Part shown: positions 1-64,000 of the stretch, in pieces
How the letters are laid out: the number at the start of each line of letters is the position of its first letter
How positions within the stretch are numbered: the stretch's first letter is position 1
Assembly: GCA_028823345.1 (NCBI GenBank)
Contig: JAPKBR010000009.1
Location: forward strand, 26,551 to 90,550
Origin: Planctomycetota bacterium
GTDB lineage: Bacteria; Planctomycetota; UBA1135; GCA-002686595
Length of the DNA: 64,000 nt
Reading direction: 5' to 3'
Program-made: the position numbers and the translations under genes
The notes under the pieces: generated by a model
Databases searched by the model: none
Seen by the model: the letters and a program-made list of their open reading frames with translations, nothing else
What the model was told of the DNA's origin: nothing

Positions 1-1
1 C

Positions 2-556
2 CGCGCCACCCTCGATGCCTTCATGGTCGATGAGGAATGCATGAGCGCCGTGGCCGCTTTCGCCGGGGCTGCGGCCAGCACCCTGCGAGCTGGCGGGCTG
101 CTCATGTCCTGCGGTAACGGCGGGTCCATGTGCGATGCGATGCACTTTGCTGAAGAATTCACCGGGCGCTTTCGCGGCAATCGGCGGCCCCTGCCCGCGA
201 TCGCATTCTCGGACCCCAGTCACCTGACCTGCATCGCCAATGATTTTGGCTATGAAGAAGTCTTTGCCAGGGAAGTCGAAGCCTATGGCAAACAGGGCGA
301 CCTGTTGCTGGTGATTTCTACCTCAGGGAACTCGCCCAACATCGAACGGGCAATTGCCGCGGCCAAGCAGCGAGGCATCCACGTGGTTGGGCTCTTGGGG
401 AAACACGGGGGCAAGGCGAAGTCCCTAGTGGACACGGCGATTGTTGTGCCCTTGGCTACGACCTCAGACCGTATTCAAGAGCTGCACATCAAAGTGCTGC
501 ACATTGTGATCGAGGCGGTTGAGCGCGAGCTCTTCCCAGAGAACTACTCAAAGTAA
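2..556 (+). CDS. gmhA: Phosphoheptose isomerase (SIS domain, GmhA/DiaA family), 5' end cut by the window edge
   Basis: Motifs CGNGGSMCDAMHFAEEF, ISTSGNSPN and RIQELHIKVLH fit GmhA. The frame is open back to the window start. Confidence 0.85.
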   Translation, partial: RATLDAFMVDEECMSAVAAFAGAAASTLRAGGLLMSCGNGGSMCDAMHFAEEFTGRFRGNRRPLPAIAFSDPSHLTCIANDFGYEEVFAREVEAYGKQGDLLLVISTSGNSPNIERAIAAAKQRGIHVVGLLGKHGGKAKSLVDTAIVVPLATTSDRIQELHIKVLHIVIEAVERELFPENYSK

Positions 557-727
557 CTGCCCGCTAGCCGAGGTCGAATCTAAGGGACGCTGGGTCTAAG
601 TTGTGTGCCCCGCGGCTCTCGCAAGAACCCCTTTAGCAAGGGCAGGCCCGAGCCTCTCCCGCAAACAGCTAAACCGCTGGAAACGCCCGCCTAAGGGCAA
701 ATGGCACCATTCGGCCGACACCAAGCC

Positions 728-1435
728 CTAGGCCTTTTCGCGTACCTCACAGCGACCATCGGGATAACCGATCACCACCGCGTGGGCGAGGTTGATGAAC
801 AAGCCGGACTCCACAATGCCGGGAATGGCGTCGAGGGCCAGCTCCAATGCGGCCGGGTCCTGAATGCCATCGGGAAAATGACAGTCGAGAATCTCATTGC
901 CGTTGTCTGTCAGAAAGGGTGACCCTTCCTCGGTCATGCGAAGCGTGGGATCGGCACCGAAGGGTCGGATCCGACGCGCCATTAGGGGTCGCGCAAAGGG
1001 CACAACCTCCACGGGCAAGGAAAACGTCGTCCCCAAACGCGGCACGACCTTTTCTGGCCCCACCACGATCACCTCGCGCTTCGAGATGCTGGCCACGACC
1101 TTTTCACGCAGAAGGGCTCCGCCGCCGCCCTTGATCATCTGGAACTCCCCATCAATCTCATCGGCCCCGTCGATGCACAGATCGATGGACTCAACCTCGT
1201 CCAAACTGACGAGGGGGATGCCCATCTCCTCCGCCTTGATTTCCGTATCAATCGAGGTGGCCACGGCGGTGACCACAAGGCCTTCCTCTTGAATGCGCTC
1301 CGCCAGGCGGGTGAGCACAAAAAAGACCGTGGAGCCGGTTCCGAGGCCCACTACCGAGTTGGACTGGACCATTTCTGCGGCGCGGCGGCCTGCAATCTGC
1401 TTGGGGTTGTAATTTTCGACCATTGCGAAGGCCAT
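728..1435 (-). CDS. rpiA: Ribose-5-phosphate isomerase A
   Basis: Motifs GLGTGSTV, DGADEID and KGGGGALLREK. The ORF opens at 1489, but the Met at 1435 (or 1423) gives a family-typical N-terminus. Confidence 0.9.
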   Translation of the reverse strand: MAFAMVENYNPKQIAGRRAAEMVQSNSVVGLGTGSTVFFVLTRLAERIQEEGLVVTAVATSIDTEIKAEEMGIPLVSLDEVESIDLCIDGADEIDGEFQMIKGGGGALLREKVVASISKREVIVVGPEKVVPRLGTTFSLPVEVVPFARPLMARRIRPFGADPTLRMTEEGSPFLTDNGNEILDCHFPDGIQDPAALELALDAIPGIVESGLFINLAHAVVIGYPDGRCEVREKA

Positions 1436-1563
1436 GGTAGAGGGGCGCATGGGCTGGAAACCAGCATCTAGGGCGTTTGGGGGTGCCAAAGACAGATCCT
1501 CGGGCGTCCCACCTAGAGAATGCGCACTATAGCCCCTTGCGCGCGGCCCTCGATCTGGCGATA

Positions 1564-1580
1564 TTGAGACGCAGTCTCAA
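1564..1580. promoter_or_regulatory. Perfect 7-3-7 inverted repeat TTGAGAC-GCA-GTCTCAA, candidate metalloregulator operator for feoAB
   Basis: Palindrome read directly from the sequence. It ends 13 nt before the feoA ATG, in the rpiA/feoA divergent region. Confidence 0.45.
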
Positions 1581-1593
1581 CTAAGATCCCCCC

Positions 1594-1827
1594 ATGCCCC
1601 CCCTCCAAGACCTACGCCCAGGCGAGTCAGCCACCCTCACCGAGGTGCACGGCCAGCGCTCGTTCCGACGGCGCCTCCTCGAACTTGGCCTCGTGCCCGG
1701 TACCGAGGTGCGTTTACTCCGCCATTCGCGGGTGCATCACCTGGTCGAGGTTGAAGCCCGCGGATCTCGCTTGTCGCTCCGTACCTCCGAAGCTGCACGA
1801 CTGATGGTCTCGGCCCCGAAGGCTTGA
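1594..1827 (+). CDS. feoA: Ferrous iron transport protein A
   Basis: 77 aa with a FeoA-like pattern (LRPGESATLTEV..., LELGLVPGTEVRLL). It lies 4 nt upstream of feoB. Confidence 0.85.
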   Translation: MPPLQDLRPGESATLTEVHGQRSFRRRLLELGLVPGTEVRLLRHSRVHHLVEVEARGSRLSLRTSEAARLMVSAPKA

Positions 1828-1831
1828 ATCT

Positions 1832-3964
1832 ATGAGCGCTTCCTTTTCCGCGACCCCTCGCATCGTCGTCGCGGGTAACCCAAATGCTGGCAAGACCAGC
1901 ATCTTCAACCTGCTGACGGGCCTCAACCTGAAGGTGGGCAACTACCCGGGTGTCACCGTGGATCGACACTCCGGCAAGGTAAACCTGTCCGGCGGTCAGG
2001 CGTTTATCGAGGACCTGCCCGGCACCTATTCCCTTTCCGCCCGCAGCGCCGAAGAGGAAATCGCCATGTCCTCCCTGGCTGGGCACCCACCCTATGTGAT
2101 GCCGGATTTGGTGCTGCTGGTCATCGATGGCACCCAGTTGGCCCGCAACCTCTACTTGGTGTTGCAAGTGCTCGAGCTTGGCATCCCTTGTGTTTGCGCC
2201 ATCAGCATGACCGACCAGGTAGAGCTAGCCGGTGACTCCCTCGACATCGAGGCCATGAGCGCCGCCCTCGGTGTCACGGTCGTTCCCACGGCAGCTCGCA
2301 CGGGTCAAGGCCTAGAGCAACTCAAGATTGCGCTTAGCGACGCACTCAAAGAACGCCGCCGCCCGCCTGTTCCCCCGGGCCTTCCCCCCTCCGGAGGAGA
2401 ACTGGAACACAGCTTGGAGCGCATCGGCGATCAAGTTCCCGATGACTGGCATCACGGGGATGTGCGCCGACGCGACGCTCTGGCTCGCTGGGCCCTGCTT
2501 TCCCTCGACCCCACAGATGAGCTCAGCGGCCTGCCCGATTCCTTGCGGACCACGGTCAACGAAGAGCGCGACAGGCTAGAAAGCACCGGGGAGGACGCGG
2601 ACCTCATGCTGATTGGGCCCCGTTACGCCTGGATCGATGAGCACGTGGGGGAATTCCTACACAGCAAACCCGCAGCACCCGCCCAGCGGTCGTGGTCCGA
2701 ACGTTTTGATCGGGTTCTGCTTCACCCCCTACTTGGGTTGCCGATTTTCTTGATCGTCATGGCGGCCCTCTTCCAGTCACTCTTCGCTTGGGCCGATCCA
2801 ATGATTGGCGGAGTGGAGGGGATCTTTGGACAGTTCGCCACGTTTGTGCGAGGGCACATGCAAGAGGGATACTTGCGCGAGTTCGTCACCGAGGGCCTGA
2901 TCGCAGGAGTCGGAGCCGTCGTGGTCTTCCTGCCCCAGATTCTGTTGCTGTTCCTTTTCCTGGGCGTACTGGAATCATCGGGGTACATGGCGAGAGTTGC
3001 TTGGCTGATGGATCGCCTAATGCGTTCCATGGGCCTCACCGGCCGAGCCTTTGTGCCCATGCTATCGGGCTACGCCTGCGCAATCCCGGCCATCATGGCC
3101 ACGCGCACCATGGAAAGAAAACGGGACCGCCTGAAGACCATGCTGGTGGTGCCCCTGATGACCTGCTCCGCGCGCTTGCCGGTCTACACCCTGATCATCG
3201 CTACCCTCTTTCCCACCGAAGCCTGGTTTGGTCTATCCACCGCCTCGCTCTTGATGGTGGGTATGTACCTCTTCGGCACGGTCATCGCCCTGTTAGCCGC
3301 AGCGGTGCTTTCCCGGACTGTGCTCTCGGGCCCAGCGGTTCCCCTGGTGCTTGAGCTGCCCGCCTATCGCAGACCAGAGCCCATCCGAATCATTCAGGAA
3401 GCATGGCTCAAGGGCCGCGCTTTCCTTTCGGAGGCCGGCACCATCATCCTGGTTTCAACCATCGTCCTGTGGGTCTTGCTCTCGTTTCCCCAACGGGATT
3501 CCATGCCCAACGAAAGCCCCGCCGAAGCCCACGCAATCCAACTGGAATCGAGCTACGCTGGCCAGATAGGGCACTTCATCGAGCCAACCCTAGCGCCCCT
3601 GGGATTCGAATGGCGCATCGCCGTTGGCTTGATCGGCGCTTTTGCTGCGCGCGAAGTCTTCATTTCCACCCTCGGCATTGTGCACGGGGTAGGAGATGAG
3701 GCAGACGAAGAATCTTCCTCCCTCCGGCAACGCCTGCGAGATGCGAGGCGCACCGATGGCACGCCCTTGTACACGCCACTGGTGGGGCTGTCCCTGCTGG
3801 TGTTCTTCGCCCTCGCGTGCCAGTGTCTCTCGACCTTGGCGGTGGTGCGCCGGGAAACTGCAACCTGGCGCTGGCCCGCATTTTTGCTGGCCTACATGAC
3901 AGTGCTATCTTGGGTAGCCAGCGCCGTGGTCTACCAAACGGGTTTGGCCCTCGGGTTTACTTAG
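1832..3964 (+). CDS. feoB: Ferrous iron transporter B
   Basis: N-terminal G domain (VAGNPNAGKTSIFNLLTG, DLPGTYS) followed by a polytopic membrane domain; 710 aa. Confidence 0.95.
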   Translation: MSASFSATPRIVVAGNPNAGKTSIFNLLTGLNLKVGNYPGVTVDRHSGKVNLSGGQAFIEDLPGTYSLSARSAEEEIAMSSLAGHPPYVMPDLVLLVIDGTQLARNLYLVLQVLELGIPCVCAISMTDQVELAGDSLDIEAMSAALGVTVVPTAARTGQGLEQLKIALSDALKERRRPPVPPGLPPSGGELEHSLERIGDQVPDDWHHGDVRRRDALARWALLSLDPTDELSGLPDSLRTTVNEERDRLESTGEDADLMLIGPRYAWIDEHVGEFLHSKPAAPAQRSWSERFDRVLLHPLLGLPIFLIVMAALFQSLFAWADPMIGGVEGIFGQFATFVRGHMQEGYLREFVTEGLIAGVGAVVVFLPQILLLFLFLGVLESSGYMARVAWLMDRLMRSMGLTGRAFVPMLSGYACAIPAIMATRTMERKRDRLKTMLVVPLMTCSARLPVYTLIIATLFPTEAWFGLSTASLLMVGMYLFGTVIALLAAAVLSRTVLSGPAVPLVLELPAYRRPEPIRIIQEAWLKGRAFLSEAGTIILVSTIVLWVLLSFPQRDSMPNESPAEAHAIQLESSYAGQIGHFIEPTLAPLGFEWRIAVGLIGAFAAREVFISTLGIVHGVGDEADEESSSLRQRLRDARRTDGTPLYTPLVGLSLLVFFALACQCLSTLAVVRRETATWRWPAFLLAYMTVLSWVASAVVYQTGLALGFT

Positions 3965-6383
3965 CAGGCAACAAGAACTCGGCGAAGTCCGCGGCGAAGG
4001 CAACCCCCGCATGCACCCGGAGCACTTTTTTCGTGTCCGGATCCATGACGACGAAAATCGGGAGGGCGAGGTTGTTGGTCAGGTCTAACTGCAACGCCTT
4101 GTTAGCTGCAGCATGGGAACCAAGATCACAGTGCAAGCGCACTTCAACAAAGCCACTTTTTAGGATTCCGGCGACCGCCGGAGCAGGGAGGATTTTGCCC
4201 TCCATCACGCGACAGTTCACTCAGTTGAAGCCGGTGAAGTTGATCAACAGTAATTTGTCTTGGGACTTCGCTTTCGCAATAGCACCCTCGTAGTCGTCAG
4301 TCAGCAACTCCCAGCCCGCACCGGATGTGTGCTCATCACCGCCTGCGGCTGAGCGCACGGGAGCCGTTGAATAGGGCGGCGCAAAGGCGGTTAGCAATGG
4401 GTCCATCTGAAAGCCGAGGGTCAAGAACCCACAGTAGATCGCAAACAGGAAGGTCACAATTCCACCAACCATGCGGCCAGGAGAAACGATTCCGTCCTCC
4501 TCACCCTTAAGGTTGATCTTGCCGAAGAGGTACATGGCCGCGACCATGAAGATGCCCGCCCAGAGGATCAGGAAAACCTCCTTCGACAGGAAGCCCCACT
4601 CCCAAGCCAGGTCCGCCACAGACAAGAACTTCAGGCTGGCCGCTAACTCAACGAAACCCAGGAACACTTTCAGGGTGTTCATCCAAGCTCCAGCATTGGG
4701 CATCTTCTGCGCGCGACTAGGGAACAGGCTCAGGAAGACAAAGGGCGTCGCCATGGTTAATCCAAAGACCCCCATGCCCAGCACGACGCGCATCAAACCC
4801 TGTTCGCCCCCGCGTGCCAGCAAGGTCCCCACGAAGGGGGCCGTACAGGTGAACGACGTGATCACGAGAGTGAGGCCCATCATGAAGACGCCGATCAAGC
4901 CCCCCGTGGAACTGGCTTTGCCTGCTGCGCGCATCAAGAATTGAGGCGGCTGCAGGTTGACCCAGCCAAAGAGGACTAGAGCGAAGAAGACAAACATGGC
5001 CGCAATCACCAAGTTGAAAACTGGATGGTTGGCGAACTCTTGAATGGGTGCGCCCACCACCACGCCGATCACGATAAACACCGCTACGATGCCAGCGCCA
5101 TAGGCCAAGGCCAGGGAAAGAACCTTGCCGTCCCGCGCAAGCGCCTGCTTGGTGAAGAACGAGATCGTGATTGGGATCATCGGATAGGTGCAAGGCATCA
5201 GCAAGGTGATCAAGCCCCAGAAGAACGCCTCAAGCAGGAACGACCCGAGGGGTTTTTCCTCCCCGACGGGGAAGCTTGGGCCCTCAGTGCTATCGCTCGG
5301 TGTGACCCCAGCCCCAGGGGTTGGCACAACAAGCGCCGCAACCTTGGCAGTCGGGGCAGCCTTGGTTTGGGTGTAGTCCAGGCACCCCACGTCGTCGCAG
5401 GTCTGCCCCGCGACGGTCACGCTGAATTTGCCCAAAGCAGCCGCATCGGTCACGCGCCCTGGAACTTCGATCACAAAGGTGCCGTGGTGCGTGGCAACAT
5501 CAATCTCATCAAAGTCGTTGTTCATCCCCAGGATGAAGCCCGGTTCCGGAAACAGGGGTCCGGCCCATTCGATGCCCGCCCCTTCTACCGTGACCGTAGT
5601 GGGAACGCCCACGGCTCCTCCGGGAGCCATGTCCTCCTCGGTCGGTCCGTTGTAAAGGTGGTACTTGCCCGAAACCGCCACCTCGACTCGCAGCATTGCA
5701 TTCGTCCCATCGTGTTCCACCGTGGCCGAAAAGTCCGCCATCCGGTCCGATGCAAAGGAGGGAGACCAGTCAAAATCTTGAGCGTGCGCCGGATCATCAC
5801 CATGGTCCTGCTCAGGATCGTCAGCCGCGTGTGTTTCAACGGCAACTGCGGCAGTACCCCAAGGAACATCCGCAACGTCGGCCTCGGGTGCCTCGTTGTG
5901 GTCGTCCACGCCCAGGGGGAAGTTCGCGAACAGGGCATCCGCACCCGCGCCCTTAGTGGTCAAGCTGTCAGAGTAAGGAGTGCAAACCCGGTCGTCGCAG
6001 ATTTGCCCCACCACCTTGACCGCGATCCCATCGGGGTCGTCGCCCAGGACCAAACCAAGTCCGTGGACCAAAATCGTGCCTTCGTGCTTCTCGTAGACTT
6101 TTTCGGTGAACTTATCAAAGCCCGACATGGGCACTGGCATCAACCAGGTCTCCCACTCCACGTCATCCCCAACCCCTTTCAAGATCGTGGGGATGCCCGC
6201 GAACTCGGAGTCTGAGAAACTGTCGTGGTACAGGTGGTAGCCCTCATCGATCTCAATACGGACCACGGCCTGCACCAGATCGCCGTCAAGACGCGTGAAG
6301 AGTTCAGCGCGAGCGCGTTGCTGGGCCGGTGCTGCGACCGCCATGAGGGCCATCAGGACGGGAAAGAGGAGGATTTGATACAT
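3957..6383 (-). CDS. dsbD: DsbD-family thiol:disulfide interchange protein, with an in-frame TGA (4221-4223) read as probable selenocysteine in a UxxC thioredoxin motif
   Basis: Signal peptide; two DsbD-alpha-like domains (GQICDDRVC, GQTCDDVGC); CcdA-type membrane core (LLMPCTYPMIP, SFTCTAPF). The junction reads ...LLINFTGFN-TGA-VNCRVMEG..., followed by 87 in-frame codons of thioredoxin-like sequence. Confidence 0.75.
4168..4203 (-). promoter_or_regulatory. Candidate SECIS region: two hairpins downstream of the in-frame UGA
   Basis: On the mRNA: GGAGG-GCAAAAU-CCUCC (4187-4203) and CCGGC-GGUC-GCCGG (4168-4181). A GGUC apical loop also occurs in the E. coli fdhF SECIS. Here the distance from UGA is about 45 nt, longer than in fdhF. 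Confidence 0.4.
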
Positions 6384-6422
6384 GTTGTTCTTGGGTCTCG
6401 GGTGCTTAGGGTAGCGAGTTCG

Positions 6423-7379
6423 TCAGCCCGAAAGTGCGTCGGTGGGATTCACGTGAACCGCAACCTCTACGATCGCTTTCTCTGACTTGATAACGGCTTC
6501 TTCGACCGCATGGGCGATTTCATGGCCTTGACGCACGGTAAATTCACCGTTCACGCTGATTTCCATGTCCACCCGCAGGATGCTGCCGAGAGGGTGAGCC
6601 GCAATGGAGCCCACCTCACGCACACCGTGCACCGCGCGGGCCACCTCCGTCACGCGCCCTCGTAGGCCCGTATCGGTGATTCGATCTGTAAGCGTATCGA
6701 AAGAAGTACTGACGGTCCTAAGCCCCATCGCCAACACAAACAAGCCGATCAACGAAGTCGCCGCAACTTCGACCCACGCAAAGCCAAAGGCACTGGATCC
6801 CACGCCGATCACCACCAACGCGCTGGTCCAAACATCCGAATGATTGTCCGCCGCCAATGCCGCAAGGGTCAGGCTGTCGGTTTGTTTTGCGGCGCGCGTG
6901 GTCAAGTGTGTCAGCCAAACATTTGCCAAGATCGAAACCGAGGCAGCCCCCAAAGCAATCCACGCCTCGGATCCTTCGTAGGTCACACCATCCCCGCCCA
7001 GGACAGACCATAGGACGCCGCTGCCAGTCAGGGCCAACAAGCAACCGACTACCAACGCCGCCACCGCCTCCATTTTGCCGTGCCCATAGTGATGGTCCTC
7101 ATCGGCAGGCTGCTGCGCCCAGCGCCAAGACAACCAGGCCAAACTGTTGGTGGCCAAATCTCCCAGGGAGTGATAGCCGTCTGCCAACAAGGAAGGAGAA
7201 CCGGACAGGAGCCCGGCCAATACCTTGAGCACGGCCAGGGAGGTGTTGACCCAAATCCCTGTCACAAGCACGTGTTCGGCGTTGGCGTGGGAGGGCGTGG
7301 GGTCTGGGTCGGCCATAGGGGTCGGGATGAGGGGCTGCAGAAGGCCTGCTCGGTGGTTCCGATCAGGGAAAGGGTGCAA
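6423..7379 (-). CDS. Cation diffusion facilitator (CDF) family metal efflux transporter
   Basis: Polytopic N-terminal part, HYGHGKMEA motif, and a C-terminal cytoplasmic domain (VHGVREV...HPLG, VEVAVHVNP). The start could be the Met at 7316. Confidence 0.85.
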   Translation of the reverse strand: MHPFPDRNHRAGLLQPLIPTPMADPDPTPSHANAEHVLVTGIWVNTSLAVLKVLAGLLSGSPSLLADGYHSLGDLATNSLAWLSWRWAQQPADEDHHYGHGKMEAVAALVVGCLLALTGSGVLWSVLGGDGVTYEGSEAWIALGAASVSILANVWLTHLTTRAAKQTDSLTLAALAADNHSDVWTSALVVIGVGSSAFGFAWVEVAATSLIGLFVLAMGLRTVSTSFDTLTDRITDTGLRGRVTEVARAVHGVREVGSIAAHPLGSILRVDMEISVNGEFTVRQGHEIAHAVEEAVIKSEKAIVEVAVHVNPTDALSG

Positions 7380-7427
7380 CCGCCTCTGACCCTAGTGTAA
7401 GGTTCAGCTCGGTACCCTGGAGTCCCC

Positions 7428-8147
7428 ATGAAAGCGACCTTGCCCCTTTTGGCCCTGCCCCTCACCCTCCTGCCCCTCTTTGGAGCCCTGCAGGACGAGC
7501 CCGCCCCCCAAGAAACTGACCAGCGGGCGGAGGTTGAAACCCGAGACATCTTTGGCCGTGTGCGCACGGGCGCCATGTCCGACCTGCAGCTCAGAATACA
7601 AGGCTGCTGGCGCCTGATGGACGTATCCATGCCGGACATGCCCACAAACGGAGGCTCGGCCAATGGCTTCCTCCTGGTGAGCGCCAACTTCCTCTCCATG
7701 GAGATCCAGGCATCCTGGGCCACGCCCCGTGATCCGGTACCCGACGCATTCCAAACGGGCCACAGCGAATACTCCCTCGATCGTGACGGGGTCATGACCT
7801 TGACCTCTCTGATTGGCTCCTACCTGGACACATCGGGGGAGGAACTGGTCTGGGAGGCCGGAGGCACAGAACGTGAGATCTCGGTTCATATGCCCACGGC
7901 CAATATGCTGATCATGGAATCGGCCCTCGGCCCCAAGCTGACCTTTGCCCGCAACCTGCCCAGCAACAGCGTTCGTTGGTCGATCTTTGGAACTGTCGAA
8001 GAGGGCCCCGAACCCGAGCGCGACCCCCTTGGCCAACCCAAGCCCGTGGAAATTAAATCCGAGGCCGAGGCTGAAGCCGATCCGGTCGAGACCGACATCT
8101 TTGGACGGCCCATCGAAAAGGCCCCGCAGGACAAAGACAGTCTTTAG
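7428..8147 (+). CDS. Hypothetical secreted protein
   Basis: Signal-peptide-like N-terminus MKATLPLLALPLTLLPLFGALQ. No family recognised. VET(R)DIFGR motif near both ends. Confidence 0.6.
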   Translation: MKATLPLLALPLTLLPLFGALQDEPAPQETDQRAEVETRDIFGRVRTGAMSDLQLRIQGCWRLMDVSMPDMPTNGGSANGFLLVSANFLSMEIQASWATPRDPVPDAFQTGHSEYSLDRDGVMTLTSLIGSYLDTSGEELVWEAGGTEREISVHMPTANMLIMESALGPKLTFARNLPSNSVRWSIFGTVEEGPEPERDPLGQPKPVEIKSEAEAEADPVETDIFGRPIEKAPQDKDSL

Positions 8148-8169
8148 AGACCCAACCATCCCTTATAAG

Positions 8170-8213
8170 AAACCGGGCCCCGTCGCTTTCCAGCAACGGG
8201 GCCCGGTTTTTAT
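8170..8213. terminator. Bidirectional intrinsic terminator between convergent genes
   Basis: 14-bp perfect stem AAACCGGGCCCCGT / ACGGGGCCCGGTTT with a 12-nt loop. It is followed by a T-run and preceded by an A-rich stretch. Confidence 0.8.
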
Positions 8214-8238
8214 TATCAGGTCCCTCGGGACCAACCGA

Positions 8239-10761
8239 TCAGCACTGGCTGAAGCCGCAACCGTGACACTTCACGCAGCCCTCTTGGAAAGCCAAGGTGC
8301 CCGTACAAGAGGGACACTTCAATTTGTAACCGCCCACGTTGCGGGGGGTGTTGCCAAGGGCGCCTGTGGTCTTGGACGGGGCAGGGCTCGGAGCCGTGGA
8401 GCCCTCGTCAGTGGTTGCAGCCATCGCTTGGCCGCCCAGCAACAGGTGCTGCAGGCCATGGGACTCCTTGGCCGCCAGGTAGCGCTGCAAGCCCGTGGCT
8501 AAGCCGTCGGCTAGGGACATGATACGCCCGTCCTTGGTGGGCACCGTTAGGCTCGACCCAATCCCAGAGAACTGGGCGATGGCCCGCTTCAAGCTGCCAT
8601 TGCCGCGCAACCAGAGGCTGAGCATGCGGCAGATCGCCTCTAGGTCAGAGTTCGCCACATCGCCACCCTTGCCCAATTGCGCGAAGACTTCGCGCTCAAG
8701 GCCCGTGACGGGATCCACCGTGACTTTGATGTGCATGTTGCCGAATGGAGTCATCTGGCGAATGCGCAGGCAACTCATGATCTCGGGCAAGGACACAGGG
8801 ATCAGCTCGACGTACTCGCCGGTGGAAGCTTCCGTAGTTTCAACCGCGGGAGCACAGTCCTCCTTGGCCTTCTTGAGGGCCATGGGCTGCATATCGCGGC
8901 AACCGTCCCGGTAAACCGTGACACCCTTGACGTCCAAGTTGATGGCCATCTCGTAGATCGAGCGCACGTCTTCGGCGGTGGCGTCATGGGGGAAGTTGAT
9001 CGTCTTGCTGATCGACGAATCGCAGTGACGCTGGAAGGCCGCCTGCATGCGCATGTGCCACTCGGGAGTGATGTCGTGGGCAGTCACAAAGACGTCTTGG
9101 ACCTCGCTGGGGACTTCGTCGATCCCGTGCAGAGTCCCTTTCTCAAGCAAGGTGTCCACCAGCTCCTCGCTGTAGTAGCCGGCCTTCTCGGCCTCTTCAC
9201 GGAAGACGTAATTAACCTCTTTCATGATGGTCGGCTTGCCATTGGTGTCCTTCATCACCTGACGGTTGAAGGCCAAGCTGAACATGGGCTCGATGCCGCC
9301 GGAGCAATCCGCCAGAATCGAGATCGTGCCCGTGGGCGCAACCGTCGTGGTGTAGCTGTTGCGGATCTTGGTGCCCTGGGCTTCCCAGTCGGAACCTTCC
9401 CAGGCGGGGAAGACGCCGCGCTCTTCCGCCAACACTTCACTAGCGAGGTGTGACTCGTCGTTCAGCACCTGCATGACCTTCTCACCGAAGGCTAGGCCAT
9501 CTTCAGAGTCGTAGGGGATGCCCAACTTGTAGAGCGTATCAGCAAAGCCCATGACACCCAGACCGATGCGTCGCGTGGTCTTGGTCATGTTTTGAATCTG
9601 GGGCAAGGGATAACGGTTTACGTCGATCACGTTGTCCAAGAAACGGGTGCTGGTGTGGATGATCGACTTGTAGACCTCCCAGTCAAAGCTGGCTTCAGAG
9701 CCGGTTCCATCGACCAACAGGCCCAAGTTGATCGAGCCAAGGTTGCAGGAGTCCCAGGGGTGCAGGGGCTGCTCGCCGCAAGGGTTGGTGGCCTCGATGA
9801 GGCCCACGTTCTTGATCGGGTTCTTAGCGTTGATGCGGTCGATAAAGATCACGCCCGGCTCGCCACTGCTCCATGCGTGATCGATGATCTTGTCCCAGAT
9901 CTCGCCCACAGTCCAATGCTCGCCGTTGAAGTTGCGCTCGTCGTCGACCTTGCCCAGGGGGGACCACTCCTTGGTCCGCGGGTTCTGCACGTTGTGAATC
10001 TGACCCGGATCTCGGCGCAGGTCCTCGATGAACTTGTCGGTGACGGAAACCGAGAGGTTGTAGTTGGTCAGAAGGGTCTTGTCGTCCTTGAAGGTGATGA
10101 AGTCCATCACGTCGGGGTGATCGACCCGCAACATTCCCATGTTGGCTCCGCGGCGGAAGGCGCCCTGTTGAATCGCCTCGGTTGCCTGGGAGAAAACCCG
10201 GATGAAGGAAAGGGGGCCCTCGGTGGTGCCGCCAGAGGACTTAACCAAGTCGCCCCGGGGACGCAGGCGCGAGAAGCTAAAGCCCGTGCCGCCGCCAGCC
10301 TTTTGGATCAACGCGGTTGCGCGCACGGATTCGAAAATCCCATCGATGGAATCCTCTACGGGCAACACGAAGCAAGCCGACAGCATTCCCATCTCACGGC
10401 CCGCATTCATCAAGCAGGGGCTGTTAGGCAAGAACATGCGCATAGCCATCAAGCTGTAGAAGTCGCGCGCGATGGTCACTGTGTGCTCGGGATCATCCTT
10501 CACATAAAGAGCCTCCGCTGCTGCAACGCAAGTCGCAACGCGCCAGAACAACTGCCTGGGAGTCTCGACCAGCTTGCCTGATGCACCGTCACGCCGAAGA
10601 TACCGCCGCTCCAGAACCTGAATGCCATTTTCGGAGACGTCCGGGTTGGGTAAGTCCTGGGGGGGGTCGATCGACGCCAGTGCGCTGGTGGCCTCTACCA
10701 TCAGTTGGGGGTCGCGGTCGGCGAGGGTGGTGGGTGCTGGTGCGTAGGGATTCACAGGCAT
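8239..10761 (-). CDS. nrdJ: Class II (adenosylcobalamin-dependent) ribonucleotide reductase
   Basis: RNR catalytic core ([26 protein letters not shown]) and a C-terminal Cys-rich tail KCPSCTG...[12 protein letters not shown]. The Met at 10761 (MPVNPYAP) is preferred over the ORF start at 10884. Confidence 0.92.
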
Positions 10762-10933
10762 TTCGATCTCAAAATGGTTGACAGAATGGAGATGGCAACA
10801 ATAACCATCGGCAACGAACCCGCCCTTCCAGATCGATTCTCTGGAAAGCCCCGCTGCCTGTCCTGATTCTGTCCCCCCAACCAAGCTTGTGCAACAACCT
10901 GTTTACAGATCCCGACCCTGACCCCACTCGGGT

Positions 10934-12565
10934 CTAGGACTTTTGACCAGCCCCGCGGCGCAACACTCGCTGCAGCTCTGGCGACTTCACCAAGAAGGCC
11001 GCCCCGAGGTGGGCCCCTAGGCCGGACCCCATGGCTAAGAGGAGAGCCCACAGCGGGCTGAACGACCCGGATGCGTAGCGATGGACCCAGTACGCAGCCG
11101 CGCCCGAGGCAGTGGCTGCCAGGGCGGTTCGTGCCATGGAATCCAAGGTCCCTCCGGGACCCCGAGGCATGCCTTGACGGGAATAAAAAATCGGCAACAT
11201 CACCGCCAACCCCAACCAACTCGTGATCGCCGTGGCCAGGGCCAGCCCGTCCACGTCCATGCCCCACCCCACCAGGAAGAACGTGTTCAAACCGATGTTC
11301 AGCAAGAGGGCGAAGGCCGAAATCCACACGGGAGTCCGGAAGTCCCCCAGTGAGTAAAACGCGCGGGCCACGAGGCCCGTAGCCCCCGCGGGCAACACCG
11401 CCAGGGCCAGCCAACCTAATGCTCCCGACGCGCGCTCGACCCCCTCGGGCCCAAAAGCGCCATGTTCAAAAGTGACCGACAGGATCGGCTGGGCCAGAAT
11501 TGCCAACCCCACTGCCGCTGGCACGGCCAAAAACGCCACGGACCGCTGGGTTTGATCGTGCAGGCGGCGCAGGGAGAGCAAATCCCCCTTCTGTCCATAG
11601 GCCTGCAGCGCTGGAAACACCGCGCTGGTGGCCGCAATCGCCACCAAGGCCAGGGGGAACTGCTGCACCCGATTGGCGTAGTAATGGAGTGTCGGGCCAC
11701 CGTCCTCCAAGAGCCCCTCAGCCATGAATCCATCGACCATGACGTTGATTTGGTAGACCGCCGCGCCAAATGCGAGGGGTGCCGCACGGCGCAGAACCAC
11801 GCCCACACCAGGGATCGGGGGGGCCCCAGGTGCCATTTTGCCCGATTTCAGCAGCCCCTCTCGCCCCAGAGCTGGCACCAAGAACGCCAACTGGGCTGCC
11901 CCTGCCAGCAAGACTCCCCAGGCCAGGGTGTGGGCCATTTCCTCGTGCCGGGCAAAATCGCCCTCGTCGATCGTCCAGCCAAATTGCGTCCCGATCCACA
12001 CCAGGGTGCCGATCCAAACCAGATTCAGGGCAACCGGTCCCAGAGCCGGGGCGGTGAATCGGCCGCGCACATGCAGCGCGGCGCTACCCACCGCCGCAAG
12101 GCAAATGAAAATCACAAAGGGCATCACCCGCAGGGCCAAATCCCGCACGGGGTCTGGGTCCGCCCCAAGCCAATGCCAACCCGTAATCGGCATCTGATCT
12201 GGTATCACCATGATCAGCGCCATGGTCAAGAGAGTGATCACCACCAATGTGGCGAACAGGGCACGTAGGGTCGAGCGGAAGAATATCCCGCCAGCCTGTT
12301 CCCCTTGCTCGCCCTCCACTTTGGTGAACGCGGTTTGAAACGAGGTGCTGATCGCACCCTCACCAAAGAAGCGGCGAAAGAGGTTCGGCACACGCCACGC
12401 GGTGATGAACGCATCGAACACAGCCGAGTGATCACCGAACAAGGTTGCCGAGAGAATCTCTCGCACGAAACCCAAGACGCGGCTCAACAAAGTGAGAGCG
12501 GCGACGAGAAGCGTTCGGATACCCAACCGCTTATGGCGCGCGGCCAGGTCAGGTCTCTCATCCAT
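10934..12565 (-). CDS. murJ: Lipid II flippase MurJ/MviN
   Basis: The stretch LLSRVLGFVREILSATLFGDHSAVFDAFITAWRVPNLFRRFFGEGA is the MurJ signature, and the protein is polytopic. The start at Met 12565 avoids overlap with the upstream gene. Confidence 0.92.
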   Translation of the reverse strand: MDERPDLAARHKRLGIRTLLVAALTLLSRVLGFVREILSATLFGDHSAVFDAFITAWRVPNLFRRFFGEGAISTSFQTAFTKVEGEQGEQAGGIFFRSTLRALFATLVVITLLTMALIMVIPDQMPITGWHWLGADPDPVRDLALRVMPFVIFICLAAVGSAALHVRGRFTAPALGPVALNLVWIGTLVWIGTQFGWTIDEGDFARHEEMAHTLAWGVLLAGAAQLAFLVPALGREGLLKSGKMAPGAPPIPGVGVVLRRAAPLAFGAAVYQINVMVDGFMAEGLLEDGGPTLHYYANRVQQFPLALVAIAATSAVFPALQAYGQKGDLLSLRRLHDQTQRSVAFLAVPAAVGLAILAQPILSVTFEHGAFGPEGVERASGALGWLALAVLPAGATGLVARAFYSLGDFRTPVWISAFALLLNIGLNTFFLVGWGMDVDGLALATAITSWLGLAVMLPIFYSRQGMPRGPGGTLDSMARTALAATASGAAAYWVHRYASGSFSPLWALLLAMGSGLGAHLGAAFLVKSPELQRVLRRGAGQKS

Positions 12566-12579
12566 CTTGGCTCTTTCCG

Positions 12580-13032
12580 TCAACTCAGGAGTTCCGCGCA
12601 CAGGCGCTGCACAAGCTTGCCGTCCACGGAGCCCCTATGGGCTCCCATCACGACCTTCATCACAAGACCCATCTGCTTGTTGGATGTAGCGCCACTGGAT
12701 TCAATTGCCGCCTGCACCACCGCCCGGGTTTCCTCTTCACTAAGGGCCTTCGGCAAGTAGCCCTGCAGAACTTCGATTTCAGCACGCTCGATCTTGGCCA
12801 GATCATCGCGCTTCGCATCGTCATACTGAGAGGCACTGTCCTTGCGGGTCTTGACCGCGCCAAGCACCACCGCAAGGCACTGATCCTGATCCAAGACCGT
12901 CGCGGTCCCGCCCAGCTCAATCGCCCGGTTCTTCAGGGCCGCAAGCGTCATGCGCAAGGTGTCCCGACGCACGGTTTCACCCGCCTTCATAGCTTCCTTG
13001 AGATCCGCTTCCAGCTGTTCCTTGAGGCCCAT
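12580..13032 (-). CDS. GatB/YqeY domain-containing protein
   Basis: 150 aa. N-terminus LKEQLEADLKEAMKAGETVRRDTLRMTLAALKN and C-terminal part match the YqeY family. Confidence 0.85.
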   Translation of the reverse strand: MGLKEQLEADLKEAMKAGETVRRDTLRMTLAALKNRAIELGGTATVLDQDQCLAVVLGAVKTRKDSASQYDDAKRDDLAKIERAEIEVLQGYLPKALSEEETRAVVQAAIESSGATSNKQMGLVMKVVMGAHRGSVDGKLVQRLCAELLS

Positions 13033-13034
13033 GC

Positions 13035-15662
13035 TTATGATGTCTCCTCAGCTTCGTCGTCGGCGGGCATCTCGTCCTCTTCCGGTTCAGGGGGCCCCTC
13101 TTCGAGGTCCGCAGCATCCGGCTCGGGCGGCGCTTCCGCTTCGCCTTCTTCCGCAAAGCGCTCAAGGTCTTCGCGCTCGATAATCTGAGCCGCCACCAGT
13201 CGGTCGCCATCCTTCAGGCGCAGCAAACGCACGCCCTGGGTGTTGCGACCCACAACCGAAATATCGTCCACGTGGGAACGCACGATCATGCCTTGCTCGG
13301 TGATGTAAATCACATCGCCACCGGGGCGACACAGAATCGAAGTGATCACCGGGCCGTTGCGGGCGGTGGTACGAATATCAATCACACCACCCGTGCCGCG
13401 ACCCTTGATGGGGTAATCATCCATCGCTGTCCGCTTGCCATAGCCGTGCTCGGTGGCAGTCAGCAAATAGGCTTCAGGATCCACAACGACCAAGCCCATA
13501 ACCCGGTCACCGGGCCGCAGGCGCGCGCCCTTGACCCCGCGACTCACGCGGCCCATGGTGCGTGCCGCCTTTTCATCGAAGCGCACAGCACGGCCAGACT
13601 CCGTGGACAAGAGAATCGTGTCCCCAGGCTTAGCAATAGAAACGCCCACCACCTCATCATCCTCTTCAAGCACGATGGCCCTTAGGCCGTTGGACCTGGG
13701 TCGGCTATAGGCATCAAGCAGCGTCTTCTTGATGCGTCCCTTGCGGGTCGCAAACACACAGAAGGCTTCATCGTCAAAGGACGGCACGCGCAGGATGGTT
13801 TCCACCCGTTCCCCTTCGCGCAACTTGAGCACATTGGTCATGGCGCGCCCCTTGCTGGTACGCGAACCCTCCGGCAACTCGTAGGTCAACTTAGTGAACA
13901 CTTGACCGAGGTTCGTGAAGAACAACAGGTTGTCGTGGGTGCCCGCTACAAAGAGCGAGCGCAAAATATCCCCTTCCTTCGAAGAAGACCCCTTGACCCC
14001 CTGACCCCCGCGCCCTTGGGCGCGATAGGTGTCCAGCGACGAACGCTTGACGTACCCACCACGACTATAGGTAACGACCATCAAGTCTTCGGTAATCAAG
14101 GCCCCGATATCGACACTGCCGTCTAGCTCGGTGTTGGAAATCTCCGTGCGACGCTCATCGCCATAACGCTTCTCCACGTCATCAAGGTCTTCGAGCAAGA
14201 TCGTGGTGACCCGCTCCTCCTTGGCCAAGATGTCCTTCAAGTCCGCGATGGTCATGCCCAGCTCGCGAGCTTCGCCTTCCAGCTTTTCGCGCTCGAGGCC
14301 AGTCAAGCTGCCCAGGCGCATGTCCACAATCGCTTGTGCCTGGCGATCACTGAGGCCAAACGCGGCGGAGAGGGCGGCCTTTGCCCCATCGCGATCGTCC
14401 GAGGCCCGGATCAACTCGATCACCCGATCGATATTTGCCTGGGCCACAAGCAAACCATCGACGATGTGCTCGCGTTCTTCGGCTTTCTTCAGCAGGAAAA
14501 TCGTGCTCTTACGAATCACGCCGCGTCGGTGTCCAATCCAAGAGTCCAGCAATTGGCGCAGGGGCAAGGTGCGCGGCTGTCGCTCGGAAATCGCCAGGTT
14601 GATGATCGAATAGGTCGACTGCAACGGCGTGAACTTGAACAGTTGATTGACGATGACGTTGGGGTCTTCGCCCTTCTTCAACTGAATCGTCAGTCGGATA
14701 TCAACCTTGCCGGTGACCCTGGACAGGCTCGTCAGGTCGACGATGTCGCGGATACCCGTGATGCGCTCCTCTTTGACAGATTCGGCGATCTTGTTGATGA
14801 TCGAAGCTCGGGAATCCCCGCCCTTGCGGGTCTGGTAGGGGATCTCGGTGAATACGATCTGCACGGGGCCTCTTTCCGGCTCTTCCACGTGATAACGGCC
14901 GCGCACTCGCACCAGGCCGCGGCCCGTGGTGTACGCCTGCAGGATTCCGCTACGGCCCATGATGATGCCCCCGGTGGGAAAGTCCGGGCCGGGAATCAGC
15001 TTGATCAGGTCCAGGTCCTCGAGGGACGGGTCCGCCAGGATTGCACGCACACCCGCGCAAACCTCACGCAGGTTGTGGGGCGGCATACTCGTGGCCATAC
15101 CCACCGCAATGCCCTCTGAACCATTGCAAATCAGGTTCGGGAAACGACTAGGCAACACGGTGGGCTGGGTACGCGTGTCGTCGTAGTTGGGCTCAAGGTC
15201 AACGGTTTCCTTTTCAAGGTCGCTCATGAGCTCCATCGAAATCCCGGTCATGCGTGCTTCGGTATATCGCATGGCGGCGGGAGGGTCCGCGTCAATGGAA
15301 CCGAAGTTGCCCTGCCCGTCCACCAGGGGATAGCGCATGGAAAAATCCTGAGCCATACGCACCAGGGTCGGATAAATCACCGACTCACCATGGGGGTGAT
15401 AGTTGCCTGAGGTGTCGCCTGCAACCTTGGCGCACTTCCGGTACTTGGCCCGCGGGCTCAAGTTGAGGTCGTTCATCGCCACCAAGATGCGGCGTTGGCT
15501 GGGCTTCAGGCCATCACGCACGTCAGGCAGGGCGCGCGAGTGAATCACGGAAAGGGCGTACGTTAGGTACGACTCTTTCATCTCGCGGACGATCGGGCGA
15601 TCCAGAATGGTTTCGCCCTCGGGCTCTTCGGTCGGGGTATCGGTCATGGTGTTAGGGCTCAC
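13035..15662 (-). CDS. gyrA: DNA gyrase subunit A
   Basis: Motifs [17 protein letters not shown] and AAMRYTE (catalytic Tyr), C-terminal beta-pinwheel repeats, and an acidic tail. Confidence 0.97.
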
Positions 15663-16705
15663 CCCGACGTGGAAAGTCGGCGTGGTGTTTCGGTGTCAAG
15701 AGCAGCCAGCGCATAGTCGCTGGGCCGCAGCAGTCCCTTTTCGCTGGCAATCATCAGTTGCTGCGCGAAAGGAACCCGTTCAAAGGGTTGGGATTCGAGC
15801 AAGACGCGGTTGACCGGGTCTTCCCATAGGCGCCAAGATTCCTCGTCGCCCCATTGGGGCAAACGCAGGGCAGCACCGGGCAGAACCAGGTCGGCGGTAG
15901 CCAACAAGCGCAGGGACACCTCTTGGCGAATGGCTTCAGCCACGACGGTGCGGGTGCCAACAGGCGCCACAAAACCCTCGGCACCCAAGGCCTCGGTGCC
16001 TATCCATACCGCGTCCACTTCGTGCACTAAGCTCGGCAGAGCGCTGTCATAAACAAAACGCACCTCGCAGCCCGCCTGCACAAGTTGGCGCGCGAGGGAA
16101 CGGCCCGCAAGGGTTGCGCCCCCATCGGACAGGATGACCTTGCAGCCCGAGGCGTGTTGAGCGAGGCAAGCGCCCACATGGTCACTGGGTGCGGCCACTA
16201 AGATCACCCCACCTGGCTCGATCTCTTTTTGCAAGGCGGCAAGGGGAGCCTCGCGCGCAACAAGCCGAACGCCCGGACCCAATGGCCGGCCGCCCCAAGC
16301 GCGGGTTACATCTTCACTGGATGGTTCCAACCACAGGCCACATTCTTCGGCGACCAACTCATGGAACGGAGCGTCGAGTCCATCCTCCTGAGCAACCCTC
16401 TCAAGACTCAGCAAGCTGTGTATCCAGCGAGCGAGGGGCCCGCGCCAACCGTGCTGTTCTTCGAGGGGCGCGAGGGCTTGGGCAAGATCAGCGGCACTTC
16501 GACGGCTCTCGCCCTCGACCGTGCCAGGCATGAACGCCCCTTCATTACAAGCCAGCTGTGACTCTGCTGCAGCCAGCAAGACGAGTTCGCCCGCGGTGTG
16601 ATTGCGGTCCTCCGCGAGGGCGCCCAGACGCTCGCTAAGCGAATCGTTGGCGTTTCTCTGGGGTCCTCTGGACCCGAGGGATTGCACTTCGTTATGGGCG
16701 GACAT
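15659..16705 (-). CDS. Initiation factor 2B (eIF-2B alpha/beta/delta, MtnA-like) family protein
   Basis: The C-terminal half ([33 protein letters not shown]...[11 protein letters not shown]...GFVAPVGT) resembles the IF-2B Rossmann-like fold. Overlaps the gyrA start by 4 nt. Confidence 0.55.
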
Positions 16706-16910
16706 GGGAGGGTAGCGCCAGCATGAGATCGAGGTCGATCCGTGCCCGCGGCAGGGTGGTATTATCCCTGAAACAGCCCCTCCCGTCCACCTTCAGGACG
16801 TGCTCACTCCGCCGTCTCGGGAGCTTTTTTTTAACGACCCCCGGCGTCCGGTTAGAGTTCCCAGGCACGGGAGCAATTACCGTCCCAAGACCCCCCTCCA
16901 AGGCCCACAG

Positions 16911-17399
16911 ATGACCCCCAAAGACGCCCAGCCCACACCCCTCGCCCAAGCCCTCGGACGAATCCCCTGTGGCCTATTTTTAGCTACCACCCAAGGCCCC
17001 GATGGCCCCATGGGATTCATCGCGTCCTTCGTGCAACAAATGGGATTCGAGCCCCCGACCATCGCCATCGCCGTGGGCAAAGACCGGGACCATCTCGAGG
17101 CAATTCGCGCCAGCGGGCGGTTTGGCCTGAGCCTGCTAGATAAGCCCTCCAGCGCCCTCATGGGCCGGTTTTTTGGCAAGCTCCCAGAGGGCGAAACCCC
17201 CTTTGATGGGCAAGCCCTGCACACCACCAGCGCGAACTCCACGGTCTTCACCGACGCTCTCGCCTGGTTCGATTGCAAACTCGCAGGCGAACACGAAACC
17301 GGCGACCACTTCGTGGTCTTCGGGGTAGTGGAAGAAGCCGCCCAGACCCACGACGGCGACCCAATGGTCCACCTCCGGGCCGACGGGCTTAGCTACTGA
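16911..17399 (+). CDS. Flavin reductase-like (FMN-binding split-barrel) protein
   Basis: Pattern CGLFLATTQGPDGPMGFIASFVQQ..., ending GDHFVVFGVV. The Met at 16911 is preferred over the ORF start at 16800. Confidence 0.7.
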   Translation: MTPKDAQPTPLAQALGRIPCGLFLATTQGPDGPMGFIASFVQQMGFEPPTIAIAVGKDRDHLEAIRASGRFGLSLLDKPSSALMGRFFGKLPEGETPFDGQALHTTSANSTVFTDALAWFDCKLAGEHETGDHFVVFGVVEEAAQTHDGDPMVHLRADGLSY

Positions 17400-19078
17400 C
17401 GGGCAGCCTCAAGGGCCCCGGTTAACTCAACCCGCCAAGGGGAAGGAAGCCTAGCTGGATTCAAGGATCCCCTGAGAGGCTCTTCCCCCTCTAGGAACTC
17501 CAAGATCTCGACGATCAAATAGGCCCTCAGGTTTCCCTGCAAGTAGGCCATAGACGCCCAATCCGCAGCAGCCTTAAGGTCACGCTCTTGCCATCTCGAC
17601 CAGGCGCGCGCCAGGGAATCCGCGCTTGTCCCCACAGCCACCTCCACGTCAAGGGTTCGCTTCACCATGCGCTCTAGCGATGGGTCCGGATTGGTGATAC
17701 GTTCCACACGGTCTTGTGCCGAGGGGTAATCCCCCAAGCCAAGCGCCGCCCAAGTCCGGTCCTCAGGCAGACCCTGGGCCATCAAGCCCAGCTCCGCCAC
17801 TAGCCCAAACACACAGATGGCATAACCCAACTGGGAAACGCGCTTCAGTTTTTGTTCGAAACGGAGAGCGCCTGCAGGGTCCTGGGTGCATTCATCCAAG
17901 AAGTGCGCCCTGCGAAGACCTCCAAAGTGCCTCCAGGTGGCTTTATCCCGCAAAGTGCCTTCGATTTTCTCCAAGGCGCTAACCAACGGCCGACCGGAGC
18001 CCAGAACGCGCATAGCAAAGAGATCCGCTTGCAATTCAAACCGTCGGGACATCCAACCAAAGGCTAGGCCCCAGGCCCCAAGGAACGCGACCATGATCCC
18101 GAGGACCGCGATTGCGTTGGTGGGATCAAAGGCACGCAGGGCAAAGTCCGCGAGGAGAAAAACGCCCACAGACCAGGCCAAAAACACCGGCACGTGATGG
18201 TGGTGAGAATGGCCCACCTCATGGGAATACACAGCCTTCAGTTCGTCCTCGTCCAAATCACTGAGCAAGGCATCGGACAGGATGACCACCCTCCTGCTGG
18301 GCAAGAGCCCCACGATTGCGGCGTTGGCCATCATCTTCCCAGTGTCCCAAACCAACACGTTGCGCGAGTTGAAGCGCACACTCTTGGAAATCTCCTCGAA
18401 GCCCGTTCGTAATCGTCCGGGGGGCAACTCATATGTGCGCCAAGAGGCCTTGAAGAGGGCTGGTAAATAGACGGCCAGGCCCCCGATCAGGGCAACAAAG
18501 ACCGCCGCACCTACGAGCTCCACCTGTTCCACCTGCACCCGCAGCCAACGATTGGATCCAACCAACCCTGCGATGGCCAAGTAGGTGGCCGGGGGAATCA
18601 GCGTGCTGGCAAACATGCGCAGATGAAAGCTGCGCCAGCTCAAGCGGCCGGGGCCCTCTGCGCAAGAGGCGCGGGACTGGGCGTCGATGTTCAAGACCTC
18701 AAATATCAGGTACGGGAAGATCACCCAGATAAAGTTCGCCTCGGGCCAGCCCTCAAGGTCCAACCGCGCCCCGAGACTTTCCCGAAGCCACTGAACCCAG
18801 CCACAACAAAGCACTAAGAGGGCAAAAGCGAAGACCCCCGAGAATCGCCCAACGATGGTCACCAGGGCCCCCATTCGGAACGACCCGGCCCCCCCCAGGT
18901 TGCGGCCCGAAAGCACGATTAAGTGAGGCAGGGGCAAGAGCAACACCAACGCCCAGGGGGCAACCGGCCCCCAGGTCCAACCCGCCACCCCTGCCACCAG
19001 GATCAAGGTGCAGAGAACCAATTGGGGGATGTAGGGCATGGTGAAAAGGGTCGAGGGCAGTGGAGGGGATCGTGCCAA
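17393..19078 (-). CDS. M48-family zinc metallopeptidase, membrane-bound
   Basis: HEVGHSHHHH (HExxH) inside a polytopic region, with a helical C-terminal domain. Confidence 0.75.
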   Translation of the reverse strand: MARSPPLPSTLFTMPYIPQLVLCTLILVAGVAGWTWGPVAPWALVLLLPLPHLIVLSGRNLGGAGSFRMGALVTIVGRFSGVFAFALLVLCCGWVQWLRESLGARLDLEGWPEANFIWVIFPYLIFEVLNIDAQSRASCAEGPGRLSWRSFHLRMFASTLIPPATYLAIAGLVGSNRWLRVQVEQVELVGAAVFVALIGGLAVYLPALFKASWRTYELPPGRLRTGFEEISKSVRFNSRNVLVWDTGKMMANAAIVGLLPSRRVVILSDALLSDLDEDELKAVYSHEVGHSHHHHVPVFLAWSVGVFLLADFALRAFDPTNAIAVLGIMVAFLGAWGLAFGWMSRRFELQADLFAMRVLGSGRPLVSALEKIEGTLRDKATWRHFGGLRRAHFLDECTQDPAGALRFEQKLKRVSQLGYAICVFGLVAELGLMAQGLPEDRTWAALGLGDYPSAQDRVERITNPDPSLERMVKRTLDVEVAVGTSADSLARAWSRWQERDLKAAADWASMAYLQGNLRAYLIVEILEFLEGEEPLRGSLNPARLPSPWRVELTGALEAARQ

Positions 19079-19152
19079 CCCATGGGCGAGGCCCTAGGTA
19101 GGCAGTGCCCCGTCTGCAGGCGAACCATTCTAGCCACCGGGCACCCTTAGAT

Positions 19153-19938
19153 TCAGCAGGGCAGCCTAAAGGAGTCCAAGATCTGGGTTGTCCCTCCTAG
19201 CCAGACTCCCCCCCCTCTCTGGTCCAAGAGCAATTCACCGCCCGCCAACTTCACCGTCACCGGCCACTTGGCCCAGCCCCGCTCCACGGCCACAAAAGCC
19301 ACCGCCGCCGCGCCAGTTCCGCAGGCCTGGGTCTCCCCCACCCCTCGCTCGAAAATCCGCACCTTCAGAGCCCCTTGATGCGCGCCCGTCACAAACTCCA
19401 CGTTTGCGCCTTCAGGGAATGATTCATGTGTGCTCAAGCTCTGGCCCAACTCATCAAGCGTTGGGGCTCCCGGCTCCTCGGTGAACAAGACAAAATGGGG
19501 GTTGCCCACATTCACCCGGGTGCCACAGATTTCCGCGCCCCCTACTTGAATCGTTTGCTCGGCGGCTTCGATGCGCACCGGGCCAAGACAAACCTCAACT
19601 GCGCCGTTCGCCACTCGCACGGCGCGCACCCCCGCATCGGTGCCCACCAAAAACTCGCCCTGCCCATACCCTTTTTGGGCCGCAAGCAAGGCAATGATCC
19701 GTAGCCCGTTGCCGCAAGCCTCGGGGCGGCTGCCGTCCGCGTTGTAAAGCACCATACGCACGTCCGCAGAGTCCCCCCCCGCTAAACACAGCAAGAGCCC
19801 ATCGGGACGAAAACTGCCCGCAGCCGTGTCCGTGCACAAGCGCTGGGCTAAAGCAGCGGGATCCCGAGGCGCCTGCCCCGCGATCCCGTCGATCAACACA
19901 AAACGATTCCCGGCCGCATCAGCCCGGTAAGCCCTCAT
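19153..19938 (-). CDS. dapF: Diaminopimelate epimerase
   Basis: GNRFVLID, catalytic-Cys motifs ACGNG and ACGTGA, and NVGNPH. Confidence 0.92.
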   Translation of the reverse strand: MRAYRADAAGNRFVLIDGIAGQAPRDPAALAQRLCTDTAAGSFRPDGLLLCLAGGDSADVRMVLYNADGSRPEACGNGLRIIALLAAQKGYGQGEFLVGTDAGVRAVRVANGAVEVCLGPVRIEAAEQTIQVGGAEICGTRVNVGNPHFVLFTEEPGAPTLDELGQSLSTHESFPEGANVEFVTGAHQGALKVRIFERGVGETQACGTGAAAVAFVAVERGWAKWPVTVKLAGGELLLDQRGGGVWLGGTTQILDSFRLPC

Positions 19939-20837
19939 CCGCTGCGGCGCACTCGTTCTTGCACTTTTAGCGTATTCTTGAAATGCAACTTAGCCACTTG
20001 CGTAAGTTTCCCTTCGCCATGCTCAATGACAAACCGCGCGCCCGCGCGATCAGTCAAGGGCCCGGCGCCCTTGAACAGTTCCATACCGTTGCGCTCGCTG
20101 AGCTCCATGATGGCTAGCAGAAATTCTGCACGCGCAAGAACAGAGGCGGCCGCAACCGCCAACTCCTCCTCGGCACGCGGGCGTTCTTCCACCCGCAACT
20201 TGGTGTCGCTCAAGCCCATCTGCACCGGGTTGCCCCGGACAAATTGATCCACGATCACGCGGTCCTCGTCCTTGCCTACTTCACGGATTGCCTCCACGTG
20301 CAGATCGGTCAAAAACTCGTTCAGACCGGGGTAGGTCGGATAACGACGGTTGTACTCGGGGGGGTCGATGCGCACGACCTTGTGGGACACGCGATCCCGT
20401 AGGAGGGCGGCCAGGCGCAGCACGCGCGTGTCAGAAAGGCTCTTGGAATCCGCAACGCCAAACTCGGCGATCTCTCCCGCCTCCTCGATATCAATCCGCA
20501 CGGCGGCCACCACCAGGGGGCCAAACCAATCGCCCTTACCCGCTTCATCCGACCCAACAATGGGCTCGGTGGCGGTCACGGTCTTGGTCAGCGGGCGCAA
20601 GGGACGAGGCGGCGCTGGGGCTGGCTCATCGGTGAAGCGCACGAGGAAACGCTCGGGCTCAGAACCCTGAACCACAAGCTTTCCGGAGTCATATAACGTC
20701 GCGACGACCCCCTCTCCCTTCACGCTCCATTGGGCGTGGGGGGCGGATCGCCATTCAAACGCTCCGGGCTCCAGGCGGTCTTTTAGACTTTGCCGGCGCT
20801 CGGGGGGTACCTTAACTACTACTGTCCTCTGAGGCAT
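19935..20837 (-). CDS. rnhC: Ribonuclease HIII
   Basis: RNase HIII-type N-terminal domain followed by the RNase HII/HIII core GSDEAGKGDWFGPLVVAAV. 4-nt overlap with dapF. Confidence 0.8.
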   Translation of the reverse strand: MPQRTVVVKVPPERRQSLKDRLEPGAFEWRSAPHAQWSVKGEGVVATLYDSGKLVVQGSEPERFLVRFTDEPAPAPPRPLRPLTKTVTATEPIVGSDEAGKGDWFGPLVVAAVRIDIEEAGEIAEFGVADSKSLSDTRVLRLAALLRDRVSHKVVRIDPPEYNRRYPTYPGLNEFLTDLHVEAIREVGKDEDRVIVDQFVRGNPVQMGLSDTKLRVEERPRAEEELAVAAASVLARAEFLLAIMELSERNGMELFKGAGPLTDRAGARFVIEHGEGKLTQVAKLHFKNTLKVQERVRRSG

Positions 20838-21205
20838 AATCGATCAAGTTAGCCTCACACTGTCTGTGGGGCTAGACCCGTTCTGGGGAACTCGGTCGCT
20901 CTTTTTTTGCCCAGAATTACCCCCCGAGGCCCACTCGGGGTGGCTTCAATCCATACAAGGTGCCTTCTAGGGCCCTAGGATGGGCATTTCGAGGGGTTTC
21001 GGCCCCCTCGAACCCGGCTATTTTCCCCTCCAGGAAGGCCTCTAATTTATAGATTCCTTTACCTAGAAGATCCCCGGAAAGACGCCTCGCTGCCCCACAT
21101 TTTACCACCCCAGAGCCCAGCCCGAAGGCCCGTACTGGACACTGCCCGGAAACCCCCACGGTCAGGCTAGACTCTGCCCAAACTGCACCTCACTCCCAGA
21201 ACATC

Positions 21206-22570
21206 GTGAAACCCAAGCAAAGCATCCTCGAAGCGATCGGCAACACGCCGCTCATCCAACTCCAACGCCTAGGATCGGAAACCGGCTGTACCTTCTTTGC
21301 CAAGTGCGAGTTTCTCAACGCTGGCGGCTCGGTCAAGGACCGCATTGGCCGACGCATGGTGGAAGAGGCTGAAAAGTCTGGTCGCATCAAGCCCGGCGAC
21401 ACCCTGATCGAGCCCACCAGCGGCAACACAGGCATCGGCATGGCCATCGCCGCAGCCGTGCGCGGCTATCGCATGATCATCACCATGCCCGAGAAGATGA
21501 GCCGCGAAAAACAAGTGGTCCTAGAAGCCCTTGGGGCCGAGATCATTCGCACGCCCACCGAAGCCGCATGGGATGACCCCGACAGTCACATCGAAGTGGC
21601 CAAGGACCTGCAAAGGGTCTTGCCCAATGCGCACATCCTCGACCAATACTCCAACCGGGACAACCCTGACGCGCACTACTACGGCACTGGCAAGGAAATC
21701 ATCGAACAGATGGACGGTGAATTCGACGTCTTGGTGGCTTCGGCTGGCACAGGCGGAACGATCTCTGGCATCGCCCGGCGTCTGAAAGAGGATGCCCCCA
21801 ACGTGCACATCGTGGGCGTTGATCCGGTGGGTTCCATCCTGGCGGGGCCGGGCACGATTAGCTCTTACAAGGTCGAAGGGATCGGCTACGACTTCATTCC
21901 CGATGTGCTCGATCGCGGCCTCGTGGACGAATGGGTCCGGAGCGAAGACGGCCCAAGTTTCCAAACCGCGCGCAAACTGATCCGGCAAGAGGGCCTCCTG
22001 TGTGGCGGATCCTCGGGCTCGGCCATGTGGGCGGCCCTACAGGTAGCCAAGCAGCGAGGCCCCGGCCAACGCATCGTGGTGGTGCTGCCCGATTCCGTGC
22101 GCAACTACATGACCAAGTTCATGGACGACCGTTGGATGCGCGAAAACGGCTTTGAAGACCAAAGCTGGGAGACCAGCTCCATCGGTGAAGTCTTGCGCCG
22201 CACCCCGCCCCACGAATTGTTGACCGCGGACGGCTCCGAGAGCGTTCGCGATGCGGTCGGCCGCATGAAGGACGGGGGCGTCAGCCAGTTGCCCGTGCTG
22301 GATGCTGGCCGCGTGGTGGGCATCGTCACCGAATCCGATGTGCTCGGACGGTTGCTCGATGGCACGGCGCGCATGGAAGACCGGGTGGCTGAAGTTATGG
22401 GCCGTAAGGTGGTCACGCTTCACGCTCACGAAGACGCGTCCAAGCTCCTCGAGCTCTTCGCCAACAATTCCGTCGGTATCATCGTCGAAGGGGACAACCA
22501 ATTGGCGGGCATCTTAACCAAGATGGATTTGGTGGATCACTTGACCCACCACTTGGGCTCGGACTCCTGA
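21206..22570 (+). CDS. Cystathionine beta-synthase (PLP-dependent fold plus CBS-domain pair)
   Basis: CysK/CBS core (GGSVKDR, EPTSGNTGIG, SAGTGGTISG) plus a C-terminal tandem CBS pair. GTG start. Confidence 0.85.
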   Translation: MKPKQSILEAIGNTPLIQLQRLGSETGCTFFAKCEFLNAGGSVKDRIGRRMVEEAEKSGRIKPGDTLIEPTSGNTGIGMAIAAAVRGYRMIITMPEKMSREKQVVLEALGAEIIRTPTEAAWDDPDSHIEVAKDLQRVLPNAHILDQYSNRDNPDAHYYGTGKEIIEQMDGEFDVLVASAGTGGTISGIARRLKEDAPNVHIVGVDPVGSILAGPGTISSYKVEGIGYDFIPDVLDRGLVDEWVRSEDGPSFQTARKLIRQEGLLCGGSSGSAMWAALQVAKQRGPGQRIVVVLPDSVRNYMTKFMDDRWMRENGFEDQSWETSSIGEVLRRTPPHELLTADGSESVRDAVGRMKDGGVSQLPVLDAGRVVGIVTESDVLGRLLDGTARMEDRVAEVMGRKVVTLHAHEDASKLLELFANNSVGIIVEGDNQLAGILTKMDLVDHLTHHLGSDS

Positions 22571-22582
22571 GGAGTTCTTCGC

Positions 22583-23425
22583 TCAGGTCAAATGCGTCAA
22601 GAGGTGACCCAAGGTTCGCGCCAAGAGCCACTCTAGCTCGGGGCCAACCTTGCCAAGGGGGTGGGTCGCGCCAAAGGTGTGCCCCGCGTCGGGCTCGATC
22701 TCGTGCCCCACGTTTTGCATGACCTCGCGGATGCGTTCAGCCGCGGCGGGATCCACCGCTTCATCCGCGCTGCCGTGCAACAGCAAGGTGGGTGCTTCGA
22801 TTTTTTTGGCCGCGCCCAAAATGTCGAGGGCCTCCTCATTCTGCTCCACGTCTTCCAGCATGGCTCGGCCCATGCGCATGATCTGCCCCGTGCGTCCGTT
22901 GGGGATATCCAAGAACCCATCCTTACGCCAACGCTCCACGGTGGCGTCCTCAAAGCGAATCACCGAATCAATCGCGGCCCAGGTCACCAAAGCCTGCACC
23001 GGATGCTGAGCCGCGTGCAACAGCGCCACTCCTCCGCCCCGGCTGTGTCCCACCATGCCGATGCGCTTAGGGTCCACTCCCCCCACCTCGCCACTCAACA
23101 AATGCTGGTGGACACGCTCAACATCTTCCAGCTGGCGGCTGAAGGTGTCCCGCTCAAACGCGCCGAGGTCTGAAAAGTCGACGCCATCGGCGCCCACTCC
23201 GCTGCCCGAGGCATTGAAGCGAACGGCGACGAAACCCGTCTCGGCCAATCCGCGAGCCAATAGGGGAAAGAAACCCCAGTCCATGAAGCCCTTGAACCCG
23301 TGAAGAATCAGCACCGTAGGGGCCGCCTTTTCGCGGACTCCCGCGGGCTTAGAAACCACCCCGCGGATTGCGCGGCCGGGCTCTTCCTCGTAAGTCAGCT
23401 CGAAAGTCTCGTCGATTACAGCCAT
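22583..23425 (-). CDS. Alpha/beta hydrolase family protein
   Basis: Nucleophile elbow GHSRGG, HGF oxyanion region, and a C-terminal D...H. Confidence 0.75.
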   Translation of the reverse strand: MAVIDETFELTYEEEPGRAIRGVVSKPAGVREKAAPTVLILHGFKGFMDWGFFPLLARGLAETGFVAVRFNASGSGVGADGVDFSDLGAFERDTFSRQLEDVERVHQHLLSGEVGGVDPKRIGMVGHSRGGGVALLHAAQHPVQALVTWAAIDSVIRFEDATVERWRKDGFLDIPNGRTGQIMRMGRAMLEDVEQNEEALDILGAAKKIEAPTLLLHGSADEAVDPAAAERIREVMQNVGHEIEPDAGHTFGATHPLGKVGPELEWLLARTLGHLLTHLT

Positions 23426-23435
23426 GGTTTTTTGA

Positions 23436-24659
23436 TCAGCAGCAAGGAGCTTCGCCGCCGACCCGGGCAGGCATCACTGAATGTTCCCCAGGGCCCTGAC
23501 CCAGGTAGGGGAGGAAGCGCAGCAGATCCCCTTGGGCCCAAGAACCTCCGGCCGCCAAATCCACAAAGCCGTGGGCGGCTGTAGCCGAGTACAGGTCCCC
23601 GCTGCCGTTCCAGGCCACCGGGTGCAGGCCGTTTGCTTCGAGACGCGCGGGCAAGAACAGTCGCCGCTTGCCCCGGTGCGCGTGATCGTGGGCCAAAGGC
23701 CGCTCGATCCATGCGGGTTCCCAGTCCCCCATAAAACGCCCCAGCAAAGGAGCGAGAAACAAGTGTGCCGTGGCCAGCACACTGACCGGATTCCCGGGCA
23801 AGCCAATGAAGACCTTTCCGTCTGCTCGCTGGGCCAAGAACACGGGCTTGCCCGGTTGGATCGCCACCTTGTGCAGGACCTTTTCAAAGCCCAGCTCTTG
23901 GGCCATGCCCGGCACCAGGTCTTTTTCGCCCATGGACACGCCGCCTACGGTGACCACCACGTCCGACATCGCCGCCAAACTCTCAAGGGTCTCTTTCAAG
24001 TGCGCCGGCTCATCCCGTGCGTGCTTGCGTTCCGCTGGAACCCCTAAGGCCTCGGCTAAGGCCGAAAGCAGAGGCCCATTGCAGTCGGCAACCCCGGCCG
24101 GTCCATCTGATCCCACCTCGTCGCCGGTGGTGCAAATTCCAAGGCGTGGCGGATCAAAAACGCTCAGCCCCGTGGCTCCCGCCATAGCCGCCGCTGCCAG
24201 ACCCGCGGGCGACAGGCGGGTCCCCGCCCGCAAGACCAAATCCCCCTTCTTCGCGTCCTCCCCCTGCCGGGCCACGTTGCGCCCCGCGCGCAACTCATAC
24301 CCAACCTCGGTGGTCATCACCTGCCCTTCACGCTGGGTTAACTCCACCGGAATCACGCAGCAGCCCGTTGGCACCGGCGCCCCAGTCATGATCGCCACGG
24401 CCTCTCCAGCCCCCAGGGCGCTCTCCCGCCGCTCCCCGGCCATCACGGTGCCTACCACCCGAAAAGACGGCTCATCAGCAGGTAACAGGGCGAAACCGTC
24501 CATGGTCGCTCGGTCAAAAGGCGGCTGATCGCAATTCGCAACTACGTCTCGGGCCAAGACCTTTCCCGCAGCCTCGGCCAAAGGAACCGTCACGGCTCCG
24601 GAATCAATCGGCAGCCCCCGCAAGAGGGCCATGGCATCGTCATAGAGCAAAAGAGGCAT
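23436..24659 (-). CDS. moeA: Molybdopterin molybdotransferase
   Basis: MoeA/gephyrin-E pattern (PFDRATMDGFA, TTGDEV, TVGGVSMGEKD, KPGKP, GLPGNPVS). Confidence 0.9.
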   Translation of the reverse strand: MPLLLYDDAMALLRGLPIDSGAVTVPLAEAAGKVLARDVVANCDQPPFDRATMDGFALLPADEPSFRVVGTVMAGERRESALGAGEAVAIMTGAPVPTGCCVIPVELTQREGQVMTTEVGYELRAGRNVARQGEDAKKGDLVLRAGTRLSPAGLAAAAMAGATGLSVFDPPRLGICTTGDEVGSDGPAGVADCNGPLLSALAEALGVPAERKHARDEPAHLKETLESLAAMSDVVVTVGGVSMGEKDLVPGMAQELGFEKVLHKVAIQPGKPVFLAQRADGKVFIGLPGNPVSVLATAHLFLAPLLGRFMGDWEPAWIERPLAHDHAHRGKRRLFLPARLEANGLHPVAWNGSGDLYSATAAHGFVDLAAGGSWAQGDLLRFLPYLGQGPGEHSVMPARVGGEAPCC

Positions 24660-24792
24660 CAGGCGCCCAGTCTAGGCAATGACCGAGCCCCCTTGCCCTC
24701 AGGACAAGCGCCCCCGCCGGAGGATCTCCCACGCGATTCCCGCCGGGGGCGATCGCGCCCCCTCCACTCAAGCGCAGGTAAGTCGGGCCAAA

Positions 24793-25689
24793 TTAGCCCC
24801 CAAACAAGCCGCCCTGGGAGCGGGGCTCGACGATTTTAGTTAGGTGTGGAAAGGCTTCGACGGTTTCATCGGGAGCCGCAACCGGTTGTCGGCCGCCAAA
24901 GAGCCACTTGAACTCTAACCCGTTGGCAACCGCCTGTCCTCCAAAGTGGTTGTTCGTCACGACCCAGGTTTGGTCCGTCTCTTGGGAGATCTCATGGGCG
25001 CGAATTGCAAGGGCGCCCACCTCCTGCGGTGTGTACAGGTAGTCGTAGCGATCGTCCCGGCCGACGTCAGGTTTGAACCAGTTCTTGGCGTTGCGGCCGT
25101 GCAGGCGCATGTAACCGATGGGGCCGGTCGGGGTGAAACGGTCGGGTGGGTGATCCCACGCATCGGGAAGGTCGATATGTGCCAGGGAATAGCCGAGGCC
25201 GCCGATACTGGACAAGGCTGGGGGCTCGAACCAGGAGCGGTGGCGCACTTCGAGGATCAGGGGCAAATCACCGAGCAGGCTGCGGATCCAGCCAAGGTGG
25301 CGGATGTTGTCAGGGTTCTCGTGAAAGGACGCGGGGAATTGAACCAAGATCCCATCCAATTGACCACGTCTGGTAAGGGGTTCAAGGGCCGCCTGAAAGG
25401 TCTGGCCACGCAGTTCGAAGAGGGCTTTTTCAGCCCCCCCATAGGGTCCATGGGTGAAAGATTGGTGCAGCTTGGCGATGAAGTGAAAGTCCGGCTTTTC
25501 GCGCACGTGCTCGGCCCACTTCGTGACGATTTCGGGGCGCGCTTCGGCGTAAAAGGTCGAGTTCACCTCGACCCCATCGAAGCAGCGTGCCAGGGTCTGT
25601 AGGGCGTGAAAGCCCGGGGGTTTACGCTTCGGGTAAACGCGCCCTTCCCAGTCGGGGTAGGACCAGCCGGCGGTGGCCACACGGATCAC
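24793..25689 (-). CDS. DUF72 (YecE/UPF0759) family protein
   Basis: IRVATAGWSYPDWEGRVYP at the N-terminus and overall DUF72 layout. Confidence 0.8.
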   Translation of the reverse strand: MIRVATAGWSYPDWEGRVYPKRKPPGFHALQTLARCFDGVEVNSTFYAEARPEIVTKWAEHVREKPDFHFIAKLHQSFTHGPYGGAEKALFELRGQTFQAALEPLTRRGQLDGILVQFPASFHENPDNIRHLGWIRSLLGDLPLILEVRHRSWFEPPALSSIGGLGYSLAHIDLPDAWDHPPDRFTPTGPIGYMRLHGRNAKNWFKPDVGRDDRYDYLYTPQEVGALAIRAHEISQETDQTWVVTNNHFGGQAVANGLEFKWLFGGRQPVAAPDETVEAFPHLTKIVEPRSQGGLFGG

Positions 25690-26426
25690 AGTTTTGACCC
25701 TTGCCCAAGGAGCCGGGCCGCCTCTTGTTCCACACCGATTAGAGCCTCACGGACCCCGGGAGTGCAGGCGCGCACGGCCTGGTCGTCGAGCTCCGGATCA
25801 ATTCTGATCGGCGCCCCCACCACAACCAGGATCAGGCTAAAGGGCTTGGGTACGGTGAAGCGGTCCCAAGACTGCATGCGCCAAGAACGGCTGACCGCGA
25901 TCCCAAGGGGCAGGATCGGATAACCCGTGCGGTGGGCCAGGAATGGCACCCCATCGGTCATGGAGTGCATCGGACCCCGGGGCCCGTCGGGGGTGATCGC
26001 GATGGAGGTGCCGCTGCCCAGCGTGTTCATCATCTCCTTCATGGCCCGAGCACCGCCGCGGCTCGAAGAGCCCTCCACCACGGGAATACGCAGCCCCCGT
26101 AAGATCGCCATGGACAGTTGCCCGTCCTTAGAAGGTGAAACCAGCACCGCCGCCTTAAACCCTCGAAGGGAGCGCACAGCGGGCAAACTCCTTCCGTGCC
26201 AAAAGATACCCAGAGCCCCTTGCTGGGTCAAAACCTCGACAGCGTCGGGGTCCTCGGAGGTCAACTTCACGCGCCAGGTGGACGAAAGCAGCCAATAAAT
26301 CGGCGCCCCAAACCAAGTTAGGATAGGCAGCAGAATACGCCGGCGGGCGTGGCGCACTCGCCGAGTCGTGCGGTGCTTGCGCGGTTTTCCGTTGGCCCCC
26401 TCGGGCTCTCCTCCGTGACGGGCCAT
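25686..26426 (-). CDS. DUF374 domain protein (lysophospholipid acyltransferase-like, LPS-core associated)
   Basis: Motifs FWHGR, LVSPSKDGQL and ITPDGPRGP. The Met at 26426 is preferred over 26498. Confidence 0.7.
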   Translation of the reverse strand: MARHGGEPEGANGKPRKHRTTRRVRHARRRILLPILTWFGAPIYWLLSSTWRVKLTSEDPDAVEVLTQQGALGIFWHGRSLPAVRSLRGFKAAVLVSPSKDGQLSMAILRGLRIPVVEGSSSRGGARAMKEMMNTLGSGTSIAITPDGPRGPMHSMTDGVPFLAHRTGYPILPLGIAVSRSWRMQSWDRFTVPKPFSLILVVVGAPIRIDPELDDQAVRACTPGVREALIGVEQEAARLLGQGSKL

Positions 26427-26475
26427 GGGCGCAGAATACCAAGGCGAAGCGCCCTGCGAGGCATCCACCCCGGGA

Positions 26476-28335
26476 TCAGTCCTCGGAAGAAGCTCCAAGG
26501 AAGATGCTCAGGCCACCGAAGGCTAAGAGGGCGACCTCCGGCCCGAAGGAAGATTCCGAGTGATACCGAAGGCCCCCAGGAGTGCGCGTCTCCCAGCAAC
26601 GGGCGGGTTTGAAGTGCTGAGAGAATACCTCTGCCCCGGGCAAATTCTGAATGAACTCCGCGAGTGAGGGGGGCGCGTCGGGGTCTGGGCCTTCCTGACC
26701 GGGGTCTGGGGCAACCTCGCGGCCGGGCGCACTAAACATCATTCCCGCGATTCCCTTGACTCCCCGGTAGAGGCCCGCCACCACCTGAATCCAATCCGCA
26801 TGGCTGACCTCCATTGCGGCCCCTGGCCATTCGCCCCCCGCCAGGGGCGCCGCCCCCGATCCCTTTGCCAAACCTCGAACCGCTCGTTTCGCGTGAGTCG
26901 CGCTGAGGGTCACCAGCAGCCTGTCCTCGGCCACGACCACGGTTGGCTTGATCATTCCAGACAGGGAGTCGAGGATGCTGCCGAGATTCAGAAAGCTACT
27001 TGGACCCTCCGAGTTTTCCTCGGTCATGGTTGCACTAAAGTCGCTCTTGGGCGGGAAGAAGGAGAAGGTGTAGAGCTCACGCCGCCGATAGGCTTTTGTT
27101 TCGAAGCTCGCCCCCTCGGGCAATCTGGGCTCGATATCTGCCATCCATGCGGCAAGGGCCTCGCCGGCCCGAGCGGAATCTTTTAGGGGGACCGCAAACT
27201 GAATCCCTGGCGCGGCCATCACACCTATATTGTTCGGTACCGAAATAGTTACCTGGTCTCCGAGCTCTGCAACGAGCGCTTGCCCGATCGTGGAGTCGTC
27301 CGGGCCAAAGCCCTCGGCTTTCAGAATCCCGAGCAAGGCAGAGCTATCAAGGGAGGTCGTGTATGCCACGGCCGCTTCCGGGTGGGTCAGTCCAAAGGGC
27401 TCGGCCCCAAGCGCTGTCGTTCCAAAAGCCTGCGCACCCTTGAAGCTGGGGTAGTGGCCATCCACGTGATAGCGCCCGTCGATTAGCTGTGCGCGCCACA
27501 CTCCTCCGCGGCTCCACATGGTGTAGTAGGGTCCCATAAACCCCTCGGCCAAAGGCATGAGGCCCTGGGTCAGGGGATCAGCGCGGTCCCAGCCACCCCC
27601 CTTGAGATCAGCCTCCAAGAGCACCAGGCCCTGGGCCTCGCCCAGGGGGGAGGCCTTCGTGGCGGCTGAAGACACGCCTTCACCCCAGCCCCGAGCCCAA
27701 CTGGCCGGGGAAAAGAGGGCCAAACGTTTGCCCTCCCTGTAGAGCACCAAGACCTCGATCGAGTCAGAGGGCACGCCCTCATCGGACCCCCCGGAGGCGA
27801 AAGAAAATCGGGACAGCCGTCCAGCGGATAAGTCCTCGTTCCCGACTTCCATTCCAGGAACCTGCCCGAAAGCCGCATAAATTTGATCAAAGGCAACGGT
27901 CGCGGCAGCCGAATCGGTGTAGTCCGCCACCAAACGAGCCTCAACATCCTGCACAAATTGTGGGTCGTTAAATGCGGTGAGGGTCTTGATATCTGCGAGC
28001 TCTGAGAGGGAAACGGAAACCCCGGCCATCCCCCTAAAAATGCTCTGGACCTCACCCCAGGACAAGGTCAATGCCTCCTCAAAGCTCACCGCAACCTGTG
28101 CGCCGGCCAGCCCTGAAACCCCCGCTATCAGAGCTTGGATCTCGGGCTCTTCAAAGGCCCGTCCCACGGCGGTTGTGCCATAGGCATCCATGTAGGCCTG
28201 AATCTGGGGGGCCGCGATGTAGATCGGCGCATCTTGGGGGTGAAGCGTCCGGTGATCGGTTTGAGGGCTGAGGGCGAGGAGAAGAAGGAGGGAAGCGGTC
28301 ATAGGAGATGAAATACGGAGAGGGGGCCCGATCAT
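26476..28335 (-). CDS. Hypothetical secreted protein (~620 aa)
   Basis: Long ORF with a signal-like segment (MIGPPLRISSPMTASLLLLLALSPQ) and a hydrophobic C-terminal segment. No family recognised. Start is uncertain (28335 or 28302). Confidence 0.6.
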   Translation of the reverse strand: MIGPPLRISSPMTASLLLLLALSPQTDHRTLHPQDAPIYIAAPQIQAYMDAYGTTAVGRAFEEPEIQALIAGVSGLAGAQVAVSFEEALTLSWGEVQSIFRGMAGVSVSLSELADIKTLTAFNDPQFVQDVEARLVADYTDSAAATVAFDQIYAAFGQVPGMEVGNEDLSAGRLSRFSFASGGSDEGVPSDSIEVLVLYREGKRLALFSPASWARGWGEGVSSAATKASPLGEAQGLVLLEADLKGGGWDRADPLTQGLMPLAEGFMGPYYTMWSRGGVWRAQLIDGRYHVDGHYPSFKGAQAFGTTALGAEPFGLTHPEAAVAYTTSLDSSALLGILKAEGFGPDDSTIGQALVAELGDQVTISVPNNIGVMAAPGIQFAVPLKDSARAGEALAAWMADIEPRLPEGASFETKAYRRRELYTFSFFPPKSDFSATMTEENSEGPSSFLNLGSILDSLSGMIKPTVVVAEDRLLVTLSATHAKRAVRGLAKGSGAAPLAGGEWPGAAMEVSHADWIQVVAGLYRGVKGIAGMMFSAPGREVAPDPGQEGPDPDAPPSLAEFIQNLPGAEVFSQHFKPARCWETRTPGGLRYHSESSFGPEVALLAFGGLSIFLGASSED

Positions 28336-28609
28336 GCGGAGTTTGGCGGAGAAGTCCTCATTTCGAGGGAAAAAATCAGCGCCCTGCCTCCAAAGCGGGT
28401 GTTTGGGGCCTTCCCCATGACGCCTGATTGGGACCCCTCTCTCCCATAAATCCAAGCGGGGCTTCGGAGGCGGGTTACTCCTGCCGATCAACTAGTACCA
28501 TCCTTGGAGTTCGAAGCGGTCAAGGGCCTCCCCATAGCTAGAATGCCGCGCGATCCCAGCACCTAAAGCTCCCCACTCTGGGCACCCACCTCCGATCCCA
28601 CCGACTATC

Positions 28610-29623
28610 ATGGCCAAGCACAAGGCTCCCACCCAGGTCACTATTCTCCGCGAGGAGAAGTCCACCTTCCAGAACACTGTCGACCGTTTCTGGAAACCCG
28701 TCGCCCTGATCACCATCGTCCTTTCCGGGATGTTGCTCTACAACATCTGGTCCAACCAGCAGGCGGAAGCCAAGGCGGGCATCGAATGGGTACCCCTTGA
28801 CGACGCGCTCCGCGATCAAGACCTAGCCGGAATCCGTGCCGTGCGCGAGAACAGCCAAGGCTCCAAGATTCTGCCCTGGGCACTCTTGGCCGAGGGTCAA
28901 GTGGCCCTCAGTCAGGGCAATAACCGCGAGGCGCAAGAAGCCTTTGCCAGCCTGAGCACTACCACGGATCCAGTCCTGAGCAGGCTCGAACTGCCCATTG
29001 GCCCCGATGGCGCCCCCACCACCATCGCAGCCCACCTAACCGCCGCATCGACGGTTCAGGCAACTTGGGACGCCGAGAACCCGATTTTGACCAACCCGGC
29101 GCCGGCAGACAGCATGCCTAAGATGGTCTTTGAGACCGATGCCGGCGAGATCGAGGTCACCCTCTATATGGATCGGGCGCCGGTCCACGTGAAGAACATC
29201 GTCAAGCTCGCCAAGGAAGGTTTCTATGACGGGACCCTCTTTCACCGAGTCGTCCGCAACGCCAACATGTGGATTGTTCAAGGCGGCGACCCGAACACCC
29301 TTGAGGGGGAAGAAGCAACCTGGGGTCAGGGCGGCCCTGGCTATGACCAGACCCCCGAGAAGAACGGCCTGGTCCACGCGAAGGGCTACCTCTCCGCGGC
29401 GGCCCCGTCAGGCGGGGCGCGCAGTTCCGGCAGCCAGTTTTTCTTCACCCTCAACCCGTGCCATTTCCTGGACGGACGCCACACAATTTTCGGACAGATC
29501 ACGTCCGGTCTATCAATTGTGGAAGAGATCGGAAAGGCCGACATTCGCCCCGCAGTGGGCAATTTGAGGGACATTCCGGTTGAGCCCATCAAGATCACAG
29601 GGACCCGGATCACCGGGGCGTAA
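28610..29623 (+). CDS. Cyclophilin-type peptidyl-prolyl cis-trans isomerase with N-terminal membrane anchor and helical domain
   Basis: C-terminal cyclophilin core (FHRVV..., QGGDP, GSQFFFT, LDGRHTIFGQ) and an N-terminal TM segment. Confidence 0.88.
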   Translation: MAKHKAPTQVTILREEKSTFQNTVDRFWKPVALITIVLSGMLLYNIWSNQQAEAKAGIEWVPLDDALRDQDLAGIRAVRENSQGSKILPWALLAEGQVALSQGNNREAQEAFASLSTTTDPVLSRLELPIGPDGAPTTIAAHLTAASTVQATWDAENPILTNPAPADSMPKMVFETDAGEIEVTLYMDRAPVHVKNIVKLAKEGFYDGTLFHRVVRNANMWIVQGGDPNTLEGEEATWGQGGPGYDQTPEKNGLVHAKGYLSAAAPSGGARSSGSQFFFTLNPCHFLDGRHTIFGQITSGLSIVEEIGKADIRPAVGNLRDIPVEPIKITGTRITGA

Positions 29624-29931
29624 GGCCTCTCCCCGCGGGCGCAGCGTTGCTAGTTGCCCACAAAGGGGAGCTCCATAGGCGTAGGGTCTCGTCTCCCAGA
29701 ACTCGTCATCTTTGTCAAGGGACGACCCTTTAGATTTCTCGGGGCGGAGCCGCGGTATCGACGTAAACCCCTCGCTACAAAGGGGTTATGTGCACCCAGC
29801 ATTTGTGAAAAACAAGGGAACCCTGCAGCTTCTGCGACGGGCACTTGCATGTGGCCCAATCCCTTGGGGAGCTTCTCGCAGGTTATCCACAAGAACTCCA
29901 CAAGTTGTGGCGTGCGCCCGGGCGTATCAGA

Positions 29932-30813
29932 TCAGAGCTTCTTGGTGGGAGCGAGACGCTCCATCAAGTGCTCGAGCTGCCGGCGGTCGTTGAATTTCAA
30001 CAGGACCTGCCCCTCGTAGGAATCTGAGCACCGCAACTCTGCCGCAAGGCCCAGGCCCTCTTCGATTCTGCGCTTGAAATCCACCTGCCAAGTGGGGACT
30101 TCTGGACTGACTTTGGGGTCCTTCGATGCGTCTCCGCTGGAGGGCTTCCCGACACCACCGGATGTGGGGACATCGCCGCGCACCAGCTGCTCAGTTGCGC
30201 GCACGGAGAGTTCCCCGCGCACGATTGTTTCCAAGGCTGCGCATTGTTCCTTATGGCCCTCGAATCCGGCCAGGGCCCGCGCATGGCCAAAGGACACGAG
30301 GCCATTCACCAGTGCCTCTTGAACCTCACTGGCCAACAGCAAAAGGCGCAAGTGATTGGCAACCGCGGCGCGGCTGACCCCCACCCGCTGGGCCACCTCC
30401 CCCTGGGTGAGCCCGACTTTGTCCATCATCTCCTTGAAGCCCTTGGCCTTTTCGATGGCGTCCAAGTCCTCGCGCTGAATGTTCTCGATGAGGGCAAGCT
30501 CAAGCACAAGGGCCTCGTCTGCGTCTTTTATGATCACCGGAATCTCGGTTAGACCGGAAAGCCGCGCAGCTCGCCACCGCCGCTCCCCAGCGATAATCTC
30601 ATAGGAGCCATCCACGGCCCGCACGCAAATCGGCTGCATGACCCCGTGGCGCTGGATGCTTTCCTTGAGGGAGTCCAGGGCTTCGGTCACAAAGACCTTG
30701 CGCGGCTGGTTGGGGTTGGGCCGAATCCGAGCAATAGGCAGGTTGCGAGGGATCTCCTCTTGGGCCGGGGTTTTAGGGATTAGGGAGCCGAGGCCGCGTC
30801 CGAGTGCTGTCAT
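29932..30813 (-). CDS. parB: Chromosome partitioning protein ParB/Spo0J
   Basis: LGRGLGSLIP, the GERRWRAA box, an HTH segment, and an adjacent parS array. The Met at 30813 is preferred; the ORF extension to 30861 runs into a parS palindrome. Confidence 0.93.
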   Translation of the reverse strand: MTALGRGLGSLIPKTPAQEEIPRNLPIARIRPNPNQPRKVFVTEALDSLKESIQRHGVMQPICVRAVDGSYEIIAGERRWRAARLSGLTEIPVIIKDADEALVLELALIENIQREDLDAIEKAKGFKEMMDKVGLTQGEVAQRVGVSRAAVANHLRLLLLASEVQEALVNGLVSFGHARALAGFEGHKEQCAALETIVRGELSVRATEQLVRGDVPTSGGVGKPSSGDASKDPKVSPEVPTWQVDFKRRIEEGLGLAAELRCSDSYEGQVLLKFNDRRQLEHLMERLAPTKKL

Positions 30814-30844
30814 TGAAATCGCCGTTTGAAACTTTCCGGAGGTG

Positions 30845-30860
30845 TGTTCCACGTGGAACA
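30845..30860. other. parS site 1 (TGTTCCACGTGGAACA)
   Basis: Perfect 16-bp palindrome, one position different from the Bacillus-type consensus TGTTNCACGTGAAACA. Lies 32 bp upstream of the parB start. Confidence 0.9.
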
Positions 30861-31084
30861 TGCAACTGAGAATACGCCTAGACAGGGGCTGAGCGCAATG
30901 GGTTTAGGGGCCAGGAACAAAAGAAACCATCCCCTGGGGCCTTAGAAGGCGGCATTTTGCCTGTTTTCCCCGGAAAGCCGGTCAAGAGGCGAGGCCTGGA
31001 CGACGGCCCCCCCCCCTGCGGAGCCACCCGTTTTGGTCCCCGGGGCCGAGCCTCTCGGGCAGCGCGGGGTTTTCCCAAACCCTA

Positions 31085-31100
31085 TGTTCCACGTGGAACA
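31085..31100. other. parS site 2 (TGTTCCACGTGGAACA)
   Basis: Identical 16-bp palindrome. Confidence 0.9.
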
Positions 31101-31157
31101 CCCCCCCACCAAAATCAAACGGCTCGGCGGTGTGGACCCGATCCGGGGGCCCAACCA

Positions 31158-31173
31158 TGTTCCACGTGGAACA
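31158..31173. other. parS site 3 (TGTTCCACGTGGAACA)
   Basis: Identical 16-bp palindrome, extended to 22 bp (CCATGTTCCACGTGGAACATGG). Confidence 0.9.
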
Positions 31174-31277
31174 TGGACCTGGCCGGTTTCCTCCTTCAAC
31201 AAGCCGGGGCCAAAAGTACAAAAGCTCCCCGAGGTGGGGCTCCCCCACCATTATCCCAGAGCTGCGCGGCCTGGTAG

Positions 31278-31293
31278 TGTTCCACGTGGAACA
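31278..31293. other. parS site 4 (TGTTCCACGTGGAACA)
   Basis: Identical 16-bp palindrome, extended to 20 bp (AGTGTTCCACGTGGAACACT). Confidence 0.9.
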
Positions 31294-31355
31294 CTCACCT
31301 AAGGCCAAAGTGGAAGGGCCCGGGTGAGCGTAGAGCAAGTCCAGACCCTGGGCCA

Positions 31356-31371
31356 TGTTCCACGTGGAACA
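31356..31371. other. parS site 5 (TGTTCCACGTGGAACA)
   Basis: Identical 16-bp palindrome. Confidence 0.9.
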
Positions 31372-31486
31372 CTCCATTCTCCCCCACCAGGGCACCTAAA
31401 AGCCCCCTTTTGGGCGCTCCAACCCCAAAACTGGAGGGGATCTTGCTAGGCAGAGGCCCCAGAGGAGGTCATGATAGGCACAGCCC

Positions 31487-32164
31487 ATGGCCCCCCCCTC
31501 CTCCCTCATCTCATCACTTCGGGGTACGCTCCGCAGTCCGTGGACGATTGGGCCTTGGGTTGTGGCAGGGATCCTGCTCCCCTATGGGGCGGCATGGACG
31601 AACCTCTCGATCCTGGACCGGCACGGGGCCACCGGCGGGACTCCCACGGAGTTCGCGTTCCTGGCTTCCCTAGTGGCCGTCATGGGCGCAAACGCCGCCC
31701 TCGGGCGGGTGGAGTGGCTCTTAGCTCGCACCGGGCGATGGCAGCGTGTGGGACACGAACTTATGGCCTTGGCGGTACCTGGGCTCCTTGCTCCCCTTGG
31801 GGTCCTGATCATCGGCGCGTTCTATTGGGGCTGGGGCGGCCCTGAGGCCCTGTTGGCCGGGACCGCGGGTGGCATGAAGCTGACCCTCCTCGCCTTGCTG
31901 CTCAATCGTGCGGGTCTGGGCCCGGGAATCTCCGCCGCCCTCTTGCCCCTACTTGGTTGGTGGCTGCCTGCCACCCTGGGCGGAATGCCAGGCGCCGGAC
32001 CTTGGCTGGCATCCCTGCTTAGTGCAGGAACTTGGCCCGCCCCGCATGATTCTGCGTTCGGTTTCGCCGGAGCCCCGGCTGCCCTATCTTTGGCCGGTTG
32101 GTTTGCGCTCCTCCTTGTGTGCACCCCTGGCCGGGGTAGGCATGCGATACGCAATTCTCGGTGA
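31487..32164 (+). CDS. Hypothetical polytopic membrane protein
   Basis: Several hydrophobic Gly/Ala/Leu-rich segments. No family recognised. Overlaps the next gene by 23 nt. Confidence 0.45.
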   Translation: MAPPSSLISSLRGTLRSPWTIGPWVVAGILLPYGAAWTNLSILDRHGATGGTPTEFAFLASLVAVMGANAALGRVEWLLARTGRWQRVGHELMALAVPGLLAPLGVLIIGAFYWGWGGPEALLAGTAGGMKLTLLALLLNRAGLGPGISAALLPLLGWWLPATLGGMPGAGPWLASLLSAGTWPAPHDSAFGFAGAPAALSLAGWFALLLVCTPGRGRHAIRNSR

Positions 32165-32876
32165 CATTCACGCAAACAAAGCTGCGCTAGACGCCGTTTT
32201 AAAGGATATCGCAATTGCTGGGGTGGACCGGATTTTGAGCCTCGGGGATGTGGTCGGCTATGGCGCCGCCCCCCAAGAAACCATCGAAACCCTCCGGGAA
32301 ATCGACGCTGTGGTCATCCGCGGCAACCACGATGAGGCCTGCGCCGGCATGGTGGAGCCGGTTTTTTTCAATCACAACGCACGGGCGGCAGCCCTTTGGA
32401 CCAGAAACCTTTTGACACCGAAGGAAATGGACTGGATCCAAAACTTGCCCCTGACCGTGGACCTCGATGAGTGCTCCTTGGCGCACGGAACCTATGACCA
32501 CGCGCAAGAGTTTCGATATCTAACTTCCGTTGCTTCAGCCAAGGGCAGCCTCGACTCAATGCCGCGCCCAATTTGCTTTGTGGGCCACACCCACCTTCCG
32601 CTTGTCGTGGTACAAACCGAACACGCTCCGGAACAGCTCGCCCGCCCCCTTGCAACTAAAATTAGGCTCAATGACATCCGTCGCGCTGTGATTAACCCAG
32701 GCAGCGTGGGCCAACCCCGTGACGAAGATTCACGGGCTGCCTGGGGCCTGTTTTTGCCCGATGAGGCCACCTACGAGCTACGCCGTGTTGAATACGACAT
32801 CGAACAGGAGGCCCATCGCATAAGGGCTGCTGGCCTTCCCGCGTTCCTGGCAGACCGCCTGCACCTGGGGATTTAG
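32142..32876 (+). CDS. Metallophosphoesterase family protein (YfcE/MJ0936-like)
   Basis: MRYAILGDIHAN, GDVVGYG, GNHDEA and GHTH motifs. The ATG at 32142 is preferred over the ORF start at 31908. Confidence 0.85.
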   Translation: MRYAILGDIHANKAALDAVLKDIAIAGVDRILSLGDVVGYGAAPQETIETLREIDAVVIRGNHDEACAGMVEPVFFNHNARAAALWTRNLLTPKEMDWIQNLPLTVDLDECSLAHGTYDHAQEFRYLTSVASAKGSLDSMPRPICFVGHTHLPLVVVQTEHAPEQLARPLATKIRLNDIRRAVINPGSVGQPRDEDSRAAWGLFLPDEATYELRRVEYDIEQEAHRIRAAGLPAFLADRLHLGI

Positions 32877-34180
32877 CCCCGCAGATAAGCGAGGCTTTCG
32901 GGCAGGTCATCGAGGCCCTGCTCCCCCGCCCCGGCCTCGATCAGACACTGCAAATCGGCAATGGGACGTGCATCCCCTTGGAAGCTCACGGTGCGCGCTT
33001 CTGGGTTGGATCCCGCCAGAATCATGACCTCGAGAATCGAGCCCGCATTGGCCGCTTTATCGCCGATGGTGATTTCTACCGGCGTCCCGTAGTGATTGAC
33101 AACCGCAACAACGAGGGCGATAGGCCGCGCGTGCAATGTGACACCCTCAGGCAAATCCACTTGGACCGTGCCCACGTCGGTGTAGGACGGCAACAATTCC
33201 GCCGCCAAAGAACTGCCCGCCCCCAACGCCCAAATGGCGCGCTCAAGCAAAGTGTTCACGACGATGTCTGTGACCTCTTCACGTCGGATCAGTTTGGTTA
33301 GGCGCTCTTGTGCTTCCGCACCACGCTCACCGCTTTCATGTCGCTCCATGAAGTGAATCAACTGGGTCACGGCCTGCAGCAGATGCAGACAGGTGGAAAT
33401 GTGGCCCCGAAGCAAGGGCAGCCGAGGATCGGATGATTCTTGGGTGGTGTTCTTGATGTGCGTGTCATAGGCAGACTGCAGGTTGTGCACGGTGGCCTCA
33501 AACACCCGGGCGTGCTCTTCCCGGCAACGCTCAAGCAAGAGCGCATCCCGCCCCTTGGGGCATTCCAGCGGCACCAGACCCGCCTGCTCCAGCATCTCGC
33601 AGGCCTGCATGTACTTGCTCGCCACCTCGGCGATCCGCTGGTTTTCATCCGCCAGGTTCTCAATGCCTAGGGTTCGCGGCAGCTGAAAGCGGACCGGTGG
33701 GACCCCGGCTGGTTTTAAAGCGGCAGCTTCGAGGGGCACGCCGATGTCCACCAAGGCAGCCTCATCAAACAGGCCCGTGAGCAGAGTCATGAGGGAACGC
33801 TGCACAAATTCACGGGAACGCTCCAGGCCAAGCTTGAGGCACTCGCTTTGGGCCGCACCCCCATGGCCGTGGATCCCATAACCATCCAGCCGTCGGTGTA
33901 GGTGTTCGAGGGAAAGCCCCGCCAAGCTGAAGCCTCGAATGGATGCGGTCAGCTCCGTGAAAAAGTGATAGCGCGTATTCCAGCGTGCCCCGTAATCATC
34001 GAGGCAAATCTCAAGCTCGTCCGCCTCGCTATGGAGCTCGAACAAGTCGCGCTTGCCCCAGTGCTCGTCCCCACGAGCAAAAAGCGTCCGAGCCCGCAGG
34101 AACAGCCCATTTGACGTGCCGGCCAAAAGGAGGGCAAAGTCATCTTCGGGGACTAGTTTGACGAGGGGGGATTCAGCCAT
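32873..34180 (-). CDS. Protein with a C-terminal HPr (PTS phosphocarrier) domain fused to an uncharacterised ~340-aa helical N-terminal domain
   Basis: The last ~90 aa read VQVDLPEGVTLHARPIALVVAVV...GDKAANAGSILEVMILAG...EAG. This matches the HPr His-15 motif (GLHARPA) and the Ser-46 region (KSIMGVMxLG). The N-terminal part is unrecognised. Confidence 0.7.
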   Translation of the reverse strand: MAESPLVKLVPEDDFALLLAGTSNGLFLRARTLFARGDEHWGKRDLFELHSEADELEICLDDYGARWNTRYHFFTELTASIRGFSLAGLSLEHLHRRLDGYGIHGHGGAAQSECLKLGLERSREFVQRSLMTLLTGLFDEAALVDIGVPLEAAALKPAGVPPVRFQLPRTLGIENLADENQRIAEVASKYMQACEMLEQAGLVPLECPKGRDALLLERCREEHARVFEATVHNLQSAYDTHIKNTTQESSDPRLPLLRGHISTCLHLLQAVTQLIHFMERHESGERGAEAQERLTKLIRREEVTDIVVNTLLERAIWALGAGSSLAAELLPSYTDVGTVQVDLPEGVTLHARPIALVVAVVNHYGTPVEITIGDKAANAGSILEVMILAGSNPEARTVSFQGDARPIADLQCLIEAGAGEQGLDDLPESLAYLRG

Positions 34181-34216
34181 GGAAATTCAGGATGTACGCC
34201 ATTATACCAACTAAAA

Positions 34217-34255
34217 GGCCCGTCTGAGAGGGCCTGAGGGGGCCTGAGGAGGCCT
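34217..34255. repeat. About 3.5 tandem copies of a 10-bp unit GGCCTGAGGN
   Basis: GGCCCGTCTGAGAG GGCCTGAGGG GGCCTGAGGA GGCCT read directly, in the divergent region between the HPr-fusion gene and the sigma factor. Confidence 0.8.
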
Positions 34256-34370
34256 CCTTGAAACATGCCTCAAGGGAACCTGTCCCCTATTCCGATCAAT
34301 CTATCGGCAGGAGAACCTTCCTTGTCCCCCATTTCACTCAACCCCCATCCGTCCCTTCGGGAGGCCCGCT

Positions 34371-35177
34371 ATCAGCTCAGAACGCTGCCTTGAAACCTAC
34401 CTCGTTGAAATCAACGAGGTCTCACTCCTGACAAGGGAAGAAGAGACCGAGCTCGGCACCCGCATTCAAGCGGGCGATGCCGATGCCCGGGAGCACATGA
34501 TTCGGGCCAATTTGCGCCTGGTCGTGTCCGTGGCCAAGCTCTATTCCGGCCGCGGCCTGAACCTGCAGGACCTCATCGCAGAGGGCAATATCGGCCTCAT
34601 GCGGGCCGTGGAAAAGTTTGATCCAGAAGCCGGTTGTCGCTTTTCGACCTACGGGACATGGTGGATTAAACAGTCGATTCGCCGCGCCCTAACCAACACA
34701 GTGCGCTCGGTGCGCGTCCCGGGATACATGTCCGAGATGCTGAATAAGTGGCGCTCCACGTCCACGGAGTTGACCTATGTACTGGGCCGCACCCCCACCG
34801 TGGAGGAAGTCGCCCAAGAGCTCGAAATTCCGCGCGAGTCCTGGCCCCTTCTCAGGCAGGCCCTAGAGAACACATCCGCAAACCAGGTCTCCCTGGACAT
34901 CCTCAGTCAGAATCAGGACACGGTGCAGGACAACCGCACCGCCACTCCCGCTGAATCCGTCACCCAAAAGGACCTGGTTTCGCGCCTGCGCGAGCTGTTG
35001 GGAGCCCTAGGGGAGCGCGACGCGACGATTCTCCGCCTTCGCTATGGCCTCGACCCTGGCATGGAGCCCATGACCCTCAAGGCCATCGGTGAGGTGGTCG
35101 GTGTCACCCGTGAGCGCGTGCGCCAAATCGAACAGGATGCTCTGCGGCAACTGCACGAGACATTGGACGAAAACTAG
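34371..35177 (+). CDS. Sigma-70 family RNA polymerase sigma factor (compact, group 2/3-like); start codon unresolved
   Basis: Region 1.2/2 ([24 protein letters not shown]..., [40 protein letters not shown]), region 3, and region 4 (LRLRYG..., [20 protein letters not shown]). The first ATG (34497) would delete region 1.2-2.1. In-frame ATC at 34371 sits 6 nt after GGGAGG. Confidence 0.8.
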
Positions 35178-35214
35178 CGCATTTGGACGCTAGCGGTCCA
35201 CTGGCGGTTATCCT

Positions 35215-35595
35215 GTGCCCATGGCATCGGGAATTGACCGCGAAGCGCTGGCGATGAGCTTGGCGAGAATGGACCCCCAGCAACACAAGATTGTGGGGGG
35301 CTTATTGGTGGTTCTCTTCCGCCACCCAACGAAGATTCACGACCGTGAATGGCTGCTGGAACAACTCACTGAGGTGGTGGTTCTGGCGGGGGATTTTGAG
35401 AATCCCGAGGCAGTCCAGGACTACCTCAAAACCGAAGTCGACGGCCTCTTGAACGGCGCCATGCGCATTTTTGGTTGCGTGGGGGAAGACCTCGCGCCGC
35501 GCGCGGCAGAGGGTCTGACCCTCGAGGCTGTGATGCTGCAAGCCCTGACCTATCTCGGTCAGTCGGAAGCCGCCCCCAAAGGACCGAAGGGCTAA
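35215..35595 (+). CDS. Hypothetical protein (126 aa)
   Basis: ORF between the sigma factor and hemW, in the same orientation. No family recognised. Confidence 0.45.
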   Translation: MPMASGIDREALAMSLARMDPQQHKIVGGLLVVLFRHPTKIHDREWLLEQLTEVVVLAGDFENPEAVQDYLKTEVDGLLNGAMRIFGCVGEDLAPRAAEGLTLEAVMLQALTYLGQSEAAPKGPKG

Positions 35596-35606
35596 GGCTG
35601 CCTGAG

Positions 35607-36854
35607 ATGAGTTTCCACAAGACCTCGCCACCAGAGCTCGCCCTGCCCCAACCAGAAGAGGGCACGGCGCTCTATGTGCACCTGCCCTTTTGTGCCACCA
35701 AGTGCCACTACTGTGACTTCTTCTCCGTCCCGGCCGAGGGCCAGGACCTTGGAGGCATGGTGGACGCAATCCTGGTGGAGGCGGCGGGGCGCGCACCCAA
35801 GAAACCCAAGACCCTTTTCCTCGGGGGGGGCACCCCGAGCCTCTTACCCGCCAAGTTGCTGAAACGGCTGCTCGACGGTCTGCAAGAGATCACCGGCTGG
35901 CGTGATTCGGTGATCGAGGCCACGGCCGAGTGCAACCCGGAGAGTCTCGACCGGGACAAGGCACGAGCCCTCTTAGACCTTGGCATCCCGCGCCTCTCGG
36001 TGGGGGTGCAAGCCCTCGATGATGAAGTGCTCGAACTCTTTGGCCGCGTCCACAAGGGCCCGGATGGCCTGCGGGCCCTTGAAGCCGCCCGGGAGGCGGG
36101 AGTCGAGCACCTGAGCGCCGATCTGATCTACGCCTGGCCAGGACAGACTCTAGAGCGCTGGGAACACGACCTGGGGGAAGTCCTGGCACTAACTACCCAA
36201 CATATATCCGCCTACAACCTCACATATGAGGAAGAGACCCGGTTCAAGCAATGGCTCGACCAGGGGCGCCTGGCCAAAGCCCCCGAAGAGCTGGAATTGA
36301 CCCTCTTTGAGCGTGCCCGGGAGCTCTGTGGAGAGGCCGGCCTAGGGGCCTATGAGGTGTCTAATTACTCATTAAAGGGACATGAATGTCTCCACAACAT
36401 CAATTACTGGAAGAACGGGACCTACCTGGGTCTGGGCCCTGGGGCCGTCAGCAAGGTTGGCAGTGTTCGAGCCGGAAATCCCCGGGGTATCGCACCCTAT
36501 TTGAGGTGGATCGAGTCCTCCGGCCATGCGACCCAATGGCGCGATGAGCCCAGCGATTTGACCCGCCTCGCCGAGGGCTGGTGGCTCGGCCTACGCCTAG
36601 CGGAGGGCCTCAATCCCGCCCAAGTCCGGGCCGCCGCACACTGGAACGGCCCCCCAGACCAAGACCCGGCCCTCCCCGTGGCCCGTGAAATGATCGAGCT
36701 GGGCCTTCTCGAGATTAAGACCGACCTGGGCGAAGAGCGCTTCTGTTTAACCCCCAAGGGCCGCCCGGTGGCGGACGCCATCGCCGTCCAATTTCTGCGC
36801 AAGGTAGCCGGAGATTGCGACCCCAAATCAGCCCCAGTGGGCGCGCTAGAATGA
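35607..36854 (+). CDS. hemW: Radical SAM heme chaperone HemW (HemN-like, oxygen-independent coproporphyrinogen oxidase family)
   Basis: YVHLPFCATKCHYCDF radical-SAM CxxxCxxC and the HemN C-terminal domain. The ATG at 35607 is preferred over the ORF start at 35475. Confidence 0.88.
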   Translation: MSFHKTSPPELALPQPEEGTALYVHLPFCATKCHYCDFFSVPAEGQDLGGMVDAILVEAAGRAPKKPKTLFLGGGTPSLLPAKLLKRLLDGLQEITGWRDSVIEATAECNPESLDRDKARALLDLGIPRLSVGVQALDDEVLELFGRVHKGPDGLRALEAAREAGVEHLSADLIYAWPGQTLERWEHDLGEVLALTTQHISAYNLTYEEETRFKQWLDQGRLAKAPEELELTLFERARELCGEAGLGAYEVSNYSLKGHECLHNINYWKNGTYLGLGPGAVSKVGSVRAGNPRGIAPYLRWIESSGHATQWRDEPSDLTRLAEGWWLGLRLAEGLNPAQVRAAAHWNGPPDQDPALPVAREMIELGLLEIKTDLGEERFCLTPKGRPVADAIAVQFLRKVAGDCDPKSAPVGALE

Positions 36855-36870
36855 AGCCCTCCTCTCCCGC

Positions 36871-37779
36871 ATGGGAGCAACTGCCATGACCTTCTCTGAC
36901 CGCCTCGACCAAGCCATCGCCCAAAAGGGCAGTCCAGCCCTTGTGGGCCTCGACCCTTTTCTCGACCGCATCCCCACGGAGTTTGCCGCCGTCCACGACC
37001 CCGGGGCCTCACGCGCCGAACAGGCCGCGTCCATGGGGGACTTTCTCTGTGCAGTGATTGACGTGATCTCCGACCGCGTTGCGGCGGTCAAGCCCCAGTC
37101 GGCCTTTTTCGAGGTCCTGGGCCACGATGGAGTTGCCCAATGGGAGCGGGTGGTGGGCCATGCACGAGACGCGGGCTTACTCGTGATCGGAGACGTGAAA
37201 CGCGGGGACATTGGCTCTACCGCCGCCGCCTATGCGACCGCGTTCTTGACCGGAACACCGAAGACTGACCCGCGCACCCTTTGTGATGCGGTCACGGTCA
37301 ACCCACTCTTAGGTCATGATTCGATCACGCCCTTCCTGGAAGCCTGCCGCGAATCGGATACGGGGATTTACATCCTGGTACGCACCTCCAATCCGGGCGG
37401 AGAGCAGTTTCAAACCAAAGGCAACCCGACCTTGACCAACCAAATCGCCGATGCGGTGGTGGCTTGGGGCGAAGAGTTGATTGGGTCCTGTGGCCTTTCT
37501 TCGGTGGGGGCCGTGGTGGGGGCAACACATCCCACCGAGCTCAAAGCCCTGCGCGAGCGCATGCCTAGAACACCCCTGCTACTGCCCGGCTACGGGGCCC
37601 AGGGTGCTGGCGCGGAAGATGTGGTCGCGGGTTTCTTGCCCGGCGGCCGCGGAGTCCTGGTGAATTCCTCCCGGGGCATTTTGTACCCCGCCCGGGATCC
37701 AAAAACCCCTTGGCGCGACGCCACGAGCCAAGCCCTCGACCAAATGCGGGCAGATCTCGCAGCCACGGGAGCTTGCTAG
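36871..37779 (+). CDS. pyrF: Orotidine 5'-phosphate decarboxylase (type 2)
   Basis: Motifs LVGLDP, KPQSAFFE, GDVKRGDIGSTA and PGYGAQG. Confidence 0.9.
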   Translation: MGATAMTFSDRLDQAIAQKGSPALVGLDPFLDRIPTEFAAVHDPGASRAEQAASMGDFLCAVIDVISDRVAAVKPQSAFFEVLGHDGVAQWERVVGHARDAGLLVIGDVKRGDIGSTAAAYATAFLTGTPKTDPRTLCDAVTVNPLLGHDSITPFLEACRESDTGIYILVRTSNPGGEQFQTKGNPTLTNQIADAVVAWGEELIGSCGLSSVGAVVGATHPTELKALRERMPRTPLLLPGYGAQGAGAEDVVAGFLPGGRGVLVNSSRGILYPARDPKTPWRDATSQALDQMRADLAATGAC

Positions 37780-37780
37780 G

Positions 37781-39394
37781 TTGAATCTGAACACCAGGTC
37801 CTTGCCCGCGGATATTCTCGGGCTGAGCGCGGTGGCCCGAGCGGGCTTGAGCGGCAGCGACGGCAGTAGCTTGCCCCTGGTGCAACGCCTCGAGCAAATC
37901 CCCCGGCCCACGGAACGGCTGACCGCGTTAGAGCGAAAACAGCTGGCCCTGGATTTGGGCAAGGGGCTCTCGGCCCTGGAAATCCCCGGGCGCGTCGCCA
38001 CATCGATCAGCCTGCTCGAACGTCCCGGCACAACCTGCGTCATCACGGGTCAACAGCCAGGTTTAGTGGGGGGGCCTCTCTACACCCTTTACAAGGCGAT
38101 GCAGGCCTGTCGCCTAAGTCACGAGTTGTCGAACAAGTGGGGAGAGCCCGTTGTGCCCGTTTTTTGGAACCATGCGGACGATCACGATTGGGCCGAGGTC
38201 CATCACGCGTGGGTGCTCAACAGCAACCATGATTTGCAAAAGCTCGGCCTGGCCGGGGCGGGCTCCAGTCGCATGCCTATCGGAAAGGTGCTTTTGACCG
38301 AAGAGCAACACCAACTGCAGTCCATGTCAGCCGGACTACGCCAAGCGTTTGGGGACAGCAAGCATGTGGAGTGGGCTCTTGAGTTGCTGCTGCCTCGCCC
38401 GGGAGAAACCCTGGCCCGCGCCCTCACCCGAGGACTGACCGCCCTCTTGGGAGCCCACGGTTTGGTGGTGCTTGAACCCGACTGGATTCGCCCCGCCCTT
38501 TCCCGGGCCCTAGCTGGCGTGGTGGGCAGCAACCCGCTGCAGCCCTTGCAAATGACCAAGGATCCGGCCATCGACCCAAGCCGCGCGGCCCTAGCTTTTC
38601 ATGTGACCGATGCGGGCAGGCGCGCCCTTCGCCCCGGCGGCGATGGGTTTGAAGAAGATGGAAGGAATGGATCTTGCACACCTTCGGAGCTCGCCGCTTT
38701 GATCATTCAAGACCCGAAGGACTGGTCCGCTGGCGCCCTCCTGCGACCCTTGGTCCAAGACATCGCCTTACCCGTGGCGGTCACCATCGGCGGCTACGGC
38801 GAATACGCCTATCACCGCCAGCTGGTCCATGTGCGAGAGTCCCTTGGCATTCCCATCACGCCTTTCGCACCCCGGGTAAGCTTGACCGTGGTGGACGGTG
38901 AAACCTCCCGCGCACTTGCAGTGGAGGACACCACCCCCGAACAGGTCATGCGCACCAAAGGAGACTGGCGGCCACCCGCAGCGATAGAAGACGAGCCGGC
39001 CATCCTGAAGCAACTGGAAACCCTTGAGCAAGACCAACGTGCCGAGCTGCTTAGCCTGCGCGAAGCCTTGAGCAAACTGGAACCTGCCCTCGGCTCCAGC
39101 CTCAAGCGCACGGCCAACCTGAATGCCAAGGAGGTCGCGCGCCTAACCCGCAAGGCCCGGCGAGTGCACCAGAACCAGGCGGGGCGCGGCGACCGTCATG
39201 TGCGCCGATTGAACCACGCGCTCATGCCCCGGGCCCTGCCCCAAGAGCGAGTGCTCACGGCCCTTCAATTTATGGCTCCCCATGGCCCAGAGTGGGTGGA
39301 CTCCCTCTATGCGGAGATCCCCGCCCTAAGCACCGAACACCTTTTGGTGCAGCTTCCAGAAACCGCGCGCCCAAAAACCCCTGAGGACGCATAA
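37781..39394 (+). CDS. bshC: Bacillithiol biosynthesis cysteine-adding enzyme BshC
   Basis: 537 aa with the BshC hallmark ITGQQPGLVGGPLYTLYK and a coiled-coil C-terminus. TTG start 1 nt after the pyrF stop. Confidence 0.8.
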   Translation: MNLNTRSLPADILGLSAVARAGLSGSDGSSLPLVQRLEQIPRPTERLTALERKQLALDLGKGLSALEIPGRVATSISLLERPGTTCVITGQQPGLVGGPLYTLYKAMQACRLSHELSNKWGEPVVPVFWNHADDHDWAEVHHAWVLNSNHDLQKLGLAGAGSSRMPIGKVLLTEEQHQLQSMSAGLRQAFGDSKHVEWALELLLPRPGETLARALTRGLTALLGAHGLVVLEPDWIRPALSRALAGVVGSNPLQPLQMTKDPAIDPSRAALAFHVTDAGRRALRPGGDGFEEDGRNGSCTPSELAALIIQDPKDWSAGALLRPLVQDIALPVAVTIGGYGEYAYHRQLVHVRESLGIPITPFAPRVSLTVVDGETSRALAVEDTTPEQVMRTKGDWRPPAAIEDEPAILKQLETLEQDQRAELLSLREALSKLEPALGSSLKRTANLNAKEVARLTRKARRVHQNQAGRGDRHVRRLNHALMPRALPQERVLTALQFMAPHGPEWVDSLYAEIPALSTEHLLVQLPETARPKTPEDA

Positions 39395-39407
39395 GGCCCC
39401 ACAACAC

Positions 39408-40142
39408 ATGAGCACCCACGACCTAGACCTCCTGATCATTGCCGCCCACCCCGACGATGCGGAAATTGCCCTCGGGGGCACAATCCTGCGCTTGACCGAT
39501 CGGGGCCACCGGGTGGGCATCCTGGACCTGACCCGGGGCGAGATGGGCACCCGCGGAACCGTAGAGGACCGGGACCAGGAGACGGCCCAGGCGAGCCAGA
39601 AGCTGGGCCTCGCGGTCCGCCGCAACCTCGGGCTCCCTGATGGGCGTTTAGTGCCCGGCGTTTCCGAGCGCGAGGCCGTAGCCGCAGTCATCCGTGAACT
39701 TAGACCCACTATAGTAGCCGGTCACAACCCAAATGATCCCCACCCTGACCATCGGGGTGCGGGTGAATTGGCCCGCGATGGGTGGTATTTGGCAGGTCTC
39801 AAGCGTCTAGCAGAGCAAGCGGGCGGCCCCCCGGCCCAGCGCCCCCCGGAGAGATTCATTTTCCAATCCCACACGGGATTCGATCCCACCCTCGTGGTGG
39901 ATATCAGCGCCTACTTTGAACGCAAGGTAGAGGTCATCCAGGCCTACGCCAGCCAACTTGCCCCTAGCAGTCCAAAGGATGATGGGGCTCACCTCCTACG
40001 GGGCCGAGACATCCTCGAACGGGTCACCCACAAGGCCCGGACCCATGGGGGGGCCATAGGCGTGGAGTTCGGCGAACCCCTCCTATGCGCCGGCACCCTG
40101 AGCGCAGACAGCAGACTGCTGGCCCTGCTCGGTTCGGCCTAG
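39408..40142 (+). CDS. bshB1: N-acetyl-alpha-D-glucosaminyl L-malate deacetylase BshB1 (LmbE/PIG-L family)
   Basis: AHPDDAEIALGGTI, LDLTRGEMGTRG and HPDH motifs. Confidence 0.85.
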   Translation: MSTHDLDLLIIAAHPDDAEIALGGTILRLTDRGHRVGILDLTRGEMGTRGTVEDRDQETAQASQKLGLAVRRNLGLPDGRLVPGVSEREAVAAVIRELRPTIVAGHNPNDPHPDHRGAGELARDGWYLAGLKRLAEQAGGPPAQRPPERFIFQSHTGFDPTLVVDISAYFERKVEVIQAYASQLAPSSPKDDGAHLLRGRDILERVTHKARTHGGAIGVEFGEPLLCAGTLSADSRLLALLGSA

Positions 40143-40222
40143 GCTTGGGAAGAGGCCCCTACGAGCCTCAATCCCCCGGGCATGCCCCGAAGCCCCAGGG
40201 CTCCTCCTCCAAACAGTAGACT

Positions 40223-41638
40223 GTGGGGTTCATGCGTCGAATCGCCATCATCAATCAAAAAGGGGGAGTCGGCAAGACCACCACGGTTGCCAACCTTGGC
40301 GCGGCCCTGGCAAGGGCAGGCCAGCGGGTGCTCGTGGTGGACTTCGACCCCCAAGCCAACCTCTCCATGTACCTCGGGGTGGAAGTCCAACCCGGCGACG
40401 CCTCGGCCTACTCGGTGCTTTGCTCGAGTACGCCCCTGGATAGCGCCGTACACACGACCAACACGCCGGGCCTTGAGATTTTGCCCAGCCACATCGACCT
40501 TTCCGGTGCAGAGCTCGAGCTGGCCTCGACCATTGGGCGCGAGACTATTTTGCGAGACTCGCTCAGCGCTTGGGCCGAGCGTGAAGCCCAGGCGGGCAAG
40601 CCACTTGATTACATCCTGATCGATTGTCCCCCCAGCCTCGGTTTGCTTTCGGTGAATGCCCTGTGTGCCGCCAACGAAGTCCTGGTGGTCGCCCAAACCG
40701 AGTTTTTCGCCCTTCAAGGCCTATCCAAGCTGCTTGAGATCGTCGACCTGGTGCAAGCTCGCCTGAATCCCGAGCTCAAGGTGACGGGTGTTCTAGCTTC
40801 GATCTATGACGCGCGGTTGCGTTTGGCGCGGGAAGTTTTGGGAGAGCTACGCCGGTTCTTTCCGACCGAAACCTTTAGGACGACGATTGCCACCAACGTA
40901 CGCCTAGCGGAATCCCCCTCCCACGCCCAGACCATCTTCGAGTACGCCCCCGAGTCACGAGGCGCGCGGGACTACGCGGCCCTTGCGGAAGAAATGCTGG
41001 CCAATGAAAATGCCGCCAAGGCCGAACCCTCGGGCCTGGAAGAAAAAATCCACGACATAGCGGAAGCTGACGCCGGCCTGCGCCAAGGGGCCAGCGCCTC
41101 TCGCGCGGAAGCCCCCGAGCCCATCCCTAGCGCAGCCCCCTCGCCTGTGAATCCGCCGACCCAAGAGTCGTCCGGAGGCTCGCCCTCGATAACAAGCGTC
41201 AGTACTGCCCAGGCCCCAACCACACTGAACCCCAGCCCAAGCGCGTTTGAGCCGAGCGTTACAACCCCCGCCGCGACCCAAGTGGCGATTGTGCCGACGC
41301 CCACAGCGACCCTCACATCGGACGCCTCTTTAGAAGCGGAAAGAGCCCTTGAGTGGAATCACGCGGGCGCAGAATTCATCGAGGCCCCCCCGGCCGCGAC
41401 CCCCGAGGTGCTCGCCGAGCCCGCCGTTGAAGAATGGATTGTGCTACATCCACCCGAGCCCCAAGTGGGTGGCACCCCTGTGGTGGCGTTCGAGGAAACG
41501 CAAGAGGCCCCAGAGCCAGTTCCCTTTGATACGCCCGCAAGATCCAAGCCCCGCCCGAGCCTACGCACCTCTTCCTGGGGTGACTACATGGGCGAAGAAC
41601 GATCCCGGCCGGTCTGGCCCAGCAAAACGTGGGAATGA
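40223..41638 (+). CDS. ParA/Soj-family ATPase with a ~215-aa Pro/Ala/Ser/Thr/Glu-rich C-terminal extension
   Basis: Deviant Walker A IAIINQKGGVGKTTTVANLG, plus DFDPQ and LIDCPPSLG motifs. The ParA core ends near residue 255, and the remainder is low-complexity. Confidence 0.88.
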   Translation: MGFMRRIAIINQKGGVGKTTTVANLGAALARAGQRVLVVDFDPQANLSMYLGVEVQPGDASAYSVLCSSTPLDSAVHTTNTPGLEILPSHIDLSGAELELASTIGRETILRDSLSAWAEREAQAGKPLDYILIDCPPSLGLLSVNALCAANEVLVVAQTEFFALQGLSKLLEIVDLVQARLNPELKVTGVLASIYDARLRLAREVLGELRRFFPTETFRTTIATNVRLAESPSHAQTIFEYAPESRGARDYAALAEEMLANENAAKAEPSGLEEKIHDIAEADAGLRQGASASRAEAPEPIPSAAPSPVNPPTQESSGGSPSITSVSTAQAPTTLNPSPSAFEPSVTTPAATQVAIVPTPTATLTSDASLEAERALEWNHAGAEFIEAPPAATPEVLAEPAVEEWIVLHPPEPQVGGTPVVAFEETQEAPEPVPFDTPARSKPRPSLRTSSWGDYMGEERSRPVWPSKTWE

Positions 41639-42774
41639 ACGACCGAATGTGTGTGGGTGTCCTGTGCCACCCAACCTATGGGGGCTCGGGGGTTGTGGCC
41701 AGCGAATTGGCGATTTCCATGGCGCGCATGGGGCATGAGGTGCACCTCTTCAGCCACGAGGTTCCGCCACGCCTTGCGCGCTCCAGCGGACCCGTGGAAA
41801 TGCACGTGGCTCGGGGTGTGCCCTATCCCCTTTTTACTTCCACACCGCATGATCTCGCGGTGACTTCCAAGGTGTTGGAAATCCATCGCCAGCGCGGCTT
41901 TGACATCCTTCACGCGCACTATGCCCTACCCCATGCGGTGAGTGCATTTTTGGCGCGGGAGGCATCGAAGAGCTACACGGAGCACCCTCCGCCTAGGGTC
42001 ATCACCACCCTCCACGGGACCGACATCACCCTTGTGGGGAATGACCCCGCCTATGCCCCGCTCACTGAACACGTGCTGCGGGCCAGCGACGCAATCACCG
42101 CGGTGAGCCATGATTTAGCGGCGCGAACAAAGGAGGCCTTCTGCCAGTCTGCCCTCTCTTGCCCGGTCGAGGTGGTGCCGAACTTTGTGGACATCAACGC
42201 TTTCTCCCCAAGCAGCGAGCCCCGCCGCAGTGTGCCGACCTTCGTGCACGTCTCCAACTTTCGCTCGGTCAAACGCGTGCCTTGGCTGGTGCGCGCCTTT
42301 GCTATCGCCGCCACAGGCACAAACGCACAATTGGTCTTGGTGGGGGATGGCCCCGACCAGCCGGAAGCCCGGCGGGTCGCCAATGAGGGCGGGGTTCAGG
42401 AACAGGTGACGTTCCTCGGCGAACGTGATATTTTGCCCTCACTCTTGGCGCCCATGACCGCCTTCTGCCTGACCAGTCGCGAGGAGAGCTTCGGCCTCTC
42501 TGCTCTGGAGGCCATGTCCTGTGGCACTCCCGTGATCAGTACCGACGTGGGGGGTGTTTCAGAAGTGGTGGAAGACGGAGTCTCGGGCGTTCTATGTGCC
42601 GCCGATGACCTAGAAGGCTACGCCCGGGCCATGCGCGGAGTCATCGATGATCGCGAACGGGCCGAAGAAATGGGTCTGGCCGCCCGGGAACGCGCGGTCG
42701 GGACGTTTGCTCGGGAAGCAGTCATTCCACGCTATGAGGCCCTCTACCGCCGGGTTCTTGGGAAGCACCCATGA
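41635..42774 (+). CDS. bshA: N-acetyl-alpha-D-glucosaminyl L-malate synthase BshA (GT4 glycosyltransferase)
   Basis: N-terminal CHPTYGGSGVVASELA, typical of BshA, and a GT4 C-terminal E(E)SFGLSALEAMSCGTPVI. ATGA overlap with the parA-like stop. Confidence 0.8.
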   Translation: MNDRMCVGVLCHPTYGGSGVVASELAISMARMGHEVHLFSHEVPPRLARSSGPVEMHVARGVPYPLFTSTPHDLAVTSKVLEIHRQRGFDILHAHYALPHAVSAFLAREASKSYTEHPPPRVITTLHGTDITLVGNDPAYAPLTEHVLRASDAITAVSHDLAARTKEAFCQSALSCPVEVVPNFVDINAFSPSSEPRRSVPTFVHVSNFRSVKRVPWLVRAFAIAATGTNAQLVLVGDGPDQPEARRVANEGGVQEQVTFLGERDILPSLLAPMTAFCLTSREESFGLSALEAMSCGTPVISTDVGGVSEVVEDGVSGVLCAADDLEGYARAMRGVIDDRERAEEMGLAARERAVGTFAREAVIPRYEALYRRVLGKHP

Positions 42775-43904
42775 AGAAGGTCTACCTCGATCACAACGCC
42801 ACCGCGCCCCTGCGCCCTGAAGCTCGAAAGGCCCTCGAAGAGGCCCTCGACCTAGGCCTTGGCAATCCCTCAAGCGTCCACCACCGGGGTCGCGCCGCCC
42901 GCGCCCTCGTGGATGAGGCCCGCGAACGCATCGCCGGAGCCCTTGGAGTTGCGGAAGAGGAGCTGACCTTTACCAGCGGCGGAACCGAGGCCCTCAACCT
43001 GGCCATTCTCGGAGTGATGGGGGAGGCGCCGGACCGGGGCGGCTTGGCTACCTGCCAAACCGAACACTCGGCAGTCCTGGGAGCCTGTGCTTTGGCTGCT
43101 GACAGGGGCGCGCAACTGACGACCCTGGGGGTCGACGCCTTAGGGCGTGTGGACCTGGAGTCGGATCGGGGTGCGCTGGGAGCGGCGCACCTGGTTGCCA
43201 TCGCCTCCGCCAACGGCGAAACCGGAACACAACAAGACCTCGAAGCCGTGCGCGTCGCCATGGGTGGGGAGGATAGGGGTTTGCTCTGTGTTGATGGGGT
43301 GCAGTCCCTAGGGCGTGAGCCCCTGTCCTGGCTAAAAGGGGTCGCAGACATGGCCGCGTTCAGTGCTCACAAGGTGGGCGGCCCTCAAGGGGTAGGGTTT
43401 CTTTGGAAAAACCGAAGGGCTTCGCTTGGCCCTTTGTGCGCAGGGGGCGGGCAGGAAGAGGGCCTGCGTCCGGGCACAGAAAACGTGGCGGGAATCCACG
43501 CAGCGTCGATTGCAGTGGAGCTCGCCGCCAGGGAAGCGCGAGAGCAGGCCCCTCGCCAACGGGCGCTGCTCACGACCCTCGCCCAGGGGCTCTTCGCCGC
43601 ATTCCCCCAACTGGATCTCAACGGCCCCCCCGTGGAAGACCCCGGGCGATTGCCCAACACCTTAAATGTGGCCTTCCCTGGAACTGAAGGCCGCATTCTT
43701 GTGGTCCGCCTCGACCTTGCGGGCCTTGAGGTTTCCGCGGGGAGCGCATGCGCAAGCGGCTCCCTTGAACCGTCCCACGTGCTGCTCGCTATGGGCCAAG
43801 GAGGGGAGCGCGCACGCGCCGGACTGCGCATCTCCCTGGGCCCAACGACCACCGAACAAGATATCCACAGCGCTGTTGATATCCTGCGGAAAACTCTGCG
43901 TTGA
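42771..43904 (+). CDS. Cysteine desulfurase (NifS/IscS-like aminotransferase class V)
   Basis: PLP-Lys motif SAHKVGGPQG and catalytic Cys loop GSACASG. ATGA overlap with bshA. Confidence 0.88.
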   Translation: MKKVYLDHNATAPLRPEARKALEEALDLGLGNPSSVHHRGRAARALVDEARERIAGALGVAEEELTFTSGGTEALNLAILGVMGEAPDRGGLATCQTEHSAVLGACALAADRGAQLTTLGVDALGRVDLESDRGALGAAHLVAIASANGETGTQQDLEAVRVAMGGEDRGLLCVDGVQSLGREPLSWLKGVADMAAFSAHKVGGPQGVGFLWKNRRASLGPLCAGGGQEEGLRPGTENVAGIHAASIAVELAAREAREQAPRQRALLTTLAQGLFAAFPQLDLNGPPVEDPGRLPNTLNVAFPGTEGRILVVRLDLAGLEVSAGSACASGSLEPSHVLLAMGQGGERARAGLRISLGPTTTEQDIHSAVDILRKTLR

Positions 43905-44167
43905 GCGCGAAACGGCGGTCGTGAAAATTCCTTGTGGGCAACCCGTTGACGGGCGGGGCGATCGCTGCCACCATAGGTCCGCAGAGAGCCACCCACCGCA
44001 CGCTTCCGAACCTCCCCCGACCAAGGACGTGCAACACCCACCGGCCCAACCTGCATCCCCGGCATTGATCCCCAACAGTGCCAACTCTCTTTTCAAAGAG
44101 AGCAAACATGTGATTCCATGCTGCGCTCTCGTCCACGGACCCTCCTACCTCAAGGACCCCTCTAGGG

Positions 44168-45634
44168 ATGCCCGACACAACCACCATAGCTGAACTAACC
44201 CCAGACGCTCTCGCTGCAGCCTGGGCCTCTGTTTCCGAAAGCTTGCACGAAGAGATCGGCCCACAGAGCTACACCACATGGTTCAGCATGTGCGTTCCTA
44301 CTGGACTAGAGGAAGGGGTGATGACCCTGGCCGCACCGAACTCGTTCACCAAGCGCTGGATCGAAGAGAACTACAGTTCCAACCTCGATCGCCTCGTCAA
44401 GGCCGCCATTACGAGCGCCAAGTTGATTGTGGTTGACGTCGACCAAGAGGCGTGCACCGAGGCCTACGTGGAGGACCAAGACAAGGGCCCGGTAAACAAA
44501 GAGGAAGGCGACTCGGCGCGGCCCACGCCCCAGGACCGCCCCCGGGGCTCACTGCTTGCAACCTCGGATTTTGTTCTCAACCCCAACTACACCTTTGAGA
44601 GTTTCGTGGTGGGGCACTGCAACCGCTTCGGGTCCGCACTCGCCACCGGCGCGGCCGAACAGCCGGGAACAACCTACAACCCCCTGTTTCTTTACGGCTC
44701 GGTAGGCGTGGGCAAGACCCACCTGTTGCAGGGGCTCTGCCACCGCATCCTTGAAAAGAACCCTAAGAGCCGAATCCTGTACGTGTCCTGTGAGACCTTC
44801 GTCAATCACTTTGTGGGCGCTTTGGAGCAGCGCACCCTGCCGGCATTCCGTGACAAGTACCGAACCGTAGACGTCTTGGTCGTGGACGACATCCACATCC
44901 TCGCTAACAAGGATCGCACCCAGGACGAGTTCTTCCACACGTTCAACCACCTCTACAACGAGCAGAAGCAGATCGTGCTTTCCTCGGATGCCCCCCCCCG
45001 GGAAATCCCCACCCTTCATGACCGCCTGGTGTCGCGCTTTCAGTGGGGCATCGTGGCCGAGATCGAGCCCCCTTACTATGAAACCCGCATGGCCATCATT
45101 AAGCGCAGGACTCGGGAGAGGGGTAAGCCCTTCCCTGACGATGTGGTCCAGTGGATTGCCGAGCGGGTGCAGGACAATGTTCGCGAGCTCGAGGGTGCCG
45201 TGGCGCGTTTGATTGCGTTCTCGGAAATGACGAAGCGCCCGATCAGGCTCGACCTGGCCCACGAAGCCCTTGGGAGCTTTCTGCAGCTCACGCCCGGAGC
45301 CCCCTCTGTGGACGCCATCATCGGAGCCATCACGAAGCAGTACGACGTCAAACTAAGTGACCTGCAGGGCAAACGCCGCACCAAGTCGATCATTTGGCCC
45401 AGGCAGCTGGCCATGTTCCTGTTCCGCGTGCTCCTGCCCTGGTCCCTGGAAGAGATCGGGGCCTACTTTGGCGGCCGCGACCACTCAACGGTCCTCCATG
45501 CTGTGAAAAAGGTCCGCATCCGCGCCCGGGAGGAGGAGGGTGTCCAGGGCGAGCTCTCAACGCTGCTTACCCTCGTGGGGGGCGGGCCCCTGGACCAGCA
45601 CCTCTTGGAAGGGGTCTCAAAGAAGGGGTCCTAG
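44168..45634 (+). CDS. dnaA: Chromosomal replication initiator protein DnaA
   Basis: Walker A GSVGVGKTHLLQ, VDDIH, sensor motifs, and a C-terminal DNA-binding domain (GGRDHSTVLHAVKKV). Confidence 0.97.
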   Translation: MPDTTTIAELTPDALAAAWASVSESLHEEIGPQSYTTWFSMCVPTGLEEGVMTLAAPNSFTKRWIEENYSSNLDRLVKAAITSAKLIVVDVDQEACTEAYVEDQDKGPVNKEEGDSARPTPQDRPRGSLLATSDFVLNPNYTFESFVVGHCNRFGSALATGAAEQPGTTYNPLFLYGSVGVGKTHLLQGLCHRILEKNPKSRILYVSCETFVNHFVGALEQRTLPAFRDKYRTVDVLVVDDIHILANKDRTQDEFFHTFNHLYNEQKQIVLSSDAPPREIPTLHDRLVSRFQWGIVAEIEPPYYETRMAIIKRRTRERGKPFPDDVVQWIAERVQDNVRELEGAVARLIAFSEMTKRPIRLDLAHEALGSFLQLTPGAPSVDAIIGAITKQYDVKLSDLQGKRRTKSIIWPRQLAMFLFRVLLPWSLEEIGAYFGGRDHSTVLHAVKKVRIRAREEEGVQGELSTLLTLVGGGPLDQHLLEGVSKKGS

Positions 45635-45739
45635 CCCCTCCCTGGAGACCCGGAGGGGACTGCGCCGAAGAGGCCTCTGGGCTGGCCCCCTGGGGCTCTT
45701 CCGGGCCGCCCTGCGCGATTTCCAGCCACCCTTTCCCGC

Positions 45740-46040
45740 CCCCAGCCCCAACCCTCCCCTGTGCATAACCTGTGAGTTTGCCGTTGATCCACCCGTGGAT
45801 TCTCTGTTTACCAATCGGGGACAAATTTCTCTCCAGGCCCCCCCTCAGGAACCTTCTGGACAGCTGTCGACAACTCGCCCAAAATCCACAGATTGTCCAC
45901 ACAAAAAGCGCCCCCTTCCACACGCTCCAACCTGCACATAAGTCCTTGAACACGCTAGAATTAGGGCCCCTCCCGGCCCGAGTCTTCCACGATTTCTAGC
46001 CCCCTATATTACTACGACTAATTCTTTAAAGGGATTCCTC
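45740..46040. other. Candidate oriC: DnaA-box cluster plus AT-rich unwinding element in the dnaA-dnaN spacer
   Basis: Boxes: TGTGCATAA (45760-45768, the reverse of TTATGCACA), TGATCCACC (45785-45793), AAATCCACA (45882-45890), TTGTCCACA (45893-45901). AT-rich CTATATTACTACGACTAATTCTTTAAAGG at about 46004-46034 within an otherwise GC-rich 454-nt spacer. Confidence 0.5.
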
Positions 46041-46088
46041 TGAACAACTCCTCCCCGTTCACGAACCCCTGACCAGCAACATCCAATC

Positions 46089-47186
46089 ATGAAGATCACC
46101 TGTCAACGTGAAAAGCTCCGTGAAGCCTTGTCCATCATCAACACGGTCGTCCCTGCACGGGGAGCAAAGCCAATCCTTGAGAACCTTAAACTGGTTGCCA
46201 CTGACCAGGGCCTTGAGCTTGTGGGAACAGACCTTGAGGTCTCTGCACGAATCACTGTTGAAGATGCTCAGGTTGACGAAACCGGAGTCGCGGTCTTGCC
46301 CTGCAAGGTTGCTTTGGATTTTGTCAGGGACCTCAACAGCGAGACGGTGACGATTTCCTGCGAAGAGGATAAGTGCCTCATCAAAGGAGATACGGACCAG
46401 TGTGAGCTGGTGACCCTCGATGTAGATGAGTTTCCGGTGATCTCACACTTCGAGGAAAAGGATGCCTTTAGCCTTCAGGGGGGAAACTTCTCTCGGCTGG
46501 TGCAACAAACCGCCTTTGCGGCTGCTCGGGATGCAGGCCGTTATGCCATGCACGGCGTCCTCGTCGAGATTGCCGACGATGAAGTTAAATTGGTTGCAAC
46601 CGACGGGCGGCGGCTGGCTCTTGGAAGTCAGCCCATCGATGCAAACGGGAAGAAACAGTCTGCAATCGTCCCCACCAAGGGGTTGCAGCTCTTTGCCCGT
46701 GCTATTGAGGACCCCCTCGACCAAATCAAGCTGAGCTTCGATGCAAACCAGGTCGGGATCCGAACCCAGAATGCTCAACTCTTTGCTCGCCTGATCGACG
46801 GGGATTTTCCTAGCTACAGCGCGGTGCTGCCTGAAGCGGGCGAACACCTCATGGAGGCGGACCGGGAACTCTTTACCCAAAAGCTCCGCCTCGTGGCAAA
46901 CGTCACCGGCGACGAAGCCCGTGCCGTCCGATTGACCCTCAGCAAGGGCAAGTTAGAGCTCAAGGGACACTCCGCTGGGCGCGGATCTGCTGACGCCCAA
47001 CTTGAGGTGGAATACACCGGTGAGGGCTCCGAGATTGCGTTCAACCCCGACTATGTGCTCGATGGGCTTAAGCAGTGCCAATCCGAAACCATCCGCTTGG
47101 AGTTCCAACAGCAGTCCAGCCCCGGCAAATTCATGCTTGGGGAAAACTACATCTACATTGTGATGCCCATCACAATTGATGCCTGA
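46089..47186 (+). CDS. dnaN: DNA polymerase III beta sliding clamp
   Basis: 365 aa with three-domain clamp architecture, positioned directly after dnaA. Confidence 0.95.
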   Translation: MKITCQREKLREALSIINTVVPARGAKPILENLKLVATDQGLELVGTDLEVSARITVEDAQVDETGVAVLPCKVALDFVRDLNSETVTISCEEDKCLIKGDTDQCELVTLDVDEFPVISHFEEKDAFSLQGGNFSRLVQQTAFAAARDAGRYAMHGVLVEIADDEVKLVATDGRRLALGSQPIDANGKKQSAIVPTKGLQLFARAIEDPLDQIKLSFDANQVGIRTQNAQLFARLIDGDFPSYSAVLPEAGEHLMEADRELFTQKLRLVANVTGDEARAVRLTLSKGKLELKGHSAGRGSADAQLEVEYTGEGSEIAFNPDYVLDGLKQCQSETIRLEFQQQSSPGKFMLGENYIYIVMPITIDA

Positions 47187-47228
47187 TCACTGACGCTCGG
47201 CTTCCACCGGCACCACCCAGAATCTCTG

Positions 47229-47555
47229 TTGAGCGCTATTCGTAAATCGACCATCTCCCATGGGGAACCCCTCGTGTTCGGAGATGCCCTGAAGCGCTAT
47301 CTGCGCGAGTCGGGCCTAGGGGCAAAGCTGCGCAGCGGCGACGTGCACGAGGCCTGGAGCAAAGCCCTTGGACCAAAACTAGCCGGACGGGCACGTTCGG
47401 TCAGCTACCGGGGAGGCGAGCTTGTCGTGGAGGTGGAGTCCGCCGTTCACAAGCAAGAGCTCGAATCATTCACCGCCGAACGATACCGGCGGAAAACCAA
47501 CCAACTTCTCGGGACGGAACGAATCCACCGAGTGACCATCAAACTGAAGAAATGA
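47229..47555 (+). CDS. DUF721 (DciA-like) protein
   Basis: 108 aa with the DUF721 pattern (VHEAWSKALGPKLAGRARSVSYRGGELVVEVESAVHKQEL). TTG start. ATGA overlap with gyrB. Confidence 0.75.
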   Translation: MSAIRKSTISHGEPLVFGDALKRYLRESGLGAKLRSGDVHEAWSKALGPKLAGRARSVSYRGGELVVEVESAVHKQELESFTAERYRRKTNQLLGTERIHRVTIKLKK

Positions 47556-49993
47556 CCATGACCGAGAGTCAACCCTCTGGCAACTACGACGCCGGCCAAA
47601 TTTCCGTACTGGAAGGCCTTGAGGCCGTCCGTAAACGGCCCGCTATGTACATCGGCGATACCGATGTGCGTGGCGTGCACCACCTGATCTGGGAAGTGGT
47701 CGATAATGCTGTGGATGAAGCCCTGGCGGGGTTTGCGTCCCACTGCGTGGTCAAGTTGCACGAAGACGGTTCTGTGACCGTGGAGGACGATGGCCGCGGC
47801 ATTCCCGTGGACATCCACCCCGAAGAGGGGGTCTCGGCTCTCGAGCTGGTGTTGACCAAGCTCCATGCCGGCGGAAAGTTCGGCGATGGGGCCTACAAGG
47901 TCTCTGGCGGCTTGCACGGTGTGGGCGTTTCCTGCGTGAATGCCCTGGCGGAGTCTCTTGTGGTTACCGTTTACAAGGACGGCCAGATCCACCGCATGGG
48001 CTTCGAGCGTGGGGACGTAAAAACCCAAATCGAAGTGATCGGCGACACGGAACGCACGGGCACTACGGTGCGCTGGAACCCGGACCCTGAGATTTTTAGC
48101 ACGCTGGAGCACCAGCACGAGATCGTTCAGAAGCGCTTGCGGGAGACCGCCTACTTGATGGGCCGCAGCGGTTTGCGCCTCGAGCTGTTTGACGAGCGCA
48201 CCGATACCCACGAGGTTTTTGAATACCCCGATGGCTTGATCGCTTTCGTGCAAGACGCCAACAAGGCGCGCACCCCGCTGCACCCGGAAGTCCTGTCCTT
48301 CGAAGGATCCGAAGATTCCAGGGATAATCCAGGGGAGGTCTATGAGGTCGAGCTGGCCATGCAGTGGACGGATAGCTACCAGGAAAACGTCTTCACATTC
48401 GTCAACAACATCCACACCCAGGGGGGAGGCACGCACCTAACGGGCCTTCGGTCGGCTCTTGCCCGCTCTTTGGGTAACTACGCTCGTAGCGAAGGCTTTC
48501 TTAAGGACAGCGACAAGGCACCGTCGGGCGAAGACTACCGCGAAGGCTTAACCGCCGTCTTGTCTCTGAAGGTGCCCAATCCCCAGTTTGAGGGACAGAC
48601 CAAGGACAAGCTGGGAAACCGTGAGGCCCAGGGCATCGTCGAGTCTGTGGTTGGCAAGAAGGTCAGCACATTCCTCGAAGAGAACAACAAGATTGCCAAG
48701 GGGATCGTCATGAAGGCGATCCAGGCCAAGACGGCCCGGGATGCTGCGCGCAAGGCGCGGGACCTAGTCCGGCGTAAGAGCGCCCTTGCCAGCGGCAGTT
48801 TGCCCGGCAAGCTGGCGGACTGTCAGTCAAAGAAACGCGACGAGACCGAACTCTTTATTGTCGAAGGTGATTCGGCTGGCGGCCCCGCAAAAATGGGGCG
48901 CGACCGGCGGATTCAGGCTATTTTGCCCATCAAGGGTAAGATCCTCAATGTCGAGAAGGCCCCCTTGGACAAGATGCTTGCACACCAAGAGATCTTGCTC
49001 ATTGTCCAGGCGCTCGGCTGCGGAATTTCGGGGGATTTGGACCCTGAAAAAATCCGCTACGGCAAGACGATCATCATGACTGACGCTGATGTGGACGGAT
49101 CGCACATCCGCACGCTACTGCTGACGTTCTTTTTCCGGCACATGCGCCCCCTGATTGATGAGGGCCGGCTGTACATCGCTCAGCCTCCCCTCTTTAAGGT
49201 GTCCAAGGGCAAGAAGTACAAGTACCTGGTTCACGAGAACGCCCTGCGTGGGTACTTGTCGGAAATCGGTACCGCCCAGATGAAGATTGAGGACTCAGTC
49301 AGCAAAACGACCTTTGAGGGAGCCGCCATGCGCGAGCTTGCCCTCGTGCTGACCGAGCTTGACGGGCTCAAGGGCGCGGTGATTCCCATTTGGGCGCCGA
49401 TCACCTACTCCGAACTCATCGGCCGCTGGAACGGGGAGAAACTCCCCACCTGGTGGGCGCGCGCGGACCAGACGGACCACTTCTTCGAGACCCTGGAGGA
49501 GTACGAGAACTTTGTCGAGCTCCGGCGCGGCATGGTGAAAGAAGACCTGGTTATTTACAGCGGCCCCGAGGGCGGCGTCTTGATGGCGGACTCTCACATG
49601 CAGGGCAGCAAACTGATGCGCTCCGCCGATGTCGCCGACTGTCTCACCAGCTTGGCGGCCATGGGGATCAGCGTGAATGGGGGCGGCACCTGGACCGTGA
49701 CGGGCGGCAAAGAGCCTAGGGAGTGCAGCGAGATCAGCGAGCTGGCCCTCGTTACCCGCAAGACGGCTGAAACGGGCGTGGATATCCAGCGCTACAAGGG
49801 TCTTGGCGAGATGAATGCCGACCAGCTTTGGCACTCCACCATGGACCCCGAGACACGCACGCTGCTGAAGGTTTCGGTGGGGGATGCTTTTGAGGCGGAC
49901 CAGATATTCACCATCCTGATGAGCGACGGGGTCGAGGCGCGGCGTGATTACATCGAGAAACACGCGCTTGAGATCATCAACCTGGACGTTTGA
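47552..49993 (+). CDS. gyrB: DNA gyrase subunit B
   Basis: GHKL ATPase (LEAVRKRPAMYIG, HHLIWEVVDNAVDE, GGLHGVG) and Toprim (EL(F)IVEGDSAGG, IMTDADVDGSHI). Confidence 0.97.
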   Translation: MTMTESQPSGNYDAGQISVLEGLEAVRKRPAMYIGDTDVRGVHHLIWEVVDNAVDEALAGFASHCVVKLHEDGSVTVEDDGRGIPVDIHPEEGVSALELVLTKLHAGGKFGDGAYKVSGGLHGVGVSCVNALAESLVVTVYKDGQIHRMGFERGDVKTQIEVIGDTERTGTTVRWNPDPEIFSTLEHQHEIVQKRLRETAYLMGRSGLRLELFDERTDTHEVFEYPDGLIAFVQDANKARTPLHPEVLSFEGSEDSRDNPGEVYEVELAMQWTDSYQENVFTFVNNIHTQGGGTHLTGLRSALARSLGNYARSEGFLKDSDKAPSGEDYREGLTAVLSLKVPNPQFEGQTKDKLGNREAQGIVESVVGKKVSTFLEENNKIAKGIVMKAIQAKTARDAARKARDLVRRKSALASGSLPGKLADCQSKKRDETELFIVEGDSAGGPAKMGRDRRIQAILPIKGKILNVEKAPLDKMLAHQEILLIVQALGCGISGDLDPEKIRYGKTIIMTDADVDGSHIRTLLLTFFFRHMRPLIDEGRLYIAQPPLFKVSKGKKYKYLVHENALRGYLSEIGTAQMKIEDSVSKTTFEGAAMRELALVLTELDGLKGAVIPIWAPITYSELIGRWNGEKLPTWWARADQTDHFFETLEEYENFVELRRGMVKEDLVIYSGPEGGVLMADSHMQGSKLMRSADVADCLTSLAAMGISVNGGGTWTVTGGKEPRECSEISELALVTRKTAETGVDIQRYKGLGEMNADQLWHSTMDPETRTLLKVSVGDAFEADQIFTILMSDGVEARRDYIEKHALEIINLDV

Positions 49994-50084
49994 GGCGGAA
50001 TCGGGAAAAGATTTCCTCATTCTGGGCCTTCAAGGGCTCCAGCCCCGGGCTTGATGCGTTCGATAGTGGGTAGGAACCCCACCT

Positions 50085-50762
50085 ATGGCTCATCACTCTC
50101 AACGTCTCGGCTTTAGCCGTTTAGCAGACCACCTTGCCGATTGCGGCAAGGTCGAACCGGATGTGGCCCAGGGTCTCTGCGAGGCCTCACGGGCCGGCGG
50201 GCAGCCTCTACCCCAGGCTTTGGTGGAAGAGGGCTTATTGTCGGACTGGGATCTGGCTAGGGAGGTCTGCGAGGTCTTCCACTTGGCCTTCGTGCCGGTA
50301 GATGTGGCCAAGCCAGACACCGAGCTACTGAGTCTGTTTGAGCCGGGTTTTCTGCTCGAGCACGGCCTCGTCCCCCTTGCGCGCTTTGGTGACCTAGTCA
50401 CCATGATCATGCCGGGCATTGTGGAGGCGGACACCCTAGGCTCCCTCGCGGCCCTCTCAGACCTCACCATTCAACCGGTGGTTGGAACGGTCCAGGGAAA
50501 CAAAGCCTGGCTGGCTAAGCACCTCACACCCAAGAATGAGGGCGCTCCGGGGGAATGGGGCTCCTTGTTTGACGAGGGCGATGCCGCGGTCAAGGCTGCC
50601 CTGGGTCCGGACCAGGAGTCCTCGGCAGAGGAACCTCTAAGCCTTTTGCCCAACAAGACCGAGCCGAGCCAGGGACCGTCCATGGCCCGGTTGCTTGGGG
50701 ATGAACATCTCGACCTGCCACCTGCCCCTCATTTTGAAGAGCAGAAGCGGGAATCCCAGTAG
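50085..50762 (+). CDS. Stand-alone T2SSE_N / MshEN-like domain protein
   Basis: The N-terminal ~130 aa resemble the GspE/PilB N-terminal domain (RLADHLADCGKV...; LPQALVEEGLLSDWDLAREV; LLEHGLVPLARFGDLVTMIM). No ATPase domain follows. Confidence 0.5.
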   Translation: MAHHSQRLGFSRLADHLADCGKVEPDVAQGLCEASRAGGQPLPQALVEEGLLSDWDLAREVCEVFHLAFVPVDVAKPDTELLSLFEPGFLLEHGLVPLARFGDLVTMIMPGIVEADTLGSLAALSDLTIQPVVGTVQGNKAWLAKHLTPKNEGAPGEWGSLFDEGDAAVKAALGPDQESSAEEPLSLLPNKTEPSQGPSMARLLGDEHLDLPPAPHFEEQKRESQ

Positions 50763-50764
50763 AC

Positions 50765-51574
50765 CTATCGGCGCGGAATTTCCCAGTCGCCGCCGAGTCG
50801 CTTGACTAACAAACGGTCGGACAGTCGCGGGGCAAAGGGAGTCAGGGCCCCTAGGACTTTCCACTTCCAGCGCAGGGTCTTTTCCGGCTTAGGCTGGACC
50901 GCGAGGGCCAGCACCTCTTCGGCCACCGACGCTGCAGGGTCCGCCCGGTTTAGTTCGGGATCGGAGAGCCCCGCTGGGTTGGGTTGGGCGTCGAAGAACC
51001 CTGTCGTGGTCAATGCCGGACAGAGGGTGCAGACGGCGACGCCGTCCGCGGCCAGTTCAATACGCAACGACTCGCCAATCGAGCAAAGGGCGGCCTTGCT
51101 GGCGGCGTAAGCCGCTTGTCCAGGAATCCCACGGCGTCCCACCACCGAAGAGACGTTGATAATTACGGGCTTGCGGCCCTTTCGTAGAAGCGGCAGGGCT
51201 GCCTTGCTCATCAGTAGCGGGGCAAAGACATTGGTCTGAAACACTCGCATTAGGGTGTCTGCCTCGAGCTCTTCAAGGAGGGCGCGATATCCAATGCCCG
51301 CATTGTTAACCAACAAGTCCAAGCCCCCAAAGGCGGCGCGCAGCTGGTGGATTGCCCGTTGGATGTCCTCGGGTTCATTCAGGTCTGCGCGGATGACCAG
51401 GTGCCCAGTTCCGGTCAAGGTGCGGCGGACCTCTTCTAGCTTATCTGCCCTGCGTGCGAGCAATGCCACGGTGTAACCCGCAACGGACAAGCACCGCGCG
51501 GTTGCCGCGCCGATCCCTGAGGATGCGCCGGTGACCAGGGCGTAGGGGACATGGGTTGGGGTTGCGCCGGTCAC
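50765..51574 (-). CDS. Short-chain dehydrogenase/reductase (SDR) family oxidoreductase
   Basis: VTGASSGIGAA, NNAG, and the S...YxASK catalytic motif (YAASKAAL). Confidence 0.9.
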   Translation of the reverse strand: MTGATPTHVPYALVTGASSGIGAATARCLSVAGYTVALLARRADKLEEVRRTLTGTGHLVIRADLNEPEDIQRAIHQLRAAFGGLDLLVNNAGIGYRALLEELEADTLMRVFQTNVFAPLLMSKAALPLLRKGRKPVIINVSSVVGRRGIPGQAAYAASKAALCSIGESLRIELAADGVAVCTLCPALTTTGFFDAQPNPAGLSDPELNRADPAASVAEEVLALAVQPKPEKTLRWKWKVLGALTPFAPRLSDRLLVKRLGGDWEIPRR

Positions 51575-51575
51575 G

Positions 51576-52163
51576 TTAGTTGTCGCTGGTTGCCAATTTG
51601 CGGTAGCGACGGTAGACCTTGGACCAAGCGGTGATTTCCTTGATCACAATGCGTACCTTCCGATCCCCGTCACCATACTCGTCCCGAATTTTTAGCTCCC
51701 AGTCCCGTACGTCATCGAGGGCGGCGGTGAACTCTTCTCGGGCGGCGACGGCCTTGGCCACATAGGTCGTCTGATCTCCGCTTTTCTTTGCGGCGGTGGC
51801 TGCCGCGTCAAGGGCCTTTCCTTTTCGCGCGTGTGCTGTTCCGCGCGTCCACGCATCGGAATCAAATAGGTCGTCGGGGGATGAGTCATAGGCGCGGGGG
51901 GCCGGCGAGGCCTGGCTACCCGTGGGGCCGTTGGATTTTGCGCGGGTTGGAATTGGGGTGGGCGCCGTCCGGTTCAGGTCCGCAAAAGGGTCAGCCTTTT
52001 CGTTGGCGCGTTCGAGGGCTTCCGCCTGGTCTTTGCTTGGGCCGCCGGAAGATCCAGCAAACTGGGAGATCGCGACGGCGCCCCCGATGCCAACGAAGGC
52101 CACTAGCATTGCGGCCATCAGGGGGCTGCCAAGATTTGGGGTGTCGGAGGGGCGGTTGCTCAT
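51576..52163 (-). CDS. Hypothetical single-pass membrane protein
   Basis: One TM segment (LMAAMLVAFVGIGGAVAI). The ORF is tightly packed between rsmB and the SDR gene. No family recognised. Confidence 0.5.
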   Translation of the reverse strand: MSNRPSDTPNLGSPLMAAMLVAFVGIGGAVAISQFAGSSGGPSKDQAEALERANEKADPFADLNRTAPTPIPTRAKSNGPTGSQASPAPRAYDSSPDDLFDSDAWTRGTAHARKGKALDAAATAAKKSGDQTTYVAKAVAAREEFTAALDDVRDWELKIRDEYGDGDRKVRIVIKEITAWSKVYRRYRKLATSDN

Positions 52164-52246
52164 GGGGCTCTGATTCTAGCTCAGGGATCACTCTAGGCAG
52201 GTGGGAACCACCTGGTAACGGGGTCCCAAGAAAGGAGTTAGGGGAA

Positions 52247-53563
52247 TTAGCCCTTGGTGCGACGCAGGCGTGCTGCAAAGCCGCCATCCACCGCCCCCGC
52301 GGGTCCGGGGAGTGTCAAGAAGGACTCGTCCAGTTCAAAATCCGGGTGTTCCTGGAGGAAGCCGCGGACCCGTTGCTCGCCTTCTTCCGGTTCGATACTG
52401 CACACCGACCAGACCAACTGGCCGCCAGGGGCGACTCGTTGGGCGGCTTGTTCTATCAGGGTGCCCTGCAGGTAGGTCAACGCCTTTATGTTGGCGGGGC
52501 CAAAGCGCCAGCGGGCCCCGGGGCGAGCACCTAACACGCCAGTGTTCGAGCAGGGCGCGTCCACTAGCACGCCGTCGAAAAGTTCGCCATCTGCCAGGGC
52601 GGACCCTCCGTCGCAGGCAACCAACTGAATCGGCATCCCTCCTCCTTGGCGGTGCATCTCGGGGACCATAAGAGAAAGCCTTCGTGCGGAAATATCACAT
52701 GCTATGACGCTTGCTCCCTTGCGCGCGAGCTGCATAGCCTTGGTTCCTGGCGCAGCACAAACATCAAGGGCACGGTCCCCCGGTTTTAGTTCGAGCATGG
52801 CCCCCGCGCGCTGGGCGGTTTCCCCCTGGACCCAGACCTTGCCCTGGGCAAAAGCCTCAGACTGCAAAACAGCACCGATTTGGTTTGAGGGGATGTGAAG
52901 GGCTGACGAGACCTTGGAGGGGGCTGCATCCTCGGCTCCAAGGGACGCGATATCGACGACTTCCTCGTCGTTGGACCAAAGGCAAAGGGGCGGCTCCTGA
53001 AGGTACCATTTGGCCAGTTCGGTGGCGGCCTCTTCACCGTGGCGGGCACTCCAGCGCTTGAACAGATGCGAAGGAACATTGAGCACGTCTTCGGCCCAAA
53101 GAGCGGGGTGTTCTGTGGGGTCTCGAAAGACGTGGCGTTCGAAGTGCCAATTGCGGTCCGGCAAATCGCAGCGGGGGTCACCGCTGAGCCCGAGGTGTAC
53201 TTGGCGCTGCACTTCGCGAAGAACACCATTTACAATTCGCCCCTTAGACATGCCCAGGGTTTCACTGGCGGCGGATACCGTTTCGCTGATAGCCGCGTGA
53301 GGGGGCACGCGATCCAGGAACAGCATTTGGGTTAGGCCCACCCGAATGTGCGCGGCTAAGTCCGGCTTAGGGGTGCCATGGGTGAAGCGCGAAACGATCG
53401 CGCGCAGGGTGGCGCGCCTACGGATTTCCGTACCGACGATCGCGCGTAGCAGCCCGCGGTCCCGGTCATCGAGGTTTTCTTGATGCGCAGCGCGATCCAC
53501 TTCGCGCAGGGGTTGATTTGCACCGGAGCGCAAAATGGCCCAGGCAATATTTCGTAGTGTCAT
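52247..53563 (-). CDS. rsmB: 16S rRNA (cytosine-C5)-methyltransferase RsmB/Sun
   Basis: NusB-like N-terminus and a SAM-MTase core (DVCAAPGTKA, DAPCSNTGV, VWSVCSIEPEE). 4-nt overlap with fmt. Confidence 0.9.
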   Translation of the reverse strand: MTLRNIAWAILRSGANQPLREVDRAAHQENLDDRDRGLLRAIVGTEIRRRATLRAIVSRFTHGTPKPDLAAHIRVGLTQMLFLDRVPPHAAISETVSAASETLGMSKGRIVNGVLREVQRQVHLGLSGDPRCDLPDRNWHFERHVFRDPTEHPALWAEDVLNVPSHLFKRWSARHGEEAATELAKWYLQEPPLCLWSNDEEVVDIASLGAEDAAPSKVSSALHIPSNQIGAVLQSEAFAQGKVWVQGETAQRAGAMLELKPGDRALDVCAAPGTKAMQLARKGASVIACDISARRLSLMVPEMHRQGGGMPIQLVACDGGSALADGELFDGVLVDAPCSNTGVLGARPGARWRFGPANIKALTYLQGTLIEQAAQRVAPGGQLVWSVCSIEPEEGEQRVRGFLQEHPDFELDESFLTLPGPAGAVDGGFAARLRRTKG

Positions 53564-54516
53564 GAGGTAGTTTCTGCTCCAAGCAGGTCTCCCGGCGTGA
53601 GCTTGGAGCCGCGTAGGAAGGCCGCGCCATCCATGGCGGACTTGCCCGCGGGCTTGACCTGTAAGAGGTCGACCGAGTTAGATCCCGTGGCCGAGTCCTT
53701 GCCACAAGCCACTCTAAAGCCTGGACCTCCCAAGAAGGTGCCCGGAGGCTCGTTGGTGCTGGAGGATTCTTTGAGCGCGAGGACCGTAAGGTTTTTTCCG
53801 CCCGGCAAGTGAGTGGAGGCGCCCGGCCAGGAGTTCATGGCGCGCACATGGCGCCGAAGGGCGCTTGGGTCGAGAGACCAGTCCAAACGTCCGTCCTGTT
53901 TGCGGATCTTGCGGGTCATGGTCACGGAACTGGGGTCCTGGGGGATAAATTTTGCGGTGCCCAGATCCAGTTGGTCGAGGGCTTGGACGAGGGCTTCACC
54001 GCCGAGTTCGGCCAGCCGTTCCATCAAGTCCTTGGCGGTTTCTTCGGGTTCGATGCTCGTGCGCTTTTCCAGCATCACATCCCCCTGGTCAAGCCCCAAG
54101 ACCATGCGCTGGATCGATACCCCTGTTTCGGAATCCCCGGCCATGATCGCCGCCTGTACGGGAGCCGCGCCGCGCCAGCGGGGCAGGCAGGAGCCATGAA
54201 TATTCAGGGCTCCGTGGGGCGCAAGGTCCAGGGCCTCCCGGTTGAGGATTTCCCCATAACTCGCGACCACGAGGATCTCGGGATCCAGGGCGCGCAATTG
54301 GGCGAGGGTGCCCGGTTCCTTCAGGCCGTTGGGCTGCAACAGGGGGATCGAGTGGGCGTTCGCCAACTCGGCCACGGGGCTGGCTGCTTGAGCCCGCCCG
54401 CGCCGCTGGACCTTTGATTTGGGCGTAACGATCCCAATGACCGGGTGTTTCGAACCCAAGAGCTGCCGCAAAACTGCAGTAGCAAAGGGCGGGGAACCGA
54501 GAAAAAGCGTGCGCAC
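53560..54516 (-). CDS. fmt: Methionyl-tRNA formyltransferase
   Basis: LFLGSPPFA, NIHGSCLPRWRGAAPVQ, and a C-terminal Fmt domain. Confidence 0.93.
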   Translation of the reverse strand: MRTLFLGSPPFATAVLRQLLGSKHPVIGIVTPKSKVQRRGRAQAASPVAELANAHSIPLLQPNGLKEPGTLAQLRALDPEILVVASYGEILNREALDLAPHGALNIHGSCLPRWRGAAPVQAAIMAGDSETGVSIQRMVLGLDQGDVMLEKRTSIEPEETAKDLMERLAELGGEALVQALDQLDLGTAKFIPQDPSSVTMTRKIRKQDGRLDWSLDPSALRRHVRAMNSWPGASTHLPGGKNLTVLALKESSSTNEPPGTFLGGPGFRVACGKDSATGSNSVDLLQVKPAGKSAMDGAAFLRGSKLTPGDLLGAETTS

Positions 54517-54535
54517 CTTCGGTGGCTGTCAGCCC

Positions 54536-54859
54536 TTAAACGTGGGGCTCGACTGCCTCTTTAAAGGCGGGGTAGGGCATGGCGCCGGAAATGGTGTGTG
54601 AGACCTCGCCATTCTTGAGCACCAGGAATGTGGGGATCGACATGATGCCGTAGCGCGCGGCCACATCAGGGCAATCTTGCGTGTTGAGCTTGACAACCTT
54701 CAGCTTGCCCTCGAATTCTCCCGCAAGTTGGTCAACCGATGGTCCCATCATTTTGCATGGGCCACACCAGGGTGCCCAGAAATCCACCAGTACAGGAGTG
54801 GAACTATCAATGACTTCGGCTTGCCAGTTGGCGTCGGTTACATCCAGGGGGGAACTCAT
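54536..54859 (-). CDS. trxA: Thioredoxin
   Basis: 107 aa with the canonical VDFWAPWCGPCK motif. Confidence 0.95.
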   Translation of the reverse strand: MSSPLDVTDANWQAEVIDSSTPVLVDFWAPWCGPCKMMGPSVDQLAGEFEGKLKVVKLNTQDCPDVAARYGIMSIPTFLVLKNGEVSHTISGAMPYPAFKEAVEPHV

Positions 54860-54924
54860 GGGTTTTACGGCTTGGGTGTCTTGAACAAAGGCAACGCTTA
54901 AAGGTCGATTGCCGGCGCAGTATT

Positions 54925-55854
54925 CTAGTCATCGGGCGTGGGGTCGACTAGTTCTGATTCGGTCAGGAGAGTATTAGTTGCGTCTGTAGGAGAAGCCCCT
55001 AGGGGCATGCCCCCAGGGCCCTCTAGGGCCTCATCGGTTTTTTCCTCGTCGGAAAATTCCTCCGGCGGGTCCTCGTCCATGAATTGCGAGGAGCGAATGA
55101 GGGACTCAAAATCTCCCTCGGAATCCTCGCGCAGGAGGAGTTCGATGGGGCCTTCTTGGGAGGCCTGGGTGGCAGTGACGAGACCAATTTTGACCAGCTC
55201 GAGGAGGGCGCAAAAGCCACCGATCATGCTGGCCCTGGTGGGCGGTTCGCCGTTGATGAACAAGGCTTCTTCAAGGGGTAGTCGTCGGCGGTCGCGGAGC
55301 ACATTTGCCAGCATGGACACATACCAGCGAAGGGGGCGCGAATCGCCTGATATGGAATGCACGCGATCGGCGAGGGTTTCGCGCATGAGGCGTGAGAACG
55401 AAGACAGGAGATCCCAGATGGAGAGTTCGCCCATGTCGAGTTCCCTTTCCGGCGCGAACATGCGCGCCTCCCCCGTGAATCCCCGCAGATGTTCCATGGA
55501 GCGGCGCGCGTAGCGGTCTTCCAAATCGTCCGCGGCCCCGCGGAATTTACGGTATTCGATCAGGCGCTGGATCAGTTCGTCCTGGGGGTCGAGCTCATCT
55601 TCAAGGTTCACCTCTTCTCGCGGCAAGAGCGAACGGCTCTTGATCGACATCAAGGTTGCCGCCATCACGAGGAAGTCGCCCGCGACCTCGATATCTAGAT
55701 CTTTTAGGTGCTCCAGATAGGCGAAAAACCCGTCAATAACCCCGGCAATCTTAACATCCTTGATCTCGACCTCTTGCTCGCGCACCAAGTGCAGCAGCAA
55801 GTCCATAGGACCTTCAAAAACCTGTTCAAGGTGAACTGTGTATTCGTCGGTCAT
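54925..55854 (-). CDS. scpA: Segregation and condensation protein A (kleisin)
   Basis: FEGPMDLLLHLVREQEVEIKDVKIA... is typical of ScpA. The Met at 55854 overlaps the upstream stop (TAATG) and is preferred over 55893. Confidence 0.88.
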   Translation of the reverse strand: MTDEYTVHLEQVFEGPMDLLLHLVREQEVEIKDVKIAGVIDGFFAYLEHLKDLDIEVAGDFLVMAATLMSIKSRSLLPREEVNLEDELDPQDELIQRLIEYRKFRGAADDLEDRYARRSMEHLRGFTGEARMFAPERELDMGELSIWDLLSSFSRLMRETLADRVHSISGDSRPLRWYVSMLANVLRDRRRLPLEEALFINGEPPTRASMIGGFCALLELVKIGLVTATQASQEGPIELLLREDSEGDFESLIRSSQFMDEDPPEEFSDEEKTDEALEGPGGMPLGASPTDATNTLLTESELVDPTPDD

Positions 55855-56507
55855 TACCAGTTGCCTCCCGTCAGAGCCCAGACGAAATTCCATACGGCCT
55901 CGGAAGCCCCTCCCAGAAACTCGCGGGATCCGGGCAGTACAAAGAAGACGAAGATGACGATCATCAGGCCAAAGGACTCGAGCCGCATATAGGACGCGCG
56001 CAGACCTGAAGGCAAGAGGTACGCCATGACCCGCGATCCATCAAGCGGCGGAATGGGCACCATGTTGAACACCGCCAGAAAAACATTGGCGATCACGCCC
56101 CAATAAAGGACGGTAGGCATCAGCGCGCTGGGCTCGTAATTGCCCCAGTGGATCGAGGCCTTGAAAAGTACTGTGAGCAGAATCGCCAGCAGTATGTTCG
56201 AGAGGGGCCCGGCGATGGCGACCAGGGACATATCCCTCAAGGGGTGGCGTAGACGGTGGGGACTGACCGGGACAGGTTTGGCGCCTCCGAATAGAAACCC
56301 GGTGCTCATCCAAAGGAAGAGGGGCACGATTAGGGTCATGACCGGATCGATGTGGACGATCGGGTTGAGGGTCAGGCGCCCCTGTTCTTTTGCAGTGGGG
56401 TCTCCGCACAGATTCGCCACAAAAGCGTGGGCAGCTTCGTGGATTGCCAGAGACAGGATCAAGATCGTGATCACTGCGCCAGTTCGAATCAGTTCTAGGG
56501 TATCCAT
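55854..56507 (-). CDS. Site-2 protease (M50) family membrane metallopeptidase
   Basis: HEAAHA (HExxH) in TM1, a polytopic protein, and a downstream PPLDGS motif. Confidence 0.85.
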   Translation of the reverse strand: MDTLELIRTGAVITILILSLAIHEAAHAFVANLCGDPTAKEQGRLTLNPIVHIDPVMTLIVPLFLWMSTGFLFGGAKPVPVSPHRLRHPLRDMSLVAIAGPLSNILLAILLTVLFKASIHWGNYEPSALMPTVLYWGVIANVFLAVFNMVPIPPLDGSRVMAYLLPSGLRASYMRLESFGLMIVIFVFFVLPGSREFLGGASEAVWNFVWALTGGNW

Positions 56508-56683
56508 GGGGGGCGGTCTTGGGGGCAGAATAGGCCCTGGGGCCTCAGCTATCGAGGGTCTTTGGCGCTTCTTGCCGTGGGCCGGTCTTCAATCTTACAA
56601 TGCGATGCCCGTGACCGTCCCCTTGGACGGCAGCATCTTCCGCGGGTCAGCTGCGGAGCGGCTCATTGAGCCCACAAAACCAT

Positions 56684-57682
56684 ATGTCCAAAGGCGCGAC
56701 CCAAACAAATCGGGTGAATCAGGCGATCGAAGTGATTCGTATCGAAGCGGAGGCGATCAGCAACCTCGCGGAGAGTCTCCGCGCGGGGGGCTCGGAGGGT
56801 TTTGATCGGGCCGTGACCGCCATCCTGGCCTGCTCCGGGCAGGTGGTTGTGACCGGCATGGGCAAGGCTGGCCTCGTGGGCCAAAAAATCTCAGCGACCT
56901 TGGCATCCACCGGCACGCCGTCCCTGTTCTTACACCCGGCCGAGGCGTTGCACGGCGACCTTGGGCGCATTCGCTCGGGGGATGTGCTTTTGGCCCTGTC
57001 AAATTCTGGAGAGACCAACGAGGTCAACGGCCTGGTGCCGGTGGCGCGCCGGATCGGGGCCAGCGTTTTTGCTCTCACGGGCCGTGAGGACTCGACCCTT
57101 GGAAGCCTTGCGGACGGCATTCTGGGGATTGGTCGCATCGAGGAGGCTTGCCCTCTGAAGCTTGCGCCCACTGCATCTACCACCGCCATGCTTGTTCTCG
57201 GGGATGCGCTTGCCATGGTCGTCCTAGAGGAGCGGGGCTTTCAACGCACGGACTATGCCCAGTTCCATCCGGCGGGCTCCCTCGGGCGGCGCTTGATGAG
57301 CATCTCTGAGGTCATGCGCAAGGGCAAGGAGCTCCCCGTGGTCAAGAGCGGCGCGAGCATTCTGGATGTGCTCCGCATGACGAGTGAAACACCTGGCCGT
57401 CCCGGTGCTGCGTTGGTGCTCAACCCGGACGGCAGCCTAGCCGGCATCTTCACCGATGGCGACCTGCGCCGGGTGATCGAACAAAACGGGTCCAGTGCCT
57501 TGGAGGATCCCGTGGACGACCACATGGGCCGAAACCCCAAGTCCCTGTTGCCGGATCAACTGGCCGAGGAGGCCATGCGCCTTTTTGCCGAGCACCGCAT
57601 CGACCAAGCACCGGTTTTGGACTCCAACAATCACCCACTGGGGCTTGTGGACATTCAAGACCTTATGGATCTAGGAATCTAG
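56684..57682 (+). CDS. kdsD: Arabinose-5-phosphate isomerase (KdsD/KpsF; SIS plus CBS pair)
   Basis: VVVTGMGKAG, ALSNSGET, and a C-terminal CBS pair. The ATG at 56684 is preferred over the TTG at 56666. Confidence 0.9.
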   Translation: MSKGATQTNRVNQAIEVIRIEAEAISNLAESLRAGGSEGFDRAVTAILACSGQVVVTGMGKAGLVGQKISATLASTGTPSLFLHPAEALHGDLGRIRSGDVLLALSNSGETNEVNGLVPVARRIGASVFALTGREDSTLGSLADGILGIGRIEEACPLKLAPTASTTAMLVLGDALAMVVLEERGFQRTDYAQFHPAGSLGRRLMSISEVMRKGKELPVVKSGASILDVLRMTSETPGRPGAALVLNPDGSLAGIFTDGDLRRVIEQNGSSALEDPVDDHMGRNPKSLLPDQLAEEAMRLFAEHRIDQAPVLDSNNHPLGLVDIQDLMDLGI

Positions 57683-57691
57683 AGGGTACCT

Positions 57692-58231
57692 ATGGCGCTT
57701 CAATTAACTCCCGAGCTGACAGAGCGCCTAGCCCAGGTGCGGCTTGTGGCCTTGGATGTGGATGGGACCTTGACTGACGGATCCGTCATCTATGGGGACG
57801 ACGGACAAGAGGTGCGTTTTGATGTGCGTGACGGCCAAGGTATGGTTTGGCTCGTGCGTGAGCTGAGCCTTGAGCTGGCCTGGATCACGGGTCGTGGATG
57901 CCTCGCAGTGGAGCGCCGCGCGGCGGAATTGGGCGTGAAGCACCTGGAAATGCACTCGGGTCCAAAGGCGGAGGTCTTGCGGTCTTTGCAGGAACGTCTC
58001 GGGGTCACGCCCGCAGAGACATTGGCTATGGGAGACGATCTTCCAGACCTTGGGCTTGCCTCAAGGGCAGGGATTTTCTGCGCGCCAGCTGATGCGCGTG
58101 AGGAGGTTCGCGCGGCCGCAACTTGGGTCACAGATTCCCCCGGTGGCCGGGGTGCCCTTCGCGAAGTGGCCGAGGAGCTGCTCCGGGCGAGAGGCTGCTG
58201 GGAGGACCTCGTGTCCCGCGCAAGGAAATGA
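57692..58231 (+). CDS. kdsC: 3-deoxy-D-manno-octulosonate 8-phosphate phosphatase (HAD, YrbI family)
   Basis: LDVDGTLTDG, DVRDGQG, GDDLPD, and GGRGALREV. Confidence 0.9.
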   Translation: MALQLTPELTERLAQVRLVALDVDGTLTDGSVIYGDDGQEVRFDVRDGQGMVWLVRELSLELAWITGRGCLAVERRAAELGVKHLEMHSGPKAEVLRSLQERLGVTPAETLAMGDDLPDLGLASRAGIFCAPADAREEVRAAATWVTDSPGGRGALREVAEELLRARGCWEDLVSRARK

Positions 58232-61200
58232 GACGGGCGCTCCTCTTTATCTTGCTCTTCGGCGGCGGAATGGTGCTGCTGGTAATGTTCGACCGCCTCA
58301 ATCGGGAGCCGGCGAATCATACGCCAGCGGGGCAGGAAATCCCCCTGGATGGAGCATTGGTGGATACTCAGACGGTGGAGGTTTCGGGCTACACAAAGAT
58401 GGAATTCTTTGATGCGGAAACAGGCTTGGTATTCCGTGAGTTTGAGGCTTCCGACCTGCAGCCGAAAGGGCAGGGTATGGTGCGCCCCTATCTGGCCACA
58501 GGCTTGACGATACTTGAGTATGTGCAAGGAAGCGGGGACTTGCTCCGGCGTGTAGATGCGGAGTCGGCGGACCTTGTATTGGACCTTGGCGGCGGCCTTG
58601 GCGGCCCTCAGCTTGGGGGCGGATCAAAAATTCAGTTGCACCAAGTGCGTCTGGAGCAACTGCGCGACTTGCCCCAGGCGCCCCTGACGGTGACGGCGCC
58701 AGAGATCCTCGCGGAATTGGACTCGCAGATCTACAGGGCCGATAACGAGCATCAGGTCAAGGTGGTGGGCGAAGGCCTCACGGCAGAAGGGAGCGGACTG
58801 TTTTTTGACGCGCGTGCGGGTCACCTGGAATTCCCCATGGGGGGCACCGTGGATTTGCTGCGAACGGGAGTTCGCCGCGGAGTCTTGTCCACAGCCGTGG
58901 GCACTCCCCTTGTCTTGAAGCAACAGGACGGCGAGCGGGGAGAGCGCTTTGAGATCACCGCCGATGGGCCTTCGGTCCTGGTTTTAGTTCAAGGACAAGA
59001 GCTCCAGTTGGATGCTGAATATTTGCATGTGGAGACGCGCGTGGGCGAGTCGGGGGTGGAGGTGAGCCGCATTATTGCCCGGGGCCCCACGGTGGTGACC
59101 CGTGGTGCGGACCGCTTTGGCGGCATCGATGCCACCGTCCAGTTTGAGCCCGATGGTTCTGTCCGTTTTGAAGTGGCAAGCAAGCCCTGGTTCTCTCTTG
59201 GTGATGGAGCCACACCAGATGCTCCGGCCTTGGTCACAATGACCGGAGAAGGAGTGTTGTGGGCGGTGGACGGTCCGGACGAGCTGCTTTTCGGGTTGGA
59301 TGGGGAGGGCGAGATTGCCGGGCCAGAGGGGTCGCGGCTTGAGGCCCAAGATGGGTTTACCGGCACGCTGGCGGCAGACCGGGGTTCGGTGGATTTGGAC
59401 TTGCATGGGGAGGTGTTCATGGGTCAGGCGGGGCTGGAGATCTTCACGAGCAACGCGCACTTAGTTTTGATGGGCGGTGACGAGCTGGAGCTCAGGCTCC
59501 AGACCGGCGAGCCCTTGCAGATAATCTCGAACGCTGGGGGAGAACCGACCGGAGCGCTCACCGCCGTGGGCGGGGCGGATCTGATTCTGGAGGAGGGAGA
59601 GGTGCAGGTGATTCATGCTCTTGGGGTACAGGCGGAAACCTTCGGGGGCTTGGAGGGGAGCTTGTCCTGTGATGAACTCAAGAATTTGTCGGCAGACTTC
59701 CTTCATTTTGACGCCAAAGGAAAGGTGTCCTGGCAAACACCCGATGGTTCCGGGTTTGCTGACCGCATGGTTGCTAAGGGGGACCAAATCGAGCTATTCG
59801 GCATACCGGGGCAAAAGGCTCAGCTTGCGTGGCGCGACGAGGGAGCGCAGATCGCAGAATTGGAAGCCATGCGCGTGGTGGCGTCCGCAACTCACGCCGA
59901 GGCGTGGGAGGATGTGCGCGTGGATATTGTTCTGGCCGCATCCCAATTGGGCATGGGGTGTGCTCACACGCGCATCGATCAGGTGGGCCACGACTTTCAC
60001 TGGCGCGCGGAAAAGGTGACCGATGGGCTTTGGACCGAAGGCGAGACGGTCGTTGCCTTGGAGGCCGGAGTCTTAGAGGCAGATTGGAGCCGCATCGAGC
60101 AAGAGGACGGGTCTTTTATCCGTCAGGCCAGCCTGGTGCAAGTGCAAGAGGATGTGCGGGCTCATATAACCCAGGGCAACACCGTGAACGTGCAAGCGGA
60201 CTCCCTGACCATGATACCGGGGCAGAGCATCACGCTTAGTGCTTTGCCTGGAAGACAAATTACCGCGAGAGGATTGTTACCCGCCACGGGTTTTCCATTC
60301 ACTGTTCACGGAACACTAATGGTTGTTCAACAGGACGAGGTCCGGTTGCAGGGGGTGAAGGGTGTGCTTGAGGGTGCGCTCCTGCCCTTGTCCCCCGGCG
60401 CCCCTAAAGGCGCCGACCACCTGCGTGAGAACTCCGATTTCGCAGCAAACCTCTTTGTGTTGACGAGGACCAGCCTTGAGCTTGAGGGAGAGGCCTATCT
60501 TGAGTCCGCTGACCTAGACGGCAACCCCCTGAACCTTACGGCGGATCGAATTTCCAGCGGTTATGACTTACCCCCAGACCAGGCTCGGCCAGGCCCCGCG
60601 AACATTCATTTCATCAACGCAGAGGGCAATGTGCGGGCGGCGTACGGAGGCCTTGCGCGCTTCGAGGCGGATGAACTGCTGGTGGATCACGAGCGAGTGA
60701 TTCTGCGGGGAAGTCCGCTCTTGGCCCGATCGGAGGGCTTTCGTTTTGAAACCACTGAGGCAACCTTTGGATTGGCGGACTATTTGCTCGATGCGGAAGC
60801 CGGCATCATCCGTCAGGGCCCCGCCTGGAGTCTGGCTTTCAGTGGGGCCGCCGGGGTTCGCACCGGCGCAGACCTGATGCAAACGATCAGTGGCCTCGTT
60901 CATGTTAATTTTGATGAAACCTCCCGGGCGGATTACATGTCCATTTGGTTGCACCCATCCCGCTGGAGGGCAATGATCCATGAGCGCCTATGGGGAACCC
61001 CATTGGACTTGGACTATGAGGGTTTGGTCACCGAGGCGCCAGGCCTTCAAGAAACGGAGCTGGTCAACAACACTTTCCAGCGGCTGGCCCGGGGCGAGCT
61101 AGCCTCTTTTGTGCGTGCGTTTCACCTTTGGGGCAGCGTTGAGGTAGCGAGCCAAGGCGTTCGAAGCGCGAGGGCGGAAGAGGCATACCTCGACCTAGAG

Positions 61201-63150
61201 GGCCGCCGCGGCTGGCTTAAGGAAACTGAGCTTGGGTTTGAGATCGAAGTGAGGGGCAAGACGGAGCGCTTGCGTGCATTTGCAGGTCGCTTGGACAGCT
61301 TGCCCTCGGGCGGCCTTGTGGCTTCGGACGCGACCTTGACCGCATGCAATCATGAGATCCCGCACTATGTCATCGAGACCTCGGATCTGCGCCTCGAACC
61401 ACGCGCCGACGGACACTGGAAGTTCGGCGTGAGCGGAAACCGTCTGCGCTTCCCCGGGGGCTTTGGCTTGCCCTTGCCAGGCATCGGCAGCGTCGTGCTG
61501 GACGAAGCTGGCAGTTTCGAGGGATTTGAAGACGAGGACGGCAAGATCCGCACGATTCAGAATATCTTTCTTTCCAGCACAGCTCGATTTGGAACGGCCC
61601 TTGGCACAGAGGGCACCACGGACATTGGATCCCTGGGGCAAAGCGTGGCAACCGTCTTTGGCTTCGACAAGACACAGGCCAGTGGCCAGTGGAAGTACGA
61701 AGGTGCTTGGCTAGGATCTCGCGGCCCGCTCTTAGGCATGGGCTTGCTCCTACGCGAAAACGAAAGCGGACCTAGCAGGGACGACGTCTATTGGCTGAAC
61801 CTCTGGGCGAGGGGTATCCACGATCAAGGCGAGGACCGCGGCGTATTGCGTGTAGAAGACGGCACGGAAAGTGACACACGTTTGTGGTTGAACGCGCGGG
61901 GACGGTATCCCTTCGACAGTCGCCAGTGGATTGATGCGGTGGTCAACTACCAGACCGACCCAGGTGTTCAGTCTGAGTTTTATGAGCGTGAATACCTCGA
62001 TTATGAAGAGAGGGACACTTATCTCCATTGGCGTAAGGCCCGTGATGGGCACTACTTCAGCGCGAAGGTCTCGGACCAGGGCAATAGTTTCCGGAGCGCC
62101 GTGCTCGAAAGGCCCGCCGTCGGGTTCTATCGAGGAGCCGCCGAGGTTGGTCGGGTCCTCGACCACTCGCTGAGTTATTCCGCAAGCGTCGATGCGGCCT
62201 ATCTAGAGAGGCGCGAGGGCGACCTAGATTTTGAACCCGCCTTCTTGGGCTTGGATGGCAACCCTGACGGACTTGGCGACCGTAGGGTGATGAGGGTGGA
62301 CACAATTCACGAGCTCGCCTTGCCCGTAGGTATTGGCGAGAGTGGTATCACCGCAGTTCCGACGCTCGACTTGCAGGCAACCTCATGGGACCGTTCGGTG
62401 AACGACAATAAGACGGTCGGTCGGGCCGGGGTATTTGCCGGACTCGAGATGGGGGGCTCGTGGGCACGTATTTCAGACACGAGCGCCACCTCTATTTCGC
62501 CGTTCATCAGTCACAGGGAACAGCTTTGGATCGACGAAGAGGTGGGGCAAATTGTGCAATTCGATTCCCTCGACCAACCGATTGGCGGGAGCCGCTCGGG
62601 GGTGGGTTTGCGCCTGCGGTGGACGCGTCCGGTTTCGAACGATCGTATGGATTTTGACCTAGGCCTGGAGCGTCTGCACGGGAACCCCCAGAGCGCGGCG
62701 CAATTGGACACTGCCCGGTTTTTAGGCAGCCTGGGGACGACGGCCTTTGGCATACCCATGGGCGTTCGACATGACGGGCGCTATCTGTTTGATGAGGGCG
62801 AAACCGCCTATTCCAAGTCGGTGTTTGCCATCAAGCCGGTGGACTGGTTTGAGTTTCAGTTGGTTCATGACCGGGGCAACCAAGCGAACCTGGACACCCT
62901 CTATGAGGCGATCACCTACCGCGGACGCATAACCCTCGATGCTAAGTGGGAGGTGGATGCGCTGGCTCAACACGCAATCTTTGGCGGAGGATCCCTGCGC
63001 TCAGAACTGCTCCTGCGCCGCATTGGGCACGACTTTATCTTCGAGGTGGGCATCTTTCACCGGGAGGGGGAGGGGTCTGGAATCAAAGTCGACCTTGCGC
63101 CCCTTCTTGGGTGGACCCGTTCCCGGGTTAGCATCTTGTCTCCCCGCTAG
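58228..63150 (+). CDS. lptD: Giant (1640 aa) LptD/OstA-family LPS-assembly protein with an N-terminal membrane anchor and a ~1000-aa periplasmic extension
   Basis: ATGA overlap with kdsC. N-terminal anchor [21 protein letters not shown]. OstA-type motif [23 protein letters not shown]. LptD-like landmarks [38 protein letters not shown] and [17 protein letters not shown]. Beta-rich C-terminus. Confidence 0.55.
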   Translation: [1640 protein letters not shown]

Positions 63151-63176
63151 GTGGGCTAGAGCGCTAGACTGCAGGC

Positions 63177-63662
63177 GTGTTAGGCCTTTTTGGAAACCTA
63201 GATCTTGTGGAGCTGGTGGTCATCGCCGGGGGGGCAATCCTTGTCTTTGGGCGCAGTTTGCCCCAGGTCACCATGCGTGGGGTGACACAAGTGATGAAGC
63301 TCCGGCGTGCGGTGACTCAGATGTGGCGCGATGCGGGCATCGAAGACGAGTTGCGGCGCGTGCGCTGGGACCTCGAGCGGGAAGCTCGCGAGGTGAAGGA
63401 TGTTACGACCCTCGACCAGGTCGAGCCCGCCACCCCCGTGCCAAGCGTCCCGGACTACACGATCACCGAGCGCGAAAATTTAGAGAGCGAGCCCGGGGGT
63501 ACACCCTCGGGTCCTTGGCTCGAAGACCCTTCCAGCGAGGGCCCCTCCGAAGAGGAGGCCCGCGCCCAACAGGGTCATGACGAGGCCGGGCACGATTCAG
63601 ATGAAAAAGAAGTGGCTCAAAGTCCGGACGATGCCGAAGCTGACACCTCCCGCGAGGAATGA
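63177..63662 (+). CDS. Twin-arginine translocase TatA/TatB-family subunit
   Basis: MLGLFGNLDLVELVVIAGGAILVFGRSLPQV (TM segment plus FG..LP hinge), an amphipathic helix, and an acidic tail. GTG start. Confidence 0.7.
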   Translation: MLGLFGNLDLVELVVIAGGAILVFGRSLPQVTMRGVTQVMKLRRAVTQMWRDAGIEDELRRVRWDLEREAREVKDVTTLDQVEPATPVPSVPDYTITERENLESEPGGTPSGPWLEDPSSEGPSEEEARAQQGHDEAGHDSDEKEVAQSPDDAEADTSREE

Positions 63663-63667
63663 CCCCC

Positions 63668-64000
63668 ATGATTCGCTTCGGGTACAACACAAATGGCTTG
63701 GCGCATCATCGCCTGGATGAGGCGCTGACTCTCTTGGGAAACATCGGCTACCAAGCGGTGGCCATCACTCCCGATGTGGGCCAGCTCGATCCTTATCGAT
63801 TGGGCGCGAACGAGGCTGCCCAATTACGCCGGCAGTCGGTGGATCTGGGGCTTGCGCTGACCATCGAAACCGGTGCGCGTTTTCTTTTGGATCCCGCTCA
63901 CAAGCACGATCCGAACCTAATGAACGTCCATAGGGAGGGGCGCGAGCGCAGGGTGGATTACTATCGCCGCTGCATTGACTTGGCGGTCGAGCTGGGCGCT
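63668..64000 (+). CDS. Sugar phosphate isomerase/epimerase (xylose isomerase-like TIM barrel), 3' end cut by the window edge
   Basis: MIRFGYNTNGLAHHRLDEAL... with a typical AP-endonuclease-2/TIM-barrel N-terminus. The frame is open to the window end. Confidence 0.6.
   Translation, partial: MIRFGYNTNGLAHHRLDEALTLLGNIGYQAVAITPDVGQLDPYRLGANEAAQLRRQSVDLGLALTIETGARFLLDPAHKHDPNLMNVHREGRERRVDYYRRCIDLAVELGA

Follow-up and report, generated by a model that had tools for sequence, protein, structure and literature searches.

A predicted selenocysteine codon in the thioredoxin-like domain of a DsbD-family gene from Planctomycetota

Results

A DsbD-family reading frame continues beyond an in-frame TGA

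The window, a 64-kb stretch of a Planctomycetota contig, contains a DsbD-family ORF on its minus strand (6383..4224) that starts with an ATG at position 6383 and runs for 720 codons until a TGA at 4223-4221. Translation past this TGA shows that the same frame remains open for 87 further codons, up to a TAA on the minus strand (3959-3957). This TAA lies within the final codons of a convergent feoB (1832-3964; Pfam FeoB_N, Gate and FeoB_C), which the extension overlaps by 8 nt. These coordinates were re-derived and agree with the initial annotation, which had described the 720-codon ORF, its 87-codon in-frame extension and the 8-nt overlap. Read through, the frame forms a complete gene of 808 codons (3960..6383, minus strand), with the UGA as codon 721, the TAA as its predicted true stop, and Pfam matches to DsbD_N, DsbD_TM and Thioredoxin_7 in its translation.

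In the public annotation the gene is split into a 720-aa protein and an 82-aa 'hypothetical protein' that starts from an internal ATG. Among the best 120 homologous protein clusters, the predicted protein stops exactly at ...NFTGxx in 89 and extends over the whole length, with NFTGxxCxxC, in 30. Of 50 long ORFs in the window 28 end in TGA, more than in any other stop codon; the genetic code has therefore not been reassigned for UGA.

Predicted domain architecture

The protein begins with a probable signal peptide (aa 1-22, MYQILLFPVLMALMAVAAPAQQ; 6318..6383, minus strand), judged by eye from the hydrophobic N-terminus, which is followed by two alpha-like domains. The first (aa 31-141; 5961..6293, minus strand) matches Pfam DsbD_N (PF11412, E=4.3e-11) and carries the redox pair C129/C134 (5999-5997 and 5984-5982) in the motif GQICDDRVC. 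The second (5364..5759, minus strand) is a copy of the first (BLASTP between the two, E=9e-12) and carries C329/C334 (5399-5397 and 5384-5382) in GQTCDDVGC, both cysteines being invariant in our alignment (A1). The beta (membrane) domain that comes next has a CcdA-type core (aa 384-587; 4623..5234, minus strand), identified by Pfam DsbD_TM (PF02683, E=3e-25) and by the CcdA structure 5VKV in PDB. Its C398 (5192-5190) and C513 (4847-4845) lie inside the DsbD_TM match, in MPCTYPMIP and SFTCTAPF, and the strings MPCTYPMI and FTCTAPFV are invariant in the alignment. The initial annotation had proposed both a pair of alpha-like domains with QxCDDxxC, which we could trace to an internal duplication, and a CcdA-type membrane core with PC..P and FTCT cysteines, which are C398 and C513.

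The gamma (thioredoxin-like) domain (aa 695-808; 3960..4301, minus strand) spans the TGA. Pfam Thioredoxin_7 matches aa 695-782, across codon 721, above its gathering score (E=7.6e-9; 36-40 bits, where the cutoff is 27). Both PDB 3F9U ('LDFTGYGCVNCRKME') and E. coli DsbD ('LDLYADWCVACKEFE') align over the TGA site, with their CVNC and CVAC, respectively, falling onto U-VNC. The fold homology is continuous across the TGA, in line with the earlier proposal that the extension completes a thioredoxin-like domain. The UGA itself (4221..4223, minus strand), the predicted selenocysteine (Sec) codon and the U of U-V-N-C, is equivalent to Cys461 of E. coli DsbD, the attacking cysteine. Cys724 (TGT, 4212..4214, minus strand), the resolving cysteine of the UxxC, falls on the second Cys of the CxxC in all Cys-form homologues aligned.

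Several hallmarks of the DsbD superfamily were found here: a membrane core with two redox cysteines and an N-terminal alpha domain with a cysteine pair, in this case duplicated. The remaining one, a gamma domain with CxxC, is obtained solely if the UGA is decoded, U-V-N-C then lying on the C-V-A-C of E. coli DsbD. Judging from the sequence, we consider it highly likely that the gene product is a single 808-residue DsbD-superfamily membrane protein, built of a signal peptide, two Ig-like alpha domains that each hold a CxxxxC pair, a CcdA-type beta domain and a gamma domain with U721-V-N-C724.

Conservation of the TGA and of the frame beyond it

The codon at the U721 position could be read at 81 sites in related genome loci. 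Of these, 76 have TGA and five have TGC or TGT; TAA and TAG do not occur. A 95%-identical MAG contig (L005) shares the TGA, as does the complete genome of the cultured Engelhardtia mirabilis Pla133 (L048). Since it is shared by 76 of the 81 sites, the TGA in the window is not there by chance.

At all 81 sites the frame after this position is open, for 84-113 codons, and contains the conserved pattern xxCRxME...EARLH...DP...FL, while the codon directly 3' of the TGA varies across genomes (V, A, S, Q, P, L, M, T or I). Nucleotide differences in the downstream frame number 1/1/11 at codon positions 1/2/3 in L005 and 17/11/39 in a second locus (L001), and this third-position bias indicates purifying selection on the extension. 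The opposite outcome foreseen in the initial annotation, orthologues that stop at this point and an extension that is not conserved, was not seen; indeed, the frame is conserved at the 76 TGA loci and thioredoxin homology is present.

Cys forms were represented by the five genome loci and by a set of 45 distinct sequences, and the Sec-form set comprises 72 distinct TGA forms. As the initial annotation had asked to be checked, Cys-form homologues carry TGC or TGT at the UGA position. The locus thus has an in-frame UGA with a conserved frame beyond it, as well as Cys homologues (TGC/TGT) aligned to the UGA, both of which characterize selenoprotein genes.

Two hairpins downstream of the UGA

We were able to locate two adjacent hairpins just past the UGA, where the initial annotation had placed them. 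Hairpin H1 (GGAGGG-CAAAA-UCCUCC; 4187..4203, minus strand) starts 17 nt past the UGA and has a predicted energy of -7.8 kcal/mol. Hairpin H2 (UCCGGC-GGUC-GCCGGA; 4167..4182, minus strand) has a 6-bp stem with a GGUC loop at 4176-4173 and a predicted energy of -11.2 kcal/mol (z=-3.2); none of 200 shuffles folded equally well.

Both hairpins are conserved and show covariation in the 72 distinct TGA forms. For H1, 91% of the alignment cells are paired and three pairs show compensatory changes; at least five of the six pairs are formed in 63 of 72 Sec forms, as compared with 14 of 45 Cys forms. In H2, five of the six pairs show double (compensatory) changes, and the covariation score is 0.224, as compared with 0.131 for shuffles (none of 500 as high) and at most 0.155 for slid controls. 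GGTC occupies the H2 loop position in 66 of the 72 Sec forms but in only two of the 45 Cys forms. The six Sec forms that lack H2 have a GGUC-loop hairpin nearer to the UGA instead, and in a minority of family members the GGUC loop lies 20 or 26 nt from the UGA. Three Cys forms that are nested among Sec forms (L060, L066 and L071) have lost H2. The GGUC hairpin noted initially is therefore specific to TGA forms and carries compensatory changes. RNAalifold on the family alignment recovered the core of H1 alone, and not H2.

SelB recognises the G-U in the GGUC loop of the E. coli fdhF SECIS. H2 has features expected of a bacterial SECIS stem-loop: its small apical loop opens with GG, where GG or GU is required, and its minimum free energy is -11.2 kcal/mol, compared with a threshold of -7.5 kcal/mol or lower. 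Its loop, which the initial annotation had equated with that of fdhF and put at about 45 nt from the UGA, lies 44 nt past the UGA, as against 18 nt in the E. coli fdhF control. This spacing falls outside the 16-37 nt between UGA and apical loop of the consensus bacterial SECIS model (PMC13188914). The spacing of H1 (22-23 nt) conforms to the consensus, yet its loop (CAAAA or GCAAAAU) has no GG or GU. The GGUC loop of H2 is likely the SelB-binding SECIS core, as its sequence and its restriction to TGA forms suggest.

Alternative readings of the TGA

It is conceivable, though very unlikely, that the UGA is read through without selenocysteine, by a near-cognate Cys or Trp tRNA or by a suppressor tRNA peculiar to this lineage; the hairpins would then stimulate read-through in general. 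The spacing of H2, at 44 nt unusual for a SECIS (16-37 nt; PMC13188914), fits such a reading, as does our search for the Sec machinery: tblastn with the E. coli proteins found no selA, selB or selD in the window and about 1.3 Mb of related loci, ARAGORN found no tRNA-Sec in the window or in loci L004-L063, and an Rfam search of the window gave no match. Sec insertion is favoured, on the other hand, by the presence of both the Sec machinery and selenoproteins in other Planctomycetes, as documented in PMC4807772. In addition, the site is the catalytic Cys of a CxxC, a classic Sec/Cys position, and UxxC is a known motif of selenoproteins with a thioredoxin fold (PMC13188914, PMC2398784); moreover, the GGUC loop is identical to that of the E. 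coli fdhF SECIS, and TGA is kept in 94% of the sites although TGC and TGT are one mutation away and are used by a few lineages.

Still less credible is a genuine stop, in which case the protein would end after 720 residues, with two alpha domains and a beta domain but no gamma domain, and the downstream 82-87 codons would be a separate small gene or a decaying remnant. Public gene callers do split the locus in this way, TGA is the most frequent stop in the window, and bacterial Sec insertion competes with termination (PMC4513850), so that synthesis of some truncated protein alongside is likely. But the break would interrupt the thioredoxin fold, after beta1 and ahead of the active-site helix, the 82-aa ORF would have neither active-site residue, and the variable codon after the TGA provides no conserved start. 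A remnant would not retain an open, third-position-biased frame at 76 loci, nor would it always be preceded by TGA, and a genuine stop leaves no role for a hairpin that is specific to TGA forms and maintained by compensatory changes. A sequencing or assembly error for TGC or TGT, from which TGA is one base away, has a negligible probability, as the same TGA recurs in L005 and at another 75 sites from loci that were assembled independently, among them the complete genome L048.

We are thus highly confident in predicting that TGA 4223-4221 is a selenocysteine codon in the gamma active site of a DsbD-family membrane disulfide reductase. The placement of Sec at the first position of the gamma CxxC, made in the initial annotation, is supported by fold homology, by the conservation of TGA as the only stop codon at this site and by the hairpin specific to Sec forms.

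Discussion

Proposed recoding and function

We propose that when the ribosome reaches the UGA, an mRNA element just 3' of it recruits SelB with Sec-tRNA(Sec); this element would consist of the two adjacent hairpins H1 and H2, with the GGUC tetraloop on the second. By homology with E. coli DsbD, electrons would flow from cytoplasmic thioredoxin to the membrane cysteines, on to the Sec/Cys pair of the gamma domain, then to an alpha domain and finally to periplasmic substrates. Sec721 would take the place of Cys461, with which E. coli DsbD attacks the disulfide of its alpha domain. The pKa of this cysteine in E. coli DsbD is very high, at 10.5, and its reactivity as a nucleophile is poor and gated (PMC2631958). 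As selenols are ionised at physiological pH, U721 should be strongly nucleophilic at all times and should also leave readily. The E. coli Asp455, which raises the pKa of Cys461, corresponds in the alignment to Asn715 of the window protein.

Comparison with known systems

The E. coli fdhF SECIS resembles the element described here in being a hairpin just past the UGA, inside the coding sequence and with the same GGUC apical loop. It differs in that its loop is 18 nt from the UGA, whereas here the distance is 44 nt and the conserved H1 stands between the UGA and the GGUC hairpin.

At the protein level, the transmembrane disulfide reductase DsbD of E. coli (DipZ; BLASTP E=3e-15, 25% identity) aligns colinearly over the beta and gamma domains, both membrane cysteines are conserved, and the CxxC aligns position for position, U721 with Cys461 (PMC2631958). 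The differences lie in the two tandem alpha-like domains with CxxxxC, as opposed to one, in Sec in place of Cys461 and in Asn715 in place of Asp455. The NCBIfam DsbD profile (NF001419 / PRK00293) is colinear with aa 370-802 (profile positions 159-567 of 574); the score of 117.9 bits against a curated cutoff of 330 led us to reject membership in the E. coli-type subfamily. On the basis of these alignments we classify the window protein as a distant DsbD-family member and no equivalog of E. coli DsbD.

The ScsB class shares the alpha-beta-gamma order and an enlarged alpha region of two subdomains (PMC3322552), and JGI names several of the homologues 'DsbC/DsbD-like ... / CcdA'. ScsB, however, has been described in Proteobacteria and Chlamydia, with an alpha domain that reportedly fails to align with that of DsbD (PMC3322552), whereas the alpha region here gives a match to Pfam DsbD_N. 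The PDB and NCBIfam profile searches yielded no ScsB structure or model, and no ScsC or peroxiredoxin partner adjoins the gene in the window.

Among selenoproteins, TsoB, a rhodanese/DsbD fusion-like protein, is the sole DsbD-related one with its own NCBIfam model (NF045694). Its membrane domain is homologous (E=1.5e-32, aa 382-619), but it has UxxxxU, with two Sec located elsewhere in the protein (PMC13188914), as opposed to UxxC. We rejected TsoB as an assignment (112.4 bits against an 805-bit cutoff, membrane domain only, no rhodanese domain), as well as the Trx7/PDZ (seleno)protein (NF041199; 20.5 against 300 bits, no PDZ domain, CxxU rather than UxxC).

A close counterpart by description is a family labelled cd02953, which we take to be the DsbD-gamma entry of CDD. 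Lists of selenoproteins already include this Sec-containing 'Thiol:disulfide interchange protein' or Trx-like 2 family with UxxC (PMC2398784, PMC1794560, PMC13188914). Its first listing is credited to Kryukov & Gladyshev in 2004 by PMC2398784 and PMC13188914, which label it cd02953 and PF13098, respectively. Sec in DsbD-gamma-like 'thiol:disulfide interchange' proteins is hence not new, having been reported since 2004-2008. The listed family (e.g. WP_011366075.1), compared here by description, shares the DsbD-gamma-type thioredoxin fold, a Sec in place of the leading Cys of the CxxC, and an abundance of Cys homologues; the full alpha-beta-gamma membrane architecture has been traced here in the window protein. 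The gamma domain in the window matches PF13098 weakly (E=3.9e-4, 21.2 bits against a cutoff of 27) and has its best Pfam match in Thioredoxin_7, unlike the Thioredoxin_2 of the listed family. Reports of that family come from Deltaproteobacteria and ocean reads, whereas the present gene is from Planctomycetota; and Cys homologues far outnumber Sec forms in the GOS data (2,098 against 22), whereas Sec forms make up 76 of the 81 sites in the clade of the window gene. If TGA 4223-4221 is a Sec codon, the gene is mis-annotated in public databases, and it would essentially be an otherwise ordinary member of a known selenoprotein class that is present in many Planctomycetota.

Results

On the minus strand of the window lies a DsbD-family gene (6383..3960), whose ORF, opening with ATG 6383, comprises 720 codons ahead of an in-frame TGA at 4223-4221 (codon 721). 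The frame remains open past this TGA for a further 87 codons and closes at a TAA (3959-3957, minus strand), 8 nt within the convergent feoB ORF (1832-3964; Pfam matches to FeoB_N, Gate and FeoB_C). Translation thus confirmed the coordinates of the ORF, TGA and extension proposed in the initial annotation, as well as the overlap with feoB. The junction reads ...LLINFTGFN-TGA-VNC-RVMEGKILPAPAVAGIL.... The gene is flanked by a CDF cation-efflux gene on one side and by feoAB on the other, amid housekeeping genes (RNR, murJ, gyrA), and no ccm, scsC or peroxiredoxin partner adjoins it. Pfam gave no match at E<=1e-5 for two long ORFs elsewhere in the window (58102-63150, plus strand, 1682 aa; 26476-28491, minus strand, 671 aa). 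In loci from 76%-identical relatives (L001-L003:18326-22133), BrxC/BrxD-like and Cas3-like helicase-domain genes are found ~6-10 kb past feoAB, in what looks like a defence-system neighbourhood.

Public gene calls split the gene into a 720-aa hypothetical or DsbD-family protein and an 82-aa "hypothetical protein" (3957-4205, minus strand; protein entries P0121-P0124) that begins at an internal ATG (MEGKILPAP...). At least 89 protein clusters related to it are split likewise. Searching with the gamma domain (the C-terminal thioredoxin-like domain) across the junction returned only split 82-aa ORFs and no fused selenocysteine (Sec)-containing entry, and NCBIfam release 20 holds no dedicated model for the family.

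When the TGA was taken as a sense codon, a Pfam search of the protein identified DsbD_N (aa 31-141, E=4e-11), DsbD_TM (aa 384-587, E=3e-25) and Thioredoxin_7 (aa 695-782, E=8e-9), the last of which exceeds its gathering score and spans codon 721. Residues ~209-340 form a second alpha-like domain that duplicates the first (BLASTP E=9e-12); the CDDxxC cysteines are C129/C134 in one copy and C329/C334 in the other. The membrane-domain cysteines C398 (MPCTYPMIP) and C513 (SFTCTAPF) are invariant across the family alignment. The nearest solved structure to the C-terminal part, 3F9U, is an exported, cytochrome-c-biogenesis-related thioredoxin whose "LDFTGYGCVNCRKME" aligns over the TGA. E. coli DsbD aligns colinearly through the beta (membrane) and gamma domains (E=3e-15), and since its "LDLYADWCVACKEFE" sits on "LINFTGFN-U-VNCRVME" of our protein, codon 721 is the equivalent of E. 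coli Cys461. These alignments agree with the earlier placing of the TGA at the first Cys of the gamma CxxC motif. An additional gamma cysteine, Cys752 ("RLHCDL"; 4128-4130, minus strand), occurs only in the nearest subclade (the window, L001-L009 and L011), other family members reading RLHTD, RLHND or RLHAD there.

A database search with the fused protein yielded 556 homologues. Among the best 120 clusters, 89 are gene calls whose sequence ends precisely with ...NFTGxx, 30 have ~800 residues and contain both NFTGxxCxxC and Thioredoxin_7, and one is interrupted by a contig end. A genome scan with one genome per species gave 80 loci, nearly all from Planctomycetota MAGs, together with the cultured Engelhardtia mirabilis Pla133 (NZ_CP036287.1), which carries the TGA as well (L048:12137). 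Codon 721 was counted over 81 sites (the scan loci, three loci from exact protein look-up, which overlap in part with the scan records, and the window): it is TGA in 76, TGC/TGT in 5, and TAA or TAG in none. Orthologues with Cys, whose codon here the initial annotation had singled out as informative, are thus represented both at these 5 sites and in the 30 NFTGxxCxxC clusters. A lack of conservation beyond the TGA, named in the same annotation as a possible objection, is contradicted by the related genome loci, in which the frame stays open for 84-113 codons with conserved thioredoxin-domain sequence. Differences after the TGA number 1/1/11 at codon positions 1/2/3 relative to the 95%-identical locus L005, and 17/11/39 relative to L001. 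This clustering of substitutions at third positions indicates that the region is translated in this frame.

The region after the TGA is annotated as a separate gene, but the start codon of such a gene is not conserved, and the 82-aa ORF begins downstream of both active-site residues and would have no active site. The codon directly following the TGA varies among genomes (V, A, S, Q, P, L, M, T, I). Judging from these comparisons, independent initiation after the TGA is unlikely, and a separate downstream gene was rejected. An assembly error was likewise rejected, since the TGA is shared by 76 related-locus sites, independent assemblies included. A reassigned genetic code is ruled out, TGA being the commonest stop in the window (it closes 28 of 50 long ORFs).

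We were able to find both RNA hairpins that had been described downstream of the UGA. The first, H1 (4203-4187, minus strand), has the sequence GGAGGG-CAAAA-UCCUCC and a folding energy of -7.8 kcal/mol; the second, H2 (4182-4167, minus strand), is UCCGGC-GGUC-GCCGGA, with -11.2 kcal/mol and z=-3.2. The 69 nt following the UGA align without gaps over 73 TGA forms. RNAalifold recovered only 4 H1 pairs from this 73-sequence alignment and missed H2, because of register-shifted loops and a subgroup lacking H2; hairpin conservation was therefore judged by explicit pair counts. For H1, 91% of cells are paired, with changes on both sides in 3/6 pairs; for H2 these values are 81% and 5/6. The covariation score was 0.224, as compared with 0.131 for shuffled alignments (0/500 reaching 0.224) and at most 0.155 for slid controls. 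Compensatory variants of H2 include CCAGC/GCUGG in L011, arising by synonymous changes, GAAGC/GCUUC in L012, GGAGC/GCUCC in L079, UCGGC/GCCGA in L062 and CCCAC/GUGGG in L050.

For comparison with forms that encode Cys we fetched 55 metagenomic Cys-type loci, giving 72 distinct Sec-form and 45 distinct Cys-form sequences. GGTC occupies the H2 loop position in 66/72 Sec forms and 2/45 Cys forms; at least 5 of the 6 pairs are present in 53/72 versus 3/45 for H2, and in 63/72 versus 14/45 for H1, a contrast that is partly confounded with phylogeny since many Cys forms are more distant relatives. Three Cys forms (L060:2435-2503, L066:2450-2518 and L071:3592-3660) keep the Sec-form peptide up to ...EEKVF[PT]LP, like the Sec forms L030 and L035, and diverge precisely at the hairpin, where PSVSKEL stands in place of the PAVAGEL of Sec forms and H2 is gone. 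These look like recent Sec-to-Cys conversions followed by decay of the SECIS.

In most family members the GGUC loop of H2 lies 44 nt past the UGA, a greater distance than the 16-37 nt allowed by the consensus model of bacterial SECIS elements (PMC13188914). The E. coli fdhF SECIS, our control, also presents a GGUC loop, but at 18 nt. The 6 Sec forms without H2 have a GGUC-loop hairpin closer to the UGA: 26 nt away in L022 (7139-7190), L024, L031, L044 and L057, which form a "NEEKVFPS" subgroup, and 20 nt away in L072 (2641-2690).

No tRNA-Sec was found by ARAGORN in the window and 60 loci, or by Rfam in the window, and tblastn with E. coli SelA, SelB and SelD found no selA, selB or selD in the window or any fetched locus; weak SelB matches were confined to the GTPase domain and were rejected. 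The window was scanned for other in-frame TGAs with Cys-containing motifs and for GGUC hairpins (5 bp or longer) preceded by an in-frame TGA; both scans gave the target site alone, apart from a single out-of-frame artefact. Sec machinery and selenoproteins have been reported in Gemmata, Isosphaera and two Porphyra-associated strains (PMC4807772), so the Sec trait exists in Planctomycetes; Sec decoding in this organism is a prediction.

Discussion

The conservation of the codon, the continuity of the thioredoxin fold and a hairpin associated with the TGA forms all support the original proposal of Sec (UxxC) at the gamma-domain nucleophile, and TGA 4223-4221 is very probably a Sec codon. Recognizing it would restore a complete alpha-beta-gamma reductase across a large Planctomycetota group that includes Engelhardtia mirabilis Pla133.

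H2 covaries, is largely confined to Sec forms and shows the GGUC loop of fdhF; of the two hairpins it is the leading candidate for the SECIS portion that SelB would bind. H1 may act as a spacer that reduces the effective distance between UGA and GGUC. The three GGUC distances within one family (44, 26 and 20 nt) suggest either tolerance in SECIS spacing or repeated re-invention. We tentatively propose, with slightly more doubt than confidence, a two-hairpin SECIS for this family (GGUC at 44 nt, H1 folding the spacer). If true, this would represent a SECIS variant acting over a longer range, one that standard predictors should overlook, and an altered geometry of SelB-ribosome-mRNA contacts in Planctomycetota. 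As a separate point, the clade as a whole appears to have committed its periplasmic reducing relay to selenium, given Sec at 76 of 81 sites in related genome loci. How strictly spacing is constrained in bacterial SECIS elements could usefully be examined with the conserved, covarying GGUC hairpin at 44 nt.

Homology with E. coli DsbD predicts that electrons are taken from cytoplasmic thioredoxin and passed on to C398/C513 in the membrane domain, to U721/C724 in gamma, to an alpha-domain Cys pair and finally to periplasmic substrates. In E. coli DsbD, Cys461 attacks the alpha-domain Cys103-Cys109 disulfide, and its unusually high pKa of 10.5, set by Asp455 and Glu468, gates its reactivity (PMC2631958). 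The Asp455 equivalent is an invariant Asn (N715; 4239-4241, minus strand) in Sec and Cys forms alike, and Glu468 is kept as E728 (4200-4202, minus strand). Selenols being ionised at neutral pH, Sec in place of the attacking Cys would make for a nucleophile that is strong at all times, and also for a good leaving group, in the gamma-to-alpha step. The protein offers a natural way to see how a disulfide relay changes when its nucleophile is permanently ionised.

The NCBIfam DsbD profile also aligns across the TGA, over positions 159-567 of its 574, but its score of 118 bits is below the 330-bit cutoff; the protein is thus a distant member of the DsbD superfamily and not an E. coli-type DsbD. TsoB, the only DsbD-related selenoprotein model in NCBIfam, matches its membrane domain alone, far under cutoff. 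Given a catalogued UxxC family and cd02953, which we take to be the DsbD-gamma family, Sec in a DsbD-gamma-like domain is of an already known kind, and our protein may belong to that catalogued family. That "Thiol:disulfide interchange protein" selenoprotein family was reported from 3 bacterial genomes in 2006 (PMC1794560) and is PF13098 in a 2026 review (PMC13188914). Thioredoxin-fold UxxC selenoproteins, DsbD-gamma-like ones included, are well known, and current understanding is not overturned. Two things appear not to have been catalogued: a large group of Planctomycetota whose full-length alpha-alpha-beta-gamma proteins carry Sec as a rule (76/81 sites), and the proposed long-spacing two-hairpin SECIS. 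We regard the protein as very probably a new, mis-annotated member of a known selenoprotein kind, with a putative SECIS of atypical geometry.

Follow-up and report, generated by a model that had tools for sequence, protein, structure and literature searches.

The 64-kb stretch of planctomycete DNA analysed here (the window) carries kdsD, kdsC, a giant gene and a TatA/B-like gene in one forward-strand block (Table 1). The initial annotation had described kdsD-kdsC followed by a single 1640-codon gene that overlaps kdsC in the tetranucleotide ATGA, and each part of this was read: the TIGR00393 and TIGR01670 matches of the two upstream products, an uninterrupted translation of 1640 residues plus a stop codon at 58228-63150 (+), and the ATGA at 58228-58231 that the kdsC stop and the giant-gene ATG directly share. 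Its assignment of the next genes as tatA-like and a sugar isomerase also agrees with what was found. The TatA/B-like gene lies directly downstream of the giant gene, in a position conserved in relatives, and is identified by a weak NCBIfam match and by PF02416 in its orthologue; the partial open reading frame 3' of it has an orthologue at the related locus L087 that belongs to PF01261 (AP_endonuc_2, a xylose-isomerase-like TIM barrel), consistent with an isomerase.

Table 1. Genes of the kdsD-kdsC block and predicted parts of the giant gene product, in window coordinates.
Feature	Position	Strand	Details
kdsD, arabinose-5-phosphate isomerase	56666..57682	+	TIGR00393 E=1e-86; Pfam SIS and CBS; first in the kdsD-kdsC-bridge-tatA block
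kdsC, Kdo-8-phosphate phosphatase	57692..58231	+	TIGR01670 E=6e-34, exceeds the curated cut-off
Giant gene, proposed fused LptC-like / LptA-like x ~5 / LptD chain	58228..63150	+	1640 codons
Predicted TM helix, proposed uncleaved signal anchor	58228..58299	+	residues 1-24: M-R-R, then an 18-residue apolar core
Linker, probably disordered	58300..58386	+	residues 25-53; poorly conserved; Pro/Glu-rich in homologues
Module 1, LptC-like beta-jellyroll	58387..58860	+	residues 54-211; Pfam LptC matches in homologues and a fold match
About five tandem LptA/OstA-like beta-jellyroll modules	58861..60822	+	residues 212-865
LptD-unit N-terminal periplasmic domain	60823..61527	+	residues 866 to about 1100; helical insertion ~910-960; Cys1040 in T-x-C
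LptD-type outer-membrane beta-barrel, about 24-26 strands	61528..63147	+	residues ~1101-1640
TatA/B-like small membrane protein, acidic tail	63177..63662	+	weak NCBIfam match; PF02416 on the L084 syntenic orthologue

The 1640-aa product is deposited in GenBank as MDE0903852.1 and annotated as "hypothetical protein". A Pfam and NCBIfam scan of the window protein returned no family at E ≤ 1, and the family profiles had no match among PDB sequences. An exhaustive profile search in a library of 50%-identity cluster representatives produced 774 matches at E ≤ 0.001, and among the best 150 of these at least 86 are proteins of at least 1550 aa; all family members come from uncultured MAGs. Two independent assemblies, a 91-kb NCBI MAG contig and a 28.8-kb Logan contig, contain the identical 1640-aa protein; this and the long homologues found by the profile search demonstrate that the giant open reading frame is real.

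The C-terminal part of the protein is an LptD homologue, both by fold and by sequence homology at the profile level. In an AlphaFold model of residues 771-1640, 26 long strands occupy the stretch from residue 1113 to 1625, with moderate confidence for the barrel (pLDDT 65.8, from an alignment of 8 sequences). The top 35 Foldseek matches of this model are all LptD (E 6e-19 to 3e-7, target TM 0.39-0.57), with full-length LptD chains aligning across 780-950 columns. At the sequence level, the family profile A5 reaches the annotated LptD P0236 (PF04453, PF03968, PF19838) with E=2e-4 in a search against 5.8 billion proteins, and hhalign aligns the family with annotated LptD over 496 columns (96.6% probability, E=6e-10), from residue ~1013 to template residue 729 of 759 and with the T-T-C motif paired. 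In six homologues PF04453 matches are colinear at the C-terminus and sub-threshold (18.3-19.6 bits, cut-off 22.4). The LptD-barrel landmarks proposed earlier were recovered by hhalign, which pairs the motifs TLTAC...PHYVIET, GNRL.F...LPLPGI and WLNARGRY...DPGVQSEF with columns of annotated LptD; all three belong to the positions that are invariant across the family.

Upstream of the barrel, residues 866-908 and 962 to ~1100 were modelled as beta structure with high confidence. The helical insertion between these segments (~910-960) is specific to this family, and to our knowledge no insertion of that kind occurs in known LptD. Only one of the four LptD cysteines of the E. coli set is kept (the invariant Cys1040, at the T-x-C position), and the protein sequence has no cysteine in the barrel half; enterobacterial LptD has two inter-domain disulfide bonds (PMC8727689).

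Between the N-terminus and the LptD unit, the predicted structure of residues 1-1000 (pLDDT 86.3) shows a TM helix, a linker and then 63 strands over residues 54-908, where beta structure is unbroken and the pLDDT mostly 85-96. The initial annotation had suggested some 1000 beta-rich residues in this region, of which the beta-rich character was confirmed and the length reduced to about 810 (residues 54-865). It had also suggested that this region could hold several LptA/LptC-like jellyrolls, which is supported by the confident model, fold matches to LptC and LptA, internal repeats and Pfam matches in homologues. With the 1-1000 model as a whole used as the query, Foldseek retrieved LptC (3my2/4b54, TM 0.81, rmsd about 2 Å), full-length LptC in the LptB2FGC complex (6mit_C, TM 0.71), and also LptA (2r1a) and LptH (4uu4). 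An hhalign comparison with E. coli LptC was colinear and not significant (E=0.1).

Five homologues have Pfam LptC (PF06835) matches, which fall at residues 64-211 of the window protein, two of them exceeding the gathering score of 21 (P0038, 28.7 bits; P0108, 24.8 bits). Six homologues match LptD_N (OstA, PF03968) at positions equivalent to residues 282-320 and 382-441, the one match above threshold being that of P0031 (22.0 bits, cut-off 20.4). Most homologue Pfam matches fall short of the curated thresholds; LptC (5, best E=6e-7), LptD (4) and LptD_N (3) are the most frequent families among 28 diverse homologues, and the matches follow the order LptC at 64-211, OstA at 282-441 and LptD at the C-terminus. 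Profile-profile comparison of the protein with itself revealed internal repeats (probability up to 96.8%) with offsets of 103-160 residues and equivalent positions near residues 290, 402, 505, 645 and 798. The last bridge module contains the segment that had been called an OstA-type motif (residues 797-819) and is repeat-related to the modules giving OstA matches in homologues. For the window protein alone, the lack of any OstA or LptD HMM match is what the initial annotation had named as a refutation, an outcome overturned by family-level profiles and structure. These data indicate a bridge that probably consists of about six tandem modules with an LptC-like one first, the module count and bridge length being derived from secondary structure and repeats. 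In the models, these modules and a C-terminal barrel of about 24-26 strands bear out the architecture that had been envisaged. Head to tail, the jellyrolls would form one continuous groove, and they are covalently joined within the 1640-aa chain, unlike the soluble stand-alone LptA.

The N-terminal segment, modelled as a helix at residues 2-24, is the sole hydrophobic window of the whole 1640-aa protein. With no second hydrophobic segment, the LptD half of the fused protein is therefore not exportable alone. The apolar core is exactly 18 residues long in 54 of 83 homologues, and the linker that follows has a pLDDT below 50 at residues 26-47 and a conservation of 0.26. According to the homologue alignment, the core ends in L/I/F/W/V with charged D/E/R coming directly after, and no conserved small-x-small (peptidase-type) site follows it across homologues. 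Column conservation of the anchor is 0.59 versus 0.36-0.39 in the remaining N-terminal extension, of which it is the best-conserved part. By contrast, the h-region of stand-alone LptD relatives has a median length of 11 residues, and these proteins carry AxA-type sites. In its sequence pattern, the segment resembles a conserved TM anchor and not a signal peptide, and it would remain uncleaved, as the initial annotation had proposed by analogy with LptC.

These observations bear on a different reading, in which the protein is a long LptD whose signal peptide is cleaved and whose LptA-like arm docks non-covalently on a separate inner-membrane LptC/LptB2FG. The TM helix of E. coli LptC is dispensable, and an anchor might by that standard be mechanistically dispensable here too; in some homologues small residues do occur soon after the core (for example, ...LIDGSSGP). 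However, a core fixed at 18 residues with a bulky end, followed directly by D/E/R and by no conserved small-x-small site, is not what this reading predicts, nor is a segment that, unlike signal peptides, is the most conserved of the extension. The classical signal peptides of the stand-alone LptD relatives place the contrast within the family itself. Moreover, module 1 is LptC-like rather than LptA-like, and the 1-1000 model matches the full-length LptC of LptB2FGC. We consider a cleaved LptD unlikely and favour the retained anchor.

A survey of relatives found the fused architecture, recognized as an uninterrupted open reading frame of at least 1500 aa, in 66 of 81 loci. The kdsD-kdsC-gene-tatA synteny is kept in about 60 Planctomycetota species; tblastn detected kdsD in 67 sources (66 related loci and the window), syntenic kdsC in 60 (59 and the window) and the TatA/B-like gene in 58 (57 and the window). 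The family occurs in two forms, fused or split/stand-alone, and both together were found at none of the loci examined. The split form, which is the less frequent one among the relatives, comprises at locus L084 an anchored bridge protein of 923 aa and an LptD-like protein of 797 aa (P0103), encoded by genes whose stop and start codons overlap as TAATG. Against the family HMM these proteins cover positions 2-864 and 863-1631, respectively. The 923-aa protein carries the same N-terminal anchor as the fused form, and the 797-aa protein starts with a separate, cleavable signal peptide (...GSLHA|QEE). Since the split form has two chains, the contact between bridge and LptD is non-covalent there. 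Stand-alone LptD-like homologues likewise begin, after their signal peptides, at the residue ~864/865 seam. Comparison of the two forms shows that this position is the fusion/fission point, which would mark the functional seam. Both the conserved kdsD-kdsC synteny and the natural split variants agree with the modular reading. Overall, the single-chain interpretation put forward in the initial annotation is largely supported.

The seam also invites the idea that the single chain is cut there after export, yielding the two proteins of the split relatives, which do function as two proteins divided exactly at this point. We regard such a cut as highly improbable, given that the seam falls within a confident continuous beta-module (pLDDT about 89-92 over residues 850-900) and not in a linker, that neither a protease domain nor a recognisable cleavage motif is present, and that strand-to-strand pairing would hold the bridge together even if it were cut. 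A chain that stays intact across the seam is accordingly the form considered below.

Searches that included tblastn revealed no lptA, lptB, lptC, lptF or lptG gene anywhere in the 64-kb window, extending the earlier remark that lptA and lptB are missing from the immediate neighbourhood. No LptB, LptF/G or LptE was detected either in the window or, in relatives, in the flanks of ±10 kb. The Lpt system of Planctomycetes has been described as "largely reduced" (PMC8871954), a report that fits with components hidden in an unannotated protein. The protein might instead be a paralogous Lpt-like conduit for another cargo (a glycolipid or lipoprotein), with a canonical Lpt system elsewhere in the genome exporting lipopolysaccharide (LPS). 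The extreme sequence divergence from LptD, LptA and LptC and the poor conservation of the LptD disulfide cysteines are compatible with this. On the other hand, the gene is tightly linked to the Kdo genes kdsD-kdsC, a linkage that is widely kept and includes the start/stop overlap, and in E. coli kdsD-kdsC is the neighbourhood of lptC-lptA-lptB. Nor do fused and split/stand-alone forms share any locus examined, and the published Lpt set of Planctomycetes is reduced, not duplicated (PMC8871954). A different cargo thus appears quite improbable, and LPS is the cargo assumed in what follows.

We consider it likely that the gene encodes a complete periplasm-spanning LPS conduit in one polypeptide; from the combined evidence we infer the uncleaved anchor, the continuous groove, the LPS cargo, the coupling to LptB2FG and a chain residing in both membranes. 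In the proposed mechanism, residues ~2-24 would be retained in the inner membrane as a TM helix, like the helix of LptC, and followed by a flexible linker, the LptC-like jellyroll (54-211) and about five LptA/OstA-like jellyrolls (212-865). These would run unbroken into the N-terminal jellyroll of the LptD homologue (866 to ~1100) and end in a C-terminal, roughly 26-stranded barrel (~1100-1640) in the outer membrane. An ABC transporter of the LptB2FG type encoded elsewhere would extract LPS from the inner membrane; from its entry point at module 1, LPS would be driven through a hydrophobic groove that is covalently continuous, and it would exit via the barrel to the outer leaflet. Translation of the giant gene is probably coupled to that of kdsD-kdsC, the genes of Kdo synthesis.

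The predicted inner-to-outer order (TM-anchored LptC jellyroll, LptA/OstA jellyrolls, LptD N-terminal jellyroll, ~26-strand barrel) is that of the E. coli Lpt bridge, LptB2FG-LptC-LptA(n)-LptD/E, and the position directly 3' of kdsD-kdsC is shared as well. In contrast to the three proteins of E. coli, every periplasmic and outer-membrane part here belongs to one polypeptide with a fixed module number (about six plus the LptD N-domain), lptB does not lie next to it, neither LptE (in the window and the ±10-kb flanks) nor LptM was identified, and the sequence is too diverged for Pfam and NCBIfam models. The copy number of LptA in the E. coli bridge is debated (PMC7347655). The proteins of the split L084 system are homologues of the fused chain that align with it colinearly from end to end. 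That system shares the scpA-M50-kdsD-kdsC-...-tatA synteny, but has two genes overlapping by TAATG and an LptD half with its own signal peptide.

In Veillonella parvula and other diderm Terrabacteria, the long form of MlaD has been proposed to connect an anchor in the inner membrane with a beta-barrel in the outer membrane through a single chain (PMC10665443). Like the protein proposed here, long MlaD serves lipid transport as an anchor-to-barrel chain, but it differs in having an MCE domain, an alpha-helical tunnel, an oligomeric state, phospholipid cargo and a fold unrelated to the Lpt jellyrolls, and barrel-bearing MlaD was reported to be absent from PVC bacteria (PMC10665443). AsmA-like proteins (TamB, YhdP) also combine an N-terminal inner-membrane anchor with a very long periplasm-spanning beta-sheet lipid groove; however, TamB itself lacks a barrel and depends on TamA. 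No AsmA, TamB or DUF490 Pfam match was present in the window protein or among the families recurring in 28 homologues, and neither TamB nor YhdP appeared among the 50 listed fold matches, so an AsmA-like identity was rejected. Separately, the eukaryotic bridge-like protein LPD-3 was among the fold matches of the 1-1000 model, with a probability of only 0.25.

On balance, and with less assurance than for the conduit as such, we lean towards the view that one chain in both membranes, combining an alpha-helical anchor with a BAM-assembled LptD barrel, constitutes the entire LPS bridge, its number of jellyrolls being genetically fixed, and replaces stand-alone LptC and LptA in most species of the planctomycete clade. 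If true, the LPS bridge would be permanent, covalently joined and of defined length, with the fused and split forms serving as a natural experiment on bridge assembly.

The giant gene is a single uninterrupted ORF, whose ATG shares the sequence ATGA with the stop codon of the preceding gene, confirming the overlap of kdsC with one giant gene proposed in the initial annotation. In E. coli, kdsD-kdsC are followed by lptC-lptA-lptB; in the window, they are followed by the giant gene, a small TatA/B-like gene and a further gene. The same annotation had placed tatA-like and sugar isomerase genes downstream, and a gene of the first kind was found there. The second is consistent with the AP_endonuc_2 / xylose-isomerase-like TIM barrel encoded by the orthologue in a relative, and the partial ORF at this position gave no match to PDB sequences. 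The kdsD, kdsC and tatA-like genes are located beside the giant gene in about 58-67 loci. The TatA/B-like small protein has a long acidic tail and is encoded directly downstream in 57 related loci and the window (58 sources), with the orthologue in locus L084 carrying PF02416.

Features of the giant Lpt gene and of other genes in the window (positions in nucleotides).
Feature	Position	Strand	Description
KdsD			First of two genes upstream of the giant gene; TIGR00393, E=1e-86
KdsC			Second upstream gene; TIGR01670, E=6e-34, over curated cut-off
Giant gene	58228-63150	+	1640 codons and stop
Helical insertion	60955-61107		Residues ~910-960
Cys1040	61345-61347		T-x-C motif
TatA/B-like gene	63177-63662		Small protein
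DUF374 gene and 671-aa ORF	25686-28491	-	Overlapping; ORF without Pfam match
435-aa protein	32873-34180	-	HPr (PTS phosphocarrier) domain
Four-gene region	37781-42774		BshC (PF10079/PF24850), PIG-L deacetylase (BshB-like), 471-aa ParA-like AAA_31 protein, GT4 glycosyltransferase
~380-aa ORF pair	41629-43904		GT4 glycosyltransferase and class-V aminotransferase
dnaA, dnaN, gyrB	44168-49993		Cumulative GC skew minimum (about 44-48 kb)

Elsewhere the window contains housekeeping genes including dnaA, dnaN, gyrB, gyrA, murJ and an RNR gene, and no lpt genes were found among the remaining genes of the 64 kb. A tblastn search of the window and 80 related loci with E. coli LptA, LptC, LptD, LptF and LptG produced no matches, and the matches of LptB, at a distance of 5-7 kb in 11 loci, were non-conserved generic ABC ATPases. 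The ~380-aa ORF pair was considered as lptF/lptG and rejected based on its domains. The position of dnaA, dnaN and gyrB at the GC skew minimum indicates that the chromosomal origin of replication falls within the window; the giant Lpt gene is encoded on the leading strand, at a distance of about 10 kb from the origin. The four-gene region with BshC looks like a bacillithiol-synthesis cluster in a Planctomycetota MAG, in which the GT4 glycosyltransferase is possibly BshA. DUF374 is a family that we take to be linked to lipid A/Kdo acyltransferase contexts. In the 435-aa protein, HPr is the only domain assigned and occupies the C-terminus, the N-terminal ~340 residues having no assignment.

The giant protein is identical to GenBank MDE0903852.1, a 'hypothetical protein' from a Planctomycetota MAG, and an independent Logan assembly contains it as well. 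Searches against Pfam and NCBIfam returned nothing for it at E<=1, and a word-indexed search revealed only 10 relatives. When the C-terminal 870 residues were used for an exhaustive profile search, 774 cluster representatives were detected at E<=0.001. A further scan, covering a single genome for each species, identified 126 loci, the best 80 of which were kept for analysis. Nearly all of these are labelled as Planctomycetota or Planctomycetaceae MAGs and a few just as 'bacterium'; all family members come from MAGs, and every named member is labelled 'hypothetical protein'. Two partial members from one cluster (P0214 and P0219, cluster of P0043) carry a Paracoccaceae MAG label in GenBank, all others being Planctomycetota, and are probably a binning contaminant.

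The profile matches fall into two length classes, a long class of about 1650-1950 aa like the giant protein and a short class of about 780-845 aa, in which a classical signal peptide (...GSLHA|QEE, ...GLARA|QEA) is followed by sequence equivalent to residue ~866 onwards. In 66 of the 81 loci (the 80 and the window), an ORF of 1500 aa or more runs without interruption, with about 4-6 loci cleanly split and the remainder cut by contig ends. Given an identical protein in two independent assemblies and a long ORF in 66 species, an assembly or frameshift artefact was rejected. The LptD-containing ORFs of loci L018 and L044 (1330 and 1153 aa) are of intermediate length, are not ended by contig ends, and may represent frameshifts, assembly errors or further architectural variants.

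Locus L084 has the same neighbourhood as the window (scpA, M50 protease, kdsD, kdsC, ..., tatA), with two genes where the giant gene would be. Its first protein (923 aa) has the same anchor at the start (MKRLLAFLILFGLGLALVLALDRRG) and is colinear with residues 1-868 of the giant protein, and the second (P0103, 797 aa) is LptD-like with its own signal peptide; the start of the P0103 gene overlaps the stop of the 923-aa gene (TAATG). Judged by the family HMM, the seam between the split proteins is clean, with the 923-aa protein matching positions 2-864 and P0103 positions 863-1631. A cut of the fused chain at this seam after export appears very improbable to us; in the giant protein, the seam is predicted to fall within a confidently modelled beta module and not in a linker.

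The model of residues 1-1000 (45 sequences) is confident (pLDDT 86.3) and contains a helix (2-24), a disordered stretch (26-47) and 63 beta strands covering residues 54-908 with no interruption, followed by a helical insertion (about 910-960) and beta structure again. Its domain-sized fold matches comprised LptC (3my2 and 4b54, TM 0.81, rmsd about 2 A, probability 1.0), full-length LptC within LptB2FGC (6mit_C, TM 0.71), LptA (2r1a) and LptH (4uu4), with further matches to LptD chains. The Foldseek output for this model gives no matched residue positions, which were taken from sequence evidence. Among 28 diverse long-class members, the three commonest Pfam families were LptC (5, best E=6e-7), LptD (4) and LptD_N/OstA (3), with DUF3769 in two members and four further families in one member each. 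When mapped onto the giant protein, the LptC matches are all located within residues 64-211, the OstA matches at residues 282-320 and 382-441, and the LptD matches at the C-terminus. Two LptC matches (28.7 and 24.8 bits; cut-off 21) and one OstA match (22.0 bits; cut-off 20.4) exceeded the Pfam thresholds. In hhalign, the family profile A4 gave colinear, non-significant alignments with the individual LptC and LptA sequences of E. coli (E=0.1 and 0.18, respectively). In a profile-profile comparison, 120-residue windows taken from the family alignment showed significant internal repeats (up to 96.8% probability) with equivalent positions near residues 180, 290, 402, 505, 645 and 798, suggesting about six modules of 100-155 residues each in the N-terminal part. 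In our own reading of the sequence, outside the repeat analysis, the LptD N-domain may carry a similar motif once more, at about residue 970. We interpret the N-terminal ~865 residues as a chain of Lpt-type jellyrolls with a probable membrane anchor. An AsmA/TamB-like lipid bridge was rejected, since it had no domain or fold support.

The giant protein has a single hydrophobic segment. The apolar core was compared across 83 representatives of the long class: it has a length of 18 residues in 54 of them (median 18), ends in L/I/F/W/V in 72, and is directly followed by a D/E/Q/R-rich sequence with no conserved small-x-small site. Column conservation is 0.59 in the apolar core versus 0.26 in the linker and 0.36-0.39 in the modules; signal peptides normally keep just their physicochemical character. 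In contrast, the apolar cores of stand-alone LptD relatives have a median length of 11 residues and AxA-type sites, with physicochemical character alone being kept. The fixed core length, bulky end, missing small-x-small site, high conservation and contrast with the stand-alone relatives favour a TM helix that is functional and, like that of LptC, stays uncleaved. Of the signal anchor without an AxA site suggested initially, the lack of a conserved cleavage site was observed across the family, and we infer retention of the helix from these sequence features. The alternative that the signal peptide is cleaved, leaving the giant protein as a long-armed LptD, we regard as unlikely. An internal translation start for the LptD half was rejected due to the absence of an internal hydrophobic segment, and by its sequence this half cannot be exported by itself.

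The AlphaFold2 model of residues 771-1640 (8 sequences, pLDDT 65.8) contains a jellyroll followed by 26 long strands, with moderate confidence for the barrel. Together with the continuous beta structure, LptC/LptA fold matches and approximately six repeats of the N-terminal part, these predicted strands agree with the jellyrolls plus barrel anticipated in the initial annotation. In a Foldseek search of the PDB, the top 35 matches of this model were all LptD chains from seven genera (E 6e-19 to 3e-7), full-length LptD aligning over 780-950 columns, and the next fold matches were an usher and TonB-dependent receptors (E about 1e-3). The shallow profile A2 (8 sequences) gave nothing against E. 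coli LptD in hhalign, and the full-length profile A1 and LptD-unit profile A5 found no LptD among PDB sequences, their sole matches being chance-level (OspA and a designed Kelch protein). Although no Pfam or NCBIfam model recognized the giant protein, A5 (20 sequences) reached a protein annotated as 'LPS-assembly protein LptD' with E=2e-4 against 5.8 billion sequences, and this protein carries PF04453, PF03968 and PF19838. The hhalign alignment between them (96.6% probability, E=6e-10, 496 columns; query 168-762, template 159-729 of 759) pairs T-x-C...PHY with 'fttcpestpdw', LPLP with 'ilylpyls', and DPGVQSEF with 'vsda--eyfedf', exactly the motifs first named as LptD landmarks. Sub-threshold PF04453 matches in six homologues are colinear at the C-terminal end. 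On the basis of the fold matches and the A5/hhalign evidence, we regard LptD homology of the C-terminal ~775 residues as established, though curated thresholds are unmet.

The giant protein differs from LptD in a predicted alpha-helical insertion inside the N-terminal jellyroll, which is family-specific, partly of low confidence, and flanked by the conserved tryptophans W907 and W913, kept in the stand-alone short class too. We know of no counterpart of this insertion in LptD structures. Cys1040 is invariant and pairs in the alignment with the conserved cysteine in the 'TTC' motif of true LptD. Cysteine is absent from the barrel half, and therefore inter-domain disulfides as in enterobacterial LptD cannot form; apart from the T-x-C cysteine, the giant protein lacks the disulfide cysteines of the enterobacterial protein (PMC8727689).

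These analyses establish the architecture of the giant protein and its tight coupling to the Kdo synthesis genes; a paralogous conduit with a different cargo seems improbable. We propose that Sec would insert the chain and leave its N-terminal helix in the inner membrane, whereas the ~1600 residues after the helix would be translocated and the barrel folded into the outer membrane by BAM. A single continuous groove could then be built by the modules, running from an LptB2FG-type extractor, whose genes would lie elsewhere, to the lateral gate of LptD. As a rough estimate by strand counting, the extension would be about 15 nm long (63 strands, two sheets, about 4.8 A per strand), to which a flexible linker of 29 residues and the LptD N-domain would add.

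The order of parts (TM helix, LptC-like, repeated OstA-like, LptD) is the same as in the E. coli Lpt bridge, and the sequence and model comparisons suggest that the giant protein works like this bridge, with homologous parts. Unlike the latter, it consists of a single chain in which the number of modules is fixed, and it escapes recognition by curated models. As a lipid-transport chain that combines an inner-membrane anchor with an outer-membrane barrel, its nearest precedent is the long MlaD of diderm Firmicutes, but MlaD has an unrelated fold and was reported to be absent from PVC bacteria (PMC10665443). Previously, 'LptD' was found in Planctomycetes by two-step BLAST with no remark on its architecture (PMC3422733). 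In a full-text literature search of incomplete coverage, no earlier account of an Lpt bridge fused into one chain was found.

In a single-chain bridge, stoichiometry and module order are fixed by the gene, and bridge length therefore becomes a readable trait comparable across species. This matters because how many LptA copies make up the LPS bridge remains a matter of debate (PMC7347655). For cryo-EM or tomography of an entire Lpt conduit, the giant protein would be a target with covalent links and a defined stoichiometry. If true, a protein embedded in both membranes would pose a new biogenesis problem, with BAM folding the barrel while the N-terminus of the same chain stays in the inner membrane, for which the split relatives provide a built-in control. 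The family alignments from this analysis could seed curated models. The fused architecture would also explain why the planctomycete Lpt system was called 'largely reduced' in a later survey (PMC8871954): its parts would be present but concealed, since curated models fail to recognize the 'hypothetical protein' that contains them.
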